From a bacterium (GTDB lineage Bacteria > UBA8248), in NCBI GenBank assembly GCA_965203325.1, contig OZ241875.1:1952001-2016000 (forward strand): 64,000 bases of DNA. Direction: 5' to 3'. The translations under genes were made by a program, and so were the position numbers. Numbering within the stretch: the first letter of the stretch is position 1; every line of letters starts with the position of its first letter. Shown piece by piece: positions 1 through 64,000 of this stretch. The notes under the pieces were generated by a model. It searched no databases. It was not told the DNA's origin and saw only the letters and a program-made list of their open reading frames with translations.

Positions 1-1253
1 GTCCCTCCAAAGAATATGTGGTCCAGCATCGGCACGGACACCACGTTGTCGATCTCGAGGCGCTCGAGGTGCCTTGCGTGGGCCATCCCTGCGGCGATGA
101 GGCCTATCGCCACGGCGGTCAGCAGGTCGACGAACACCGTGAGGCCGAGCGTCATCAGCATGACGAAGAGATGCTCGCGCCGGATGTGGCGCAAACGGGC
201 GAGGAGCCGCCAATCGACGATTTCCCAGCCCACCTTCATCAGAACGCCCGCCAAGGCGGCGAGCGGAACCGACTCGACGTAAGGCCCGAAACCCAGCAGG
301 AGCGCCAGCAGCAACACGGCGCGCATCATACCCGACACTCGGGTCTGCCCCCCCGCGCGGATGTTCGTCACCGTGCTCACGGTGGCGCCCGCGCCTGGGA
401 GTCCGCCGATGAGGCCTGCGGCCACGTTGCCGATCCCCTGCCCCACCAGTTCACGGTTCGGGTTGTGGCGCGAGCCGGTGAGCGAGTCGGCCACCAGGGC
501 GGCGAGGAGGCTGTCGATGGAACCCAGCAGGGCGAGAACGATCGCCGGCTGCAGCGCCCCCAGGAGGAAGCCGGCGGAGGGCAGTCCCAGGTGCAGTTCC
601 GGCAGGCCGGCCGGAATCCGTCCGATGGCGGGCGCCTCGTTCAGCCACAAGACGCCCAGAAGCGAGCCCACTGCGAGCGCCACCAGCGGTGGAGGCAAAA
701 ACCTCGCGAAGCGGCGCGGCCAGAAGGCGAAGGCGGCGAGCGTAGCGGTGCCGACGCCCAGGGCGTCTACGTTGATATTCCCGAGCGCCTCCGGGAGCGC
801 GCGAATCGCGCCCATGAACCCGCCCGGCGCGGGCGGCGCCCCGAGAAAGGGCAGCGCCTCGATCGCCATGATGATGACGCCGACGCCGGACATGAAGCCC
901 GAGACGACCACATAGGGCGTGTAGACTACGAAGCGGCCGGCCCCCAGCGCGCCCAGAAGCACCTGCAGAAGGCCGCCCAGAACGACGATGCTCAGCGCTT
1001 CGGTGAGATTCGTCGCGTGGGTGGTGACGATGACCGCCATGGCGACGGTTACGGAAGGCGCAGGGCCTGAAATAACCGTCCGCGTACCGCCGAAGAGCAC
1101 CGCGAAAAAACCCACCGCAATCGCGCCGTAAAGCCCCGCCGCCGCGCCCATTCCCGACGCCACGCCGAAAGAGAGCGCGAATGGCAGCGCGACCACCGTA
1201 CCGGTGAGGCCGCCGGAGACGTCCCCGCGAAGCGTCTTGAGATCGTAGTTCAA
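1..1253 (-). CDS. SulP/SLC26 family anion transporter, paralogue 1 (3' end outside window)
   Basis: Read manually from TTG at 1253: MNYDLKTLRGDVSGG..., with LGSIDSLLAALVADSL and LPGAGATVSTVTNI; colinear with the two adjacent SulP genes. Not in the ORF track because it is truncated. Confidence 0.9.
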   Translation of the reverse strand, partial: MNYDLKTLRGDVSGGLTGTVVALPFALSFGVASGMGAAAGLYGAIAVGFFAVLFGGTRTVISGPAPSVTVAMAVIVTTHATNLTEALSIVVLGGLLQVLLGALGAGRFVVYTPYVVVSGFMSGVGVIIMAIEALPFLGAPPAPGGFMGAIRALPEALGNINVDALGVGTATLAAFAFWPRRFARFLPPPLVALAVGSLLGVLWLNEAPAIGRIPAGLPELHLGLPSAGFLLGALQPAIVLALLGSIDSLLAALVADSLTGSRHNPNRELVGQGIGNVAAGLIGGLPGAGATVSTVTNIRAGGQTRVSGMMRAVLLLALLLGFGPYVESVPLAALAGVLMKVGWEIVDWRLLARLRHIRREHLFVMLMTLGLTVFVDLLTAVAIGLIAAGMAHARHLERLEIDNVVSVPMLDHIFFGG

Positions 1254-1293
1254 GTGAGGAAACCCTCTTCCATCTTAAGACACATCCACCGCC

Positions 1294-2910
1294 TCAAACC
1301 CCCACGAGGGGTTTCGCTATCTCGCGCGCCTGGTCCAGATTCTCGACGATGCGCTCCGGCGGCACCTCGCGCAGGACGTCGAGCGCGTCGAGCGTCTCCG
1401 CGACGTCGCCCGTAAGCCCGATGACGATGGACTCGGTATCTTCTTCGGTGGCGACGTCGATGAGTTGCTTGATGACCATGGCGGCGCTGTCGTCGATGTA
1501 GGTGGCTTCCGTGAAATTGAAGATGACGACCTCGTGATCCTTGATGTCGAGGCTGATCGTCCGCACCAGTTTTTTGGACGACGCGACGGTGAAGCTCCCC
1601 CGGAGCGCCACCATGCCGACGCGCGCCTCGAACGGGTCAACCCCTTCGACCTCCTCCCCTTCGTAGAGGAACATCTGGTCCAGCAGGGGTACCGAAACCA
1701 CGCTGTCGAGTTCGAGGTTCTCGAGTTGTCCCGCGTGGGCCAGACCCGCGACGATGAGGCCTATCGCCACCGCGCTGATGAGATCGACGAACACCGTGAG
1801 GCCGAGCGTCGTCAACAGGACGAAGAGGTGTTCTCGCTTGATGCGGTGCAGGCGGGTGAGGAGGCGCCAGTCGATGATGTCCCAGCCGACCTTGATCAGG
1901 ACGCCCGCGAGGGCGGCGAGCGGAATCGACTCGACGTAAGGCCCGAGACCCAGGAGGATCGCCAGCAGGAAGAGCGCGAATATCACACCCGCCGCCCGGG
2001 TCCGCCCGCCGGAGCGGATGTTGGGCACTGTATACACGGGTGTGCCCGCGCCGGGCAGCCCGCCGATCAGGCCCGCGGCCGCGTTGCCCACCCCCTGGCC
2101 GATGAGTTCGCGGTCCGGGTCGTGGCTCGTGCGGGTCAATGAGTCGGCCACGAGACCGGTGAGAAGGCTCACAACCGAGCCGATGAGGGCGAGAATGAGC
2201 GCGGGCTCCACCGCGCGCGCCAGAAAGCCGAGCGATGGAAGCCCGATCTGCAGCCCCGGCAGGCCGGTCGGCACCTCCCCGATGACGGGCGCCCCCTTCA
2301 GCCACAAGACGCCCACGAGCGTGCCGGCGAAAAGCCCCACGAGGGGCGTGGGCAGGATTTTCCGGAATCGGGGCGGCCAGAAGACCGCGACGCCGAGCGT
2401 GACGAGCCCGACGCCCAAAGCGCTCCAGTTGATTTTGGCCAGCGTCGCCGGCAGTGCGAGAATCATGCCCACGGCTCCGCCCGGCACGGGTGAGGAGCCG
2501 AAAAAGGGCAACACCTGAATCGCCATCACGAGGACGCCGATGCCAGACATGAAACCGGATACGACCACGTAGGGCGTGTAGGCTACGAAGCGGCCGAGCT
2601 TCAACACGCCCAAAAGCGCCTGCAGCAGGCCGCCCATCACGACTACCGTGAGGGCTTCGGTCAGGTTTTCCGCATAGGTGGTGATGATGACCGCCATGAC
2701 GATGGCCATCGGCGCCGTGGGGCCGGATATCTGGGTCGCCGTGCCGCCGAAGACGGCAGCGAAAAAGCCCACCGCTATCGCGCCGTAAAGCCCCGCTGCG
2801 GCCCCCATGCCCGAAGCCACGCCGTAGGCCAAGGACAACGGCAGGGCCACCACCATGGCGGTGACGCCGCCGAAAAGGTCTCCGCGAAGCGTATCGAGAT
2901 CGTATTTCAC
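1294..2910 (-). CDS. SulP/SLC26 family anion transporter with C-terminal STAS domain, paralogue 2
   Basis: 538 aa; GDLFGGVT..VVALP, GLYGAI..GFFAAVFGGT, ELIGQG motifs; STAS-like VVIFNFTEATYIDDSA. Confidence 0.95.
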   Translation of the reverse strand: MKYDLDTLRGDLFGGVTAMVVALPLSLAYGVASGMGAAAGLYGAIAVGFFAAVFGGTATQISGPTAPMAIVMAVIITTYAENLTEALTVVVMGGLLQALLGVLKLGRFVAYTPYVVVSGFMSGIGVLVMAIQVLPFFGSSPVPGGAVGMILALPATLAKINWSALGVGLVTLGVAVFWPPRFRKILPTPLVGLFAGTLVGVLWLKGAPVIGEVPTGLPGLQIGLPSLGFLARAVEPALILALIGSVVSLLTGLVADSLTRTSHDPDRELIGQGVGNAAAGLIGGLPGAGTPVYTVPNIRSGGRTRAAGVIFALFLLAILLGLGPYVESIPLAALAGVLIKVGWDIIDWRLLTRLHRIKREHLFVLLTTLGLTVFVDLISAVAIGLIVAGLAHAGQLENLELDSVVSVPLLDQMFLYEGEEVEGVDPFEARVGMVALRGSFTVASSKKLVRTISLDIKDHEVVIFNFTEATYIDDSAAMVIKQLIDVATEEDTESIVIGLTGDVAETLDALDVLREVPPERIVENLDQAREIAKPLVGV

Positions 2911-3001
2911 GCGATAATGCCCCCGCGTATTTTCCTGCCGAGAGTGCGTGCGGACGTTCGTTCACAGCATATCACACCCGCCCTGAATCGTGAGCGAGTG
3001 C

Positions 3002-3436
3002 GGGATTGTTGAAAAAGTCCCCAAAAGAGGTTGTTGCCCCTCAATCAAGAGTGTTCACCGTCATTCCGGCGAAAGCCGGAATCCATTTTTATGCCTTTTG
3101 CTTTTTCGTTTCTTCGTTCGGATGTCTTTCATCCCGAGCGGGGAGGATCGGAATCGAACACAAAAAAGAAAGGCGAATTCTCTGGATTCCGGATCCGGAC
3201 GTCGCGCAACAACAAGGTCGTGGCCGCGCTGCCTGGAGAAAAGTCAAAATGGATTCCGGCTTTCGCCGGAATGACGAACGAAAACTTCTCGGCAAACGGG
3301 AAATTGCCGTGTAGGGGTCGCATACATGCGACCCACCCCGTGGACACAAAACCAGGGCCGCATATATGCGGCCCCTACACTCCCTTCGGCAGGCCGGAGT
3401 CTCGTTGCCGTCATTGCAGGCTTTTTCAACAACCCC
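3002..3436. repeat. Composite REP-like repeat cassette
   Basis: Outer inverted pair GGGATTGTTGAAAA (3002-3015) / TTTTCAACAACCCC (3423-3436). Inner inverted pair CCGTCATTCCGGCGAAAGCCGGAATCCATTTT (3058-3089) / AAAATGGATTCCGGCTTTCGCCGGAATGACG (3246-3276). GTAG-type palindromes at 3311-3334 and 3354-3379. Confidence 0.85.
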
Positions 3437-3477
3437 GTATGCGACCCCTGCACGCAAAAGAATTTTTCCTCGCTGGA

Positions 3478-5103
3478 TTATTCATCGTTCCCCTTGAGGA
3501 GGGTTTTGGCGAATGCCCGCGCCTCGTCCCGGGTCTGGAGGAGATGACCCTCGGGTATGCTCCGCAAGATATTGAGCGTCTCAAGGGTATGGGCGACATT
3601 GCCCGCGAGGCCCATCAGGATGTATTCGGTCTGTTCCTGATCGGCGACTTCGATGAGATGCTTGATGACCATGGCGGCGCTGTCGTCGATGTAGGTGGCG
3701 CCCGAGAAATCGAAGATCACCACTTCGTGATCCTTGATGTCCGCGCCTATCATCTGGACCAGTTTATGGGAGGATGCGACGGTGAAGCTCCCCCGGAGCG
3801 CCACGAGGCCGACGCGCGCGGCGAACGGATCCACCATCTCCACGTCCGCGGATTCCGAGAAGAATATGTGATCCAGCATCGGCACGGAAACCACGCTGTC
3901 GAGTTCGAGGGTTTCCAGCTGACGCGCGTGGGTCATGCCTGCGGCGATCAGTCCTATCGCCACGGCGCTTATCAAATCGACGAACACCGTGAGGCACATC
4001 GTCATCACCATGACGACAAGGTGTTCGCGCCGGATGCGGTGAGCGATGGAGAGAAGATACCAGTCGATGATGTCCCAGCCGACCTTCATCAGGATGCCGG
4101 CGAGAGCGGCGATGGGAATCGGCTCGACATACGGCCCGAGACCCAGAACGAGCGCCAGCAGGAGCAGGGCGCGCAGCGCGCCCGCGGCCCGGGTCCGCCC
4201 GCCGGCGCGGATGTTGGTCACCGTGCCCATCGTGGCGCCCGCGCCGGGCAGCCCGCCGACGAGTCCTGCAACCATGTTGCCGATCCCCTGGCCTATGAGT
4301 TCACGGTTCGGGTTGTGGCGCGTGCCCGTCAGCGAATCGGCCACCAGAGACGTCAGGAGACTGTCTATGGAGCCCAGCAAACCGAGAATGAGCGCGGGCT
4401 TCACGGCGCGGGCCAGAAAGCCCGGGGAGGGCAGCCCGATTTGCGCCTCCGGCAGGCCGGTCGGCACCTCCCCGATGACGGGCGCGTCGCTCAGCCACGT
4501 GACGCCCAACATCGTGCCGACGACGAGCGCGACCAGGGGAGCGGGGAGAAACCGCGCGAAGCGGCGGGGCCAGAACACGCAGACGAAGAACGCCGCGGCC
4601 GCGATGCCCAAAGCGTCCGTGCTGACGTTCGCCACGGCGTCGGGCAGCGCGAGCACCGCGCCCATGGCCCCGCCCGGCGCGGGAGGAGAACCAAGAAAGG
4701 GCAGGAACTGAATCAGGATGACGATGACGCCGACGCCGGACATGAAGCCCGAGACGACCACGTAGGGCGTGTAGGTAACGAAGCGACCGACTCCCGATAC
4801 GCCCATCAGAATTTGCAGCAGGCCGCCCAACATGACCACCGTCAGGGCTTCGGTGAGATTTTCCGTGTAACCGGTGATGATGATCGCCATGACGACGGTC
4901 ATCGGCGCGGTGGGGCCGGATATCTGGGTCGCCGTGCCGCCGAAGACCGCCGCGAAAAAGCCTACCGCTATCGCGCCGTAGAGGCCCGCCGCGGCCCCCA
5001 TGCCGGACGCCACGCCGAAAGCCAGCGAAACCGGCAGGGCCACCACCATGGAGGTGACGCCGCCGAAAAGGTCTCCGCGAAGCGTATCGAGATCGTATTT
5101 CAC
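3478..5103 (-). CDS. SulP/SLC26 family anion transporter with STAS domain (BicA-like), paralogue 3
   Basis: GTG start at 5103 chosen by homology to paralogue 2 (MKYDLDTLRGDLFGG); GSIDSLLT and GATMGT motifs; STAS domain. Confidence 0.95.
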   Translation of the reverse strand: MKYDLDTLRGDLFGGVTSMVVALPVSLAFGVASGMGAAAGLYGAIAVGFFAAVFGGTATQISGPTAPMTVVMAIIITGYTENLTEALTVVMLGGLLQILMGVSGVGRFVTYTPYVVVSGFMSGVGVIVILIQFLPFLGSPPAPGGAMGAVLALPDAVANVSTDALGIAAAAFFVCVFWPRRFARFLPAPLVALVVGTMLGVTWLSDAPVIGEVPTGLPEAQIGLPSPGFLARAVKPALILGLLGSIDSLLTSLVADSLTGTRHNPNRELIGQGIGNMVAGLVGGLPGAGATMGTVTNIRAGGRTRAAGALRALLLLALVLGLGPYVEPIPIAALAGILMKVGWDIIDWYLLSIAHRIRREHLVVMVMTMCLTVFVDLISAVAIGLIAAGMTHARQLETLELDSVVSVPMLDHIFFSESADVEMVDPFAARVGLVALRGSFTVASSHKLVQMIGADIKDHEVVIFDFSGATYIDDSAAMVIKHLIEVADQEQTEYILMGLAGNVAHTLETLNILRSIPEGHLLQTRDEARAFAKTLLKGNDE

Positions 5104-5205
5104 GCGATAATGCCTCTTCGCACACTTTTCCGGGCAGCCGGCACGACGAGCGGATGTTGATTCGCGCACAGCATATCACACCCGCTTTGAATCGTGAGCG
5201 CGCGC

Positions 5206-5465
5206 GGGATTGTTGAAAAGCTCCTCGATGCGGGAAAACCACCGTCATTCCGGCGAAAGCCGGAATCCATTTTCGCCTTTGACTCATCGCCTTTCGCCCG
5301 GACGTCCTCGCTCCCGGAGGGGGAAGATACGGACACCGCCGCGTATTCACCTCATCTGTTCCGGATTCCAGCGTGGTGCTCTCTTCCACGAGTCGGAATC
5401 GAGAGCGAAAACGACAGGACGAAAAAGCGAAGTCAAAATGGATTCCGGCTTTCGCCGGAATGACG
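5206..5465. repeat. Left part of a second composite REP-like cassette
   Basis: GGGATTGTTGAAAA (5206-5219) plus the same inner inverted pair at 5242-5273 and 5435-5465. The GTAG REP and closing TTTTCAAC arm are not adjacent; they occur at 47374-47459. Confidence 0.85.
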
Positions 5466-5665
5466 AGCAAACATATAATTCAAATCGACCGGTATGTCAA
5501 TCGTTCGACTGACTACGCCTGGATGGTGCAAATAACTGATAATACTTGATTAAATAACAATCTTTTCGAATTTCCCCTCTTGCGTTTTCGTCAAACTTAT
5601 GCTTGAATACGCTCTCGTTTGACGCCGCTTGTATGCGGTTTGATTACATATTTCCTGGAGGAACC

Positions 5666-6832
5666 ATGCCGAGAAGAAGCGAGTTCAAACTCACCAAGCG
5701 CGCGGTCGACGCCCTCGCGGTCAAGGAGAAAGACGCCCTATTCTGGGACCGGGACCTGGCGGGCTTCGGGGTGCGTGTGCACGCAACGGGCCGGAAGGTC
5801 TACGTGGTGCAGTCGAGAGGACCGCGCGGGCCTGTGCGCGTGACGCTCGGGCACCACGGGGCGCTCTCGTGCGATGAGGCCAGGAAATGCGCCGCACCTG
5901 TCATCGACCGTATCAGGCGGGGCGAGGAGCCCCTGTCCGGAGAGGCGAAACCCGCGCCCACGGTGGCGGACCTGGCCGGACGCTTCATGCGCGAGTACGT
6001 CGCGAGCCGCTGCAAGCCTTCCACGGCGCCGAAGTACCGCTCCGTGCTCGACAACCATATCCTGCCGGCGCTGGGTTCGATGAACCTCGTGGACGTGGGC
6101 AAGGCGGAGGCCGCGGCGCTCCAGCACGCCCTGCGCGCGACGCCAGGGACGGCGAACGCCGCGGTGGACGTGCTCAAGCGGATGTTCGCGCTGGCCGAGG
6201 CGTGGGAACTGATGCCGCCCGGCCGGAACCCGTGCCGAAGGCTTCGCCGCTACAGGACGCGCAAGCGGGAGCGGTTCCTGACGCCTGCGGAATACCGGCG
6301 GCTGGGCCGTGTGCTCGCAGAGGCGGAAGGCGAGCTCTGGACACCCGCGCTCGGGGCGATCAGGCTCCTCCTCCTGACGGGATGCCGGCGGGACGAGGTG
6401 CTGAGCCTCAGGTGGGACGACGTGGACCGCACGGCGGGGGAATTGAGATTGAGAGACACGAAGACGGGACCGCGGATGGTTCCGCTGACGGGGCCGTTGC
6501 TCGACGCGCTTCCCCCGCGGGGGGACGGTCCCTGGGTGTTCCGCGCCCAGCGGGGCGGGGGCAGGCTCACGAACCTCTATCACTACTGGAAGCCCCTCCG
6601 GGCGCGGGCGGGGCTCGGGGACGTACGGCTCCATGACTTGCGCCATTCGTATGCGAGCCGGGCGCTCGCGCTGGGCGAGAACCTCCCGGTGATCGGGGCG
6701 CTGCTCGGACACGGCGAGGTGGCGACGACGGCGCGCTACGCGCACCTGATGCGGGATGCCGAGCGCGCGGCGGCCGCCCGTGTGGGGGAGAGCATCGGCG
6801 TCCACGTCACGAACGGGAGGGTGGAGCGATGA
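5666..6832 (+). CDS. Tyrosine recombinase/integrase 1 with N-terminal arm-binding domain
   Basis: WDRDLAGFGVRV arm domain; LLTGCRRDE, TKTG, HDLRHSYAS, LLGH, TARYAHL catalytic motifs; GGAGG RBS before ATG 5666. Confidence 0.95.
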   Translation: MPRRSEFKLTKRAVDALAVKEKDALFWDRDLAGFGVRVHATGRKVYVVQSRGPRGPVRVTLGHHGALSCDEARKCAAPVIDRIRRGEEPLSGEAKPAPTVADLAGRFMREYVASRCKPSTAPKYRSVLDNHILPALGSMNLVDVGKAEAAALQHALRATPGTANAAVDVLKRMFALAEAWELMPPGRNPCRRLRRYRTRKRERFLTPAEYRRLGRVLAEAEGELWTPALGAIRLLLLTGCRRDEVLSLRWDDVDRTAGELRLRDTKTGPRMVPLTGPLLDALPPRGDGPWVFRAQRGGGRLTNLYHYWKPLRARAGLGDVRLHDLRHSYASRALALGENLPVIGALLGHGEVATTARYAHLMRDAERAAAARVGESIGVHVTNGRVER

Positions 6833-7992
6833 CGAAGCCCGCCATGAAAACGCTTTCGAACCGGATGGTGGCGAAACTCGAGGTCCACAAGGACAAGGTG
6901 TTCTGGGACAAGGAACTCACCGGCTTCGGCGTCCGTGTCTACCCCACGGGGAGCAAGGTGTATATCGCGCAGGCGCGGGGACCCGCGGGACCGAGACGGG
7001 TGACGGTAGGCCGCCACGGCGTGATCCATTCCGAGGAGGCGAGAAGACGCGCGGCGCTCCTCATCGCGCGGATCAAGGCGGGCGGGGAGGCGGTGCCCGT
7101 GAGATCCGCCGGCGGCCCCACCGTGGCCGAACTCGCCGGGCGCTACATGGCGGAACACGTCGAGGTGAGGTGCAAGCCGCGCACGGCCGCCGCGGTCCGG
7201 GCGGCGCTGCGGGCCCACATATTGCCCGCCCTGGGGAAGATACCGCTCGCATCGCTTGAGGGGGCGCAGGTGGCGGCGCTCCACCGGGGACTCCACGAGA
7301 CGCCGGCGGCGGCCAACGCGGCGCTGCGGGTACTTTCCTCGATGTTCGAGGCGGCAGGCGACTGGGGGCTTTTGCCCGAAGGAACGAACCCGTGCCGCTC
7401 CATCGTGAAATACCCCCTTCGCAGGCGGGAGCGGTTCCTCACGGAGGCGGAGTTCGAACGCCTGGGATGCGCGCTCGACGCGCTGGAGGCGGAGGGCGGC
7501 GCGTCCGCTTGCGCCGTGGCCGCCATCAGGCTCCTGATGCTGACCGGGTGCCGGAAGTCGGAGGTCCTCGGGCTGCGCTGGGAGGACGTGGCGCTCGGGG
7601 AATCGGAACTGAGGCTGGCGGACTCGAAGACGGGCGCGCGGGTGGTCTCGCTTCCGCCGGCGGCGGCCGGACTCCTGGCCGCTCTTCCGCGTCTTCCCGG
7701 GAATCCCTGGGTCTTCCCCGGCAGGAAGCCGGGCGCGCGCCTGAGCGGGCTCGATCACGCTTGGCGAAAGGTCCGGAAGCGGGCGGGGCTCGATGACGTG
7801 CGGGTCCACGACCTGCGTCACTCCTATGCCTCAAGAGCGCTGGCGCTGGGAGAAGGACTTTCCGTTATCGCGAAGCTGCTCGGCCACTCCCACATACAGA
7901 CCACGGCGCGCTACGCGCATCTCGCGCGCGATACGGTGCGCGAGGCAGCGGAGCGGATAGCGCAGAGCATCGCTGAAGACATACTAAACTAG
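6829..7992 (+). CDS. Tyrosine recombinase/integrase 2, paralogue of integrase 1
   Basis: WDKELTGFGVRV; LTGCRKSE, SKTG, HDLRHSYAS, LLGHS, TARYAHL; ATGA overlap with integrase 1. Confidence 0.95.
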   Translation: MTKPAMKTLSNRMVAKLEVHKDKVFWDKELTGFGVRVYPTGSKVYIAQARGPAGPRRVTVGRHGVIHSEEARRRAALLIARIKAGGEAVPVRSAGGPTVAELAGRYMAEHVEVRCKPRTAAAVRAALRAHILPALGKIPLASLEGAQVAALHRGLHETPAAANAALRVLSSMFEAAGDWGLLPEGTNPCRSIVKYPLRRRERFLTEAEFERLGCALDALEAEGGASACAVAAIRLLMLTGCRKSEVLGLRWEDVALGESELRLADSKTGARVVSLPPAAAGLLAALPRLPGNPWVFPGRKPGARLSGLDHAWRKVRKRAGLDDVRVHDLRHSYASRALALGEGLSVIAKLLGHSHIQTTARYAHLARDTVREAAERIAQSIAEDILN

Positions 7993-8261
7993 GGTTGGAG
8001 ACAGGGTTGTGGCTCATGGCTTTGTCGCTCATGAAGCATTAACATTTTCGTGCTATTCGATTTCCTTGTTTCTGCCAATTCCCGCAAGGAGGGTGAACTC
8101 CAAACCCGCCGGTTGAGGTCTGGTGCCACAGCAAGGCCTTCAACTCGTCTTGCAGTACCATAATTGCGGTCGATATGTTCAGAAATAATCTATTGATGAT
8201 CCTAGAAAACAAAAGGGCGAAAACCAAAATTGCTCATAAATCGTCATCTTGCAGGCGGCTT

Positions 8262-9527
8262 CTAGGTATGATTTGAGCGGGCCTCCCCCAGCCGGAACTC
8301 CAAAACGAGCTTGATCATCGATAAGAATTCGGCGATGTTCTCGGCGCTAGGATCCATTTGATAAAGTGGGCACGAACGTTCATGATTGAGTTCGAAGCCG
8401 ACCTTACATGGTTTGGTAGTCTGCTCTAACCTGATGAATTGTTGAGGTTCGTCGCTGACCGGTGCACCTTCCTGCTCCAGTCTATCCCAATAATTAGCGA
8501 TTGAATACTCTTGCCTCGGTTGGTTTCTTGGTTCGCTCTCAAAGAAACGATGACAGTCAGCACTACACACCTCGGCCATTTCATTGGCGAGCTGGTCCAA
8601 GATCGGCATAAGCAGCATTTCGACGAGTTCGTCAGGCAGGGTTCTGCCATCACCCTCTACCACCAATTTCAATATTCGCTTAGCCACTTGCTCAGCGTCG
8701 AGAAACTGAAGTGTAGCCAATACGAGATACGCGAATGTACGGATGAGCGAAGACTCGTCGACTCCAAGATTTATTACCCGAAACCAGAGATAGCGTAAAT
8801 TGAGTAACCCTATTTCGAACGTATCGATTACTGCTTGCGATTCCGCTGCGCCAGCCCAAGGCCGCTGTTCGATGTTACCCTGTGCGAATTCATTAGCGAT
8901 CAATGCCATACGTTCCAACGGGCCGATTTCGAGGTTTTCTCGCTCAAACCAGACTTCACGCAACGTGTTGACCGGAATGTATTCGAGCCTATTCCAGAAA
9001 CGTTCTCGTAACGCTTCAAGCCGTCCAGATGTGCTCAAAGCCTCAGAAAACAGACGTAGCACTACGTCTGGATGGTGGCAAAGCAGACGTTCAAGCGTGA
9101 TGCGATCCCAGAGCCTAACTTTCGGCTGTGGGTGATTCGCCTGCCAAGTTTTCACCCAATCTCGCGTAGGGTTGGAGAAGGTAGTATTCGTCACAATTAC
9201 AATACAGGCAAGATTCCCCGATCCGGTTGCATTATTGAGCGTATTCTGAACCGCGCTGTTCTCCAGTGTGCCGCTTCGTCCTTTGCACTCGACCCACCAA
9301 CGCTGTGCCTCCATTTCTCCATCGGGAGAAGGCACATAGAAGGTAGCTTCCAAATCCCGACCACCGTCAGCCGCACCTCCGCCACTGCCACCTTTTCTCC
9401 ATTCCAGATCACGCGCGCCCATTGCGTCGAAAAGCCAATAGACACACTCTTCCAGATCGTGCGCCTTCAATTCTGAAAATGGGATTGATGTCGGCAGAAC
9501 CCAGGCAGGAGTTGTATCGCTCGTCAT
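8262..9527 (-). CDS. Mrr-like restriction endonuclease domain protein
   Basis: LEECVYWLF...GADGGRD...WWVECK...IVIVTNTTFS: PD-(D/E)xK Mrr_cat-type pattern followed by an unknown C-terminal region; lower GC than the backbone. Confidence 0.75.
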   Translation of the reverse strand: MTSDTTPAWVLPTSIPFSELKAHDLEECVYWLFDAMGARDLEWRKGGSGGGAADGGRDLEATFYVPSPDGEMEAQRWWVECKGRSGTLENSAVQNTLNNATGSGNLACIVIVTNTTFSNPTRDWVKTWQANHPQPKVRLWDRITLERLLCHHPDVVLRLFSEALSTSGRLEALRERFWNRLEYIPVNTLREVWFERENLEIGPLERMALIANEFAQGNIEQRPWAGAAESQAVIDTFEIGLLNLRYLWFRVINLGVDESSLIRTFAYLVLATLQFLDAEQVAKRILKLVVEGDGRTLPDELVEMLLMPILDQLANEMAEVCSADCHRFFESEPRNQPRQEYSIANYWDRLEQEGAPVSDEPQQFIRLEQTTKPCKVGFELNHERSCPLYQMDPSAENIAEFLSMIKLVLEFRLGEARSNHT

Positions 9528-10250
9528 TTCACTAGCATCCTAATTCAAGTTGACCTCGTTTGTGCTTTGGCTTTTGATCTTGTGTAATTCGATTCCATTA
9601 GCCGAGTTTTACTGATTACTATTTACTGAGCCATGCAAACCCTCTCAGCCATCGGATACAAAATCACTCTACCGGCTTCAAAAAGGCTTATTTTGCCCGT
9701 TACATTATATTTACTGACTACATTCAACCACCTCACCCTGAATCTTTAGTTTCATTTCAATATCGAGAGTATAACTTGACTTGCACTGCAAGCCCGTAGT
9801 TGTGCCGTATTCGGTAGGTTTCCACATCGGACGCTCCATTGTCGCCAGCCGTTGAGTCCTTCGTCAAATCGGGTTCCCGTTCCATGTCCCTTCCAAACCG
9901 CGTTGTTTCACACTGAACCCAAAGTTTGGCGTGCCGATCTGTAGTGTCCCCGAGCCAACTCCAAACAACGCTCAGAACAGAACAGGGCATCGGCCTCGTA
10001 TCGCATCGCTTCTTTTTGGTCGAAGGACCTCGCAAGATCGGCACCTGCGGTTGGGAGGGAGGACGCCTCTTCGACTAGATTGGCAAGCATAGACAGTGCC
10101 TAGAAGTTCTCTACAATAAACTCGCTCATGGATCAATTGATCTCGATAAGCAGGGCTACACGGGAGAAGCCCCGTGCCCACAGCATAATATTCCCGTTGT
10201 CTAGGCTAGCGACTATTGCCGTGCCACTTCTGCCTGCTGTGAGCTCCCGG

Positions 10251-10334
10251 GCGTCCGAACGGGAACTCTACGCCGCTAGGAGAGCCGCAGGGCTTTGCGG
10301 TCGTTGCGGAGGGCTTGTATTCGCGGGGACGTCG
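10251..10334 (+). pseudogene. Fragment of a CxxC-repeat gene homologous to 36039-36848
   Basis: Translates ASERELYAARRAAGLCGRCGGLVFAGTS versus AAERKLYAERRAGGRCGRCGAEVVDEAS in the intact gene. Confidence 0.65.
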
Positions 10335-10344
10335 GACAACTACC

Positions 10345-13300
10345 TTATTCTGGATGTAGTGCGAACCAATCATCCATCTCGGAAACTGTCGATACTTTGG
10401 CCATTTTCTCTGCGATGTACATGCTATAAGCGCGCTCGCATATCGCAATCCATTGACTACAATGGCTTTCACAATTAGCGAGAACAGCCTCTGCGAGGGT
10501 CTCAGGCACATTCCAATCGTGTGGGCGATGCACCGAAAACAGGATTGGGATGCTACTTGTTTTTGCGAGCTTGGACAAATGATTGACATAGTCCCAGTCA
10601 ACGTCTCGCGACGTAGAATGTATTAGCTCATAATCGGCAGCATGTCGAAGGATGCGCGGGTCGGTACCGACATAATCAGCAAAAACTCGTCGAGACAAAC
10701 GCTGTTGCATATTTACATCTTTAACTCGGTCAATCAGCACCAGCGCCATACGTGGCGATATTACGCCAGCTTCATCGAACCATGATTCGGTTAATCCTGG
10801 CCGACAAGAATGCGCCGCTTGTGCGATACAGGTGACTAAGGACCAGAGACGCGACCAACCCTTCTCGTCCAATGCATCAACCATCGGATTAATAGTCTGC
10901 TTAAGTTCTGTCAGTATCTCCGGCTTGCTCCAGGAAAGGAGTACTGCAAGGCAGAGAACAGCGCAATCGCCTGTCGTTTCGGCTAATTGGAGTCGCCACC
11001 ATGCAACGTCCCCTGCTTTTTGCCGAGCGAAGTGGAGCCGCTCCACCAACCCCTTGGTGGACGTGAATCCGTCGGAATGCCATATACACTCACTCTTCTT
11101 GGCTTTGACAGCTGTCGATAAGACAGCAATTTGCGTAAAGACTATACTGCCAGGCGCAATCTCAAACCCCTTATTGACAAGGGTGGACCATAGCGACAGC
11201 CGTGTCTGCCATTCCACGATATCGGTTTTTAAATGCTCAACGATAAACTGGGTGAGGGATACCAGTGGATCGGCATTGCCGTCTCCACTTTCGAACTTGC
11301 CTTGTTCGAATTGTTCCAAGTAGAGATGGCCAAAGCTAAACTCCAGAATGCGATGAACTGCAATGCCTTCAGGTGGAGCCGAAAACAATTCCGCCAGCGT
11401 GTGGATACGCAAGAGTTCTGTCAGCACTTCCAGGGGATTCATCGATTCGTCGCGTATAGGATGGCGACCAGGAAACACTATGTTGCCATCAAAAAAAGCG
11501 GTGCACGCCACATCATAAAGAATAGGGTCTCGTGTGATCGCTGCATAGTTATCCGTGTGAACGAGCCAGCGCTGTCGTAGATCGGTTTCGTCTTTTGTTA
11601 GAGTCTCGATTTCATTTATATCGAAATGGTCAACTACTCTGAAATCTAACGCCTCTTGTAAGGGGTCACATTTCATCAATCTGTTCTCAAAACGTTGCTT
11701 CCAGATCAATTTCAGCTTTTCCAAATCCGCGTTGTCAGCCATCACTTTGCGAAGGAAGCGCCGACGATCAGAATTCACCTCATTCTCCAGTTTAGTGACG
11801 CAGGCGTCGAACAAAATCTCACGCCCTGACGTTTCTGGTAGGCCCATACCAAGACTAGGTTGCGGTGTTACTAACGCAGTGAGCCTCTCAAATGCCGGCT
11901 CTTCGGTGACATAACCGATCAAGCGCTTCATCGCTCGGGGCGATTGTGCGAACACTTGATCGGCTAACAACATCATGGCCAGCCGACGCGGTTGATTGAT
12001 CAGACGATAGCCATCCTCTTGACCGAGATGGACGAGCCCATCCACCAACGAGCCCAATTCCCCGACATCATAAAATCCGCAAAAAAACCGCGTTACATTG
12101 GTCCAGTAGGGGCTACGCGCAAGAGCATCAAAACGGTCAGGACGTGTCCCTTTTTGCGCTTGGCCTGGCGGGGAATAGGGAGAGGTCTTGTACAAATGCC
12201 GTGCGGCAAAATATTCACGCAGTGGCTGCACTTCGAATTCAAATGTGCCTTCGACACGAGACACGAGCGCGCCAACTCGCTCAGACGTACCCGTCAGTAG
12301 TGTACCTGCGAGAGCAGGATTGTATTCCTCCGTCGTGAGAAAATCTCTAATCCGGGTATATAACGCATCCTTAGAAATGCTACCTGATCCCGACCCTTCC
12401 TCCGCTTGGGTTTGAAGCACCCAGGCCAACACGCCGTGTATGGACAGCAGAAGGTCACGGTGATCTCGTACAATCGTCGACTTCTCGGCTTCCCGATTAA
12501 AAAAGAGTTTCATATATTCTTCATAAAGAGTGGTTCGTTTTTCCGGCAACGCTGGGCCCTGTACATGGATGAGGTGTAGCAGTATGGCAAGTTGCATAGG
12601 GTTGCGGGCAAGGTCGCGAAGGTGAGGCTGCTGAAGCTTGTCTTCCAAGGTGGAAGACACCATGTTACGCTCTTGTTGGTTCAGCTGTTGTACATCAATC
12701 CATTTGTTTTTGTAGGCCTCAATGTGCCGGTGGCGCAAATCCTTTAGTTCCAGGTGTATCCAATCGTCTTCTGGAAATCCCGGCGAGTTTGCAAAAGCTG
12801 CAGGTCGGCTTGTAACAATGATTTGTAAAGAGCGTGCATGGATGTCTAGCCGCGCTGAAGCGCTGCAAATCTCTTCGACCAAGCGTGTCCTCGTGGCGAT
12901 GTCTGCTACCTCGTCAAAACCGTCGAGGACAATAACGCTGTGTGAACGCTCAAAAAATTGTAATAGGTCATCCTCGGTGATAGGGAGAGTGCCAGAGCCC
13001 CACGTCACTTGCATAGCAAGGAAGCTTTCTAGTGATCGCCGTCCCTCTTCGGGTACCCGTGCTTCATCGTTCATGGCAAACGGATGGCGGCCCGTCACCC
13101 AAGCCGCATAGTCGCGCAAATCCACCCGAAAAGGCGCTCGTAGCGGTCCATGTTTATGTTCGTCATCAACGTATCTGAGTTCATTCTCTTTGTTTAATAT
13201 CTTCAACCGATTTACTTGGCAGATGAACTGGGTGACGGTTGATTTTCCCTGACCCGGAGCGCCTTCAAGGACAAATCTCGACACACCGGCTATCAGAGGC

Positions 13301-14112
13301 ATCTGCAACAGAAATGCCCCTGCCAACCCGGAATGATAAAAAGGATGAACTGCCTCCAGATCGAAGTCTTCACTGCTTTCTAGCTGGCTCAGATAGGCGT
13401 CGATATCTTCCGGGGCAGCCAATCGGGGTCCACGTTGTCTGCGAACGCGGTCGTCTTGCGGATGCTTCTGTCCAAGTGGCAGATCAACAAACAATTCCGT
13501 TAGAGCTCGTTTTAAGTCGACCTGTTTAAATTTTATTTCGCGGTCACCCTCAAATTGGGTGGCCATATAGCTTTTTAGCGTGCGTGCCGATTGCAGATCA
13601 TCTTGATCGCCAACCTGCTTGAGCAGTATGGGTAAGAGGTCCGAGGCCCGAATAACATCGGGATAGCTCCATTTGACGTCTAGGGCATTGTCAAGGCGGG
13701 CGTCGAGGTCATCACGCCACCAGATCTGAGAATTGATACCAAAGGCCTTAGCCAAGGCTGTGTTCGCTTTGTCAATCGAGCCAACGTCAAGATGAGCAGT
13801 GCCTTGGACATTTGTGATTAAATAATAGTGCGTGGCCCCGCGCTCAATGAGCTGTTCGACTTTTCTCTTCTCTGACTTGATGGTGGACTCAACGACAGAT
13901 CTTTCATCCTTGTCCCCCGGATGGCGGGAGTACTTAACTTGAAAAACCACGAACCCAGCCTTGTCCGGTTCGGGATGGATGAAAAAAGCATCCCGGCCCC
14001 CATCAGGCTGACCCACTGGAAGACACTGCGTGCCTGGATGTTCGGCAAGGAGCAGCGCTTGCGCGAACTTCTGAAAACTCTGCTCATTAAGGGCTTCGTA
14101 ATTATACTTCAT
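10345..14112 (-). CDS. NACHT/STAND NTPase with N-terminal REase-like domain (NLR/Avs-like defence candidate)
   Basis: 1255 aa; N-terminal QPDGGRD...FQVK; Walker A GAPGQGKST; Walker B VIVLDGFDE; IIVTSRP; LARNPMQL; FEVQPLREYFAA. Confidence 0.85.
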   Translation of the reverse strand: MKYNYEALNEQSFQKFAQALLLAEHPGTQCLPVGQPDGGRDAFFIHPEPDKAGFVVFQVKYSRHPGDKDERSVVESTIKSEKRKVEQLIERGATHYYLITNVQGTAHLDVGSIDKANTALAKAFGINSQIWWRDDLDARLDNALDVKWSYPDVIRASDLLPILLKQVGDQDDLQSARTLKSYMATQFEGDREIKFKQVDLKRALTELFVDLPLGQKHPQDDRVRRQRGPRLAAPEDIDAYLSQLESSEDFDLEAVHPFYHSGLAGAFLLQMPLIAGVSRFVLEGAPGQGKSTVTQFICQVNRLKILNKENELRYVDDEHKHGPLRAPFRVDLRDYAAWVTGRHPFAMNDEARVPEEGRRSLESFLAMQVTWGSGTLPITEDDLLQFFERSHSVIVLDGFDEVADIATRTRLVEEICSASARLDIHARSLQIIVTSRPAAFANSPGFPEDDWIHLELKDLRHRHIEAYKNKWIDVQQLNQQERNMVSSTLEDKLQQPHLRDLARNPMQLAILLHLIHVQGPALPEKRTTLYEEYMKLFFNREAEKSTIVRDHRDLLLSIHGVLAWVLQTQAEEGSGSGSISKDALYTRIRDFLTTEEYNPALAGTLLTGTSERVGALVSRVEGTFEFEVQPLREYFAARHLYKTSPYSPPGQAQKGTRPDRFDALARSPYWTNVTRFFCGFYDVGELGSLVDGLVHLGQEDGYRLINQPRRLAMMLLADQVFAQSPRAMKRLIGYVTEEPAFERLTALVTPQPSLGMGLPETSGREILFDACVTKLENEVNSDRRRFLRKVMADNADLEKLKLIWKQRFENRLMKCDPLQEALDFRVVDHFDINEIETLTKDETDLRQRWLVHTDNYAAITRDPILYDVACTAFFDGNIVFPGRHPIRDESMNPLEVLTELLRIHTLAELFSAPPEGIAVHRILEFSFGHLYLEQFEQGKFESGDGNADPLVSLTQFIVEHLKTDIVEWQTRLSLWSTLVNKGFEIAPGSIVFTQIAVLSTAVKAKKSECIWHSDGFTSTKGLVERLHFARQKAGDVAWWRLQLAETTGDCAVLCLAVLLSWSKPEILTELKQTINPMVDALDEKGWSRLWSLVTCIAQAAHSCRPGLTESWFDEAGVISPRMALVLIDRVKDVNMQQRLSRRVFADYVGTDPRILRHAADYELIHSTSRDVDWDYVNHLSKLAKTSSIPILFSVHRPHDWNVPETLAEAVLANCESHCSQWIAICERAYSMYIAEKMAKVSTVSEMDDWFALHPE

Positions 14113-14693
14113 CTGACATTTCCCATTTGGCTCGTCTAATTCCGAATCTCACCAATGTAGCCGCCGAGTCTCACGCAACGCAGTTACAGAAAATCATCAA
14201 AGAAGTCGCTAGGAGCGACGCGATCAAGTAGTTGGTTCTCCTCAACGAATTCCAGTCAGTGATAACCCACTGATGGTCATGTGGCAAGGTTGGGAAGCGT
14301 GGTGTGCGCACAAAACGTGACCTTTCTCGAGCCGAAGCAGAGCGCGGACCATGCTTGTGCCCGATCAGTCCCGCCACGCCAGTAGTCCAGTGCGCAGCGA
14401 GGATTCCTCAACGGTCATGATGGGACACTAGCAGAGATGGGCTAGCTTTTGTGCCTGCGACGGACTTAGCCGCGGTGGCGTAGTTACTGACGTTTTCCGG
14501 TACAGGCATTGGGCATGTCAATGCTGTCGGATGATAGTCAAGACGTTCGGGGCTGGTAGGACCCTGACAGGTCTGGCAGCACAGCAGAGTGGCATCCATG
14601 GCAACACGTTGTTCTCGCCCTCGGCTGGACTGACCTGGTATTCGATGTCGCCGTTGGGAGGCAGTTCGCAGGCATGGACGATGGTGGCGTCGT

Positions 14694-14800
14694 GCGCCAG
14701 GCTCCAGTCGTCAAGGATCAGCACCTTGGCTCATGTGAGGTCCCGGTATAGATTCGGGATGCTGCCCTCACCATTGGCAATCCGCAAAACTCCATGAGCA
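14694..14800 (-). pseudogene. IS21-family IstB ATPase remnant
   Basis: LRIANGEGSIPNLYRDLT*AKVLILDDWSLA resembles the IstB Walker B region (LLILDDWGL) and has an internal stop. Confidence 0.6.
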
Positions 14801-14859
14801 GGTGTGACATGTGTAGAAAGAGGGCTTGGTAGGCCTCAAGACAGGTTTTGTGGGCGAGG

Positions 14860-15472
14860 GTTAGTGGCTGGCGGGCGCTTCTACAGGAAGCGGAGGCGGT
14901 GGATATAGAGCCCTGCAGAAGTGTTGCCGTGCTGGTATTCGGGCATCGAGGCCGTGGATCTCGATCCGGAGGTTCACGACATCTGTCTGATCGGTATCTA
15001 CACCGGCATACGCCGGGGCGAGATCGTTTCGCTGGACCAAGAGCAGGTGGGCATGGAGCGGCACATCTTCAGGGTCGAAGAGACAAAGAGCGGGTAACAG
15101 TTGGAGCTTCCTATCACACGGCAACTCCCCGCCATCTTCGAGCGGCTCCTCGCGTATGGCGCGGAGTCTGCGGCGTGGCAGGACGGCTGGGTGTTTCCGT
15201 TCCTCAAGCAGCGGGGCCGGACATGTGGCGGAAATTGCGCGGTTCTATGTCGAAATCACCGATAAAGGTGGTACCCGGTTCTGGTTCCAAGGGCTGCACT
15301 ACGACTTCATCACGCTGGCGGAACGCGAACTCATGCTGCCGCGCTCGCTCAAGAAGCGGCTTGTAAACCATGCCCGGCCCGGCGACGTGACCGAGTGCTA
15401 CGCCACAGACTAGATGGAGGAGCAACTCCACGGGTCCGTCGACCGCATTGACGAATTGATGAAGGAAACATG
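14860..15472 (+). pseudogene. Degraded tyrosine recombinase
   Basis: YTGIRRGEIVSL...VEETKSG*QLELPITRQL, then FWFQGLHYDFITLAERELML..KRLVNHARPGDVTECYA, with stops and frameshifts. Confidence 0.75.
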
Positions 15473-15855
15473 ACGGCTATCGAAGGTTCGCGCCGGAGCG
15501 TTTCTCTCTCGTCTTCTGCCATCGCGTGTTCTCACTTTTTTGTCATATCCCAGCGCACCGGAGTGCAAGTGTGAGCGTACTTGGAACAATTCCGTAGGAT
15601 ATGAGCTATTAAAACCTGTTGCCGGCGACGTATTTTCGTATTACATACGCTTCAATGAATGCGATCGAATCCCGCACCGGGACCACCCCGGCCTGTCAAT
15701 CGAGACGCAGCATCGAGACCCGGCTTGCAAGCCGTCCGGCATCGTCGCCGGGGATCGGTTGGCCGAACGCGTCTCCACCCCACCCGGGAGAGGCCGGCAA
15801 GTGACTCCCCGAGGAAAATCACGACCATCCATCAAACACTGAAAGGGAGAATCGA

Positions 15856-17940
15856 ATGACCATCGGAAACGCCACACTGCGCGGCGGCCAGACCCTGCTC
15901 CACGACGCCAGGATGTGGGGCCAGCTCGCGCGCTGGGGAATTTTTGGACTCGTCCTGACTGTCGTCCTGACGCCTGCGGTCAGCGTCTTCACGACGACGA
16001 GCGCGCATGAGTGGCGCGTCGTGGGCCTGGGGACCCTCGCCGAGGCCAAGCTCGCCATCGGGTATTCCCCCGATTCGGGCCAGGTGTACGAGTGGGCCGC
16101 GGGTGAGCGGACGATCGAGCGGATCGAGCTCATCGCAAGCGATCCCCGGATCGAGCGGATCAGGAGGCGCATGCTCGATACCATCCATGCCAGAGCGTGG
16201 CTGGGGTTCTGGCTCGGCCTGGGCGGCGTGGCCCTGTTCGCGTTCTTCTTCTGGATTCTGGGCCGGCGCATGGCGAGGGCGCGCAGGGTGCGGGGCGCGG
16301 AGATGACCTCGGCTCAGGCGCTCGGGAGGCGCGTGCAGCCCGTTCTCTCCCGCCTGGCGGAAAAGTTCTTTCCGGCGGCGCGCAAGTCCAGACCCCGCAT
16401 CGCGGGCGTACCCTGGCCCGAGCGCGCCGAGACCCAGCACACCATCGTCTCGGGCACCACGGGTTCGGGGAAGACCGTCCTGATCTCGGACCTGGTCGCC
16501 CAGATCAGGGAGCGGGGGGAGCGCTGCATCCTCTACGACAAGATGGGGAGCTACACGCGGGCGTTCCACGACCCCGCCCGCGACGTCCTGATGAATCCCC
16601 TCGACGCCCGCGCGCCGCGGTGGTCCCCCTTCCTGGAAGCCAGGACGCCCAGGGACTTCGACACGATGGCGGCGGCCCTGATCCCACAGCAGAAGGACAC
16701 GGTGGACCCCTTCTGGGTCACGGCCGCGCGGCAGCTGTTCGCGAACGGCGCGGGCGTCCTCTGGAAGCGCGGCGTGACGGAGAACCGGATACTCGTCGAG
16801 CACCTGCTCAAGACCGAACTCACCTCCCTGGCCGAGGCCATGGAGGGCACGGTGGCGCAGTCCATCGTGGACCCCGAGAACCCCAAGACGGCGCTCTCGG
16901 TGCGCGCCATGCTGACGGCGCACCTGGGCGCGCTCGAATGCCTGCCCGACTCAGGGAAGCCCTTCTCGATACGGGAGTGGGTGGAGCGCGAGTACGAGAC
17001 GGGCTTCCTGTTCCTGACCTCGCGCGGGGACCAGCACGCGAGCCTCAGGGGCCTCATCTCGACCTGGCTCGAGATCGCCGTGAACGCGCTTCTCTCACTC
17101 GGCCGGGACGACGCGCGCCGGATATGGATTGTGCTCGACGAGCTTCCCACCCTCCACCAGGTCCCGAGCCTGCAGCCCGGACTCGCGGAGTCTCGCCAGT
17201 TCGGGGGGTGCTTCGTGCTCGGGATACAGGTGATCTCCGCCCTGCGCGATTTGTACGGGCGAAACGGCGCCGAGACCGTATCGGGTCTCTGCGGCACCCG
17301 GGTGGTGCTGGCCGCGCCCGATCAGGAGACGGCGCGCTGGTCGGCCGAGAGCCTGGGACGCGGCGAGGTCACAGAATACGCGGAGGGGCTCAGCTACGGC
17401 GCGAGCGCCATGCGCGACGGCGTATCGCTCACGCAGCGCCGCGAGATGCGGCCCCTGGCGCTGCCTTCGGAGATCATGCGCCTCGAGAATCTGCACGGCT
17501 ACCTCAAGTTCCCCGGTCCCTGGCCCGTGGCCCGCATCGAGCTCGACTACGTGAAGAGGCCCGGGGCGGCCGAGAGTTTCATCCCGAGGGAGAATTTGCC
17601 GGTCCTGGGAGCGAAAAGCGCCGAGATCGTACCCTCTCATACCGGGGAAACGCACGAGTCCGGGAAGGCGGCTGAGTCCGGGAAGGCGGCGAATCGGCAG
17701 GAACCCGAAACACCCGGCGATACGACCGCGAACGGCGAGGCGGAAGACGGGTGTGAACAACCCTCTCCGCCGCCGGACTCAGGTTTGGCAGGACCCGATC
17801 AGGCCCTCGAACCATCCGGGGCGCCGCAACCTGCGGTCCACTCCGCGGATGGGGATGACGCCGGTGCGGCCGGTAACGATGAGCAATACCGGGGCGAAGA
17901 CGGCGATGGGGCCGGGTCCCGCACGCCGGACTGGTTGTGA
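15856..17940 (+). CDS. traD: Type IV coupling protein, TraD/TrwB family
   Basis: Two N-terminal TM segments; Walker A GTTGSGKT; LYDKMGSY; IVLDELPTL; AESRQFGGCFVLG; acidic disordered tail. Confidence 0.93.
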   Translation: MTIGNATLRGGQTLLHDARMWGQLARWGIFGLVLTVVLTPAVSVFTTTSAHEWRVVGLGTLAEAKLAIGYSPDSGQVYEWAAGERTIERIELIASDPRIERIRRRMLDTIHARAWLGFWLGLGGVALFAFFFWILGRRMARARRVRGAEMTSAQALGRRVQPVLSRLAEKFFPAARKSRPRIAGVPWPERAETQHTIVSGTTGSGKTVLISDLVAQIRERGERCILYDKMGSYTRAFHDPARDVLMNPLDARAPRWSPFLEARTPRDFDTMAAALIPQQKDTVDPFWVTAARQLFANGAGVLWKRGVTENRILVEHLLKTELTSLAEAMEGTVAQSIVDPENPKTALSVRAMLTAHLGALECLPDSGKPFSIREWVEREYETGFLFLTSRGDQHASLRGLISTWLEIAVNALLSLGRDDARRIWIVLDELPTLHQVPSLQPGLAESRQFGGCFVLGIQVISALRDLYGRNGAETVSGLCGTRVVLAAPDQETARWSAESLGRGEVTEYAEGLSYGASAMRDGVSLTQRREMRPLALPSEIMRLENLHGYLKFPGPWPVARIELDYVKRPGAAESFIPRENLPVLGAKSAEIVPSHTGETHESGKAAESGKAANRQEPETPGDTTANGEAEDGCEQPSPPPDSGLAGPDQALEPSGAPQPAVHSADGDDAGAAGNDEQYRGEDGDGAGSRTPDWL

Positions 17941-20867
17941 TGGTCGTCTCGATCGGCGCCGTCGCCGCCCCCGCCCAGGGCGCCTCCTACTACGAGCGCG
18001 ACGGCTATTACGCCAGGGACGACCCCGCCCACAGGGAGGTGAGCGCATGGGCCGGGAAGGGAGCGGAAGACCTCGGCCTCGCGGGCACGGTCGATCCCGA
18101 TACCTTCCGCGCGGTTCTGGAAGGCCACGTGCCCGACGGTTCGGGGAGAAGGCTCGGCCGCAGGCGCAAGGACGGCGTCCTGGAGCACCGTCCCGGACGC
18201 GACCTCACCTTCTCTGCGCCCAAGTCCGTCTCGCTCGCCGCGCTGGTGGGCGGCGACTCTCGTGTCGTCGAGGCCCATGACCGGGCGGTCGAGCGCACCC
18301 TCGCCTGGGTCGAGGGCCATGCCGCGGAGACCAGGATGAAGGACCCGGAGACGGGACGCATGGTACGGGCCGGGGACCAGAAAACGGTGGCCGCAACCTT
18401 CCGGCACGACGCCTCGCGCAACCTCGACCCCCAGCTCCACACCCACGCGGTGCTGGCCAACATGGTCCGGGGTCCGGACGGCAAATGGAGGACGATGTCC
18501 AACGAGGCGCTCTACCGCAGCCAGAAGCTGATCGGCATGCTCTACAGGAGCGAACTGGCGCAGGGACTGGGGAAGCTGGGCTACGCGATTGAGAAGACGC
18601 ACGCCGACGGGCGGTTCGAGGTCGCCGGCGTCCGCCGCGAGGTGATCGAGGCGTTCTCGACCCGGCGGGCGGAGATCGAGGCCGCGATGGCCGAGCGGGG
18701 CCTGGGAACGACGGCTGCGAACCAGCGCACAGCGGAGCGCGCGGCGCTCATGACCCGCGCACACAAGCGTGACGTGGACAAGACCGCGCTCAGGGGCATA
18801 TGGGAGAAACAGGCCGTAGACCTCGGATTCGACGCCAGGGCCCATGCGGCCGAGGCGGCCTCCAGGGTCGCCGGCCTGGAAGGCAAAGGAGAGGCCCGTG
18901 AGCAGTCGCGGGATCAGGGAGCCGCCCGGGAGGCCGGAGAGGCCGTGGAATGGGCGGTGGCGCATCTCTCAGAGCGCGAGGCCGTGTTCGCCCGCGCCGA
19001 CGCGCTTGCCGCCGCGTTGGCCTGGCGGCCGGGCGCGGTGTCCGTCGAGGCGGCGGAGAGGGCGTTGGGCGATCTCGAAAGAGGGGGACGGCTTCACACA
19101 GCACCTGGGCTGCACGGGAGAGACGACCTGGCGACCGACAAGGCGCTGGCGGACGAACGCGAGACGATCGGGCTGATGCGGGGCGGCCAGGGCCGCGGCC
19201 GGACGGTGATGCACAGCTGGATCGCGCAGGCGTATCTGCACAAGGGAGCGTTGACGCAAGGCCAGAGGGAAGCGGTCAAACTTATCCTCTCGGCCAAGGA
19301 CCGCGTCGTCGGCGTGCAGGGCTATGCCGGGACCGGCAAGACCACCATGCTCAACCGCGCCCGCTCTCTCCTCGAAAAACGCGGGTTCGAGGTCAAGGGC
19401 CTCGCTCCCTCGGCCTCGGCGGTGAAGACGCTCGGAACCGAGGCCGGGATCGAGAGCGAGACCTTGCAGCGCTTTTTGGCGCGCCATGCCGGTGTGGCCG
19501 GGGGTAAACTCACCAGAAAGGCCGAGAAGCAGATGCGCGCGGCCTGGGGCAAGACGGTGCTCGTGGTGGACGAGGGGTCCCTCGCCTCCACACTACAGGC
19601 CCGAGACCTCCTGCGGGTCGCCCGCGCCCTGCGCATCCCCAGGGTCGTGCTGGTGGGCGATGAGAAACAGCTGGACGCCGTGGACGCCGGCAAGCCCTTC
19701 GCGCAACTCCAGCAAGCCGGCATGAAGACCGCCGTGATGGACGATATCCTCCGCCAGCGCGACCCGGACCTCAAGGCCGCGGTCGAGGCGAGCCTCGCCG
19801 GCGAGATCGGCCGCGCGTTCGAGAAGCTGGGATCCAACGTCGCTCAGGTGAAGGCCGACAACATCGCGGGCGCGGTGGCGGCGCGCTGGCTCGCGCTATC
19901 GCCCGAGGCGCGCGAGAACACCGGCGTCATGGCGCCCAGTCATGAACTTCGCCAAAAGATCAACGCCCATATAAGGGAGCGTCTCGCGCGCGAGGGCGGT
20001 ATCCACGGCCCCGCCTTCAGGGGGGAGCGACTCGTCTCCCGCGGTTATACGAACCCCGAGAAATCGCTCGCCGCGAACTACGCCCCGGGTGACGTCGTGG
20101 CCTTCCACCGCCCCTACAAGCGCCTGGGCGTCGGGAAGGACGACGAACTCCGCGTATCGGGCGTGGATCACGAGAACCAGGCGGTGGTGCTCGAAGGCAA
20201 GGACGGCGGGAGCGTCTTGTGGAAACCCGGGCGGATCGCCGGGCGGGCGGGCGGCGCCGAGGTCTACCGGGTCGAAGATATCGAGCTTCGCGCCGGCGAC
20301 CGCATCCGCTGGACCCGCAACGATAAGGGCTTCGGTCTCGTCAACAGCCGCACGGCCGAGGTCCTCTCGGTCGGAAACGGCCGCGTCTCCTTGCGCCTGG
20401 AAGACGGGCGCAGGCTCGATATGACCCCGGGCGATCCCCAGTTGCGCCATCTCGACCATTCCTGGGCCTCGACCGTGCACGCCTTCCAGGGCCGGACCAT
20501 CGACAACGTGATCGCCGCGATGCAGGCCAACCACCCCCACCTCACCACACAGAAGAGCTTCTATGTCGAGATCAGCCGCGCCCGGGACCGGGCGGAACTC
20601 GTGACCGACGACGCAAAGGCGTTGCGCGAGCGGCTCGAAACGGTCACGGGCGAACGGGTATCGGCGCTCGAGGGAATCGGAGAGGCCGCACGGGAGGCGC
20701 CCGGAGGGGAGAAGGTGAAGTCGGGGGAGGCGGAACCGGAGGCCGGGAGGGATGCGGCGAAGTCAGGGGAAGCGACCCAACCCGTTGAACGGCGGACGCA
20801 GGAAACCGCCAGGGTGCCGGGGATTGAGAAGGTCCGGACAGCGCGCGGGATCGGGATGGAGATGTAG
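17937..20867 (+). CDS. MOBF relaxase-helicase, TrwC/TraI family
   Basis: YYERDGYY catalytic tyrosines; DLTFSAPKSVS; DPQLHTH HUH motif; helicase QGYAGTGKTT, VVDEGS, TVHAFQGRT, FYVEISRAR. Confidence 0.95.
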   Translation: MMVVSIGAVAAPAQGASYYERDGYYARDDPAHREVSAWAGKGAEDLGLAGTVDPDTFRAVLEGHVPDGSGRRLGRRRKDGVLEHRPGRDLTFSAPKSVSLAALVGGDSRVVEAHDRAVERTLAWVEGHAAETRMKDPETGRMVRAGDQKTVAATFRHDASRNLDPQLHTHAVLANMVRGPDGKWRTMSNEALYRSQKLIGMLYRSELAQGLGKLGYAIEKTHADGRFEVAGVRREVIEAFSTRRAEIEAAMAERGLGTTAANQRTAERAALMTRAHKRDVDKTALRGIWEKQAVDLGFDARAHAAEAASRVAGLEGKGEAREQSRDQGAAREAGEAVEWAVAHLSEREAVFARADALAAALAWRPGAVSVEAAERALGDLERGGRLHTAPGLHGRDDLATDKALADERETIGLMRGGQGRGRTVMHSWIAQAYLHKGALTQGQREAVKLILSAKDRVVGVQGYAGTGKTTMLNRARSLLEKRGFEVKGLAPSASAVKTLGTEAGIESETLQRFLARHAGVAGGKLTRKAEKQMRAAWGKTVLVVDEGSLASTLQARDLLRVARALRIPRVVLVGDEKQLDAVDAGKPFAQLQQAGMKTAVMDDILRQRDPDLKAAVEASLAGEIGRAFEKLGSNVAQVKADNIAGAVAARWLALSPEARENTGVMAPSHELRQKINAHIRERLAREGGIHGPAFRGERLVSRGYTNPEKSLAANYAPGDVVAFHRPYKRLGVGKDDELRVSGVDHENQAVVLEGKDGGSVLWKPGRIAGRAGGAEVYRVEDIELRAGDRIRWTRNDKGFGLVNSRTAEVLSVGNGRVSLRLEDGRRLDMTPGDPQLRHLDHSWASTVHAFQGRTIDNVIAAMQANHPHLTTQKSFYVEISRARDRAELVTDDAKALRERLETVTGERVSALEGIGEAAREAPGGEKVKSGEAEPEAGRDAAKSGEATQPVERRTQETARVPGIEKVRTARGIGMEM

Positions 20868-20942
20868 AAAATCGTTTCCGGTCATCTCCGACCGGGATCA
20901 TTGAAAAATATGGGAATTTTATACCTAAGTAATATTCAGCCT

Positions 20943-21188
20943 TTATCGCAATGAATCCAGATAATCATGCCCTGCCCAGGTTAATCCCTTAATTGAATAG
21001 GATATACCACCTCCAACATGTTCATTGTAATGATTAAAGTCGATCCAACGCTGAGCGCGGATTAGTTCAAAATGGTAATCGATTTTTTCTTGTTCGTACC
21101 CAGAAATCTCTATTGAAGTTAGGTTTTTTTCATTACTCGACTCAATTAGTTCTAGGATATCTAAAATTAAATTCATGTCTCGTTCCAT
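20943..21188 (-). CDS. DUF2513-like small winged-helix protein
   Basis: MERDMNLILDILELIE...YHFELI...GLTWAGHDYLDSLR is the typical DUF2513 pattern. Confidence 0.8.
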   Translation of the reverse strand: MERDMNLILDILELIESSNEKNLTSIEISGYEQEKIDYHFELIRAQRWIDFNHYNEHVGGGISYSIKGLTWAGHDYLDSLR

Positions 21189-21205
21189 AAATATCTCTCT
21201 CTAAT

Positions 21206-21361
21206 TTAATCTCTTGATGGTGGTGGTGGCGGCGGCGGGTTCGGTGGTCTTGGAGGAGCGCCTTTGTCTGCTCCTCTCCGGATGGGTGGTGGAGTTGTAG
21301 GTTGAGGTGGAGTTGGTCTAGGACTCGGTTGTGGTTGTCGGGTAAGGGAAGTCAAATTCAT
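21206..21361 (-). CDS. Putative 51-aa proline-rich peptide
   Basis: Read manually: MNLTSLTRQPQPSPRPTPPQPTTPPPIRRGADKGAPPRPPNPPPPPPSRD; overlaps the end of the upstream 2TM gene. Confidence 0.4.
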   Translation of the reverse strand: MNLTSLTRQPQPSPRPTPPQPTTPPPIRRGADKGAPPRPPNPPPPPPPSRD

Positions 21362-21857
21362 GTGATAAAACCTCGTAGGTTTCGCCCGCGCATCTTTCGT
21401 TTAGCTTCTTATTAATTCCAATATGGGAATCATAGACGCGCTTAGATAATTCATAGCCTCGTTTTTGCAAAAAATCTATATTAGAAATAATATTGGGAAT
21501 TTCCTCCCCTCTCTGAAAATTTGTCCATGCCTGACGCCATTCATTCTTGAGTTGTTCAACCTCAAGGCTCATAGAAGATAGAAATCTTGCTTTATCGCGA
21601 AAATCGAAACATACATCTAAAACAATTCCTATTACTATTCCTATCGACAAAAGAAACTGCGCTACCCACGGCCCATCTTGGAATAAATTGATTGTTCCGA
21701 AAATAGAAAGGAATGCTATCCCGATACGAACACCCATACCTATCCTCTGGTTTCTAATCGCTAGGTAAAGGTAGTAGCGATATTCTCTTTCTGCATCGAG
21801 CAAGGCATACCATATTTGATTTTCAATTTCCTCGCGATGGGCGTGATAGTTATTCAT
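21318..21857 (-). CDS. Two-TM membrane protein, SLATT-like architecture
   Basis: N-terminal helix, two hydrophobic segments, then a helical C-terminal region (FDFRDKARFLSS..EQLKNEW). Confidence 0.55.
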   Translation of the reverse strand: MNNYHAHREEIENQIWYALLDAEREYRYYLYLAIRNQRIGMGVRIGIAFLSIFGTINLFQDGPWVAQFLLSIGIVIGIVLDVCFDFRDKARFLSSMSLEVEQLKNEWRQAWTNFQRGEEIPNIISNIDFLQKRGYELSKRVYDSHIGINKKLNERCAGETYEVLSHEFDFPYPTTTTES

Positions 21858-21923
21858 CTCCCCTGATCCTCCAAAAGCGTCAAGAATTAACTTTTGGATA
21901 CTATCATCTAAGCGAATTCCACT

Positions 21924-22076
21924 CTATTTTGCGTCAGGCTCAAAGACGATATTCGTGGGCTGTAGGATAGCTTTTGCTAACTCCTCCGGCGTGGCAGGAA
22001 TCTTTATCTCCTCCTCAAGTTCCTTCTTCGACGGCTGATAGTCCGTAGGTTTTAGTCTCAGGGTTCGCTTCTTCAT
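21924..22076 (-). CDS. 50-aa hypothetical protein next to the IS1595 remnant
   Basis: Read manually: MKKRTLRLKPTDYQPSKKELEEEIKIPATPEELAKAILQPTNIVFEPDAK; AGGA upstream. Confidence 0.55.
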   Translation of the reverse strand: MKKRTLRLKPTDYQPSKKELEEEIKIPATPEELAKAILQPTNIVFEPDAK

Positions 22077-22252
22077 TTTCCTACACCCTCAAGTCTAAAT
22101 ATACTTAGTTGGTATCACGATGTAAATCCGGGTCTAATTAGAGAGTCATCGTTGAGAGACTCACCCGTCAGTCCGTCGGGTCTCTCGCTGAATACAAGAG
22201 CCTGTATCACGCCGGAGGTCGCTCCTCTCGCTAAGGTGAATAGGCGAGTCTC

Positions 22253-22394
22253 ACTCCGAGCAGTAGACTAACCTGCCGGGCCAGCGGATTTCCTCGAACC
22301 ACTTCCGCGCCGTCTCGTCGGCCGGGAACTTTTCCATGATTTCGATGAGAGAAATACCTTAACGGAAGGCTTTACTGGGGGCCTTTTGTACCAT
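22253..22394 (-). pseudogene. IS1595-family transposase N-terminal remnant
   Basis: MVQKAPSKAFR*GISLIEIMEKFPADETARKWFEEIRWPG..C resembles the IS1595 N-terminus (F..E..AR.WFE..RWP.G..CP.C); GGAGG RBS; internal stop. Confidence 0.7.
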
Positions 22395-22441
22395 CTTTCT
22401 GATTCCTCCAAGAGGGTTAAATCTTGAAGGAATTATAGCTG

Positions 22442-22693
22442 TCAGATCATCCCGCCGACGAAACCCTGCCTGCGGGTCCTGGCGACCGGCTCGACATGCG
22501 CCTCCCTACGGCGGCATTCCCGGCAGCGCAGGAGAGGCTCCAAATCTTCCACTCGCATTCCGCGGTGCACTTTTTCCGTCTCGGGACGGGCCAGTATCTC
22601 GGCGGGTTCCAGGGTCTTCTCCCGTCCGCAGGCCTTGCACCTCACGATGAAATACCAGTCTCCCCCAGCGTAATCGCCCAGAAGGAGCGCCAT
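22442..22693 (-). CDS. Small CxxC...CxxC zinc-binding protein coupled to the Y-family polymerase
   Basis: ATG overlaps the polymerase stop (TAATG); RCKACG...RCRECR. Confidence 0.65.
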   Translation of the reverse strand: MALLLGDYAGGDWYFIVRCKACGREKTLEPAEILARPETEKVHRGMRVEDLEPLLRCRECRRREAHVEPVARTRRQGFVGGMI

Positions 22694-23931
22694 TACTGGA
22701 AATCCTCCAGCCGGGGAATGCGGCCGTAGGCGATCTTCGCCCCCGCGTAGCCGCCCGGAGGAGCGCACCCGCCGTAGCCCACGAGGGTGCGCGCATAGCG
22801 GCCGTTGATCGAATCGACAGCGGCGTTCAGCCTCGCCAGCCGGCGCTTCTCGTCCGGGTTCTCAAAAGGCAGTTCGAGCTGCCCTTCATCCGAGGGGATG
22901 AACCTGTCGAACGAGACGGCGATCCGGAACAGCGTGGCCCGGCCCCGCGCCCTGGCGAGCGCGGCCCATATCACAGAGAGGGTGTCCAGGCAGGTCAGAT
23001 CGTCGTTCGCTCTCGCGACGATCGTCGAGGCCGTCCAGGCGGGCGCATTGAAAAAGTCGGCCGAGAGGATGAGCCTCCGGGCGAGGAGCCCCTCCCGGCG
23101 CAGGCGCCGGGCCGCCTTCACCACCAGTTGCCTGGCCATCGGCCGGGCGAGTTGCACGCTGCGCTCCCCTGGTGGCAGGACCCGGCTGTGGCCGATCGAG
23201 CCGCGCTTCGTCACCGGCGGTTCCACGGCGTAGCCGTGCAGCGCATACCAGAAGCGCGCGCCGTTCACGTTTCCCCACAGGGAGCGCAACCGCCCGGGGC
23301 TGGCGTTCCAGACGTCCTCGACCGTCGTCATCCCGCCCCGCTTCAAGCGAGCGCGCATGCGCCCCCCCACCCCGGGCAGCGCGTCCAGCCCGAGGTCGAG
23401 CAGCGGACCCGGCAGATCGCCCGGATACAGCACCGTCAGGCCGTCGGGCTTGTCCAGATCGGCGGCGATCTTGGCGAGCCACCTGTTGGGCGCGCAGCCG
23501 ATGGAGCAGGTGATGCGCCCTCCCACGGCCCTCCGTATGCGGCGCTTGATCCTTCCGGCGACCTCTTCGGGACGGTCCCGCTCCCCCAGAACGGCGGCCA
23601 GCTCGTCGATCGAGCAGACGACGTCGACCGGCAATACGGAGAGCACCGCGGCCACGACCCGGTGGTGGATCCGGACGTAGTGGTCCGGGCGCTGCGGCGC
23701 GAGCGTTATCCGGGGGCACAGCCGGCGGGCTTCGGCGATCGCGGTCCCGGTCGTGACGCCGAACCGCTTGGCCGCGGCGTTCGCGGCGATCACGCAGCTG
23801 TTGCGCGCCCCCGCAAACGGTATGACGCCGACGGGACGGCCGTGCAGGCCGGGGTCCGCCTGCTCCTCGCAGGACGCGAAAAAGCCGTCGAAATCGATAT
23901 AGAGCCGCTTCGGTCTGGTTGGTCGTCGCAT
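22693..23931 (-). CDS. Y-family (DinB/UmuC-like) translesion DNA polymerase
   Basis: LYIDFDGFFASCE, AKRFGV, CSIDE, NRWLAKIAADLDKPDGL; catalytic acidic residues intact. Confidence 0.92.
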   Translation of the reverse strand: MRRPTRPKRLYIDFDGFFASCEEQADPGLHGRPVGVIPFAGARNSCVIAANAAAKRFGVTTGTAIAEARRLCPRITLAPQRPDHYVRIHHRVVAAVLSVLPVDVVCSIDELAAVLGERDRPEEVAGRIKRRIRRAVGGRITCSIGCAPNRWLAKIAADLDKPDGLTVLYPGDLPGPLLDLGLDALPGVGGRMRARLKRGGMTTVEDVWNASPGRLRSLWGNVNGARFWYALHGYAVEPPVTKRGSIGHSRVLPPGERSVQLARPMARQLVVKAARRLRREGLLARRLILSADFFNAPAWTASTIVARANDDLTCLDTLSVIWAALARARGRATLFRIAVSFDRFIPSDEGQLELPFENPDEKRRLARLNAAVDSINGRYARTLVGYGGCAPPGGYAGAKIAYGRIPRLEDFQ

Positions 23932-24015
23932 GGCGGACTCAGGAGAATAAAGAGCGAAAATATCACAGAAAGAGCGGCCCATGCAAGACGAAAATCGACC
24001 GGGCGCGAAGGGCGT

Positions 24016-24137
24016 TCGCGCGGCGCCGGCGTCATCGCACGACGGCGGGCTATGCGCATCTCGCCGACGGGCATCTCGTCGAGGCCGCGGAGAAGGTCGG
24101 AAATATTATTGCTCTGGCGATGAATGGTATACAATAA
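24016..24137 (+). pseudogene. C-terminal fragment of a tyrosine integrase
   Basis: TTAGYAHLADGHLVEAAEKVGNIIALAM, compared with TTARYAHLARDTVREAAERIAQSIA in integrase 2. Confidence 0.7.
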
Positions 24138-24236
24138 CCGACTCACCGACTAATGGTGAGTCAGTAGGAACAGATCGAATTAATCATACCCCAAGATGAG
24201 TCCCAGAGATTCGGGGCGAAGGAGGATTCGAAGCGC

Positions 24237-26009
24237 ATGAGGGGCAAAGCGATCAACCTGTTCATGTGGGGTTATCAACCACACTATCGGATCTGTTTTG
24301 AGTCCCTCATGAACAACGTTTTGAAAGAGTTGGGTGTCCCCGGTCCTGGCGTTGATTGTCTCCTTGTCGGGGCGAAAATCCCTGGTCGCCAGAATCCGAA
24401 CGACATATGTGTTGAGCCGGAAGATGGGAAGTGGCCCGTAGACCTTTTCGACGGACTGCTCGATCTGATTGAGGCAGAGGTCACCGATCATCCATTGCAA
24501 AAAATGTTTTACACTGACGAGCCGAGCATGCGGGACAAGCCCGAGAATATCCGTCGAGACTCTGTCCGTATAGCCGTTCAGAATACGCTGGATGTGCACG
24601 ATTCAGAACATGGTGTTCATTCATTTGCAGGTAGACCTGCTCCGGTAAATGACCACTATGTTGTGCCTGTGCTCCAGCTTCCGAACGAACTGTCCAAACG
24701 CTTTCGTCCACTTCGCGAGCCCATCTCGGATGGCCATTTTACCGGTCACGCAAGCCTGATTCATGCTGCCGTTTCCGCTGTGTTGACAGAGGCTCACGAT
24801 GAACTGCTCCGTCCAGACCCTGGTCGTAACCTTTCCGGGTCGTCACGTTCATCAGAAGAGGTTGCTCGTCGAGCGGCAGCATCGTTCATGTATACACCTG
24901 GAATAGCCATCGGAGATAGGAGCTTGGGAAACCGGAATCTTTTTGAGCGATTCAATTCGATTTCGTCGTTGATGTACGAAGGAACAAAGGGAACGGGCCG
25001 ATTGCTATTGGCTAATCCTGAAAGTGGGTCCGTAGACTTTCTTATCAAGTTCGCCGAACCTGTTCCCTTTCGTGAACCCCGCTGGTCACGCAAGGTATTG
25101 CAGATGGCGTCACCCGAGACCCCACTCATCGCCGACTGCGAAAAAATCTTCGGCTTGGGTAACGTCGCCGCAGGCGTCGACCCTTGGACGAGTCAGGACG
25201 TTTTCGAAATCGAGTTCCTCGATCACTACCATTGGCGCTTATCGTGCGGCGGCGAGGCAATGCTCATCAGCAGGTACGGCGTTCCATCACTGCCTCAGGA
25301 AAAATTTCCCCAAGACCACCTATTGGACACTTATCAGAGACTCTTTCCTGAGGCTGGAGAGGAAGATATTGCTCGGTTCGCTTCACTCTTCAAAGCAGCG
25401 GCCGAACAACGACACGGAAGCATGTTGATCGTGGCGAAGGACGCTGAGTCCGAAGCCGAACGTCTTGCGGGTCAGGGGGCGAAGATTGAGCCTACAATAC
25501 TCACTCCGGGCCTTTACCGCCAAGTCAGTGGTATAGACGGCACAATTATGATTGACCCCCACGGCGTCTGCCACGCAATTGGCGTAATTCTCGATGGTCC
25601 GGCTAGACCAGAATGCACTCCGGCACGCGGCGCGCGCTACAACTCGGGTGTTCGGTATGTTCATTCCGCAGATACTCCCCGACTTGCTGTTGTCATCTCC
25701 GATGACCAGACCGTGGATGTGATCCCGGAGTGGCGTCCTCGAATTAAGCGCTCGGCTTTGGAAAAAGCTTTAGCAGAACTAGAGACCTCGACTGCAGACG
25801 ACTATCACTCGGCAATTAACTGGTTGGACAATCATCGGTTCCACCTCAACCAGGAACAATGCAATCGCATCAACGTGGCTCTCAAGAGAATTAAAGAGGA
25901 GCCGAAGGAAGTTGGCGAACTCAGGAGAGAGTGGCCAGAGTTTTCGCCAGATCCCGGCCTCGATGACAGCTATTTCGAAAATGAAGAATCCGAACCAACT
26001 TCTTCGTAG
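24237..26009 (+). CDS. Diadenylate cyclase (DisA_N/DAC) domain protein with long N-terminal region
   Basis: HGSMLIV...IDGTIMIDPHGVCHAIGVILDG...RGARYNS...VVISDD: DAC-fold signature with variant DGA and RHR motifs. Confidence 0.8.
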   Translation: MRGKAINLFMWGYQPHYRICFESLMNNVLKELGVPGPGVDCLLVGAKIPGRQNPNDICVEPEDGKWPVDLFDGLLDLIEAEVTDHPLQKMFYTDEPSMRDKPENIRRDSVRIAVQNTLDVHDSEHGVHSFAGRPAPVNDHYVVPVLQLPNELSKRFRPLREPISDGHFTGHASLIHAAVSAVLTEAHDELLRPDPGRNLSGSSRSSEEVARRAAASFMYTPGIAIGDRSLGNRNLFERFNSISSLMYEGTKGTGRLLLANPESGSVDFLIKFAEPVPFREPRWSRKVLQMASPETPLIADCEKIFGLGNVAAGVDPWTSQDVFEIEFLDHYHWRLSCGGEAMLISRYGVPSLPQEKFPQDHLLDTYQRLFPEAGEEDIARFASLFKAAAEQRHGSMLIVAKDAESEAERLAGQGAKIEPTILTPGLYRQVSGIDGTIMIDPHGVCHAIGVILDGPARPECTPARGARYNSGVRYVHSADTPRLAVVISDDQTVDVIPEWRPRIKRSALEKALAELETSTADDYHSAINWLDNHRFHLNQEQCNRINVALKRIKEEPKEVGELRREWPEFSPDPGLDDSYFENEESEPTSS

Positions 26010-26236
26010 CGCAGTGGACGCAGGTGCGATCCGCTACGATTTGCGCATCCTGTACCAGTCTATTTCGTCATGAAGGTCGAGAAGCCTCGTAAAAGGGAAA
26101 AGTATTGACTGAGCCTCTTTATGCGCATTTCGTCAAAGCATCAATCGAATGGTGATCGACTTCGGGAAACAGTTCCCCGTCCGCCGTGCCGGCGTGGCCG
26201 GGGGAAGGCTCACTAGAAAGGGCGAGAAGCGACCAC

Positions 26237-26500
26237 GCGGAACTCGTGACCGACGACGCAAAGGCGTTGCGCGAGCGGCTCGAAACGGCCACAGGCGAAC
26301 GGGTATCGGCCCTTGAGAGGATTGGAGAGGTCGCACGGGAGGCGCCCGGAGGGGAGAAGATGGAGTCGAAGGATGCGGAACCGGAGGCCGGAAAGGATGC
26401 AGGGCGTGGGGAGGAACCACCCGAATCGGGTAAAGAGCGAATGCAGGAGCCCGAGAAGGCATCGGAGCCGAAACGGGTCGAGCGCGAACTCAGGCTCTAG
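26237..26500 (+). pseudogene. Duplicated 3' end of the relaxase gene
   Basis: 26237-26400 is a near-identical direct repeat of 20592-20755 (AELVTDDAKALRERLET.TGERVSALE.IGE.AREAPGGEK). Confidence 0.88.
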
Positions 26501-27013
26501 GGTCTGAAAACTTCCCTGGCGGTGCGGTAGATTCGGCGATCGGACTGGTTCGGACGAGCGAGGCTGGCCGCCGCCGGCCGATTCCGTGCCTGATTTTCAA
26601 GCAACCTTTCAATGAGGATAAATCATCCATACCGCCTATGGATGTTTACGGTCATCCCGAATTGCCGGTTTGCCAGGGACATGAATCGGATGAGATTGAA
26701 GAAATCCTGAACGATGAAAGCTTTCTCGATAATCAAGCCGAGCTCCTGCCGGGATTGACAGGCGCATGTAATGATACACAAAGTGTTGATACGGGTCGGT
26801 CAGGTTCTTTGCTGACGGGCAAAAACAGAGCGACGCGTGGATTGCCGGAGCAGGCGTGACATCAATCTGTTACGGACATCGACGGATGCAGTGACTATGC
26901 GAAATACGTAACGGGTCGATTGCCTGGATCCATGTATTGCGGTATGTACAGAAGACCTGTCGGTGTTTCCTGGCGTCGAATGTATGATTGATCTGTGTGG
27001 GAATGGAAGATTC

Positions 27014-27418
27014 ATGAAGATCCCGGATCAGTTAGGCAAAAGACCTTCGATGTCAGCCACCGAGCTCAACGAACTCGCGGAAAGAGCATCCTATGTCGGG
27101 AGTCCGGAACATAAATTGAAGGGATGGTGGGGTGGACTGCCCGGGCTTCGGAGACGTCGGGGTGGCAGGTTGCAACGGCCGAAAAAACAACACACGACCC
27201 CTTGCCCGTTGCACACGGCCGAAGATCAGATAATAGCCACGGGTTGGGTTCGTGAGGCCATCAGGCAAAAGCATTTTGAGTACGTGGAAGGCGATCAGGA
27301 TTTCCCGAAAAAGCTATGGCATGTTGACGATGAAGGTCGCAAGTGGCGGGGTACCTGCACAAACAAAATAACCGGTGAATATAAGGGTTGGCCTGAAAAC
27401 GAGGTTGAGACGTTATGA
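27014..27418 (+). CDS. Hypothetical protein, possible nuclease toxin, first gene of a coupled pair
   Basis: YVGSPEHK...CP...FPKKLW...GEYKGWP; ATGA overlap with the next gene. Confidence 0.6.
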   Translation: MKIPDQLGKRPSMSATELNELAERASYVGSPEHKLKGWWGGLPGLRRRRGGRLQRPKKQHTTPCPLHTAEDQIIATGWVREAIRQKHFEYVEGDQDFPKKLWHVDDEGRKWRGTCTNKITGEYKGWPENEVETL

Positions 27419-28683
27419 AGTTTGCTGTCGATTGGCATGAACTTGCCGAAAACTCAGCGCCCGAGGAAAGGGCTACAGTTGCGGACCTTCGGGTATCTGT
27501 CCGGGAAGCGAACATCTGTGATCACCTGTTCGGCGACGAGCTCGAGCTTACCGATCATGTGACCGTGTCGGTGTATCCCATGGCTGAGGGGATTGCGCTG
27601 GACTGGTGGAACATATTCGGGAGACGCAAGGACAAATACAAGTTAATCAGGCGCAGGGGTGGATACGTCATTCCAGATATTTTCATGCACTATGACGGCG
27701 CAGCGTTCGAGTTCGGTTGTGATGAGCACCATGATCACAATGCATTTGTCTGGTTTCCGTGTGAAGAGAGTGAAATTCTGCAGAGAGGTCATGCGGAAAA
27801 GGAATTGACCGGCTTTATAGAAAAAATACTGAAGCGTTTGGACGACGAAGGTATCAGCGAAAGTGGTTTGCAATTGCGTTGGAAACGCGTTCGAGCGTCA
27901 CTTGAGAATCCGGACGAAGTGGCTTTTTGCGAGGCGGCCGGCGCATTGCGCCTGGACCCTTACAATTTGTCCGAGAGTGATGCGAAATTCATCTTGAAAG
28001 CGAACGACTTCTTTCAGGGTGAGCCTTTAGCGGAATTTTTGTCGGCGCTGCATGGTCCGGGTGCGACAGACGCATTAGACTGGATTGAGACAGTCGAACG
28101 ACGACCACGTTATCGGTCACGACTACCAGTGGCGAAGCATTTGCAGGATGCACTTTCGTCGTTTCGTGCAATTCGGGAAGGTGAGAGAGCTTGGGCAAGA
28201 GGATATAGGTGTGCCAGGGCCGCGCGTCGAGAACTGAATCTCAAGGAAAGCGACCGTTTAGCTTCCGGGGAGGAACTCGCTGACCGTCTTAAGGCGCCAA
28301 AATTTGAATCAGCGTCGACATTTCGAGGGCTGCGTGCTCTCGTAAATTCGAGAGACGATAGTGTCGACATACACCTTTCTGACACCGTTCCACAGCAAGG
28401 TAAGACTGCGTGGCTGTTCGGCTTCGGACGAGCTCTCGGTGAAGTGGTTGCGAATCAACCTGCGCCAAGAGCTGTTGTCAATGACCTCCGGGACGCGTCT
28501 CGGCAGGCAGCCAACCGAGCCTTTGCTGCGGAGTTTCTTGCTCCGGTCAACGAAATTCTTGCCATGCACGAAGATTCGATGGACATTAGCGCAATTGCGG
28601 TAGAGTTCGGAGTTTCGGATCAGGTCATAGAGCGCCAACTTGAGAACTCTCATAACATTAAGTGGGCGTGCAGTACTGGATGA
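27415..28683 (+). CDS. ImmA/IrrE-like protein lacking HExxH
   Basis: C-terminal QAANRAFAAEFLAP plus HTH-like IAVEFGVSDQVIERQLEN; FGRALGE where HELGH is expected. Confidence 0.65.
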   Translation: MKFAVDWHELAENSAPEERATVADLRVSVREANICDHLFGDELELTDHVTVSVYPMAEGIALDWWNIFGRRKDKYKLIRRRGGYVIPDIFMHYDGAAFEFGCDEHHDHNAFVWFPCEESEILQRGHAEKELTGFIEKILKRLDDEGISESGLQLRWKRVRASLENPDEVAFCEAAGALRLDPYNLSESDAKFILKANDFFQGEPLAEFLSALHGPGATDALDWIETVERRPRYRSRLPVAKHLQDALSSFRAIREGERAWARGYRCARAARRELNLKESDRLASGEELADRLKAPKFESASTFRGLRALVNSRDDSVDIHLSDTVPQQGKTAWLFGFGRALGEVVANQPAPRAVVNDLRDASRQAANRAFAAEFLAPVNEILAMHEDSMDISAIAVEFGVSDQVIERQLENSHNIKWACSTG

Positions 28684-28773
28684 GATGGAGTGGGAGAATA
28701 CCCACACCTGCATAGAGCATTGATGTTGCCTTGAGCTGGAGCAGGATTAAAACCGTACTGACAAGCCGAAGAG

Positions 28774-29290
28774 ATGCTAGCTAAGCTTTATGATAACGGT
28801 CATGACAGAACGATAAGTCAATCCTTTGACAAGTTCCACGCAATCCTCGGTGCTTCTAACGCAAAGTTCATGCTCGCATACATGGCCGAAATCAACTTAG
28901 GGGTAAACGGACGGGAATGTAACAAGCTCCGTATTGCGGACGGTATCGAAGTAATAGAGAGAGCCGTTAATGGCGGGTTGTTTTCGCCAGGGTCTTTGCT
29001 TTACTGTGTTGGCAATGGCTGGCTCGCCTTGGAGGAGTACGAAAAGGCAAGGGACGCCTATAATTTCGCTTTGGTCCTTCTAGATTCAAGCCAACGCATC
29101 AAATGTCGCGGCCCCATGCTGCAAGAATCTTGGAACAGCACTGGAAAAGCTGGACAAACCGGAAGCGGCTTACGCTACCTACACCCAGGCACTGGCACTG
29201 GACCCCAACCTTCCTGAAGCACATTTCGCACTTGCTCTCTGGTACAATCGCAATAGTACGGACCTTGGTCGTGCCCTAGAACATCAGCTA
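28774..29290 (+). pseudogene. Frameshifted TPR-repeat protein fragment
   Basis: LLYCVGNGWLALEEYEKARDAYNFAL, then in another frame CCKNLGTALEKLDKPEAAYATYTQALALDPNLPEAHFALA. Confidence 0.6.
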
Positions 29291-29503
29291 TCGTCGAAGT
29301 TCCGGAATGACCTCCCAATGCTTCGAACTTAGACTGTAATTGAGAAGAGTTTTTTCTTGAGGATTCGCATGTGGTTCATAGGGTGTCGGAGTCAACGCGG
29401 ATGGGTTACCGATTTAGCGGAGTGTCTAGCCCGCGAGGAACGGGGCGTGTATCGGAGGATGTGAACTCTCGCAATCCGAGAGGCTACCACCCTTCCCACT
29501 GAC

Positions 29504-30568
29504 TTGAGGACCGTAATGCAGTTTGGATTTGTCAGTAGGCTCTACAGGCATCCAGAGGACGAAATTTCCCTTCGCGATGTCTGGGGCATCGACGACGTTG
29601 AACTTAACGCTGAAGCCCAACTTGCCTGGAAGTACCTTCAGGACGGCGGCGAACTTGCCGAATTGCATCGCCGCGTCGCCTGGCTGTCCCAGGCCATCAT
29701 CGAATTTACGGACCTTATGGACTTTAACCCTTCCCAAAGGGGACGTGTGCAACGTAAGAACTACCTGTATTTCGAAGCAGTCAGCGCAATGCGCGAAGCA
29801 ACCGTTGGGATGCTCAATGGATCGCCCAGGGCGTCAACGGGACTGTTGCGCTCCGTCCTCGAAATGTTTCTGCTTCATTGTTGGTGGCAGGTGCGCATGT
29901 CGCAGAAGAATTCAACCGCGAAATTCTACGATTGGCTGGAGGGAAACAAGAACAACCCGCGTTTCAGGGATGTGGTAAAGGGTAATTTCAAATGTCTCGG
30001 AATCCCCGGTGGCGACGATGCGCTCAATAAAGTGAATGACGTATACCGGCGGCTCTGCTCATATGTCCACGCACCGTTGCTGTCGGAATCAATGACGACC
30101 CTGGGTCAAGGTAATCTGCGTGACGTGTCGGCCCCGGTCCTGCGCCATTGGCTGGAACTGGCCCGGGACACGCTCCGTATTGCCCTGGAGCATCTTGTCC
30201 ATCTCAAGCCGCAATGCCTGTTTCCGGTCGACATACCCAGGAAGTTCGCTTTCAGACCGCCCGTTGGAATGTACTTTGACGCGTTCAATGTCGTTCCGCT
30301 CAAGGCCGTGTTCGGCGAACACCGAATCAAGGAGTATCGCGCGAGATTGAATGATCATGAAATCGTTCAAATGGTTATGGATGTATACAACTCCTGGCCG
30401 GACCAGACGATCGAACAGATACAGGAATGTTGGGATAATCAATGCGCCGCCGAGTTCGATAGCGAAGTTCCGGAGGATGTGGCGTCTCGCTGGTTCCTCG
30501 AAAAATCCAGAATGCGCGTCCTTTACATGATGCTATCCTATGCTAAGCCGCTGGGACCGCACTGGTGA
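29504..30568 (+). CDS. Hypothetical helical protein, possibly HEPN-like
   Basis: 354 aa; ASTGLLRSVLE and YRRLCSYVH resemble HEPN/DUF5677-type motifs; start codon uncertain. Confidence 0.5.
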   Translation: MRTVMQFGFVSRLYRHPEDEISLRDVWGIDDVELNAEAQLAWKYLQDGGELAELHRRVAWLSQAIIEFTDLMDFNPSQRGRVQRKNYLYFEAVSAMREATVGMLNGSPRASTGLLRSVLEMFLLHCWWQVRMSQKNSTAKFYDWLEGNKNNPRFRDVVKGNFKCLGIPGGDDALNKVNDVYRRLCSYVHAPLLSESMTTLGQGNLRDVSAPVLRHWLELARDTLRIALEHLVHLKPQCLFPVDIPRKFAFRPPVGMYFDAFNVVPLKAVFGEHRIKEYRARLNDHEIVQMVMDVYNSWPDQTIEQIQECWDNQCAAEFDSEVPEDVASRWFLEKSRMRVLYMMLSYAKPLGPHW

Positions 30569-31339
30569 GGAACGACAGCAGGTCCGACGGAACGGAAAGC
30601 ACAAGCGGGTGTTCGGGCTTGTTTCGACTGCGGCAGGCCCTCCCTCAACAGCCTACGGTTTCGAGACCGCCGTCTCCGAAAACTGTGCCGCTTTCAGCAC
30701 GGTGGGGTGGTATGCCGGATATGGATCGCGGCATTCCGCAATTGCGCACGATGCATCATCGTCCGAGGCACATGACGAAGAAAGACCGGTGCCACCCGGC
30801 TACCGCTACGAATAACACCTCCCGGGCATCGTTCGGCAGATGGGCCGCGAGATACACATTCGATTCCCCAATGGTACGGAACCCTGTGATCACGGTGTCG
30901 GAGACTGGTGCCGCGAGCCCGTTCGTTCTGCACGGACAAGCATCGTTCTGCAACGTTTTTCCACGCCGGACATTGTCTGTGGGGGTAGAAAAGCGCGATG
31001 ACCGAGACTAGGATATCTTCAAGAGGTTGCCCGGACCATGGGCTTAATTACGACTCGACCTTGGTCTCGTATTCATCCTGTCCGTCGATTATCTATTTCT
31101 CCTGTTCCGCACTGAACCAGGAGAACAGGAGTTACGGCGTCTTTGAGATTGCGTCCGTGACGATGACCATATGATAGTCATCGGCATTTGCTTAGAACCT
31201 GTCGTACTCGTTCAATCAGAACCCGACGAGGGTTTTAAACAAGACAGGCTTTTTATCTCGATTCTGAAACGTACCCTAGCGCCTAAGTGGAATGTGCTTT
31301 CGACATCAGGACACACCACCTGTGCACGCTCTAAGGGTG

Positions 31340-31500
31340 TCAACCGAAACGGGTCAATTTCAATTTTCAGCACTGTACCTTGCTAGACGAGCACTTCCGC
31401 GTCATGGGCAGAAAGACGTTCTATGACAGCATCAACAAGCAGAAATATCTCGATGCCTACCTCGTCAACTACAACATCAAGCGCCCCCAGAAGGCTGGCG
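31340..31500 (+). pseudogene. IS481-family transposase C-terminal remnant
   Basis: LDEHFRVMGRKTFYDSI...LDAYLVNYNIKRPQ. Confidence 0.65.
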
Positions 31501-31715
31501 CAAAAACGGCAAAACATCCGACGAAGTCTTCCTGCGGAGCCAGGGGCCTGTCTCGATTTCTCCGCTTTTGGCCGCCTGTAGTCGTCTTTCCGATAGCATA
31601 TGAGCGCTCTGAAGTGCAGCTTGTCGAGTGCGGTTTTGCTACAGAAACGCCGCGGGTTTGACGATGACCCTCCCTGAGAGTGACGTTCGGGAAGGAGATT
31701 TGAGAGGGTATTATC

Positions 31716-32099
31716 TCATTTTGAAGTATCTTCCAGGAGCGTAGACTGCGAGTCACGGGCGTCTTTCATGGTCCGGTCGAGTTCATTCTTGCGTCCTTCG
31801 CGCACCAATTCATCCCGCTTCAGCGTGGAAAGAAGGTAAACCCCGCGATAGATCCGCTCTATCTGGGCTGCGATTTCAGGTGGAAACCCCGGAGAATTTG
31901 CGGTCAGCTTGCCCGTAGCGAAACCCAATGCGGCATGGCGAACGAGTTCGGCGGCCGTCATTCCGCGCTCCCTGGCCTCCTTTTCAATGCAAGTCCACTC
32001 GGAATCGGAGAACCGGATCGAGCGTGGCGAACGCGATTCACCTTGTTTCTCGTCGGAATTCTCGCTGGAATCGCCGGCGACGGAATGGTTTTCGGTCAT
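31716..32099 (-). CDS. Ribbon-helix-helix protein, likely relaxosome accessory factor
   Basis: PRSIRFSDSEWTCIEKEARERGMTAAELVRHAAL RHH pattern; adjacent to the nic site. Confidence 0.7.
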   Translation of the reverse strand: MTENHSVAGDSSENSDEKQGESRSPRSIRFSDSEWTCIEKEARERGMTAAELVRHAALGFATGKLTANSPGFPPEIAAQIERIYRGVYLLSTLKRDELVREGRKNELDRTMKDARDSQSTLLEDTSK

Positions 32100-32393
32100 G
32101 TTTTTGCCTCCAATGGTTCGATTTTTTCAGTCGGGAAACCGCCGGTATCGTTGCATTTACGGATCAAATCCGGTTGCTCTGGGCACAGATTCATTTGTAA
32201 GCTCATAGCACACATATGTGGAAAATACTATTTCCGGCGTATGCCATGAGCATACGCCTCTTGTGAGGTTCAAGGAATTCAATGAGATACGGCGTATTAC
32301 GATCGTAACACGCTCTCCCAACGAAAGCGGGACGGTATTTGACGGCGTTTGAGCAAGGAACGCCATGCCTGGCGCACGATTGACCTGCACCCA

Positions 32394-32415
32394 GCAGCCC
32401 GCTGCGTGGGGTGTG
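32394..32415 (+). other. Putative oriT nic site (F-like MOBF)
   Basis: GCAGC-CC-GCTGC hairpin running into TGCGTGGGGTGT^G, identical to the core of the F-plasmid nic sequence. Confidence 0.8.
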
Positions 32416-32702
32416 AAACCCGAAGCGCCGAATGGCGTTAGATTGCCGAATTCGTGAGAACGAGAGATGGGGGAACCGGCGCCGGAGGGAATGGCGAGCG
32501 GGAGCCGCCGCGGCGCTTGAGCGGACAGAGCGAGGGGCAAGAGGGGTGAGAGTGCTGAATCTTGTGCCTGGATTCACAAGCGGCGGGCGTACGAGGCGCT
32601 GCAACTTGCGCTTTTCATCACAAGCAGACGAACGACACGGGAAGCAACGGGCCGCGCCGCCGTTGGTCCGGGGATGGCGACGCGGCCCGTTGAGCGTTCA
32701 CG

Positions 32703-33620
32703 TCACGCTACTTTTTGGACGGGGATGCCGAGCGCTCTGGCCTTGTCGACGAGGTTGTCGGTGATGCCCGAGCCGGGGAACGCGATCACGCCCTTGGGGA
32801 GGAGGGAGAGCAGCTCGTCGTTGCGGCGGAATGGAGCGGCCCTGCCGTGCGCCTCCCAGTCGGGTTTGCAGACGACCTGGTGGACGCCGTTGCGCTCGGC
32901 CCATCCTGCTGCAATCTTCTCGGCACCGGGGCCGCCGCCGTGGACGAGGACGACGTCGGCGTACTTGGCTTTCAGCTTGTCGAGCTGGCCGATGATTTTG
33001 CCGGCGTCTGTGGCTTCCTTGCCGCCCGCGACGGCGACGAGGGTTCCCTGGGGGAGGTGGGCCGTGTTCTCGCGGTCCTTTTTCGCGCGCTGGAAGTCAC
33101 GCGCCTCGATCACCGCAGAGGTCAGCTTGCCGGTCTGGCTGACGTGCGAGCCTCGCCTGGGCCGCCAGACCTCGCCGGTCTCGACGCGGTAGGCCTCTGC
33201 GGCCGTGTCGCGCAGTCCTTCGAAGGCGTCGCGGCGGGCGGTGAGATTCTCGGCCCGGTCGGTCGCGAGTTCAAGTTCGCGCGACCTGATCTCGGAGCCG
33301 TCCTGCTCGCGCTGCATTTCACGGATGCCGGGGATGAGCTTGTCGGCGGCGCGGTCGAGCCTCTGGGTCTGGGCGTCGAGGGTGTTGACGAAGCCCCAGA
33401 GGAGACTCGCCCGCTCATCCGCGAGTTGCGTTCCGTCGGGCGCGGCCTCGGCGAGCAGGTGGAATGCCTTGAGGACGGCGGCGGTGGATTCCGCCTCGCC
33501 CCACACGGGGCGGTTGTCGAACTCGTCAGGGCCGGGGGTCGCGCCGAACAGCGCTGCCTGTTCGCAGACCATGGCGGTGAAGGATTCGTTCTGCGCTTCG
33601 ATGTTGTCAACCTCGTGCAT
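32703..33620 (-). CDS. DUF2493 / YspA-like SLOG-family protein of the leading region
   Basis: VAVAGG...VLVHGGGPGAEKIAAGWAERNGVHQVVCKPDW..HGRAAPFRRND...IAFPGSGIT; AAGGAG RBS. Confidence 0.8.
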   Translation of the reverse strand: MHEVDNIEAQNESFTAMVCEQAALFGATPGPDEFDNRPVWGEAESTAAVLKAFHLLAEAAPDGTQLADERASLLWGFVNTLDAQTQRLDRAADKLIPGIREMQREQDGSEIRSRELELATDRAENLTARRDAFEGLRDTAAEAYRVETGEVWRPRRGSHVSQTGKLTSAVIEARDFQRAKKDRENTAHLPQGTLVAVAGGKEATDAGKIIGQLDKLKAKYADVVLVHGGGPGAEKIAAGWAERNGVHQVVCKPDWEAHGRAAPFRRNDELLSLLPKGVIAFPGSGITDNLVDKARALGIPVQKVA

Positions 33621-33689
33621 GATGTTCTCCTTGTGGTCGTGTGTCGCGGTGGCAGTCATCGTTCACTCCTTTCAGTGGTTGGGTTGTCC

Positions 33690-34061
33690 TCAAGCGAGGG
33701 GATGGTTGAATTCGGGAAGAGCGTAGCCACGCTCGTTGCGCCCCACTTCTTTCGGCATCTCGTCGAGATACCTGGCGGCCCACTCGGCGGCGCGTGCGAG
33801 TACGTCGCCGTGGCACGGGAGGGGATGGCAGTGGCAGCCGAGTTCGCAGCCTTGCAGGTCGGCGAGTTCGTAGAGGTCCTGCTCCTCGCGCCGGATTCTT
33901 TCCCAGAGCCATCGCCGGTATTTCTCGATGACCTCGCTGCGGGAGCCGTCCTGGCCGATGCGGAAGGGGTTTCCCCACTTCGTCGTGCGGTCGATCCTGA
34001 CCAGCAAGCCGCTGCCCATATCCGCCACATAGTCGTTCAGGTTCACCACGGTGGTTTCCAT
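33690..34061 (-). CDS. DUF4326 family protein
   Basis: IDRTTKWGNPF...LGCHCHPLPCHGDVL. Confidence 0.85.
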   Translation of the reverse strand: METTVVNLNDYVADMGSGLLVRIDRTTKWGNPFRIGQDGSRSEVIEKYRRWLWERIRREEQDLYELADLQGCELGCHCHPLPCHGDVLARAAEWAARYLDEMPKEVGRNERGYALPEFNHPLA

Positions 34062-34094
34062 GCCTTTCTCCTTTCCAGAGAGTTAACGGATGCG

Positions 34095-34287
34095 CTTCTT
34101 GGCGCCCCATTTTCAGCACGTGGTAGGCGTGGGCGTCAGGGGCGGTTTTCAGTCTTTTTTCACCCGGAGGGCGCGCAGCGGAAAAAATCCACGCTTCACC
34201 GATTTTTTCTGAAAAAAGATGCTTTTGCGTTTTTTGCAAAAGCACCCTTGACCCCGCGCCGTGCGTGCTAAAATGGGAGCGCTAAGA
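34095..34287. promoter_or_regulatory. Long imperfect hairpin, candidate ssDNA (Frpo/ssi-like) promoter
   Basis: Arms ~34095-34149 and ~34238-34287 are imperfect reverse complements; the right arm carries TTGACC (34248) and TAAAAT (34269). Confidence 0.65.
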
Positions 34288-34579
34288 GAGAGAGGGTAGT
34301 ACCGCCACCGGGACACAAGAGCCTTTGGTGTTTCACGATGAAGGCGAAGCTCATCGGGAAACAGTCTCTCATGCTGCGGAAAGGGTCATTTCGGGCCGTC
34401 TTTTCCGGCCCGAAATTCCCGCAGCGGGGGGTGGACTGAGCCACTGTCTGGAATTATGGGATGATTGCAGGTGCCGATCTTCCGGGAACACGGTTCATCG
34501 TTCACGGAACCGGAGGACTTACCAGGTGCTCCCGGTAGATGAGAGGGCAGACAGGGCGGACTTCCTCTGGATAAGGAGC

Positions 34580-34615
34580 AAAGAAAAAGGGGTCGACGCC
34601 GAAGCGCCGACCCCT
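34580..34615 (-). terminator. Intrinsic terminator after ssb
   Basis: AGGGGTCG..CGACCCCT stem followed by a U-tract on the minus strand. Confidence 0.7.
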
Positions 34616-34622
34616 GGTGAGC

Positions 34623-35069
34623 CTAGAACGGGATGTCGTCCCCGGCTACGCCAGCCGCCACCGCCGTCGTCTCGGCGTGCGCGCCGTTGCCGTTACCGTT
34701 GCCATTGCCGTTCCCGTTCACCTTGTCGAGGAACTGCACGCGCCCGCCCGGCGCGATGAGGATCTCGGTCGAGAACCGGTCCGAGTCTTCCCCGTCCTTC
34801 TTCCAGCGGCGGGTCTGCAGCTTGCCGGCCACGTAGATCAGGCGGCCCTTCTTCGCGTGCTTTTCGAACATATCCACCAGGCCGGGCTGGAAGGTCACGA
34901 CCCGGTGCCACTCGGTCTTGTCCACCCGCTCGCCGGACTGCTTGTCGACGTAGCCCTCGTCGGTCGCGATCGAGAGGTTGGCGACGCGCCCCCCGCTCGT
35001 GAGGTGGTTGACGGTGACGTCGGCGCCGAGACGCCCGATCAGTTCCGCTCTGTTGAGTCCGAATGCCAT
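34623..35069 (-). CDS. ssb: Single-stranded DNA-binding protein
   Basis: LNRAELIGRLGAD, TEWHRVV, GKLQTRRW, C-terminal DDIPF. Confidence 0.95.
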   Translation of the reverse strand: MAFGLNRAELIGRLGADVTVNHLTSGGRVANLSIATDEGYVDKQSGERVDKTEWHRVVTFQPGLVDMFEKHAKKGRLIYVAGKLQTRRWKKDGEDSDRFSTEILIAPGGRVQFLDKVNGNGNGNGNGNGAHAETTAVAAGVAGDDIPF

Positions 35070-35145
35070 GATGATTCTCCTTCGTGGTGTGGATGATGAA
35101 GTGGAAGGGGCCGGGGAGCCTCTCTCCCCGATCCCCCGATCTGCC

Positions 35146-35277
35146 CTATTCCCTCCTGAACTCCTCCTCGCCCCCCGCCTCGTCGCGGATCTTGCGGATC
35201 GTGTACGCGTCGAGTCCGAGTTCTGCGAGCAGTTCGTCCGTGGTGGGAACGTCGACGTCGAAGTCGTTCTCGTACAT
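35146..35277 (-). CDS. 43-aa acidic protein upstream of ssb
   Basis: Read manually: MYENDFDVDVPTTDELLAELGLDAYTIRKIRDEAGGEEEFRRE; AGGAGG RBS. Confidence 0.65.
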   Translation of the reverse strand: MYENDFDVDVPTTDELLAELGLDAYTIRKIRDEAGGEEEFRRE

Positions 35278-36038
35278 GGCCAAGCCTCCTGTCAGGGTTG
35301 TCCCCGGCGGCGGGAGCCGGAGACCGTCTCCCTCTCCCCTGCCGGGCCTTTGCCCGGCTCCCCGCTTCGCTCCACCTCTCCCCCGCGGAGGTTCAAGTCC
35401 GGTGAGGACCGCCAGCGGACCTTGAGCGGCCTCCGTCCCGGCCGGGTAGCTCCGGAGAGAGACGGGAGCGGAAGCCCACCCGGGCCGGCGCGCGGTACGG
35501 GGTTCGGATGAGATGAGGGATGGGCGAACGGAGACGTATCGAGTGGGGTGGGGTTCGGGGCGGCGACGTTCCTGTCACCGCCGGTGAGGTTTATCGTCGG
35601 TGATCTAGTGCCGCAGACCGGGGTGTCGGCGTTGATGCTGCCGGGGCAGGGTTGCCGGGTTAGCTCCGCGCCGCCTGGCGGGTCGGGATTGTGCTCGGCG
35701 CCTTCGTCACCGATGGCGGGACTGCTCTGCCGGGTCGCGCCCGCCCCGTGTGGTCGTATCCGGACTCGCGGCCAGACCCCCCGCCCGCCGTCCTGCGCGG
35801 CGCGCCCGGGTCCGGCTGGCGGCACAGCGGGGTGGCCTTCCCCCCGCTTCCGGCGAGGGCGAGAAGGAACCCGGAGGGTTTCGGGACGGCGATACGTATC
35901 CGACGGGCGGCGGCGGCGAGGCTGGGCGGCGACCCCCCGGCGGCAGGCCGGCTGCGCAGCAGGGCGACGCTATCCCTGCGCCGCCCCCCCGCCAGACGTA
36001 TACAGGCCGGCGGCACGTGCAGGCGTGGCCGCCTGCGC

Positions 36039-36848
36039 TCACTCCCAGGCAGCGATGGTGGTCATGAGGGGCGTGTCGGTAACGATCTCCACTTCCTCCC
36101 GGGAGAGCTTCGCGAAGGCGAGGCACATCGCCACCTCCTCCCAGGAGTCGAGAGGGCCGTGCTCGATGCCGGTGGCTAGTTCGACCACGGTGAAGCGCGG
36201 CGGATAGACGGGCATCCCCTTGTGCTCTGCCGAGGAGTGATACGATCGGCGCGCGCAGGGAGTACATCTCACCCCTGCGTCCGCATGGGCGCCGCAGTCG
36301 ACGCAAAGCGACCGTGCCCGCCTGTCGTGATAGCGCTTCCTGCTGGCGGTGTTCTTGCGCGGACGGCGCTTTACGTCCCTTGCGGCGCACGAAGCGCACG
36401 TCGAAGCCTCATCGACGACTTCCGCACCACACCGACCGCATCGCCCCCCGGCGCGTCTTTCGGCGTAGAGTTTCCTCTCCGCCGCCCGCCGCGATTCCCG
36501 GCAGGGTTCGCAGACGGCGCCCCCCTCGACGGGCTCGCGTCCGCAGCGCGGGCACAAGCCGGCCTCCACCCGCTCGCGCCTGCGCTTCCTCGCCCTCTCG
36601 CGCGCCATGCGGCGGCGGCTCTCGGGGTCGCGTCCACCATATGGGGCTCCCCCCGCTCGGGCTTCGGCGTATCGGGCGCGTCGGGTCTCCCGGTCCCTCT
36701 CGAGGCAGGGCTCGCACAGACTGCGCCCGGGCGCAGGAGGAATCTTTCCGCACCGGGGACACATGCCCCGCGCGAGCCGGTCAGCGGTGCGTTTGCGGTG
36801 GCGCTCGCGCTCGTAAGCTCGGGCCTTTTCCAGGTCCTTGTAGGGCAT
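36039..36848 (-). CDS. Arg-rich protein with multiple CxxC zinc-knuckle repeats
   Basis: CPRC/CEPC twice, CGRC/CASC, CVDC/CTPC; GGAGG RBS. Confidence 0.7.
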   Translation of the reverse strand: MPYKDLEKARAYERERHRKRTADRLARGMCPRCGKIPPAPGRSLCEPCLERDRETRRARYAEARAGGAPYGGRDPESRRRMARERARKRRRERVEAGLCPRCGREPVEGGAVCEPCRESRRAAERKLYAERRAGGRCGRCGAEVVDEASTCASCAARDVKRRPRKNTASRKRYHDRRARSLCVDCGAHADAGVRCTPCARRSYHSSAEHKGMPVYPPRFTVVELATGIEHGPLDSWEEVAMCLAFAKLSREEVEIVTDTPLMTTIAAWE

Positions 36849-36940
36849 CCCGCCTCCCTCCCTGGGTTGGATGGAATCGTGCGGCCGGCGCCTGGCCGGC
36901 GAGACGTCTTGCGGGCGGAAGTCCTCCCGGGGGGGCTCCC

Positions 36941-37249
36941 TCACCGGGTGAGCATCCGGGCCCACACGAGGTGCTCGCCCCAGAGCTGCAGCCCGCTGCC
37001 GGGGACCTTGAGCCCCGTGCAGACGATGAGTTCGTCCCGCGCGGGACGCATCTCGCGTACGGCTTTCCGCGAGGCAGTAGCTCTCTTCGTCTTGCGCCTG
37101 CTCCCGGTCTTCGCCTCCCCGGCGGGCACGGGGCGGATGTCTCCGTCTATCGTGGAGCGGAAGCGCTCCACGGCGTATCGCTCATCGGCCAGGCCGCGGG
37201 TGAAGAGATGGGTGAGGAAAGTACTCGCTTCGGGTTTGGGTTTTCGCAT
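36941..37249 (-). CDS. Hypothetical protein
   Basis: AAGGAGG RBS before ATG 37249; no recognised motif. Confidence 0.4.
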   Translation of the reverse strand: MRKPKPEASTFLTHLFTRGLADERYAVERFRSTIDGDIRPVPAGEAKTGSRRKTKRATASRKAVREMRPARDELIVCTGLKVPGSGLQLWGEHLVWARMLTR

Positions 37250-37437
37250 CGCGCGCCTCCTTGGGTGGGTGGATGATGGCGGCGGAGGCGAGGCTCTAAC
37301 GCGAGGAGACTCCCTCCCGGCTCCCCTCCGCCGCCCCCTCCCGGCCGGACTCGGCCTCCCGGTGGCGCAGAGCCGCCGCCGGCGGGAAAGACGGCGGTCC
37401 GTTCGTTCAGGGGGGTCTTCGTTCGGCCCGGGGCCTT

Positions 37438-37779
37438 CTAGGGGAAGTGTGCGTCCGGGTCCTGGCCGAACAGCTCCTCCTCCTCGGCATCGCGGCGCCA
37501 GGCGTAGCGTCCCGCCCGGGCGGACCACTCGAAGTCCTCCTCCCGCCCGTCGGGCAGTTCGTAGCGATGGAAGGCGGACCAGTCCCCGCGGCGGAACCCC
37601 CGCCACAGGACGCACGAGAGAGTCGTGAGGAGGCACCAGAGGGCCGAACAGGCCCAGACGGCCCCCAGGGGACGGAGGCCGATGCCTGCCGCGAGAGAGA
37701 GGATTGTGGCGAGGAGCGCCAGGCCAAGTCCCGCCAGGACGAGGAGCCTCGCGCGGCGGGACGGTTTCCGGTTACTCAT
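37438..37779 (-). CDS. Small two-TM membrane protein
   Basis: GGAGG RBS; two hydrophobic segments and an acidic tail. Confidence 0.55.
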   Translation of the reverse strand: MSNRKPSRRARLLVLAGLGLALLATILSLAAGIGLRPLGAVWACSALWCLLTTLSCVLWRGFRRGDWSAFHRYELPDGREEDFEWSARAGRYAWRRDAEEEELFGQDPDAHFP

Positions 37780-38420
37780 GGGTCGCGCCTCCGGGATTGT
37801 GAGAAAGGGGATCGCGGGCGCCGCCCGGCCTCTCCGGCCCCGGCTACCGCGCCCCCTCGCGGCCCGGCTCGGCCTCTCGCCGGCGCGGGGCTTGGGGGAG
37901 GCGCGCGATGAACGCCCCGGCGCCCGGGCGCTGGAAACCGGATATCGAAAACCCTTGCAAGCGGGCGGTTTTTCAGTTTATTTCCGTGCGGTGCGGACTA
38001 CCGTATGCACCCGGGATGAGCGAACGGGACGAAAGAAGAGACGCGCATGGACAAGAACGCCGGAAGTGGTTCGATCATGCCCCGGGCGGAGCGCCGGAGT
38101 ATTGCCGCGATCAGGCTGTCCGGGCCGGCCCGAAGAGGGTGATGGCGCAATGATCCGGCAGGCACGCCCCGGGATGCGCGGAGGCTTGACTCCCCTCGTT
38201 TCCGTTTTGGTTACTTGCTGCGAATGGTGGATTCCGGACGAGACCCGGGGGAAATGAATGCTTCTCGATGATATCAACGGGATCAGGAGATTTTACTACC
38301 GCCGGAAACCCCTACCGTCTCTATACAAGCGGGAGAGCGGGATGCGCGCCCCTCCCGCCGGGAGGGGGACCGCGGTGAAGCGGGCCGGGAGGAGCGGCCT
38401 GCGCTACCCCCGGTCCGCCC

Positions 38421-40844
38421 CTACCAGCGCTTCGAACCCTTGAGCAGGAGGCCGCCTTCGGGTCTCCCGCCGCCGGCCTGTTCGGTGAGGCTCGCCTCGA
38501 GGCTCACCTCCGTGGCCGCCCCGGGCTTCCAGCGCGCGCCCGCGCGCCAGGTCTCCGCGTTCCCCGAGACCGCCACGCCCGTATAGGGCGTCAGCAGCCC
38601 CCGGGGGGCGTCCAGGCCCCAGGCCGCCTCGGCCTCGAAGCCCGCGGCGCCCGGCTCGAACGCACCGGCAGGCGCCAGGCCCGCCGCCTGCGACCAGAGC
38701 CGCTCCGCACCGCCCGCGGCCGCGCCCCACGAGGAGCCCGCCCGCAGCGTGAGGCCCCGTCCCCCGGAGCCGGGAGCGTACGCCACCGAGGCGCTCACGC
38801 CCCATTCCTCATAACCGCCGGCGCCGTGGGAGAGCAGGCCGCGCGCGCGCACCTCCGTCGTCAGAGGCCCCGAGGCCCAGCGGACAGAGCCGCCGGCCTC
38901 CACCCCGCCGCCCGTCTCCGCGTCGCCCGAATCGTTCCGGAACCCTATCTCCAGCGAGGGCGTCAGCACCGCATCGCCGAACCTGAGCGAGCGCGAACCC
39001 TCCAGCACGAGGCGCACGCGGCTCGTCTGCGCCTCGGTCTCCGCCAGGCCCGCCGCAGCGTCCGAGCGCGTGTTCGTCACCAGGACGTCCGCGCGGAGCG
39101 CGAGCTCGAACCCGCCCGCCTCGCGCGCGGGCAGAACGACCCCGCGCGCCCCGGCCGCCGCCATGCCCATCGCCACGTCGGCCTCCACCGGGGACGACCC
39201 CCCGGGCGTGAGCGTCATCTCCCCCTGCCCGTGGCCCACAGCGCCCCAGAGCGAGAACGTCCCGCTCACACGGTAGCGCGCGTAGGGGTAGACACCCGTA
39301 AGCGTGCTCTCCACCTCGCCCGCGCAGCCCGCCTCGCACGCGCCGCCCGCCTTGTACTTGCCGTCGCCCGAACTCCGCGAGAGCGCCACGCCCACCAGCC
39401 AGCGCGCCCGCTCGTAGTCGAAGCCCACGGTCGCCGTCGTCACGTCGCCCTCGAGGGAAAGATCGCCCTCGGCGCCCTCGAACGAGGAGCGCGCGCCCCG
39501 GCCCCAAAGCGACCAGCGCGAGCCGGCGTCCACCTTCTCCGCCGAGGCCATGTGAAACGAACTCGCGAGCAAGAGGTCGGACATCGCGAGCTCGCGCACC
39601 GAAGGCGCCGGCGCCTCCCCGCCGCGCCCGAGCCGGACCTCCCTCTCCTTAAGCAGGGCCTCGGCGAGGCGCGACTCGATGGCCTCGCGCTCCGCCCCGC
39701 CTGAGAGGCTGTGGCCGCCCAGCACGACGCCCGCGGCGGCGCCGCCCGACAGGCGTCCGTCAATCGCCTCGGCGACGTGGCCCGCCGCCGCGCGCCCGAA
39801 GCGCGCGAGCCACATCCTTTGCAGCGGGTCGTCGTTCCGGATCACCCCCTTCGCCTGGCGGTGAATGCCCCGCAGATACGCCCCCCGGGGGTTCGACAGC
39901 TTGAGCTTGAACGTCTCCTTCCCCTCGTCGACCGCGTCGTCGAGCAGCGGGACGCTCACCGTCTTCGCCGTCTCGCCCGGCGCGAAGGTCAGCGTGCCCG
40001 ACGTGGCCGTGTAGTCCGCCCCCGCCGCCGCCGTGCCGTCCTCGGTCGCGTAGTCCACCGAGACCGCGTGCGCCGCGGCGCGGTTGAGCGTCACCGCAAA
40101 GTCCAGAGATGCGTCCTTGCCTTCCTTCCCCCGCGCGTCCGCGACCCGGATCCGCACCGGGCCGCCTATGGTCATACTCGACGTGTTCGTCAGCGCCCGT
40201 CCGTCGGCCGTGCACACCGCGCCCGCCGCGCCGCAGGCGCGCCCGCCCGCAAGCGTCACCGTCATGTCCTTCCACGACTTCGGCGCGACGCGCACCCGCC
40301 ACAGGCCGGACGCCACCTTGCGCACGTCCTTCACCCTGCCGCCCGTCACGGCGAAAGAGGCCGCAGCCGGGGCGCTCGCGGTCTCGCCCAGCGCCTCGCT
40401 GAAGCGCACCTCCAGCGCGAACGCCGCCTTGCCGTCATGCTCTTCCGGCGCTCCCTCGAACGCCGCCGTCAGCGGCTCCGACGCCTGCTGCTGCGCCACC
40501 TGCTGCCGCTCCGGCTCCGGCGCCGCCTCGCGCGTCACCGTCACCGTATAGGTGCGCGTGTAGCGCGCGTCCGGCGCCGTCACCACCACCACGATGGTGT
40601 TCTCGCCCACGACCAGCGCCACCGGCGTCGACGGGTCGCCGCCGTTCACCGTCACCCGCGCATTCGGGTTCTCGGGGCTCGCGTTCACCGTGACCTCGGT
40701 CACGTCGTGGGCCACCGTCGCGCTGTAGGTCGCGCGGTCCGGGTCGAACGCACCGTCCAGGCTCACCTGCCCGCTCGCGGCGGCGCCCGTCGCCATGCAC
40801 AACGCCGCCGACAGCAGCACCGCAATCCGTACCATCTTCTTCAT
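38421..40844 (-). CDS. Autotransporter-like outer membrane protein with cadherin-like and Calx-beta domains
   Basis: Signal peptide; cadherin-like beta-sandwich; Calx-beta (VSVDYATEDGTAAAGADY..GTLTFAPGET..DDAVDEGKETF); WLARFGR linker; beta-barrel ending GLLLKGSKRW. Confidence 0.85.
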   Translation of the reverse strand: MKKMVRIAVLLSAALCMATGAAASGQVSLDGAFDPDRATYSATVAHDVTEVTVNASPENPNARVTVNGGDPSTPVALVVGENTIVVVVTAPDARYTRTYTVTVTREAAPEPERQQVAQQQASEPLTAAFEGAPEEHDGKAAFALEVRFSEALGETASAPAAASFAVTGGRVKDVRKVASGLWRVRVAPKSWKDMTVTLAGGRACGAAGAVCTADGRALTNTSSMTIGGPVRIRVADARGKEGKDASLDFAVTLNRAAAHAVSVDYATEDGTAAAGADYTATSGTLTFAPGETAKTVSVPLLDDAVDEGKETFKLKLSNPRGAYLRGIHRQAKGVIRNDDPLQRMWLARFGRAAAGHVAEAIDGRLSGGAAAGVVLGGHSLSGGAEREAIESRLAEALLKEREVRLGRGGEAPAPSVRELAMSDLLLASSFHMASAEKVDAGSRWSLWGRGARSSFEGAEGDLSLEGDVTTATVGFDYERARWLVGVALSRSSGDGKYKAGGACEAGCAGEVESTLTGVYPYARYRVSGTFSLWGAVGHGQGEMTLTPGGSSPVEADVAMGMAAAGARGVVLPAREAGGFELALRADVLVTNTRSDAAAGLAETEAQTSRVRLVLEGSRSLRFGDAVLTPSLEIGFRNDSGDAETGGGVEAGGSVRWASGPLTTEVRARGLLSHGAGGYEEWGVSASVAYAPGSGGRGLTLRAGSSWGAAAGGAERLWSQAAGLAPAGAFEPGAAGFEAEAAWGLDAPRGLLTPYTGVAVSGNAETWRAGARWKPGAATEVSLEASLTEQAGGGRPEGGLLLKGSKRW

Positions 40845-40858
40845 CGGACATGCCCCCC

Positions 40859-43825
40859 TTAATTTCCGGTATTCAAGTCAAGCGCCCGCAGCCGGGCGTT
40901 CGCCCCGTCGGCGATCGTGATCCCGACCGTGGACGGCCTGCCCGGCGCCACGCCCGACGGCAGGTCCGGCTGGATCACCGCCACCTGGAAGCGCTCGTCG
41001 TCCGTGTCGTCGTCCTCGTGGGTCCTGATCGTGCCCGTCCCGCTCGTCGCGCCGGCGGCGATCGTGATGCTCCTGATGAACCCGTGGTCGGCCGTCTCCG
41101 ACGTGACGAACCTCACCCTGAGCGGGATCTCCACGTCGTTCGCCAGCGGCTCCGTCAGGGCCACCTGCAACTCCACCGGCGAGCCCTCGGCCACCGTTTC
41201 GCGCACCGCCCGCAGCGTCACCTCCGGCAAGTCGGTGAGGTCCTTGATCCTCACCACCACCGAGGCCGGGCTGCCCGCCCGCACCCCCGGCGGCAGGCTG
41301 GCCGTGTCCAGCGCCACCGTGAAGGTCTCGTCGTCGGCGTCGCTGTCCGGGTGCGTCGGGATATTGACGACGCCGCAGCTGGTCTGGAGCCAGCCGCTGA
41401 TGGCGATGGAGTACGCCGTGCTGATCGGCAGGCGGCCGTCCGTGTCGCCCGACAGCGACACCCCCCAGTCGCCGTCCTCCGAGCGGTTCGCCGAGGTCCC
41501 GTGGCTCAGCGTCACCGGAATGCGCGCGGTGCCCTGCGGCACCGCCGACAGGCACGCCTCCACGCTCGCCGACGCGCCCTCGTTCACCGGGTTCGGGCTG
41601 ACGGAGAGCTTCACCGTGGAGGAAGTGAGCGTCCCCAGGCTCACCGGCACGGATTGGCCGACGGTCCAGCTTGGGGGCGTTTCGCCCTGGTTGGAATAGG
41701 CCCAGCTCGCGATGACACCCTCGTAGCCCGGGCCCGTGGACAGAACGGCGTCTGCGATACGGAACCGGCTGTCGCCAACGTTCAGCACAAGGCCCCACTT
41801 GCGGTCCAGGGCCTTGTCCAGGTGGAAGAGGAGAAAGCCGCCGATGTTCGTGAGCCGGAGACCGAGGATCCTGAAACCGACCCCGCCGTATTTGAAGTCG
41901 GTGGGCGTGAACTGTCCGACACTCGGGGTGGCTCGAAAGCCCTTCCATTTCCCTCCGTCTCCGACCGTCATGGTGCCTAAGACGGCGGTCGTCACCTTCG
42001 CCGGGAGCGCCTGCCGCGTGACGGTGACCGTGTAGTCCTTGGTCGTCGTCGTGTCCTCGGCCGTCACCCGCACCGTGATCGCGTTCGCGCCCACACTGAG
42101 CGCGATGGGGCCGCTCGCCTGGCCGCTGGTCACCGTGTTGCCGGCCACCGTCACCGTCGCCTTGCCGGTGTCCGCCACCGTCGGCGTCAGCTTCACGTGC
42201 GTCCGGTCGTTCGCCACCGACGCCGTGTAGCTCGTCGTCGTCGCCCCGAAGGTGCCGATGCTGAAATTCGTGAACGTGCCGGTCGAACTCGTGGCGCTGC
42301 CCGCCGTCAGGCCGCTCAGGTTCGCGTTCGTGGACAGGGTCTGCGCCGCCCGCCGCGTGACGGTGACCGTGTAGTCCTTGGTCGTCGTCGTGTCCTCGGC
42401 CGTCACCCGCACCACAAGCGTGTTCGCGCCCACGTCCAGCGCGATCGCCGAACTCGCCGAGCCGCTCGTCACCGGCGTGAAACTGCCCGCATTCCCCTTG
42501 CGCACCCCCACCGTCGCCTTGCCGGTGTCCGCCACCGTCGGCGTCAGCTTCACATGCGTCTGGTCGTTCGCCACCGACGCCGTGTAGGTCGTCGTCGTCG
42601 CCCCGAAGGTGCCGATGCTGAAATCCGTGTATTGGCCGGTCGAACTCGTGCTGCTGCCCGCCGTCAGGCCGCTCAGGTTCGCGTTCGTGGAACGGGTGAC
42701 CTGCTGCGCGCAGGACGTGCCGATGCTGACCGTAACCGCAGTGCCGACGGTAAAGGCGAATTCGGAGGACCATTGGCCATTGGTAAAGCCGTTGATCAAG
42801 GTTAGCGCGTACGCGGTCGAGCCGACGCAGAATTTCAGCGCAGCCAGATCGGAATTCCCTGCGGCAGAGAGAGTCAGGTTGGAGCTGGAGGACGCACTGC
42901 TCTTCCAAATTTGCTCTATCGAGTATGACGTTCCGCCAATGGTAAACGGTCCGTCATCCGAAAGCGTGGCTGCGGTGGAGCACTTCTGTGACGAACCGCT
43001 ACGGGCATTTGAGCAACCTATCGCGGTGGCCGACAGAGTCTGCGGCGTCAGCGTGGCGGACCAGACGGGCGTGCTGGAGGTCTGCACCGCAGAGCCGTTG
43101 ACGCGGATGAGCAAGGACGTGGTCCGGGTACCCCAAGTCGCTCCCACCGGGTTTAGAGTATTGGAGGCAACAAGGGAGGTGTCGGCGATACTCCATCCCG
43201 TCGCCGCGCCGCTGTCCTCGTTATCGCTTGTCGTCGTGGACGGCCTGTCGCCAAAGCCAGCGCTGGGGCTATACAAAACCACGAAATAGGCGGTGCTTGC
43301 CGTGAGCGTCGTGCTGCTTGGAGCCGTGTAGGTCGCAATGCCGCCTGAGAGGCTCGATGGAGTCGTCAGGTCCGCCACCTTCATACTCGGGTTTCCGCCG
43401 CTGGCGGACCACAACTCTGCCGTTAACCCCGCAAGCTCTTGCGCGGTGTAGGTGCCGTGCAGATGTACCTCGATGCTTGTGAGCGTGTACCCGCCGGTGT
43501 TGCTCCCGGTGGTAAACGCCTGTGCGTGGCTGGAGAAGAAACTGCCGTTGTTTCCGCCTGCCGTCTGCCCAACGTTGCTCACCAGCACGGCGGCGGCGGC
43601 CGGAGCGGCGGCGAATGGGGAGAACGCCGCAAGCAACAGCGCGAGGACGGGAAGGAGACGGAAGCGGCGGGCGCGGGCGCGCCCGGTGCAGGCGTCAGGC
43701 CGTCTGGAGCCCGCCGATGTCGAGAGAGCCGGCTCGCGCGCCCCGGCCGGGCGCACTTCACGCCGCCGGGCCGCGCTGCAGAACGCCGCCGCGAGCAGCA
43801 TCGAAATCCGTGCTATGTTCTTCAT
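40859..43825 (-). CDS. Secreted Ser/Thr-rich adhesin-like protein with cadherin-like and Calx-beta-like repeats and no barrel
   Basis: Signal peptide; two cadherin-like repeats; two D.D.DDE.F.V Calx-like motifs. Confidence 0.8.
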   Translation of the reverse strand: MKNIARISMLLAAAFCSAARRREVRPAGAREPALSTSAGSRRPDACTGRARARRFRLLPVLALLLAAFSPFAAAPAAAAVLVSNVGQTAGGNNGSFFSSHAQAFTTGSNTGGYTLTSIEVHLHGTYTAQELAGLTAELWSASGGNPSMKVADLTTPSSLSGGIATYTAPSSTTLTASTAYFVVLYSPSAGFGDRPSTTTSDNEDSGAATGWSIADTSLVASNTLNPVGATWGTRTTSLLIRVNGSAVQTSSTPVWSATLTPQTLSATAIGCSNARSGSSQKCSTAATLSDDGPFTIGGTSYSIEQIWKSSASSSSNLTLSAAGNSDLAALKFCVGSTAYALTLINGFTNGQWSSEFAFTVGTAVTVSIGTSCAQQVTRSTNANLSGLTAGSSTSSTGQYTDFSIGTFGATTTTYTASVANDQTHVKLTPTVADTGKATVGVRKGNAGSFTPVTSGSASSAIALDVGANTLVVRVTAEDTTTTKDYTVTVTRRAAQTLSTNANLSGLTAGSATSSTGTFTNFSIGTFGATTTSYTASVANDRTHVKLTPTVADTGKATVTVAGNTVTSGQASGPIALSVGANAITVRVTAEDTTTTKDYTVTVTRQALPAKVTTAVLGTMTVGDGGKWKGFRATPSVGQFTPTDFKYGGVGFRILGLRLTNIGGFLLFHLDKALDRKWGLVLNVGDSRFRIADAVLSTGPGYEGVIASWAYSNQGETPPSWTVGQSVPVSLGTLTSSTVKLSVSPNPVNEGASASVEACLSAVPQGTARIPVTLSHGTSANRSEDGDWGVSLSGDTDGRLPISTAYSIAISGWLQTSCGVVNIPTHPDSDADDETFTVALDTASLPPGVRAGSPASVVVRIKDLTDLPEVTLRAVRETVAEGSPVELQVALTEPLANDVEIPLRVRFVTSETADHGFIRSITIAAGATSGTGTIRTHEDDDTDDERFQVAVIQPDLPSGVAPGRPSTVGITIADGANARLRALDLNTGN
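42015..42692. repeat. Tandem intragenic duplication of a cadherin-like domain
   Basis: ~42015-42332 and ~42354-42692 are nearly identical at DNA level (STNANLSGLTAGS...KDYTVTVTR). Confidence 0.85.
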
Positions 43826-43924
43826 TTGGAATGCCCCCTGTTCCGAGATTTCGGGTTCAAGCTGACGCAGCCGATCTTTCCGCGAGAGGCGGATTCCTGC
43901 GGTATGCGCCGCCTCGAACCCGGG

Positions 43925-44137
43925 CTGGTGTCCGCTAATTGCCGTTATCGGCCCCCAGAAGCCCCGTTTTCCGCCGAAAAACCCGATTCGGGGTGCATTC
44001 GGGCCGCAAATGAGCGAAACATGAGCGAAAAAAGGCGCAAAACGGCGCTCGAAACCCCTCCGGGAACCCCGGAATCGCGCTTGACATGGCCGTGAGAGGT
44101 GTTAAATTTTCTGATAACGGCAATTATCGGACTCCAG
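43925..44137. promoter_or_regulatory. Candidate invertible promoter segment
   Basis: Perfect inverted repeat TAATTGCCGTTATC (43936-43949) / GATAACGGCAATTA (44113-44126), enclosing TTGACA (44081) - 16 nt - TAAATT (44103) with a TGn extension. Confidence 0.65.
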
Positions 44138-44315
44138 AAACCCGCCGTTTCGCCGGTATTCCCCTGCGAAACGGCTTTTTTTATTGGAAATTCCCCGCCG
44201 TCGTCTATACTCGGCAATCGACGAGGCCCTGGAGCGGCCTCAGAGGATAGAAACGGCCGCCGACCCGGAAGGTTGGCTTCTCGGCATGACGACGGGGGCA
44301 AGACCATCCGACCCG

Positions 44316-44552
44316 ATGCAGGACATCGCTTTGACGAGGAGGCCGGCCCGACCGGCCCGTGCGGCCGCCGACCTGGCGAAGGCGTCGATGTCTGAGAACA
44401 CGCGGCGAGCGTACGAGACGGCGCTCAGGGGATTCGAGCGCTCGGGAAACCCGGAGACCGACGCCGGGATAGCGGCGTACCTGGGGGAACTCTACGAGGG
44501 GGGGCACTCGGCGGCCGTGGCCGCGATGGCGAGGCTGCGCTACGGGCAGTGA
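44316..44552 (+). pseudogene. Truncated Cre-like tyrosine recombinase (core-binding N-terminus only)
   Basis: ASMSENTRRAYETALRGFE...DAGIAAYLGELYEGGHSAA, then a stop; no catalytic domain. Confidence 0.65.
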
Positions 44553-44595
44553 GGTCCGCCGCGTGCAGGACGCCCGTCTACTCCCGAATATCTCC

Positions 44596-45315
44596 CTACC
44601 GCCTCTTCCTCCTCCGGGCGGCTCTCTCCTCGGACGTGGAGGTCCACCTCCGGGCGGAGGCCCACTTCTCGAGGTCTTCGAGCAGGTAGCGCACCCGGTA
44701 TCCGGTGCGAAGAAAATCCGGCCCCTCTCCGCTCACGCGGTAGCGCTCCAGCGTCTTGGGCGAGAGGCCGAGCCAGGCGGCCGCCTCCCGCGTGTCCAGG
44801 TGGTTCTCCTCCGCGCGCTCATCGACGCCTCCCGCGGCGCCGGGTTCCCCGGCGGCGTCCCACGTCCCGTCGAACGGGTCGGGCAAGTCCGCGAGCCTCT
44901 CGCGTATGGCGCGGATCTCCTCTCGGGTCGCGTTGGCCGCCATCCAGGCGCGCACCCGGTCGAAGGTCTTGAGATACGGCGAGGCGCCCCGGCGCAGCCG
45001 CCCCACGAAGGAGGGATTCCCCACGGTCTCCTCGCCCAGGATCGAGACCTTGGTCCCGCTCACCACGAGAAACGCCTCGACCTCGGCCACAAGGAGCGGT
45101 CCCAGGGGCGGGTACCCCATGAACGCGAGCACCCGGTCCGCCGTGTCGACCCGCAGGGGCCGCCCCCGGGCGTGCAGTCCCACGAAGCCGGGAATGCCCA
45201 GCGCACCCACCCCGAAGCGCCGCGCGCTCATCCCTCGGCGCGCGCGCCAGAGCGCAATGCTCCGGCGCATTCGCTCGTCCAGCGGGATGCCGGTATCGTC
45301 TTTGAACGCGGTCAT
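44596..45315 (-). CDS. Excisionase-like regulator: two repeated HTH-like domains plus C-terminal HTH_17/AlpA
   Basis: LDTREAAAWLGLSPKTLERYRVSGEGPDF..GYRVRYLLEDLEKW; duplicated ..G.P.FV.....G......T.DRV.A.M motif. Confidence 0.8.
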   Translation of the reverse strand: MTAFKDDTGIPLDERMRRSIALWRARRGMSARRFGVGALGIPGFVGLHARGRPLRVDTADRVLAFMGYPPLGPLLVAEVEAFLVVSGTKVSILGEETVGNPSFVGRLRRGASPYLKTFDRVRAWMAANATREEIRAIRERLADLPDPFDGTWDAAGEPGAAGGVDERAEENHLDTREAAAWLGLSPKTLERYRVSGEGPDFLRTGYRVRYLLEDLEKWASARRWTSTSEERAARRRKRR

Positions 45316-45895
45316 GGCGCGGGAACATAAGGAAAGTGCGAGCGCCCGTTCAATCGTTGTTTCTAGCGCGGAAGGTACACCCGGGAAGAGTCCGCGACCG
45401 CGTCCGTGCGCGGATCGCTCATCGGTTCAGCCTGAAATCACGGGTGTTTTCCAGAAAACGAGGGTCGCCGGAGAACGTGAAGCGAGGCGCTACGGAAAAA
45501 AAGGAAGGACGCCGCCTTCCGGGCGAGAGCTCTAAAGCCTCTTTCGTTCACGCCGCGGCGCCCTGTTTCGCGAGCCGTCCCTGCGAATGGCGCTCCGGCA
45601 TGACCGGCGATTGGCGGCGCCCGGCGAGTTGCATCTCGACCGGAGAAGCCCCTGCCATGGCAAGGCGCTGCGCGCTACCCGTCCGCAGGTCGAAACGGCG
45701 CCGATTCCCTTGTTTCATTCGTTTCTATCGTATCGTATGCTGATGTTCCGGGTCGTCCGCCAAATACAATACGGCCAAGCCGAAATAGGCGGACATTCCT
45801 TCGTGGATTGTATGCCAACGGCCCGGATTTTCCCGGTCCTGTCCGATTGACCGTTTTGCCTTACACGTCTTTCGATGATTGGTCGGGCATGGTGG

Positions 45896-46945
45896 TCACG
45901 CCGGTGTTTCCGTCAGATCGGACAATTCGCCTTTCTCGAAGGTTTTGGGAGCCCACCCCGGCAAGAAGGGCGTATCCATGTGGTCAAGTTGCAAGGCGTC
46001 GCGCATCCCCTGGGGGATGCCGGCAAGCCATTCGGGTATACCCGGCAGGGGCGATGGATCGGGGTCGTAGTAGAAGCGACCCATTTCGGGCATTCCGGTG
46101 TCAGGCCAATGGGCCTCGTCGCGCTTGAGCAGCTGCACCGACCAAGGCTCCCTGCAGGTTTCCACCAGGAAGACCTCGTCAGGCGCATTTGTGCACGTTG
46201 ATAGCAGCGAAGGAAGAAGGTCTTCGCGGAATTCGAAGCTCGTAAGGCCCGGATCACCGCTTTCCAAAACCAGAACGGTACGTGCACCATCCGCCTTGCA
46301 GGCCTGCAGCTTGGGGCATTTCCTGGAAAAGGTATGTCGGAGACTGTCCAAGCGCGGGCTTTCCGGATCGTCTGGAGGAATGAACCTGAACGAGAATGAT
46401 CCCGGCTTTTTTTGCACGAGCCGTGCAATCGGCCATTGCAGCAGTTCGAATTCACAGTCAAATCCCGGCGGGGTTCCATGGATACGATCATCGGACCAAT
46501 AAGGATCGCGGATTGATAAGATTTGGCCGGAGTTCCGCTCGCGCAGGGTTTTCTCGCTTGCGTGGATCCATTCGACAAGAGCACCAAGTGCTCGTTTTCT
46601 TTTGACTCGCCCTTTGGGCAGGGAAACGTCAATCGGATATTGCAGTTCGTAATAGGCAAAGCTTGAGAATGGCTCCGGGATGGCTTTTTTAATATGCTTG
46701 ATGATTTGGTTCGCGACGACCAAGGTCGCAATCTGATTTTCGATCGACTCGATCCGAGTGTGCTCAATCGCATATTCTCGGGAGCCGAGCTTCAGACGCA
46801 GATCGACGGGAGGAGTGTCTCCCTTCTTATCGGGATGACGGACATTCGAGCGCGTCTCGCGTGTCCATTTTTCGAGGGTCCTGACGACTGCATCGCATAC
46901 CCTCCCCTCGTTGTTCGGCACTACCATGACTGACGAATCCCTCAT
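45896..46945 (-). CDS. Hypothetical protein with PD-(D/E)xK-like motif
   Basis: PPVDLRLKLGSREYAIEHT; lower-GC cargo at the element end. Confidence 0.55.
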   Translation of the reverse strand: MRDSSVMVVPNNEGRVCDAVVRTLEKWTRETRSNVRHPDKKGDTPPVDLRLKLGSREYAIEHTRIESIENQIATLVVANQIIKHIKKAIPEPFSSFAYYELQYPIDVSLPKGRVKRKRALGALVEWIHASEKTLRERNSGQILSIRDPYWSDDRIHGTPPGFDCEFELLQWPIARLVQKKPGSFSFRFIPPDDPESPRLDSLRHTFSRKCPKLQACKADGARTVLVLESGDPGLTSFEFREDLLPSLLSTCTNAPDEVFLVETCREPWSVQLLKRDEAHWPDTGMPEMGRFYYDPDPSPLPGIPEWLAGIPQGMRDALQLDHMDTPFLPGWAPKTFEKGELSDLTETPA

Positions 46946-47373
46946 TTTCCCTGATTTACCGGTTCCCGCTCATGGGCCATATATTCTATCATGCCGCGTT
47001 TGTCTGCATCGACTCGCCAAGTGCGGTTATAATGTCGGTCACCGCATCTCTATGTCCTATGCTGGTGTCCATGTACGTCCACATACGGTCATCGATACGG
47101 GATCGGGAAAACGGTATTCGAACGGAAAACTTTCAAGCTCGCGTAATCGATTCGGACCGGTCCTTACATATCCATACGGGCCTGAGGCCCGACGACTCGC
47201 GCACGCCGGGATGCTCTGGAGTTGTAATGAACCCGCTTTCGTTTTGATTACGGGCCTGCCAGGGAAGATTCATGGCAACCTGTTAACTAAGCTTATTACA
47301 GCACCTTACAGGATAATCGAAAATGCCCGAAACTGCTCTTGTCTCTAAGACGAGCAAAACCGCAACACCTCTT

Positions 47374-47459
47374 GTAGGGACAGGTCGCGACCTGTCCCTA
47401 CGGGCCTCCCGGTTGGTTATATACGCCGAACCACGAAAAGGGGTCTTTTTCAACGACCC
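47374..47459. repeat. GTAG-type REP palindrome and closing arm of the split cassette
   Basis: GTAGGGACAGGTCGCGACCTGTCCCTAC (47374-47401); TTTTCAACGACCC (47447-47459). Confidence 0.8.
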
Positions 47460-47559
47460 GCGCTTGCGCCCTCATCGCGCACGCTTTTCCGCACGCGCCG
47501 TTTGATGGTATGAATGGCGCGTCTTCATCGTTCCATCATCTCTCCTCCCAGGAATCCGC

Positions 47560-48747
47560 ATGAGCACAGGCGCCAACATCCTCATCATCGCGTCGAGCCA
47601 CTCGGTGAACTCACTCTACAACCGGATCCTGACGCCCATTCTCCCGCTCATCATGGCGGATTTCGGCCTCAACTACGCGCAGACGGGCCTCATCGCCTCG
47701 GTCTACGCGCTATCGAGCAGCCTCTTTCAGTTGCCGATTTCCTTTCTGGGCGATTTCACGGGCAAAACCCGCCTCATCCTGGGGCTGTCTCTCCTGTTCA
47801 ACGCCCTGCCCGCCTGGTTCTACGGCTATTCGGATACCTACGCGGCCCTGCTCACCTTCGTCTTCCTGAGCGGTTTGGGCTGTTCGGCCTATCACCCGGC
47901 GGCGGTTTCGATGATCGCCGCAGAAAGCCCCAAAAACCGCGGCCTCGCCATGGGCCTTTTCAAGGCGGGGGGCGATTTCGGGAGCATCCTGACGCCGGTG
48001 GCCATGGGCTGGCTCACGGTCTATCTCGCGAGCTGGCGCTCAGCGGCGCAGTATTTCGTGCTGCCCGGCGTCGCGTGCGCGCTCCTCATCTGGCTGCGCT
48101 TTCAGGACGCGCCCAGCGAGCGCAAGTCGATGGCGAAAGAGGCCAGATCCACATTCAGCGAGTTGCTCGGCGACAAATTCATGATCCTGATGACGCTGCT
48201 CTCCTCCTGCCGGGTGATGGGTTTGCGAGGCATCATGACGTTCCTGCCGCTCCTGCTGGCCGAGGGGCTGGGGCTCGGCACCATCGAGGTGGGCTGGGCC
48301 ATCACGGGCTATTTCCTCGTCGGAACGGTCTTCGCCGTGATATGGGGGAAATACGCCGACCCGAAAAACGAGACGCGCATCATCCTCTTCATGATGGCGA
48401 CGAGCGCCGCCTCCCTCGCTTTCTTGTCGCAGGCCGAATCCGTGGTCATCTTCTTCGGTCTGCTCGCGCTTCTGGGCGCGTGCCTGAACCCCTCACAAAG
48501 CATCATGCTCACGCTCACCACCGGCGTGGTTCGCGAGAAAAACCGCACGAGCGCCATCGGATTGATGTATACGGCCAACGAGGCGGCGTCTGTGGCGTCG
48601 CCCTTCCTGGGAGGACTCATCGCCCAGGCGGTGGGCTTGAGGGAATCGTTTCTCTTCTACGCCCTGCTCTGCCTCGTCGCCACGAGCCTCGCCTGGCTGA
48701 TTCACGCGGAGCAGAAAAGGCGCGCGCGCGTGAGCACAGTCGCCTGA
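47560..48747 (+). CDS. MFS transporter
   Basis: 395 aa with about 12 hydrophobic segments; LGDFTGK, GLGCSAYHP, RGLAMG motifs. Confidence 0.9.
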   Translation: MSTGANILIIASSHSVNSLYNRILTPILPLIMADFGLNYAQTGLIASVYALSSSLFQLPISFLGDFTGKTRLILGLSLLFNALPAWFYGYSDTYAALLTFVFLSGLGCSAYHPAAVSMIAAESPKNRGLAMGLFKAGGDFGSILTPVAMGWLTVYLASWRSAAQYFVLPGVACALLIWLRFQDAPSERKSMAKEARSTFSELLGDKFMILMTLLSSCRVMGLRGIMTFLPLLLAEGLGLGTIEVGWAITGYFLVGTVFAVIWGKYADPKNETRIILFMMATSAASLAFLSQAESVVIFFGLLALLGACLNPSQSIMLTLTTGVVREKNRTSAIGLMYTANEAASVASPFLGGLIAQAVGLRESFLFYALLCLVATSLAWLIHAEQKRRARVSTVA

Positions 48748-48855
48748 AATCTTTACAGGGGAGCGCCGTTTTACTAGACTGGGCGAAACAGCCAATCACA
48801 TCATCCGGGCGTCTCTCCCGGAGAAGAGAAACTCACACGATAGGAGTCCAACGCA

Positions 48856-49764
48856 ATGAGTACGAAAAACACGCTCGACAGTCTGGAAGTGGTGCCGACC
48901 GGCGCCGCCCTGGGGGCCGAAATCAGGGGCGTCGACCTGGCCCAGCCCATGTCAGAAGAGGTGAAGCAGGCCCTGCGCGACGCCTGGACGGAGCACCTCG
49001 TCCTGTTGTTCCGGGATCAGGAGATGACCGAGGAGCAGCACCTCGACGCCACGCGCATCTTCGGCGAGGCCGTCGTGCCCGCCGCCAAGGCCTATTACGA
49101 CAAGGCCGGGAAAGAGCAGACATGGGCCGCCAAGTACGCCGAGATCACCGTCGTCCACAACCTGGATGATGACGGCAACCCCGTGCAGCAGAACGAGAGC
49201 CTGGGCAGCGGCGAGGTCGTCTGGCACAACGATAATTCCTACGCCGAAAAACCGCCTGCGGGCAGCATGCTCTATGGACGGAGGCTGCCGCCGTCGGGCG
49301 GGAACACGTGCTTCAGCAACCAGTACACGGCGTATGAGACCCTGCCCGAGGACGTGAAACAGAAAATCGAGGGCAAGACCGCCGTCCACGATGCGAGCCG
49401 GAACTCGGCCGGCACGCTCCGGCCCGGCGTCAAGCTGCCCACCAAGCCCTCGGAAGTTCCCGGTCCGCACCACCCCCTCGTATGCACGCACCCCGAATCC
49501 GGCAGGAAGGCGCTCTACCTGGGACGCAGGCGGGCCTATCCGTCGCAATACATCGACGACATGGAAGAGCAGGAGAGCGAGGCGCTTCTCGATTTCCTCT
49601 GGGATCACGCCTGCCGTGACGAACTCGTCTGGGCGCACGTCTGGCGGCTCGGCGACGTGCTGCTGTGGGACAACCGCTGCACCATGCACTACCGCGAGCC
49701 CCACGCGGGCACGCATCCGCGCCTCATGCACCGCACCCAGATCGCCGGCGCGCAGCCGGTGTAA
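48856..49764 (+). CDS. TauD/TfdA family Fe(II)/2-oxoglutarate dioxygenase
   Basis: LGAEIRGVDL, WHND (HxD), HPLVCTHPESGRKALY, WDNRCTMH, RLMHR. Confidence 0.93.
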   Translation: MSTKNTLDSLEVVPTGAALGAEIRGVDLAQPMSEEVKQALRDAWTEHLVLLFRDQEMTEEQHLDATRIFGEAVVPAAKAYYDKAGKEQTWAAKYAEITVVHNLDDDGNPVQQNESLGSGEVVWHNDNSYAEKPPAGSMLYGRRLPPSGGNTCFSNQYTAYETLPEDVKQKIEGKTAVHDASRNSAGTLRPGVKLPTKPSEVPGPHHPLVCTHPESGRKALYLGRRRAYPSQYIDDMEEQESEALLDFLWDHACRDELVWAHVWRLGDVLLWDNRCTMHYREPHAGTHPRLMHRTQIAGAQPV

Positions 49765-49840
49765 GGTTGCGGGAGACGAAATACATCCCACAGCCTCCCG
49801 GTAATCGGCCGGGAGACCGGTTATCCGATTAGAATCACTC

Positions 49841-49995
49841 GTAGGGACAGCCCCTCCTCGGGGCTGTCCCACAAGTCGCGACCTGTCCCTACCTTATTGC
49901 AGACTAGCAAGATAATTTTATCCTTACGCGACAGGACAATCCCGACGAGAAGGCATTGCCTTTCACTCCCATCTTGAGGGGGTTGTTGAAAAAGC
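49841..49995. repeat. GTAG-type REP palindromes with a GGTTGTTGAAAA arm
   Basis: GTAGGGACAGCCCC..GGGGCTGTCCC, GTCGCGACCTGTCCCTAC, GGGGGTTGTTGAAAAA. Confidence 0.7.
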
Positions 49996-50210
49996 CCCGG
50001 AATGGCGGCGTGTACCGGGGTTTCGTTCAAAACCCCGTTTGCACGGCGGGTGGAAATGTTTGTATAGTAATGTTAACTGTATAATCAGCTGGATTGTATA
50101 CAGTATACTTTATTGATGGCGGTTTTCCTCCGCGAATCGCGGATGGGGTAACACGCTGATAATCAAAGTATTTCTGGAGCCGATTCATCATCTTGCGCTT
50201 GGAGACGCCC

Positions 50211-51380
50211 ATGGCAGAAGAAAAACCCCGCCAGTTCGTTGGAAGTGTGGAGTTCAAGAAGGGTCTCGAGGGGGCCATCACGAACGAGAGCGCCATCAGC
50301 TACGTGGATGGGGCGAACGGCAAGCTCATATACCGCGGATACAGCATCGACGACCTCTGCGCCGGAGGCGGTGGATACGAGGAAACGGCCTATCTGCTGC
50401 TGAACGGAAATCTGCCCACACAGGCGGAACTCGACGTCTTCAACGCGGATCTGGCCTTGCGCCGGCCCATCCCCCAGCCGGTGAAAGACCTGATCGTGCA
50501 GATCGCCGGCATGTGCCATCCCATGAGCACGCTGCGCACCGCCGTCTCCATGCTCGGCTGCCTGAACCCGAAGGAATTCGAGGTGACGGTGGAGAACGAT
50601 TACGACATCGCCCTCACGCTGACGGCGCAGTTCCCCACCCTCGTGGCGGCCATCCAGCGGGCGAGACGGGGCGAATTCCTCATCGAGCCCGACCCCGCGA
50701 AGGGACTCTCCGAGGATTTTCTCCGCATGATGACGGGCGAGACGCCCGACGCGCGCACCGTGGAGGTGATGGACATGGCCCTCATCATCCACGCCGAACA
50801 CGGCATGAACGCCTCCACCTTCTCCTCGATGGTCACGAACAGCTCCCTGACGGATTTCTACAGCTCCATCGTCGCAGGCATCGGCTCGCTCAAGGGGCCG
50901 CTGCACGGTGGCGCGAACGAGGCCACGCTGCGCACGTTCCAGGAGATTGGAGACCCCGCCACGACGGAAGGCTGGTTCGCCGAGGCGAAGACGAAAAAGG
51001 TGAAAGTGATGGGCTTCGGCCACCGCGTCTATAAGGCCTACGACCCGAGGGCGCGCCTGTTCGACCCCATCGCCAGGGAATTCTCCGAGCGCGCCGGCAC
51101 GAGCCATCTCTACGAGATCGCGAAAAAGCTCGAAGCCCTCGTGGTGGCGGACTTGGGCGGCAAGGGCATCTTCCCCAACGTCGATTTCTTCTCAGGCATC
51201 ATCTACGACGCCATGGGCATCGACACCGACATGTTCACGCCCATCTTCGCCGTGCCGCGCATCGCCGGGTGGTCGGCGCGCATTCTGGAGTACCTGCCGG
51301 ACAACCGGCTGTTCCGACCCCGCGCGGTCTACATCGGCGACCTGGAATCGCAGTACACGCCGATCGCCGAGCGCGGCTAG
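50211..51380 (+). CDS. Citrate synthase / 2-methylcitrate synthase family
   Basis: LIYRGY, HAEHGMNAST, GPLHGGAN, MGFGHRVY, PNVDF. Confidence 0.95.
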   Translation: MAEEKPRQFVGSVEFKKGLEGAITNESAISYVDGANGKLIYRGYSIDDLCAGGGGYEETAYLLLNGNLPTQAELDVFNADLALRRPIPQPVKDLIVQIAGMCHPMSTLRTAVSMLGCLNPKEFEVTVENDYDIALTLTAQFPTLVAAIQRARRGEFLIEPDPAKGLSEDFLRMMTGETPDARTVEVMDMALIIHAEHGMNASTFSSMVTNSSLTDFYSSIVAGIGSLKGPLHGGANEATLRTFQEIGDPATTEGWFAEAKTKKVKVMGFGHRVYKAYDPRARLFDPIAREFSERAGTSHLYEIAKKLEALVVADLGGKGIFPNVDFFSGIIYDAMGIDTDMFTPIFAVPRIAGWSARILEYLPDNRLFRPRAVYIGDLESQYTPIAERG

Positions 51381-51397
51381 ATTCAATAAGCAAGCCG

Positions 51398-51432
51398 AAA
51401 AGCGGCCTCTCGAACGGGGGCCGCTTTTTTTC
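51398..51432 (+). terminator. Intrinsic terminator
   Basis: AAAAGCGGCCTC...GGGGCCGCTTTTTT. Confidence 0.8.
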
Positions 51433-51486
51433 GTCTGGTTTTTCCAAAGGACTTCATGCGCAACCTGAAACAGAGGAGACATCTCC

Positions 51487-51912
51487 GTGGCGTTTGAAGA
51501 GGGCTTCGTGGTCGAGACGAAGGGGTTTACCGACGTTCTGAACGTCACCCCGCAGGTGGAGCGCGTCGTTTCGGCGAGCGGGGTGCAGAGCGGGATCGTC
51601 CTCGCCTTCACGCCCGGCTCGACGGCGGGCTTGACGACGATAGAGTATGAACCGGGGGCGGTTTCGGATTTGAAGGAGGCTATCGCCCGCATCGCGCCCG
51701 AGGGCATCGCCTATGCGCACGATGCGCGCTGGGGGGACGGTAACGGCTTCTCCCACGTCCGCGCCGCCCTGCTGGGGCCGAGCCTCGCCCTGCCCGTCCG
51801 GGAAGGCGCGCTCGTCACCGGCACCTGGCAGCAGATCGTCCTGGTCGATTTCGACAACCGCCCGAGAAGCAGGCGGGTGGAAGTGCAGGTGCTGGGGGTC
51901 AATCGCGACTGA
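51487..51912 (+). CDS. yjbQ: YjbQ family (secondary thiamine-phosphate synthase) protein
   Basis: GSTAGLTTIE.EP, DGNGFSHVRAALLG, GTWQQI...DFD. Confidence 0.9.
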   Translation: MAFEEGFVVETKGFTDVLNVTPQVERVVSASGVQSGIVLAFTPGSTAGLTTIEYEPGAVSDLKEAIARIAPEGIAYAHDARWGDGNGFSHVRAALLGPSLALPVREGALVTGTWQQIVLVDFDNRPRSRRVEVQVLGVNRD

Positions 51913-51940
51913 TGAAGGAGCGATTGCATGCGGATCAGTG

Positions 51941-52166
51941 GTAGGGACAGGTCGCGACCTGTCCCTACGAAAGCAAAAGATGAAACCCCTGGATTCTTCC
52001 CCCTCACCCTGAGTAGCGGCGAAGCCGCCTATCGAAGGGCGCATGTCTATTGTAGGGGTCGTATATTATGCGACCCGTGTTTTGTCGGTGAAAGGCCGGG
52101 CCGCATATATGCGGCCCCTACAATACCTTCGCGTTTTGGGTAGGGGCGGACCTGTGTGTCTGCCCA
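51941..52166. repeat. Cluster of GTAG-type REP palindromes
   Basis: GTAGGGACAGGTCGCGACCTGTCCCTAC; GTAGGGGTCG..CGACCC; GGGCCGCATATATGCGGCCCCTAC; GTAGGGGCGGAC..GTCTGCCC. Confidence 0.8.
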
Positions 52167-52211
52167 ATCGCTCGGACGAGAACCCGGACTCTCGCAGCGA
52201 AGTATGAAAGA

Positions 52212-52631
52212 CTAATCGTCGCCTTCGGCGAACTCCTCGAAGGTGTAGAACAGCCCGTCGAGCACGCGCGCGGCCTGCTCGTCCACGCCCGGCTTGTCGA
52301 GAGGCAGGTCGATGGCGTAGCGGAACACGCCGTCGTGGTAGTGCTCCACCTTGTGCTCTTCCTCCTCGCCCGCTTCCTCCATGCCGTCGTAGACGAAATC
52401 GTCAATCGGGTCCTTGCTGTCGAGGATGGCGAGTTCGATGTCCTCGTTCATGTAGCGGTCTTTGGTGGCGAAGCTGATGCGGAGTTTGCCCTCGGCCTCG
52501 TTCTTCACGAACTCGAACCAGCAGACCTCGTTCATGACGAGCCGGATGGAGCGGCCCGAAGGGTCGGGTTCGGGCGTGAAGCGGTCGTCTGCCGCGTAGC
52601 GCTTGATCATGCCTGTAATGATGTCTGCCAA
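52212..52631 (-). CDS. Acidic hypothetical protein
   Basis: 139 aa with host-like codon usage; GGAGG RBS; TTG start. Confidence 0.7.
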   Translation of the reverse strand: MADIITGMIKRYAADDRFTPEPDPSGRSIRLVMNEVCWFEFVKNEAEGKLRISFATKDRYMNEDIELAILDSKDPIDDFVYDGMEEAGEEEEHKVEHYHDGVFRYAIDLPLDKPGVDEQAARVLDGLFYTFEEFAEGDD

Positions 52632-52786
52632 AACAGGAGCCTCCCTGCGTCAGGTTTTGTAAAGTGTGTGGAAATCCAGTCTTGCCTCGTTCGGGGGGAA
52701 ATATAGCTTGGAGTCTTCGTTTCGCCAAGCGGCGCCGGGAGTCGGGAATGGCGTGCGACAGGAGCGGGTGAACCGGATAGGCGCGC

Positions 52787-52836
52787 AAAAAAAGTAGGGG
52801 TGAGCGGCGCGCCGTCGGCCACCACCGCTCACCCCC
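52787..52836 (-). terminator. Intrinsic terminator after tctC
   Basis: GGGGTGAGCGG..CCGCTCACCCC stem with a U-tract on the minus strand. Confidence 0.65.
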
Positions 52837-52858
52837 GATAATGCTTGGCCCTGTAAAC

Positions 52859-53839
52859 CTATTTCTTCATCGTCATGGCCTTGATGAGCTGCGTGTAGCC
52901 GTCGAAGTTCGGCTTTCTGCTCTTCTCGTAGTCCGCGCCGCTTACGAAAACCACGTTCTCGCCGATGCTGCGCATGAAGCGCTTGAAGGACTTGTTCTTC
53001 GTGAGCTTCTCGAATGCGTCCCGGAGCTTCTTCAGCCTGTCGGCGGGCGTCTTGGAAGGCGCCATGAAGATGCGGTCCATCGTGAAGCCCACGCCCTTGT
53101 AGCCGAGTTCCGTCGTGGTCGGGACTTCCTTGAAGTCCGGGTCCTTCGAGAGGCGCATATCGCCCGTGAGCGCGAGCACGGTGACTTTTCCGGCCTTCTT
53201 GTGGGGGCGAAGCTGGGTCGGGAAGGCGATGCCCACGTCGTCCTGGCCCGAGAGGACGGCGCGCAATGCGGGGCCGCCGCCTTTATGCGGGATGAAGTTC
53301 ACCTTGATGCCCGCCGCGCGCACGAACTGCATGGAGGGCACGTGGCCCGCGCCCCAGACGCCGCTGTGGCCCCAGTTGACCTTGCCGGGGTTTTTCTTGG
53401 CGTAGGCGACGAACTCCTTCATGTTCTTCCACGGCCTGTTCGCGAGCGAGAAGAACACCGGCTGCCCGTGGTTGATCTTGGCGACGGCCGAGAAATCGCG
53501 CAGCGTGTCGAAGGGCACCTTGCGGGTCTGCGGCAAGAGCTGGTCGAAGCCGTTGTGGGTGAAGAGCAGGGTGTAGCCGTCCGGCTTGGCCTTGGCGACG
53601 AAGCCGGTGCCCTTCATGCCCGCGCCGCCGGGCACGAGCTTCACGACCATGGGCTGGCCGAGAATGTCGGCGATGATGCTCGTGATGCCGCGCGCGTGGA
53701 GGTCGTGGCTGCCGCCCGCGCCCACGGGCAGGACGAGCGTGATGGGCCTGTCCGGATAGGCCGCCGTGCTCGCAGAGGGGGCTCCCAGCGCGACGACGAG
53801 GGCCAGCGCGGCCAGGATGACGAAGAAGCGTTTTTTCAT
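52859..53839 (-). CDS. tctC: Tripartite tricarboxylate transporter substrate-binding protein (Bug/TctC)
   Basis: Signal peptide; YPDRPITLVLPVGAGGSHD; PGGAG; AKPDGYTL; IPHKGGG. Confidence 0.92.
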   Translation of the reverse strand: MKKRFFVILAALALVVALGAPSASTAAYPDRPITLVLPVGAGGSHDLHARGITSIIADILGQPMVVKLVPGGAGMKGTGFVAKAKPDGYTLLFTHNGFDQLLPQTRKVPFDTLRDFSAVAKINHGQPVFFSLANRPWKNMKEFVAYAKKNPGKVNWGHSGVWGAGHVPSMQFVRAAGIKVNFIPHKGGGPALRAVLSGQDDVGIAFPTQLRPHKKAGKVTVLALTGDMRLSKDPDFKEVPTTTELGYKGVGFTMDRIFMAPSKTPADRLKKLRDAFEKLTKNKSFKRFMRSIGENVVFVSGADYEKSRKPNFDGYTQLIKAMTMKK

Positions 53840-53868
53840 GATGGTCTCCTTTGATGAATGTGCCCTCA

Positions 53869-55371
53869 TTAGGCGGCGGACCCCTTGGCGCGCTGCCACA
53901 TCGGGCGAAGAATGAGAAATGCGATCCACACCAGCGCCGCTATGAGAAAAGCGGACGCTATCGGACGCTGCAGGAACAGGTACGAGAACGGGGCCCCTTT
54001 CGCGTAAAGCATCGACTGACTCAAACGATACTCTATCGGCTCGGCCAGCACAAAAGCGATGATCAGGGGCGCCAGGTCGAACTTGAATTTTCTGAGAATA
54101 TAGGCGCATACACCGATGATGACCATCAGGATCACGTCGGTGTTCGCCCCCGTCGAGAGCGTGCCCACGAAGGCGAGCGCCACGATGACGGGGATGAGAT
54201 ACGCCTTTTTGAACTGGATGGCGCGGGCGAAGGGTTTCAGGAGAACGTAGCCCAGGAAGAAGAACAGCACGTTCGCCAGCACCATCGTGAGGATGAGGGC
54301 GTACATGAGCGCGCCCTGTTCCTGGAATATCTGGGGACCGGGCCGCATCCCGTGCGCCACGAACGCGCCCAGCAGGATGGCCGTCACGTTGTCTCCGGGG
54401 ATGCCGAGCGTCAGCAGGGGGACCAGCGTGGGGCCGTTCACGGCGTTGTTCGCGGCCTCGGGTGCTGCGACGCCGTCGAGTTCGCCCTTGCCGAAGTTCT
54501 CCGGATTCTTGGAGGCGCGCTTCGCCGCGCTGTAGCCGATGAAGGCGGCGACGACCTGCCCCACGCCCGGCACCATGCCGATGCCCGTCCCGATGGCGGT
54601 CGAGCGCAGGATGGAGCGTATCGACGCCTTGAACTCGCGCCAGCGCAGGCGCTCTCCCGCCTTGGCGAGGTCCACGTGCTCGCTGATGAAGCGCACGGTG
54701 CGCGTTTCGACCGCTTCGAGCACCTCGGGCATCGCGAAGATGCCGATCGCCAGCGGGATGAGGGGGATGCCACCGCTCAGGGCTTCGAGGCCGAACGTCA
54801 TGCGGGTGGCGCCGGTGGTGGCGTCGGTGCCGATGAAGCCGAGCCCCATGCCGATGCAGGCGGCGATGGCGCCCTTCAATCCTGAATCGCTCGATACGCT
54901 CGCGATGAGCACGAGGGAGAAGATGATGACGGCGAACACCTCGGGCGGCCCGATCAAGAGCGTGATGATGGCGATGGGGCCGATGAGCGCCAGCGTGAAG
55001 ATGTCGGACAGCGTATCGGCGATGGTGGAGGAGAAAAGCGCCATCTCGAGCGCCTTCCGCCCTTCGCCCTTGCGCGTGAGCGCGGGGCCGTCGAAGGTCG
55101 TGGCGATGGAGGCGCCCGTTCCCGGAATGCCGACCAGAATCGCCGGGATGCTGCCCCCGTAGATGCCGCCCTTGTAGATGCCGATCAGGAACGGGATGCC
55201 GAGCATGGGTTCGAGCTTGAAGGAAATCGGCAGGAGCACCGACATGGCGAGGATGGTGGTGAGGCCCGGCATCGCGCCCACGAACATGCCGATGGTCAGC
55301 CCCGCGCAGATGTAGAGATAGGTGTCCACGCGCATCAGGAGGGCGAAGGCTTGCAGGAAGGCGTCGAGCAA
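53869..55371 (-). CDS. tctA: Tripartite tricarboxylate transporter large permease
   Basis: GAMPGL, YGGSIPAIL..IPGT, APEAANNA, PLLTLGIPG, PGP. Confidence 0.95.
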   Translation of the reverse strand: MLDAFLQAFALLMRVDTYLYICAGLTIGMFVGAMPGLTTILAMSVLLPISFKLEPMLGIPFLIGIYKGGIYGGSIPAILVGIPGTGASIATTFDGPALTRKGEGRKALEMALFSSTIADTLSDIFTLALIGPIAIITLLIGPPEVFAVIIFSLVLIASVSSDSGLKGAIAACIGMGLGFIGTDATTGATRMTFGLEALSGGIPLIPLAIGIFAMPEVLEAVETRTVRFISEHVDLAKAGERLRWREFKASIRSILRSTAIGTGIGMVPGVGQVVAAFIGYSAAKRASKNPENFGKGELDGVAAPEAANNAVNGPTLVPLLTLGIPGDNVTAILLGAFVAHGMRPGPQIFQEQGALMYALILTMVLANVLFFFLGYVLLKPFARAIQFKKAYLIPVIVALAFVGTLSTGANTDVILMVIIGVCAYILRKFKFDLAPLIIAFVLAEPIEYRLSQSMLYAKGAPFSYLFLQRPIASAFLIAALVWIAFLILRPMWQRAKGSAA

Positions 55372-55383
55372 GTTCCTGGCTCC

Positions 55384-55962
55384 CTATTTCCCGAGAAAAA
55401 TGCCGGAGAGAAACTTCATGATGGCGTCCTCGACGACGGCGATGGCCTCGTAATCGCTCCTCGGCAGCGAGATGAGGAGCAGTCGTTCGAATATGAAGCG
55501 CACGACGATGGGCATCAGGACGGAGACGGAGGCGACGATCCATATCTGCCGGATGCCCAGATACCAGATGACCGCGCCCGCCATCAGAAGCGTCGAGAGG
55601 CCGTAGCCCAGCGCCGAAACGAGAAGAGAATAGGCGGCGATGACGACGATCATAACCACCCCGCGCCGGAAGCGTGCCGCTTCATCCGGGTTTGCGTCGG
55701 ATTGGACGTAGCGCGCCCTTCGCCAGGCGTCCAGCAAGTAGAACGCGCACAGGGCGGCCAGCACGGCGAAGGCGAGCCTCGGGAAGAAAACGGGCGTGAG
55801 GCGCAGGAAATCCTGCGCCGAGGTGATGCCGCCCGTCGCGATCAGGTAGGGCATGAAGACGGCGAAGCCCACAGAGAGGAGCATCATCGCCGCGGCCAGG
55901 TAAATTTCGAGACGCAGCATCGTGGGGCTTGGCGCGTTGGCCGATTCGTTGTCCGAAGCCAT
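55384..55962 (-). CDS. tctB: Tripartite tricarboxylate transporter small permease
   Basis: TM helices; P.FFP and F..LL.ISLP motifs; position upstream of tctA. Confidence 0.85.
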   Translation of the reverse strand: MASDNESANAPSPTMLRLEIYLAAAMMLLSVGFAVFMPYLIATGGITSAQDFLRLTPVFFPRLAFAVLAALCAFYLLDAWRRARYVQSDANPDEAARFRRGVVMIVVIAAYSLLVSALGYGLSTLLMAGAVIWYLGIRQIWIVASVSVLMPIVVRFIFERLLLISLPRSDYEAIAVVEDAIMKFLSGIFLGK

Positions 55963-56152
55963 GGGCCGTCCTGTCTCATGGGGCCTTTCGTTCCTGCCGA
56001 CCCCGAAGCGTTCTTCATCACTTGATGAAGTGGTTTTGTTCTACGGGTTTGCGTATTATTCCACCAATCGGCTGGCCGTAGCAAACTTTCACCCCATCCG
56101 TTCTCATGCGCGCGCCGCGGGCGTAAACCGAGGATTCCAGGAGAGAAGATTC

Positions 56153-56536
56153 ATGAAAATCATCAATTCCATGAGCGTGGACAAGGACAACGCCTATGAG
56201 CCTCCCTACTCCATCATGTGGGGGGTGAACGACGAGACAACGGATACCAGGGTCATGACCATGCAGCGCACCATCATCCCACCGGGCGGGAAGAACAAGA
56301 TGCACACCCACACGTGCGACGCGGTGTTTTACGTGAACAAGGGGCCCATCTACGTCTATTGCGGCGACCCGGAAAACCCCGAAAAAATCCTCGTCGAGGC
56401 GGGCCATTTCTGCTACGCGCCCGCGGGCGAGCCGCACGGGCAGGAGAACCCGAGCCAAACCGAGCCCGCCGAGCTCATCGCCACCTACGGGAACTGCTCC
56501 CACCAGGACAAGGCGGGCACGACCTTCGTGCAATAG
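56153..56536 (+). CDS. Cupin domain protein
   Basis: HTHTCD...G and PAGEPHGQEN cupin motifs. Confidence 0.85.
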   Translation: MKIINSMSVDKDNAYEPPYSIMWGVNDETTDTRVMTMQRTIIPPGGKNKMHTHTCDAVFYVNKGPIYVYCGDPENPEKILVEAGHFCYAPAGEPHGQENPSQTEPAELIATYGNCSHQDKAGTTFVQ

Positions 56537-56568
56537 CGTCTCACCAACCTTATGGATGGAGTCATGTA

Positions 56569-57309
56569 ATGGACCGAGGAATCTGGGCGTCCTGGTACGA
56601 CCTGCCCGATGAGAAAAAAGAAGACTACTGCGCGTGGCTGCATGACAAATACCTGCCGGCCATGCTCAGGCGATCTGGCTTCCTGTGGGCGGCGCATTAC
56701 GAGGTGGCCGGCGAAGGGGCGCAGATGGAACAGGTGAAGAACACGGCGCTCACCTACACCGCGCCCGGTGAGCTGCCCGGCGGCACGGGGTACGTGCTCC
56801 TCATCGGAGCGGTCTCCCCGCATGTCTTTTTCGACCCCACGCTCGCCGATATCGCGAAAGAATACGACGATGAGACGCGCGCCATGCTGGAAATTCGAGA
56901 AGGATATCGCGAGTGCATCTTCAGCGAAGAAGCCCGCGTCGACGGGCCCGACGTCGCCGCGAGAGGCCCCGGCATCACGCCCGGCCCCGCGATACAGATG
57001 GGGCAATTCATCTCCCGGGACACGGAGGCGGAGCACGACCTGGGCGCGTGGTACGCGCAGTATCGCCTGAAATTCATGGAGGGGATGCCCGGCTGCATCG
57101 GCGCGCGGAAGCTGCTCTCCGCCGCGGGCTGGGCCAAGCATTCGATCATGTATGAGTTCACCTCGCTCGAAGCGCGGGAGAAGGGCTTCCAGAAGCACGA
57201 GAGCCTCTCGCTCGATGAGAGCGGGTGGTCGGGCCGGGTGGTGAGATCGCTCGTCCACGCCCCCGGCAGCCCGAGCGTGGGCCGCCGCCTGTGGCCGCCG
57301 GTGAACTAA
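56569..57309 (+). CDS. Hypothetical protein with two EthD/DUF4286-like dimeric alpha-beta barrel repeats
   Basis: YCAWLHDKYLPAML..SGF and AWYAQYRL..MEGMPG. Confidence 0.6.
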   Translation: MDRGIWASWYDLPDEKKEDYCAWLHDKYLPAMLRRSGFLWAAHYEVAGEGAQMEQVKNTALTYTAPGELPGGTGYVLLIGAVSPHVFFDPTLADIAKEYDDETRAMLEIREGYRECIFSEEARVDGPDVAARGPGITPGPAIQMGQFISRDTEAEHDLGAWYAQYRLKFMEGMPGCIGARKLLSAAGWAKHSIMYEFTSLEAREKGFQKHESLSLDESGWSGRVVRSLVHAPGSPSVGRRLWPPVN

Positions 57310-57340
57310 GCCTTATAACCCGTATCGGGAGGAAACTTCG

Positions 57341-58027
57341 ATGGCGCAACTACCGATTCTGAGTGATGAAGAGGCAGGCCCCGAGGCTACCGTGGTGTTC
57401 GACGCGAGCCGCAAGATGTTCGGCCGCGTGGCGAACGCCATCCGCGTGAGTTCGGCCAGCCCGAGGATGCTCCAGCCGCTGTTCGGCTTTCTGATATCGC
57501 TGTGCCGGGCGGAGATTACCGACGTGTTGGATGCGAAGACGAAGGCGCTCCTGATCCTCAAGACCTCGATGGAAAACGGGTGTAAGTACTGAACGGCCCA
57601 CAACGTCACGTTCGGTCGGGCGTGCGGGCTGTCGGATGCACAGATTGACGCCGTGAGGGACGACGCGTATCAGGAATCGGACCTGTTCAACGACGCCGAG
57701 AAGGCGGCCATCGCCTGGGCCTATCACCTGACGAAATACACCTTCGCCCAGAACCCCGAGGCGCTTGAGAACATGAAGAAACACTACGATCACGCCCAGC
57801 TCGTGGAGGCGACGCTGGTGTCGGGTTATTTCAACATGTGGAACCGCTTCACCGACGCGCTCGAGACCGACATCGAAGGCGAGGATCAGATGACCCTGTT
57901 CACCAAATCCGCCGTGATCGACAAACAGGACCTGGCCGATTTCATGAACGAGTGCTGGTGGGCGAAAGAGGGCGCAGCCGAAGATGCGAAAGAAGCACTC
58001 CCGGCGTCCGCCGGTTCTGAGGGTTGA
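57341..58027 (+). CDS. AhpD/carboxymuconolactone decarboxylase-family selenoprotein (CxxU)
   Basis: ORFs 57341-57592 and 57653-58027 are in the same frame, joined by TGA (57590-57592) in NGCKY-U-TAH; a hairpin follows immediately. Confidence 0.85.
57593..57632 (+). promoter_or_regulatory. Putative bacterial SECIS element
   Basis: Lower stem ACGGCCC/GGGCTGT; upper stem CACGTTC/GGGCGTG; apical loop GGTC, 21 nt after the UGA. Confidence 0.7.
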
Positions 58028-58067
58028 TTTTTTAAGGGTCCACGGGAAGTGCGGGGCCGTTCTGCAA

Positions 58068-58793
58068 TCAGACGCCCAGGAAGCGGGATTTGATCTCCTC
58101 GTTCGCGGCGAGTTCATCCGGCGTGGAGGAATGCACCACGCGGCCCCGGTTCAACACATGCACGTAATCGCAGGCGGCGAGCGCGAACTTCATGTTCTGC
58201 TCGACCAGCAGGATGGCGAGCTTGCTCTCTTTCAGTTTCGAGAGCGTCTCCCCCATCGCGCGAACCAGAAGAGGCGCGAGCCCTTCGGTGGGTTCGTCCA
58301 GAAGAAGCATCTTCGGGTTCGTCATCAACGAGCGGGCGAAGGCCAGCATCTGCTGCTCCCCGCCGCTCAGCTGATTGCCCATGTTGCGCAGTCGTTCCTT
58401 GAGGCGCGGGAAGAGATCCAACACCCGTTCGAGGTTCCAGGATTCTTCGCCGCCGTCGGCGGGGCCTTCCTTTTCTCCGAGCAGGAGGTTCTCCATCACG
58501 GTGAGCGAGGGGAATATCCGCCTTCCCTGCGGCACGAGGGCCACGCCGAGGCTCACGATCTCGTGCGGTTGCAAGGCCGTGATGTCCGTGCCGTCGAAGG
58601 AAATTTTTCCCGTGCGCGGCTTCGTGAAACCGATGATGGAGCGGATGAGCGTGGTCTTGCCCATGCCGTTTCGTCCCAGCACGGCCATCACCTGACCCTC
58701 GGCGATTTCAAGGGAAAGCCCCTGGAGGACGTAGCTGTCTCCGTAATAGGTATGGATGTCGTCCACTTTCAGCATCGGGCCGTTGTCAGTCAT
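58068..58793 (-). CDS. livF: Branched-chain amino acid-type ABC transporter ATPase (LivF-like)
   Basis: GRNGMGKTT, LSGGEQQML, LLLDEPTEGLAP. Confidence 0.92.
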   Translation of the reverse strand: MTDNGPMLKVDDIHTYYGDSYVLQGLSLEIAEGQVMAVLGRNGMGKTTLIRSIIGFTKPRTGKISFDGTDITALQPHEIVSLGVALVPQGRRIFPSLTVMENLLLGEKEGPADGGEESWNLERVLDLFPRLKERLRNMGNQLSGGEQQMLAFARSLMTNPKMLLLDEPTEGLAPLLVRAMGETLSKLKESKLAILLVEQNMKFALAACDYVHVLNRGRVVHSSTPDELAANEEIKSRFLGV

Positions 58794-59568
58794 GGCCTAA
58801 GTATATCTCCTGCACGGTCTGGTTCGCCCGGACCTCTTCCTTGGGGCCGTCGGCGATGACTTCTCCCTCGTGCATGACCATGAGCTTGTCCACCAGTTCG
58901 AAGGCGACGTCCATGTCGTGCTCGATGATGAGCATCGTCATCTCCGGGTCGAGTTCCTTGAGCAGGGCAACCACCTCTGCGGATTCGGCGGGCGAGAGCC
59001 CGGCGGTGGGTTCGTCCAGAAGCAGCACCTTCGGGTTCTCGACCAGCGCGAGGGCGATTTCGATCTGCCTCTGGTAGCCGTGGGAGAGGTCTTTCACGAT
59101 GAGGTTTTGCATGTCCCAAAGATTCAGTTTCCGCATCATCTCCTCGGCCTTGTCGTAAATACGCCGATGGCTCTTGATGGTGCGGAGCATCGAGAACTTG
59201 GAGCGCTCCAGGGCCTGCGCCGCCAGCAGGACGTTGTCCAGTACGGACAAATTCGGGAACAGGTTGGTGATCTGGAAGGTCCGCGCCATGCCAAGATGGG
59301 TGCGCTGGTGGGTCGGCAACCGCGTGATATCCTCCCCGTAGAGATAAACCTTCCCGTGCGTCGGGTCGAGTTCCCCTGCTATCATGTTGAAAAACGTGGT
59401 TTTCCCCGCGCCGTTCGGGCCGATGATGCCCCGGCGTTCGCCGTTCTCCACGGCGAGGTCGACGTTGTTTACCGCGACGAGGCCGCCGAAGTGCTTGCCG
59501 AGTCCTTCTGCTTTCAGGCACGCGGCGGACCCGTTCGATCCCTGATGGGCTTCCTGCTCCAAGGCCAA
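58786..59568 (-). CDS. livG: Branched-chain amino acid-type ABC transporter ATPase (LivG-like)
   Basis: FGGLVAV, GPNGAGKTT, ARTFQ, LLLDEPTAG, IEHDM. Confidence 0.92.
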   Translation of the reverse strand: MALEQEAHQGSNGSAACLKAEGLGKHFGGLVAVNNVDLAVENGERRGIIGPNGAGKTTFFNMIAGELDPTHGKVYLYGEDITRLPTHQRTHLGMARTFQITNLFPNLSVLDNVLLAAQALERSKFSMLRTIKSHRRIYDKAEEMMRKLNLWDMQNLIVKDLSHGYQRQIEIALALVENPKVLLLDEPTAGLSPAESAEVVALLKELDPEMTMLIIEHDMDVAFELVDKLMVMHEGEVIADGPKEEVRANQTVQEIYLGHD

Positions 59569-59681
59569 CCTCCTTAGCGTCGTTCAGCTTGCCTCGGTGG
59601 GGCTGAGCGGACCACCGCGCGCGGTAGCGGGAAAATCCCCCTCCGCGCGCGATGGCCCTTGTTCAGGCGCTTAACCGGCCC

Positions 59682-60938
59682 CTAATTCCCGCAATTCTTG
59701 CACGGGGGATAATCCCTGCTGTAGGGCGGCTTCTTCATGAACTCATCCGGCTTGTAGTTCCAGAACTGGCTTACGTTCGGGATGACCGCGAGAACCTTGT
59801 TTCTCTTCTTGCCGGTCTCGTCCTTCATCACCATGCGGACGTAGACGTTCATCTTGAACGTCCCGTGGCCGTCGGACGCCCTCGGCCCCGCCGGCATGCC
59901 GGCGGCCACCTTCAGGTTCCTGAGCACGGCGAAGAATTTGTCCTTGTCCTCCACGTTGCCGTTCACGGCCTCTATCGCCTTGTAGATAGACACCAATCCG
60001 CCGTAATACCCTTCGGCGTAGTAGCCGGGGTCTTTCTTGGCGTGTTTCACGAACGACTTGACGAAGTCCTGGTTGTCCTTCGTTTGAATGTCGGCGCTGT
60101 AGATCAGGGCCGATATCCAGCCGAGCACTTCATCGCCCTGCGCGTCGAGGACGAATTCGTCCGTGTTCGTCCCGTTGCCCAGGATCACGTACTTGTTCGC
60201 CAGGCCCGCCTCTTTCAACTGTTTGGGCAGCCGAAGGGCCTGCGCCCCCGCCAGCGTGATGAACAGGGCGTCGGCGTCTTTTTTCAGCTTGCCGATATAG
60301 GGTCCGTAATCCACCGTGTTGATGGGCATGTACATCTTCTGGATCACCTTGCCGCCCATGTCCTCGAACACCTGCTGGAAGCCGCCCGTCGACTCGTAGC
60401 CGAACGCGTAGTCGGGCCCGATGGTGATCACCTTCTTGATGTTCGGCATCGAAGTCCGCACCCAGTGGGCGAACGCGTGCATGGGCTGGCTGCAGGAGAA
60501 ATACGTGACCGCGTATTTCTTGCGCTTTCGCTTGGAGATGTCGTCGGGGCACGACCAGATGAGGATCGGGGTCTTGTAGCGGTCGGCCAGCGGCGCAATC
60601 GCGTAGCCGGTCGAGCCGAAAAGCCCGCCCATCACGATGTGCACCTTGTCCCGCGTGAGGAGCTTCCGCACCCGGGTCACGGCCAGGGCCACCTTGCTCT
60701 CGTTGTCCTCGATGAAGAATTTCACATCGCGGCCGGCGACCTTGTCCCCGAACTTCTCGCGGAACACCTTGAGGGCGTTCATCTGGTCCGAGCCGTGCTT
60801 GGCGAGAACACCCTTCTTGGAGGTGAGCAGCCCGATTTTGATGGGCCCCTTCGCCGCGAGCACCGGCCCCGCGGCGAGGAGCGCAGCGAGTGCAAATGCG
60901 AGGGGAACGACGAGAAAAACGATGCGTTTTCGAATCAT
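59682..60938 (-). CDS. ABC transporter substrate-binding protein (Liv/HAAT family)
   Basis: Signal peptide; PIKIGLL; DYAFGYE; periplasmic binding protein type I pattern. Confidence 0.9.
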   Translation of the reverse strand: MIRKRIVFLVVPLAFALAALLAAGPVLAAKGPIKIGLLTSKKGVLAKHGSDQMNALKVFREKFGDKVAGRDVKFFIEDNESKVALAVTRVRKLLTRDKVHIVMGGLFGSTGYAIAPLADRYKTPILIWSCPDDISKRKRKKYAVTYFSCSQPMHAFAHWVRTSMPNIKKVITIGPDYAFGYESTGGFQQVFEDMGGKVIQKMYMPINTVDYGPYIGKLKKDADALFITLAGAQALRLPKQLKEAGLANKYVILGNGTNTDEFVLDAQGDEVLGWISALIYSADIQTKDNQDFVKSFVKHAKKDPGYYAEGYYGGLVSIYKAIEAVNGNVEDKDKFFAVLRNLKVAAGMPAGPRASDGHGTFKMNVYVRMVMKDETGKKRNKVLAVIPNVSQFWNYKPDEFMKKPPYSRDYPPCKNCGN

Positions 60939-60978
60939 GGAAATTCCTCCTCTTATAGACGACCCTGAAATGGGCCGA

Positions 60979-61932
60979 TCATTCGTTGTTCGCTTCTTGA
61001 GCCTTCGTTCTCAGTTGCTTGATGAAGCCCATGATGCCCTCGGGCGCGAAAAGAACCACCACGATGTAGATGCAGCCTACGACGGTCAGCGAGCGTTCGG
61101 TGAACATGTTCACGGAGTTGTCGAGAATGACGAATATGGCCGAGCCCAGGAGGGGCCCGGCCAGCGTTCCCGGTCCGCCCAGAGAGACCATCAGCAGGGC
61201 GTTGAACGAGGTTACCAGTTCGACGTCGGTCGGAGCGACGTAGCTGTTGTAGTAGACCCATAGAAAACCGGCGAGGCCGCTGAAAAGGCCCGAGATCATG
61301 TAGATGATGAACTTGTGGAGCCATACGTTGTAGCCCAGGGCGCGCATGCGCGATTCGCTCTCGCGGATCCCCACCATCGTCTTCCCGAAACACGAGTGAA
61401 CGAGAACGGAGAAGAACAGGAAGACGCCCGCTGCCACGATGAGGGTGAAATAGTAGTAGGTGATCGTATCTTCCATGAATAATGGGCGGTCTATCCCTGC
61501 GATGCCGTTTTCCCCGCCGGTCATTGAGTCCCAGCGATAGGCGAGTCCCCAGATGAGCATGGCCAGGGCGAACGTGATCATCAGGAAATACACGTCCGAC
61601 GCCCGCAGCGCGACGACCGCGCAGATGGCCGTTACCACTGCTGCGGCGATGATCGCGACGACGAACGCCTCACCGAACGAAGCGCCGTAGGTCGCCGACA
61701 TGATGGCCGTCGCATAGGCGCCCGTGCCGAAATAGGCCGCGTGGCCCAGTGAGGCCATGCCGGTGTAGCCGAGCATCAAGTCAAGGCTCAGGGCGAGGAT
61801 GCCCCAGATCAGGCACTGATTCAGGACGAGCACGGAGAACTCATCCACGAACAGCGGCGATACGATTGCAAAAGCCAGGACTGCGGCAATCGCCATCACT
61901 CTGCCGCGGGTGGCCAGAAGCTCCCCCCTCAC
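60979..61932 (-). CDS. livM: HAAT ABC transporter permease (LivM-like)
   Basis: GYTGMASLGHAAYFGTGAY, YFLMIT, TGGENG, LGGPGT..GP. Confidence 0.92.
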   Translation of the reverse strand: MRGELLATRGRVMAIAAVLAFAIVSPLFVDEFSVLVLNQCLIWGILALSLDLMLGYTGMASLGHAAYFGTGAYATAIMSATYGASFGEAFVVAIIAAAVVTAICAVVALRASDVYFLMITFALAMLIWGLAYRWDSMTGGENGIAGIDRPLFMEDTITYYYFTLIVAAGVFLFFSVLVHSCFGKTMVGIRESESRMRALGYNVWLHKFIIYMISGLFSGLAGFLWVYYNSYVAPTDVELVTSFNALLMVSLGGPGTLAGPLLGSAIFVILDNSVNMFTERSLTVVGCIYIVVVLFAPEGIMGFIKQLRTKAQEANNE

Positions 61933-62792
61933 ATCGCTCTCCCGAACAGCCCGGAGGGACGAATGGCGAGAATGACGGCCATCGGCAGGAACAGGGTGAA
62001 ATACGCGAATTCGGGAAAGAAGGTTTTGCCCAAATTGTCGATGATGCCGACGAGCAGGCTGGCGACGACCGCGCCTTTGAGGCTGCCCATCCCGCCCACG
62101 ATGATCGCCACGAAGGCGAAGGGGAGTATCTCGAAGTCAAGCCCCGCCTGAATGCCGAGCCACGGAGCCGCCAGAACGCCGCTCATCCCCGCCAGGAACG
62201 AGCCGAGTCCGAATACGAGGCTGAACACGACGGGCACGTTCACCCCCATCCCGCCCGCCATCTCCACGTCGTCGACGGCGGCTCTCACCGAGGAGCCGAC
62301 TTTGGTCCTGCTCTCGAAGAACCACAGCGCCGCCGCCGTTACCGCGGCGAATACGATGAGGAACAACCTGTACATCGGAAAGGAGAACCCCCCGATCCGT
62401 CCCGTGCTGGCCAGGAACTTCGGCGCATCCATGCTGACCGGATCAGGCCCCCAAATGACGAGAATCGCGTCCTGAAGAACGAGAACGAAACCCATGGTGA
62501 TGAGCACCTGGCCCAAATCGTTTCCCTGAAGGCGGCGCAAGAAGACGCGCTCGATCACGATGCCCATAATGGCGATCGCGATTCCGCCGATCAGGATGGC
62601 GAGGAAAAAATTTCCCGTCTGCTTGAGGGTCGTGAGCCCGAAGTATGCGCCCACGAGGAAGTAGGTTCCGTGCGTGACGTTGATAACCTTCATGACGCCG
62701 AATATCAGGGAGAGGCCCATGGCCAGCAGGAAGACGATGGCGCCGTAGGAGATGCCGTTGAATATCTGGGTGAGCCAGAAGGTCATACGCAT
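61929..62792 (-). CDS. livH: HAAT ABC transporter permease (LivH-like)
   Basis: GLSLIFGVMKVINVTHG, RAAVDD, IVGGMGS..GA. Confidence 0.92.
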   Translation of the reverse strand: MRMTFWLTQIFNGISYGAIVFLLAMGLSLIFGVMKVINVTHGTYFLVGAYFGLTTLKQTGNFFLAILIGGIAIAIMGIVIERVFLRRLQGNDLGQVLITMGFVLVLQDAILVIWGPDPVSMDAPKFLASTGRIGGFSFPMYRLFLIVFAAVTAAALWFFESRTKVGSSVRAAVDDVEMAGGMGVNVPVVFSLVFGLGSFLAGMSGVLAAPWLGIQAGLDFEILPFAFVAIIVGGMGSLKGAVVASLLVGIIDNLGKTFFPEFAYFTLFLPMAVILAIRPSGLFGRAM

Positions 62793-62935
62793 GCCCCCAG
62801 CGAAAGGGGTTCGGCGCGATGGAAGGAGGGACTGCGCCGGCAGTCAAAAATGCTGCATTTCTCCTTCCAGGGAAAGAGGATGATATATGGTATGAAATGT
62901 ATGCCCTGAACTATATCATAATCGTGTTAAAATGC

Positions 62936-62959
62936 AATGGTATGACCTTCAATACCATT
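62936..62959. promoter_or_regulatory. Palindromic operator candidate between the divergent liv and amidase genes
   Basis: AATGGTAT-N8-ATACCATT; a further TGGTATG at ~62888. Confidence 0.35.
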
Positions 62960-63087
62960 TGCGGAAAATCAGGAACCTCGCGCCGGCTCGTGCGCACCGG
63001 GGCGCGGGTCTTCGGGTGAAGGTGGTTTTTTGACAGGAGATTTTTTCGTACCCGGGAGACCGGATCGGTTCCCAGGAGGGACACACC

Positions 63088-64000
63088 ATGAGCGCAGATG
63101 ATATCTGGCGGCTCGGGCTTCACGAGATTTCAGAACGAATCGGGGCGGGGGCACTCTCTCCCGTGGAAGTGGTCGAGGCGTTCCTGCGCCGCATCGATTC
63201 CCTCAATCCCACCGTCTTCGGTTTTCTCGAAGTGACGGCGGACGCCGCGCTGGAAGAAGCGAAGCGCGCGCAGGAGGAAATCGCCGCCGGGCGCAGGCTG
63301 GGTCCTCTGCACGGGGTTCCCTACGGGGTCAAGGACATCGTCGACACGGCCGGCGTGCGGACGACGCGCGGGTCGAGTTTCTTCCGCGACAACGTGCCCG
63401 AAGAGGACGCGGAATGCGTCGCCCGCTTGAAGCGCACCGGCGCGATTCTACTGGGAAAATGCCACACGCAGGAGTTCGCCTCAGGGCCGATGAGCGAAAA
63501 CGTCCACTACGGCACGGCGCGCAACCCGTGGGACACCGAGCGCATGACGGGAGGCTCCAGCACGGGGTCGGGCGCATCGGTCGCAGCCGGCCTTTGCCCC
63601 GCCGCCATCGGGACGGACACAGGCAGCTCCATCCGCGGGCCTGCGGCGCTTTGCGGGCTCGTGGGGCTCAAGCCCACCCACGGGCGGGTGAGCCTGCGCG
63701 GCGTGTGCCCCAACTGTCTGAGCTACGATCACGTGGGGCCGATCGCCCGCTCGGCACGTGACGCCGCTTTGTTCTTACAGGGGATGGCGGGCTACGACCC
63801 CGAGGATCCTTACAGCCGCGACGCGCCGGTTCCCGACTTCTCCGCCAAGCTCGATGAGGGTGCGGCGGGCTTAAGGGTGGGTCTTTGCCCCGGTCTTTCG
63901 GGCGGCTTCGAGGCGGACGCGGAGGTCGCGCAAGCCTTCGAGCGCGCCGTCGGCGTACTCCGCGAGTCGGGGGCGAGTGTCAAGACGCTGCCCTTCGACG
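63088..64000 (+). CDS. Amidase signature family protein (3' end outside window)
   Basis: Read manually from ATG 63088 (AGGAGG RBS): LHGVPYGVKD, GGSSTGS, GTDTGSSIRGPAALCG..GLKPT. Confidence 0.92.
   Translation, partial: MSADDIWRLGLHEISERIGAGALSPVEVVEAFLRRIDSLNPTVFGFLEVTADAALEEAKRAQEEIAAGRRLGPLHGVPYGVKDIVDTAGVRTTRGSSFFRDNVPEEDAECVARLKRTGAILLGKCHTQEFASGPMSENVHYGTARNPWDTERMTGGSSTGSGASVAAGLCPAAIGTDTGSSIRGPAALCGLVGLKPTHGRVSLRGVCPNCLSYDHVGPIARSARDAALFLQGMAGYDPEDPYSRDAPVPDFSAKLDEGAAGLRVGLCPGLSGGFEADAEVAQAFERAVGVLRESGASVKTLPFD

Follow-up and report, generated by a model that had tools for sequence, protein, structure and literature searches.

Promoter switches that are flipped by tyrosine recombinases are a well-known kind of regulatory element, and most of what is known about promoter invertons comes from gut bacteria and pathogens. 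In the fimS switch of the type 1 fimbriae of E. coli, a short invertible segment with the promoter of this surface-structure operon lies between inverted repeats of 9 bp, next to the genes of the tyrosine recombinases FimB and FimE, with IHF and Lrp as further participants, and alternates between ON and OFF states. The loxP sites of phage P1 Cre are built from two inverted arms of 13 bp around an asymmetric spacer of 8 bp, and the relative orientation of the spacers decides on inversion. In Bacteroides, the main invertase, Mpi, is a serine recombinase. According to PMC2268961, promoter inversions occur at many dispersed surface-component loci of Bacteroides through globally acting recombinases, and in M. 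penetrans each of 38 mpl genes has its own invertible promoter, with two Xer1-like recombinases proposed (PMC2268961, citing Horino 2003).

The locus described here lies within a window of 64,000 nucleotides, the whole stretch of DNA analyzed, to which all coordinates refer unless a genome position is given. At 43925-44137 of the window, a 213-bp segment ahead of a surface-protein operon contains two inverted lox-like sites that enclose a promoter. From its sequence and that of its relatives, we consider this segment to be a site-specific invertible promoter, i.e., a phase-variation switch, assembled in the OFF state, with a probability of about 0.8. Such a switch would resemble fimS in its short promoter segment, inverted repeats, and adjoining tyrosine recombinase gene. 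However, the recombinase is not of the FimB/FimE type, the sites have a lox-like 14-6-14 architecture, an excisionase-fold gene is present, and the genome carries 16 such loci rather than one. Compared to loxP, the spacer is 6 bp and the arms are about 14 bp, with one of the four arms being degenerate and overlapping the -10 element; identity to Cre is low, and the natural role would be that of a chromosomal promoter switch rather than plasmid maintenance. The likeness to the mpl (P35) system lies in dispersed surface or lipoprotein genes with their own promoter invertons and in recombinases acting on many loci, whereas the cassettes described here mostly carry a Cre-like gene, have spacers that differ between loci, and belong to a sponge-associated host. 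The Bacteroides invertons differ in recombinase family, site consensus, and phylum. What is distinctive here is the combination of lox-like sites with locus-specific, matched spacers, the cassette-borne recombinase and excisionase-like genes, and the host. The listings of a literature search gave nothing linking invertons or phase variation to DNA switches of sponge symbionts.

Each lox-like site is 34 bp long and consists of a 14-bp arm, an asymmetric 6-bp spacer, and a second 14-bp arm, with TAA-N6-TTA at its core. The leader-side site (43925-43958) reads CTGGTGTCCGCTAA-TTGCCG-TTATCGGCCCCCAG, with the outer arm at 43925-43938, the spacer at 43939-43944, and the inner arm at 43945-43958; a direct count from the sequence shows its arms to be palindromic at 11 of 14 positions. 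The terminator-side site (44104-44137) reads AAATTTTCTGATAA-CGGCAA-TTATCGGACTCCAG and ends with its outer arm (44124-44137), preceded by the spacer at 44118-44123. Its inner arm (44104-44117) is degenerate, matching well only across the 7 spacer-proximal bases, and overlaps the -10 element of the promoter. The two spacers are exact reverse complements and are in inverted orientation. A repeat finder returned the arms as 25-nt stretches (43925-43949 and 44113-44137) that are 92% complementary and 163 nt apart, and the window has two occurrences of the 20-nt core, one per strand, whereas none of 100 shuffles contained it. Both sites, as well as the exact complementarity of TTGCCG and CGGCAA, had been proposed in an earlier sequence-only reading, and all were reproduced here, the first site at 43925-43958 and the second up to 44137. 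The window contains no tRNA genes.

The DNA between the two sites, about 150 bp, carries a strong predicted sigma-70-type promoter (44081-44108, plus strand; TTGACA-16-TAAATT with a TG extension) with 10 of 12 matches, compared to a mean of 0.1 sites in shuffled sequence. It aims away from the operon ATG at 43825, which is the OFF state as assembled, and the promoter scan (10/12, plus strand) thereby agrees with the near-consensus sigma70 promoter of that direction in the sequence-only reading. Across 52 switch copies, the -35 element is invariant, and the two longest conserved blocks of the inner segment are GCGCTTGACATG (44077-44088), which includes the -35 element, and TGAGAGGTGTT (44093-44103), which extends from the promoter spacer across the TG extension as far as the first base of the -10 hexamer; each column of both blocks is at least 94% conserved. 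On the far side of the terminator-side site, a terminator-like hairpin (44144-44175, plus strand; inverted repeat I8) is followed by a run of seven T (44176-44182). The predicted RNA fold of the hairpin has an energy of -24.8 kcal/mol and a z-score of -2.81, and none of 200 shuffles was equally stable. A simple terminator scan, unlike RNA folding, made no call at 44144-44182. Of the 16 genomic copies, 15 have a T-run after the outer arm. Since the OFF-oriented promoter would fire into this hairpin and T-run, only a short terminated transcript is predicted. A further promoter-like site after the hairpin (44184-44211, plus strand; TTGGAA-16-TATACT; 9 of 12 matches), conserved in most copies, probably serves the recombinase gene as a promoter of its own.

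Between the switch and the ATG lies a leader of 99 nt (43826-43924, minus strand), the presumptive 5' untranslated region (UTR) of the ON state. It is conserved among copies, and in those with an inverted inner segment, this flank is still attached to the gene. Over 43400-44800, a promoter scan of the minus strand found no promoter-like site that could serve the operon instead. Promoter strength, the start of transcription, and termination are in all cases predictions from consensus and folding. Within the leader (43880-43915, minus strand), we also noted a conserved hairpin, GAGGCGG-N16-CCGCCTC, which was read from the alignments rather than from folding; in the lipoprotein class of cassettes, a C is replaced by T with the pairing preserved as G-U. 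This hairpin could be a structure of the 5' UTR.

Within the 4.39-Mb single-contig genome, the site motif (at most 2 mismatches) had 31 matches, compared to 0 for a reversed control pattern. The matches formed inverted pairs, all with a single fixed spacing, and the missed partner was recovered with a looser regular expression, resulting in 16 pairs; all family sites in the genome were paired, with no orphans. A recurrence of 16 pairs at the same spacing versus 0 control matches is far beyond chance. When aligned by their inner segments, the 16 copies are approximately 90% alike, and the DNA outside is conserved on both sides, with a leader into a surface-protein gene on one side and the hairpin and T-run on the other. 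The order of parts in the cassette is one or more surface genes, the leader, the switch, the terminator, the recombinase gene, and the excisionase-like gene. With the gene side held fixed, the promoter faces the terminator and recombinase side in 13 of the 16 switches, including that of the window, and faces the leader, i.e., is ON, in the other three (genome positions 2078028, 2672536, and 3869514). These three copies have the opposite orientation of the invertible segment, which corresponds to 43945-44117 of the window and comprises both inner arms and the promoter. Their outer arms stay with the flanks, the two inner arms are exchanged, and the spacer reads the same. This places the strand exchange at the spacer and is the outcome expected of a conservative type of site-specific inversion in which crossover takes place within the spacer; it is explained neither by a transposon that inserts in either direction nor by paired operators. 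Paralogue comparison therefore supports the invertible promoter that had been proposed from the window alone: the flipped segment, with inner arms and promoter inverted, was found in 3 of 16 paralogues and genus-wide in 6 of 52 switches. The six ON switches come from 3 of 10 genomes (three from the window's genome, L026 and L040 from genome G012, and L060 from genome G014).

The genes behind the switches fall into two classes. The operon of the window starts with a gene for a class A large surface protein of 988 amino acids (aa) (MKNIARISMLL..; 40859-43825, minus strand), which matches PF12733 with 93.1 bits and an NCBIfam choice-of-anchor R domain with 90.7 bits (cut-off, 30). The second gene (38421-40844, minus strand) encodes a surface protein of 807 aa with Cadherin-like and Calx-beta domains (PF12733, 66.9 bits; PF03160, 74.5 bits). 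The two open reading frames (ORFs), named in the earlier reading as the operon with the ATG at 43825, were found at these coordinates, running left from that ATG, and the label "adhesin" given to the operon would follow from its Cadherin-like, Calx-beta, and choice-of-anchor R domains. Large proteins are preceded by 9 of the 16 switches; seven of these proteins have the N terminus of the window protein, and two begin with MKMRHRMERL.... The remaining seven switches precede proteins starting with MMFKDKYI..LAGCGGGGG, which look like lipoproteins by the lipobox consensus, and the genes of this class have a conserved 5' leader of about 215 to 230 nt behind the switch. A separate repeat at 36001-37906 (ORF 36222-37628, 468 aa, no Pfam match) has at least 8 genomic copies of 87 to 93% identity, which are often close to surface-protein operons.

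We additionally compared the spacers across the genus. After 37 further copies had been fetched, 52 pairs from 10 genomes were parsed, with one contig-end copy left out; none of the 52 had more than one candidate left site. The spacers were exact reverse complements in 51 of 52 pairs, with 23 different spacers that vary at all six positions, and 8 kinds were present among the 16 switches of the window's genome. When the partners were shuffled, matched spacer pairs numbered 3.1 on average and 11 at most, compared to the 51 of 52 observed, a value that is not a probability, as the switch copies share descent and the shuffle tests ignore kinship. Matched spacers would be expected if partner sites must share their overlap for exchange or if exchange homogenizes the overlap. 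In none of the 52 pairs was the complementarity of the 14-nt outer arms perfect; their differences lie at fixed positions without compensation. As co-variation is limited to the spacer and the arms are uncompensated, the pattern fits strand exchange and not an RNA or DNA stem. One switch, at C1:3371519-3371731, is the sole switch of the 52 with differing spacers (TTGCCG versus TTGCCA). Its mismatch may be a fresh mutation or the product of exchange between two switches.

These comparisons also bear on the idea that the repeats belong to a miniature element of the MITE kind, inserted in either orientation, or that they pair into an RNA or DNA stem. A short element with 16 or more copies and terminal inverted repeats has the look of such an element, yet both outer flanks are conserved at all copies and the change of orientation is confined between the spacers. 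Only the 6-bp spacer co-varies, with uncompensated arm differences in 52 of 52 pairs, and an Rfam search of 43300-44700 matched no family. We therefore regard a MITE-like or stem-forming origin as extremely improbable.

Intact tyrosine recombinase genes adjoin six of the 16 switches (705706, 1308422, 1411863, 1827406, 2078028, and 2585528), on the hairpin side of the switch. At the other 10, the gene is decayed or absent, and beside three (1713267, 2672536, and 2765582) no recombinase gene was recognizable. The intact paralogue P0001 matches PF00589 with 63 bits (cut-off, 27.1), and its closest solved relative is Cre (E value of 1.8e-14 over residues 91 to 343; bit score, 57). The top 17 of 19 PDB sequence matches were Cre or its variants (1.8e-14 to 2.5e-12), and the next were XerC-like (4.3e-6) and XerA (0.0019) proteins. 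The motifs LLRVSE, SKT, GHSLRVG, GRW, and GRY of P0001 align with the Cre catalytic motifs R..K..H-x-x-R..W/H..Y. Of these catalytic residues, H294, R297, W320, and Y329 do not vary among 20 homologues, and R195 and K220 hardly vary. The recombinase is not a member of the FimB/FimE-type NCBIfam families NF007371 and NF007370 (18.7 and 17 bits; cut-offs, 222 and 221) or of the Xer families (XerA, 60.2 versus a cut-off of 220; XerC, 42.2 versus 335; XerD, 31.3 versus 330).

In the window, the Cre-like gene is a remnant (44184-44552, plus strand), an ORF of 122 codons with an in-frame deletion of 225 codons that takes out the whole catalytic domain. It reads ..AAVAAMA and then directly RLRYGQ, where the intact paralogue has ..AAVAAMAVAALRF...GAMARLRYGR. 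The near invariance of M35 among homologues makes the ATG at 44286 the likely true start of the remnant. Over the aligned parts, the six intact paralogues are 75 to 90% identical to the remnant, and a Pfam search of its 122 codons gave no match, including none to PF00589. The neighboring recombinase had been called truncated: the window copy is indeed disabled, but by an in-frame internal deletion rather than by simple truncation. Since it lacks the catalytic domain, flipping at this locus would have to occur in trans. The sequence-only reading had left the switch as either frozen or flipped in trans, and of these two, action in trans is plausible, given the six intact paralogues that were found in homologous elements. 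Two of the three ON switches are without an intact adjoining recombinase, which is consistent with trans action; the gene could also have been lost after flipping.

A frozen relic, i.e., a former switch from which the recombinase was deleted, leaving the operon either silent for good or dependent on a different promoter, would agree with the missing catalytic domain of the local recombinase and with the OFF orientation of 13 of the 16 copies. We consider this unlikely. Both sites of the window are intact with perfectly matching spacers, and the leader-side outer arm is identical to those of two flipped copies. The genome provides intact recombinase paralogues, the lack of an intact neighboring recombinase is shared by two of the three copies that are ON, and matched spacers have been kept in 51 of 52 pairs of the family.

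Other recombinase-related sequences were observed in the window and the genome. Two tandem tyrosine recombinase genes lie at 6275-6748 and 7435-7926 (plus strand), with a fragment at 14990-15202; about 11 tandem pairs of this kind are among the 38 PF00589 matches of the genome. By their sequence, these tandem pairs look like a separate family of mobile elements. A 118-bp relic of the 3' end of the recombinase gene (45558-45675), about 83% identical to the intact paralogues and in inverted orientation, lies upstream of the gene for an HTH_17 protein, which is thus bracketed by recombinase-derived sequence.

That gene (44596-45315, minus strand) is convergent with the recombinase gene and encodes a DNA-binding protein of 239 aa (PF12728, 32.4 bits; cut-off, 27). 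The protein consists of two N-terminal helical repeats of about 55 residues each and a C-terminal HTH_17 domain of 70 residues with the excisionase/RDF fold. By sequence, the best solved relative of the HTH_17 domain is the excisionase RdfS (8dgl; E value, 1.9e-8), and the protein matches PHROG 66, "excisionase." The best Foldseek matches of the structure model (pLDDT, 81) were RdfS 8dgl and Xis proteins of phages and transposons, at a target-normalized TM score of about 0.74 and E values of 2e-3 and weaker, whereas the two N-terminal repeats had no match among solved structures in Foldseek. The gene lies beside 11 of the 16 switches, with 10 copies that are 93 to 100% identical and an eleventh that is partial. 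This adjacency makes the protein a candidate direction-setting or architectural cofactor. Elsewhere, two tandem recombinase pairs are followed by a protein whose C-terminal 70 residues are 63 to 66% identical to the HTH_17 protein found beside the switches.

In G012, which is the closest genome, window positions 47445-52745 have an orthologue (96% identical) that directly abuts the orthologue of positions 1-3015, indicating that the window locus has no counterpart there. About 44 kb (~3015-47445), with the switch, the operon, and the tyrosine recombinase pair, is missing at this syntenic site, and a search for direct repeats or tRNA genes flanking this stretch was negative. The 17 switch loci of G012 (L024-L040) have left and right flanks that best match different loci of genome G000. 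Because the flanks are a mosaic of different G000 loci, no one-to-one orthologues are definable. The leader and gene side and the recombinase side were seen to be reassorted between G012 and G000, as exchange between switches would do. Another kind of repeat, 35 to 55 nt long, was noticed at ~49838-49893 and ~49961-50004 and recurs in dozens of places with 85 to 97% identity in each of five related genomes; it looks like a REP-like element family.

The mosaic of cassette flanks between genomes could point to a mobile module of recombinase and excisionase, for which the sites serve primarily as operator, resolution, or attachment sites, with inversion being incidental. The excisionase-fold gene would suit such a module, as would the resemblance of its C-terminal domain to the third gene of the tandem-recombinase elements, and with the -10 element overlapping the inner arm of site 2, binding of the recombinase could repress the promoter. 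However, the sites always occur as inverted pairs at a fixed spacing without orphans, every pair lies directly before a surface-protein gene with a conserved leader, and inverted states exist. Resolution or attachment, moreover, needs no conserved strong promoter between the sites. We judge a primary function of this kind to be very unlikely. The MITE, operator, and RNA-stem readings were rejected on the basis of flank conservation, inverted pairs, and co-variation limited to the spacer.

Of the 22 other genomes of the genus, 12 contain the switch element, and it was not found in the 18 genomes from outside the genus that were searched; all of the compared genomes are metagenome assembled. In a search of representative genomes covering 185,579 species, the family pattern was found in 42 stretches, all in records titled "Nitrospinota bacterium" or "bacterium." The stretch of the window occurs in 22 listed public runs, available as Logan contigs, with coded labels or labels of sponge, coral, or marine metagenomes, and no RNA run was among the 22 listed. 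In the four best runs, the contigs on window positions 42500-45500 were short pieces (the longest, 554 nt), many of them paralogous, with no strand-changing joints. A metagenome scan with the family pattern gave 0 matches.

Homologues of the recombinase were more widespread in the databases, with 1,387 at an E value of ≤1e-10 among the candidates scored. A few were labeled as other lineages, e.g., Rhodospirillaceae, on short contigs and by their record labels alone. In metagenome contigs, relatives were found at 67 loci with 30 to 74% identity. A strict scan of these loci for pairs of TAA-N6-TTA sites was negative (0 of 67). A looser pair scan found one pair (L129), and reading the best inverted repeats added another (L132). 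In both, a TTGACA promoter lies between sites that have reverse-complementary 6-bp spacers, are about 200 bp apart, and are located just upstream of a recombinase of 44 to 46% identity. No such pair was found in the other 65 of the 67 contigs, including those of the closer relatives L104-L107 (63 to 74%). With only these two loci positive and the closer relatives negative, a spread beyond the genus is only hinted at.

For the invertible promoter that we propose, a mechanism can be outlined as follows. The Cre-like tyrosine recombinase would bind the arms, exchange strands within the spacers, and thereby invert the segment. In the OFF state, the promoter would fire into the conserved hairpin terminator before the recombinase gene. 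In the ON state, its transcripts would cross the leader-side site and then the leader of 99 nt before reaching the operon of the 988-aa and 807-aa proteins. The switch of the window would be flipped in trans by one of the six intact paralogues, whose target arms it shares. The surface proteins governed by the 16 cassettes of the genome would be of two families, one of large Cadherin-like proteins and one of lipoproteins.

More tentatively, the 6-bp spacers might act as an address code, by which shared recombinases flip the promoters independently while recombination between different switches, by which the chromosome would be rearranged, is restrained and the three-domain excisionase-fold protein biases the flipping in its direction or rate; we regard this as possible rather than probable. 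Spacers of this kind would be the equivalent in nature of the heterospecific lox sites that have been engineered. The system is compact and seemingly portable, with a Cre-like enzyme of about 313 aa, 34-bp sites, and many natural, pair-matched spacer variants. It could supply new sets of recombinases and sites, and it raises the question of orthogonality of the natural spacer variants.

As proposed here, a battery of 16 switches in one 4.4-Mb genome would control Cadherin-like proteins and lipoproteins. This points to stochastic variation of the cell surface in symbionts of an early-branching animal, which would bear on the escape from host phagocytosis or from phages. If the address code is true, an uncultured sponge symbiont would have a phase-variable surface of a combinatorial kind, made from two protein families.
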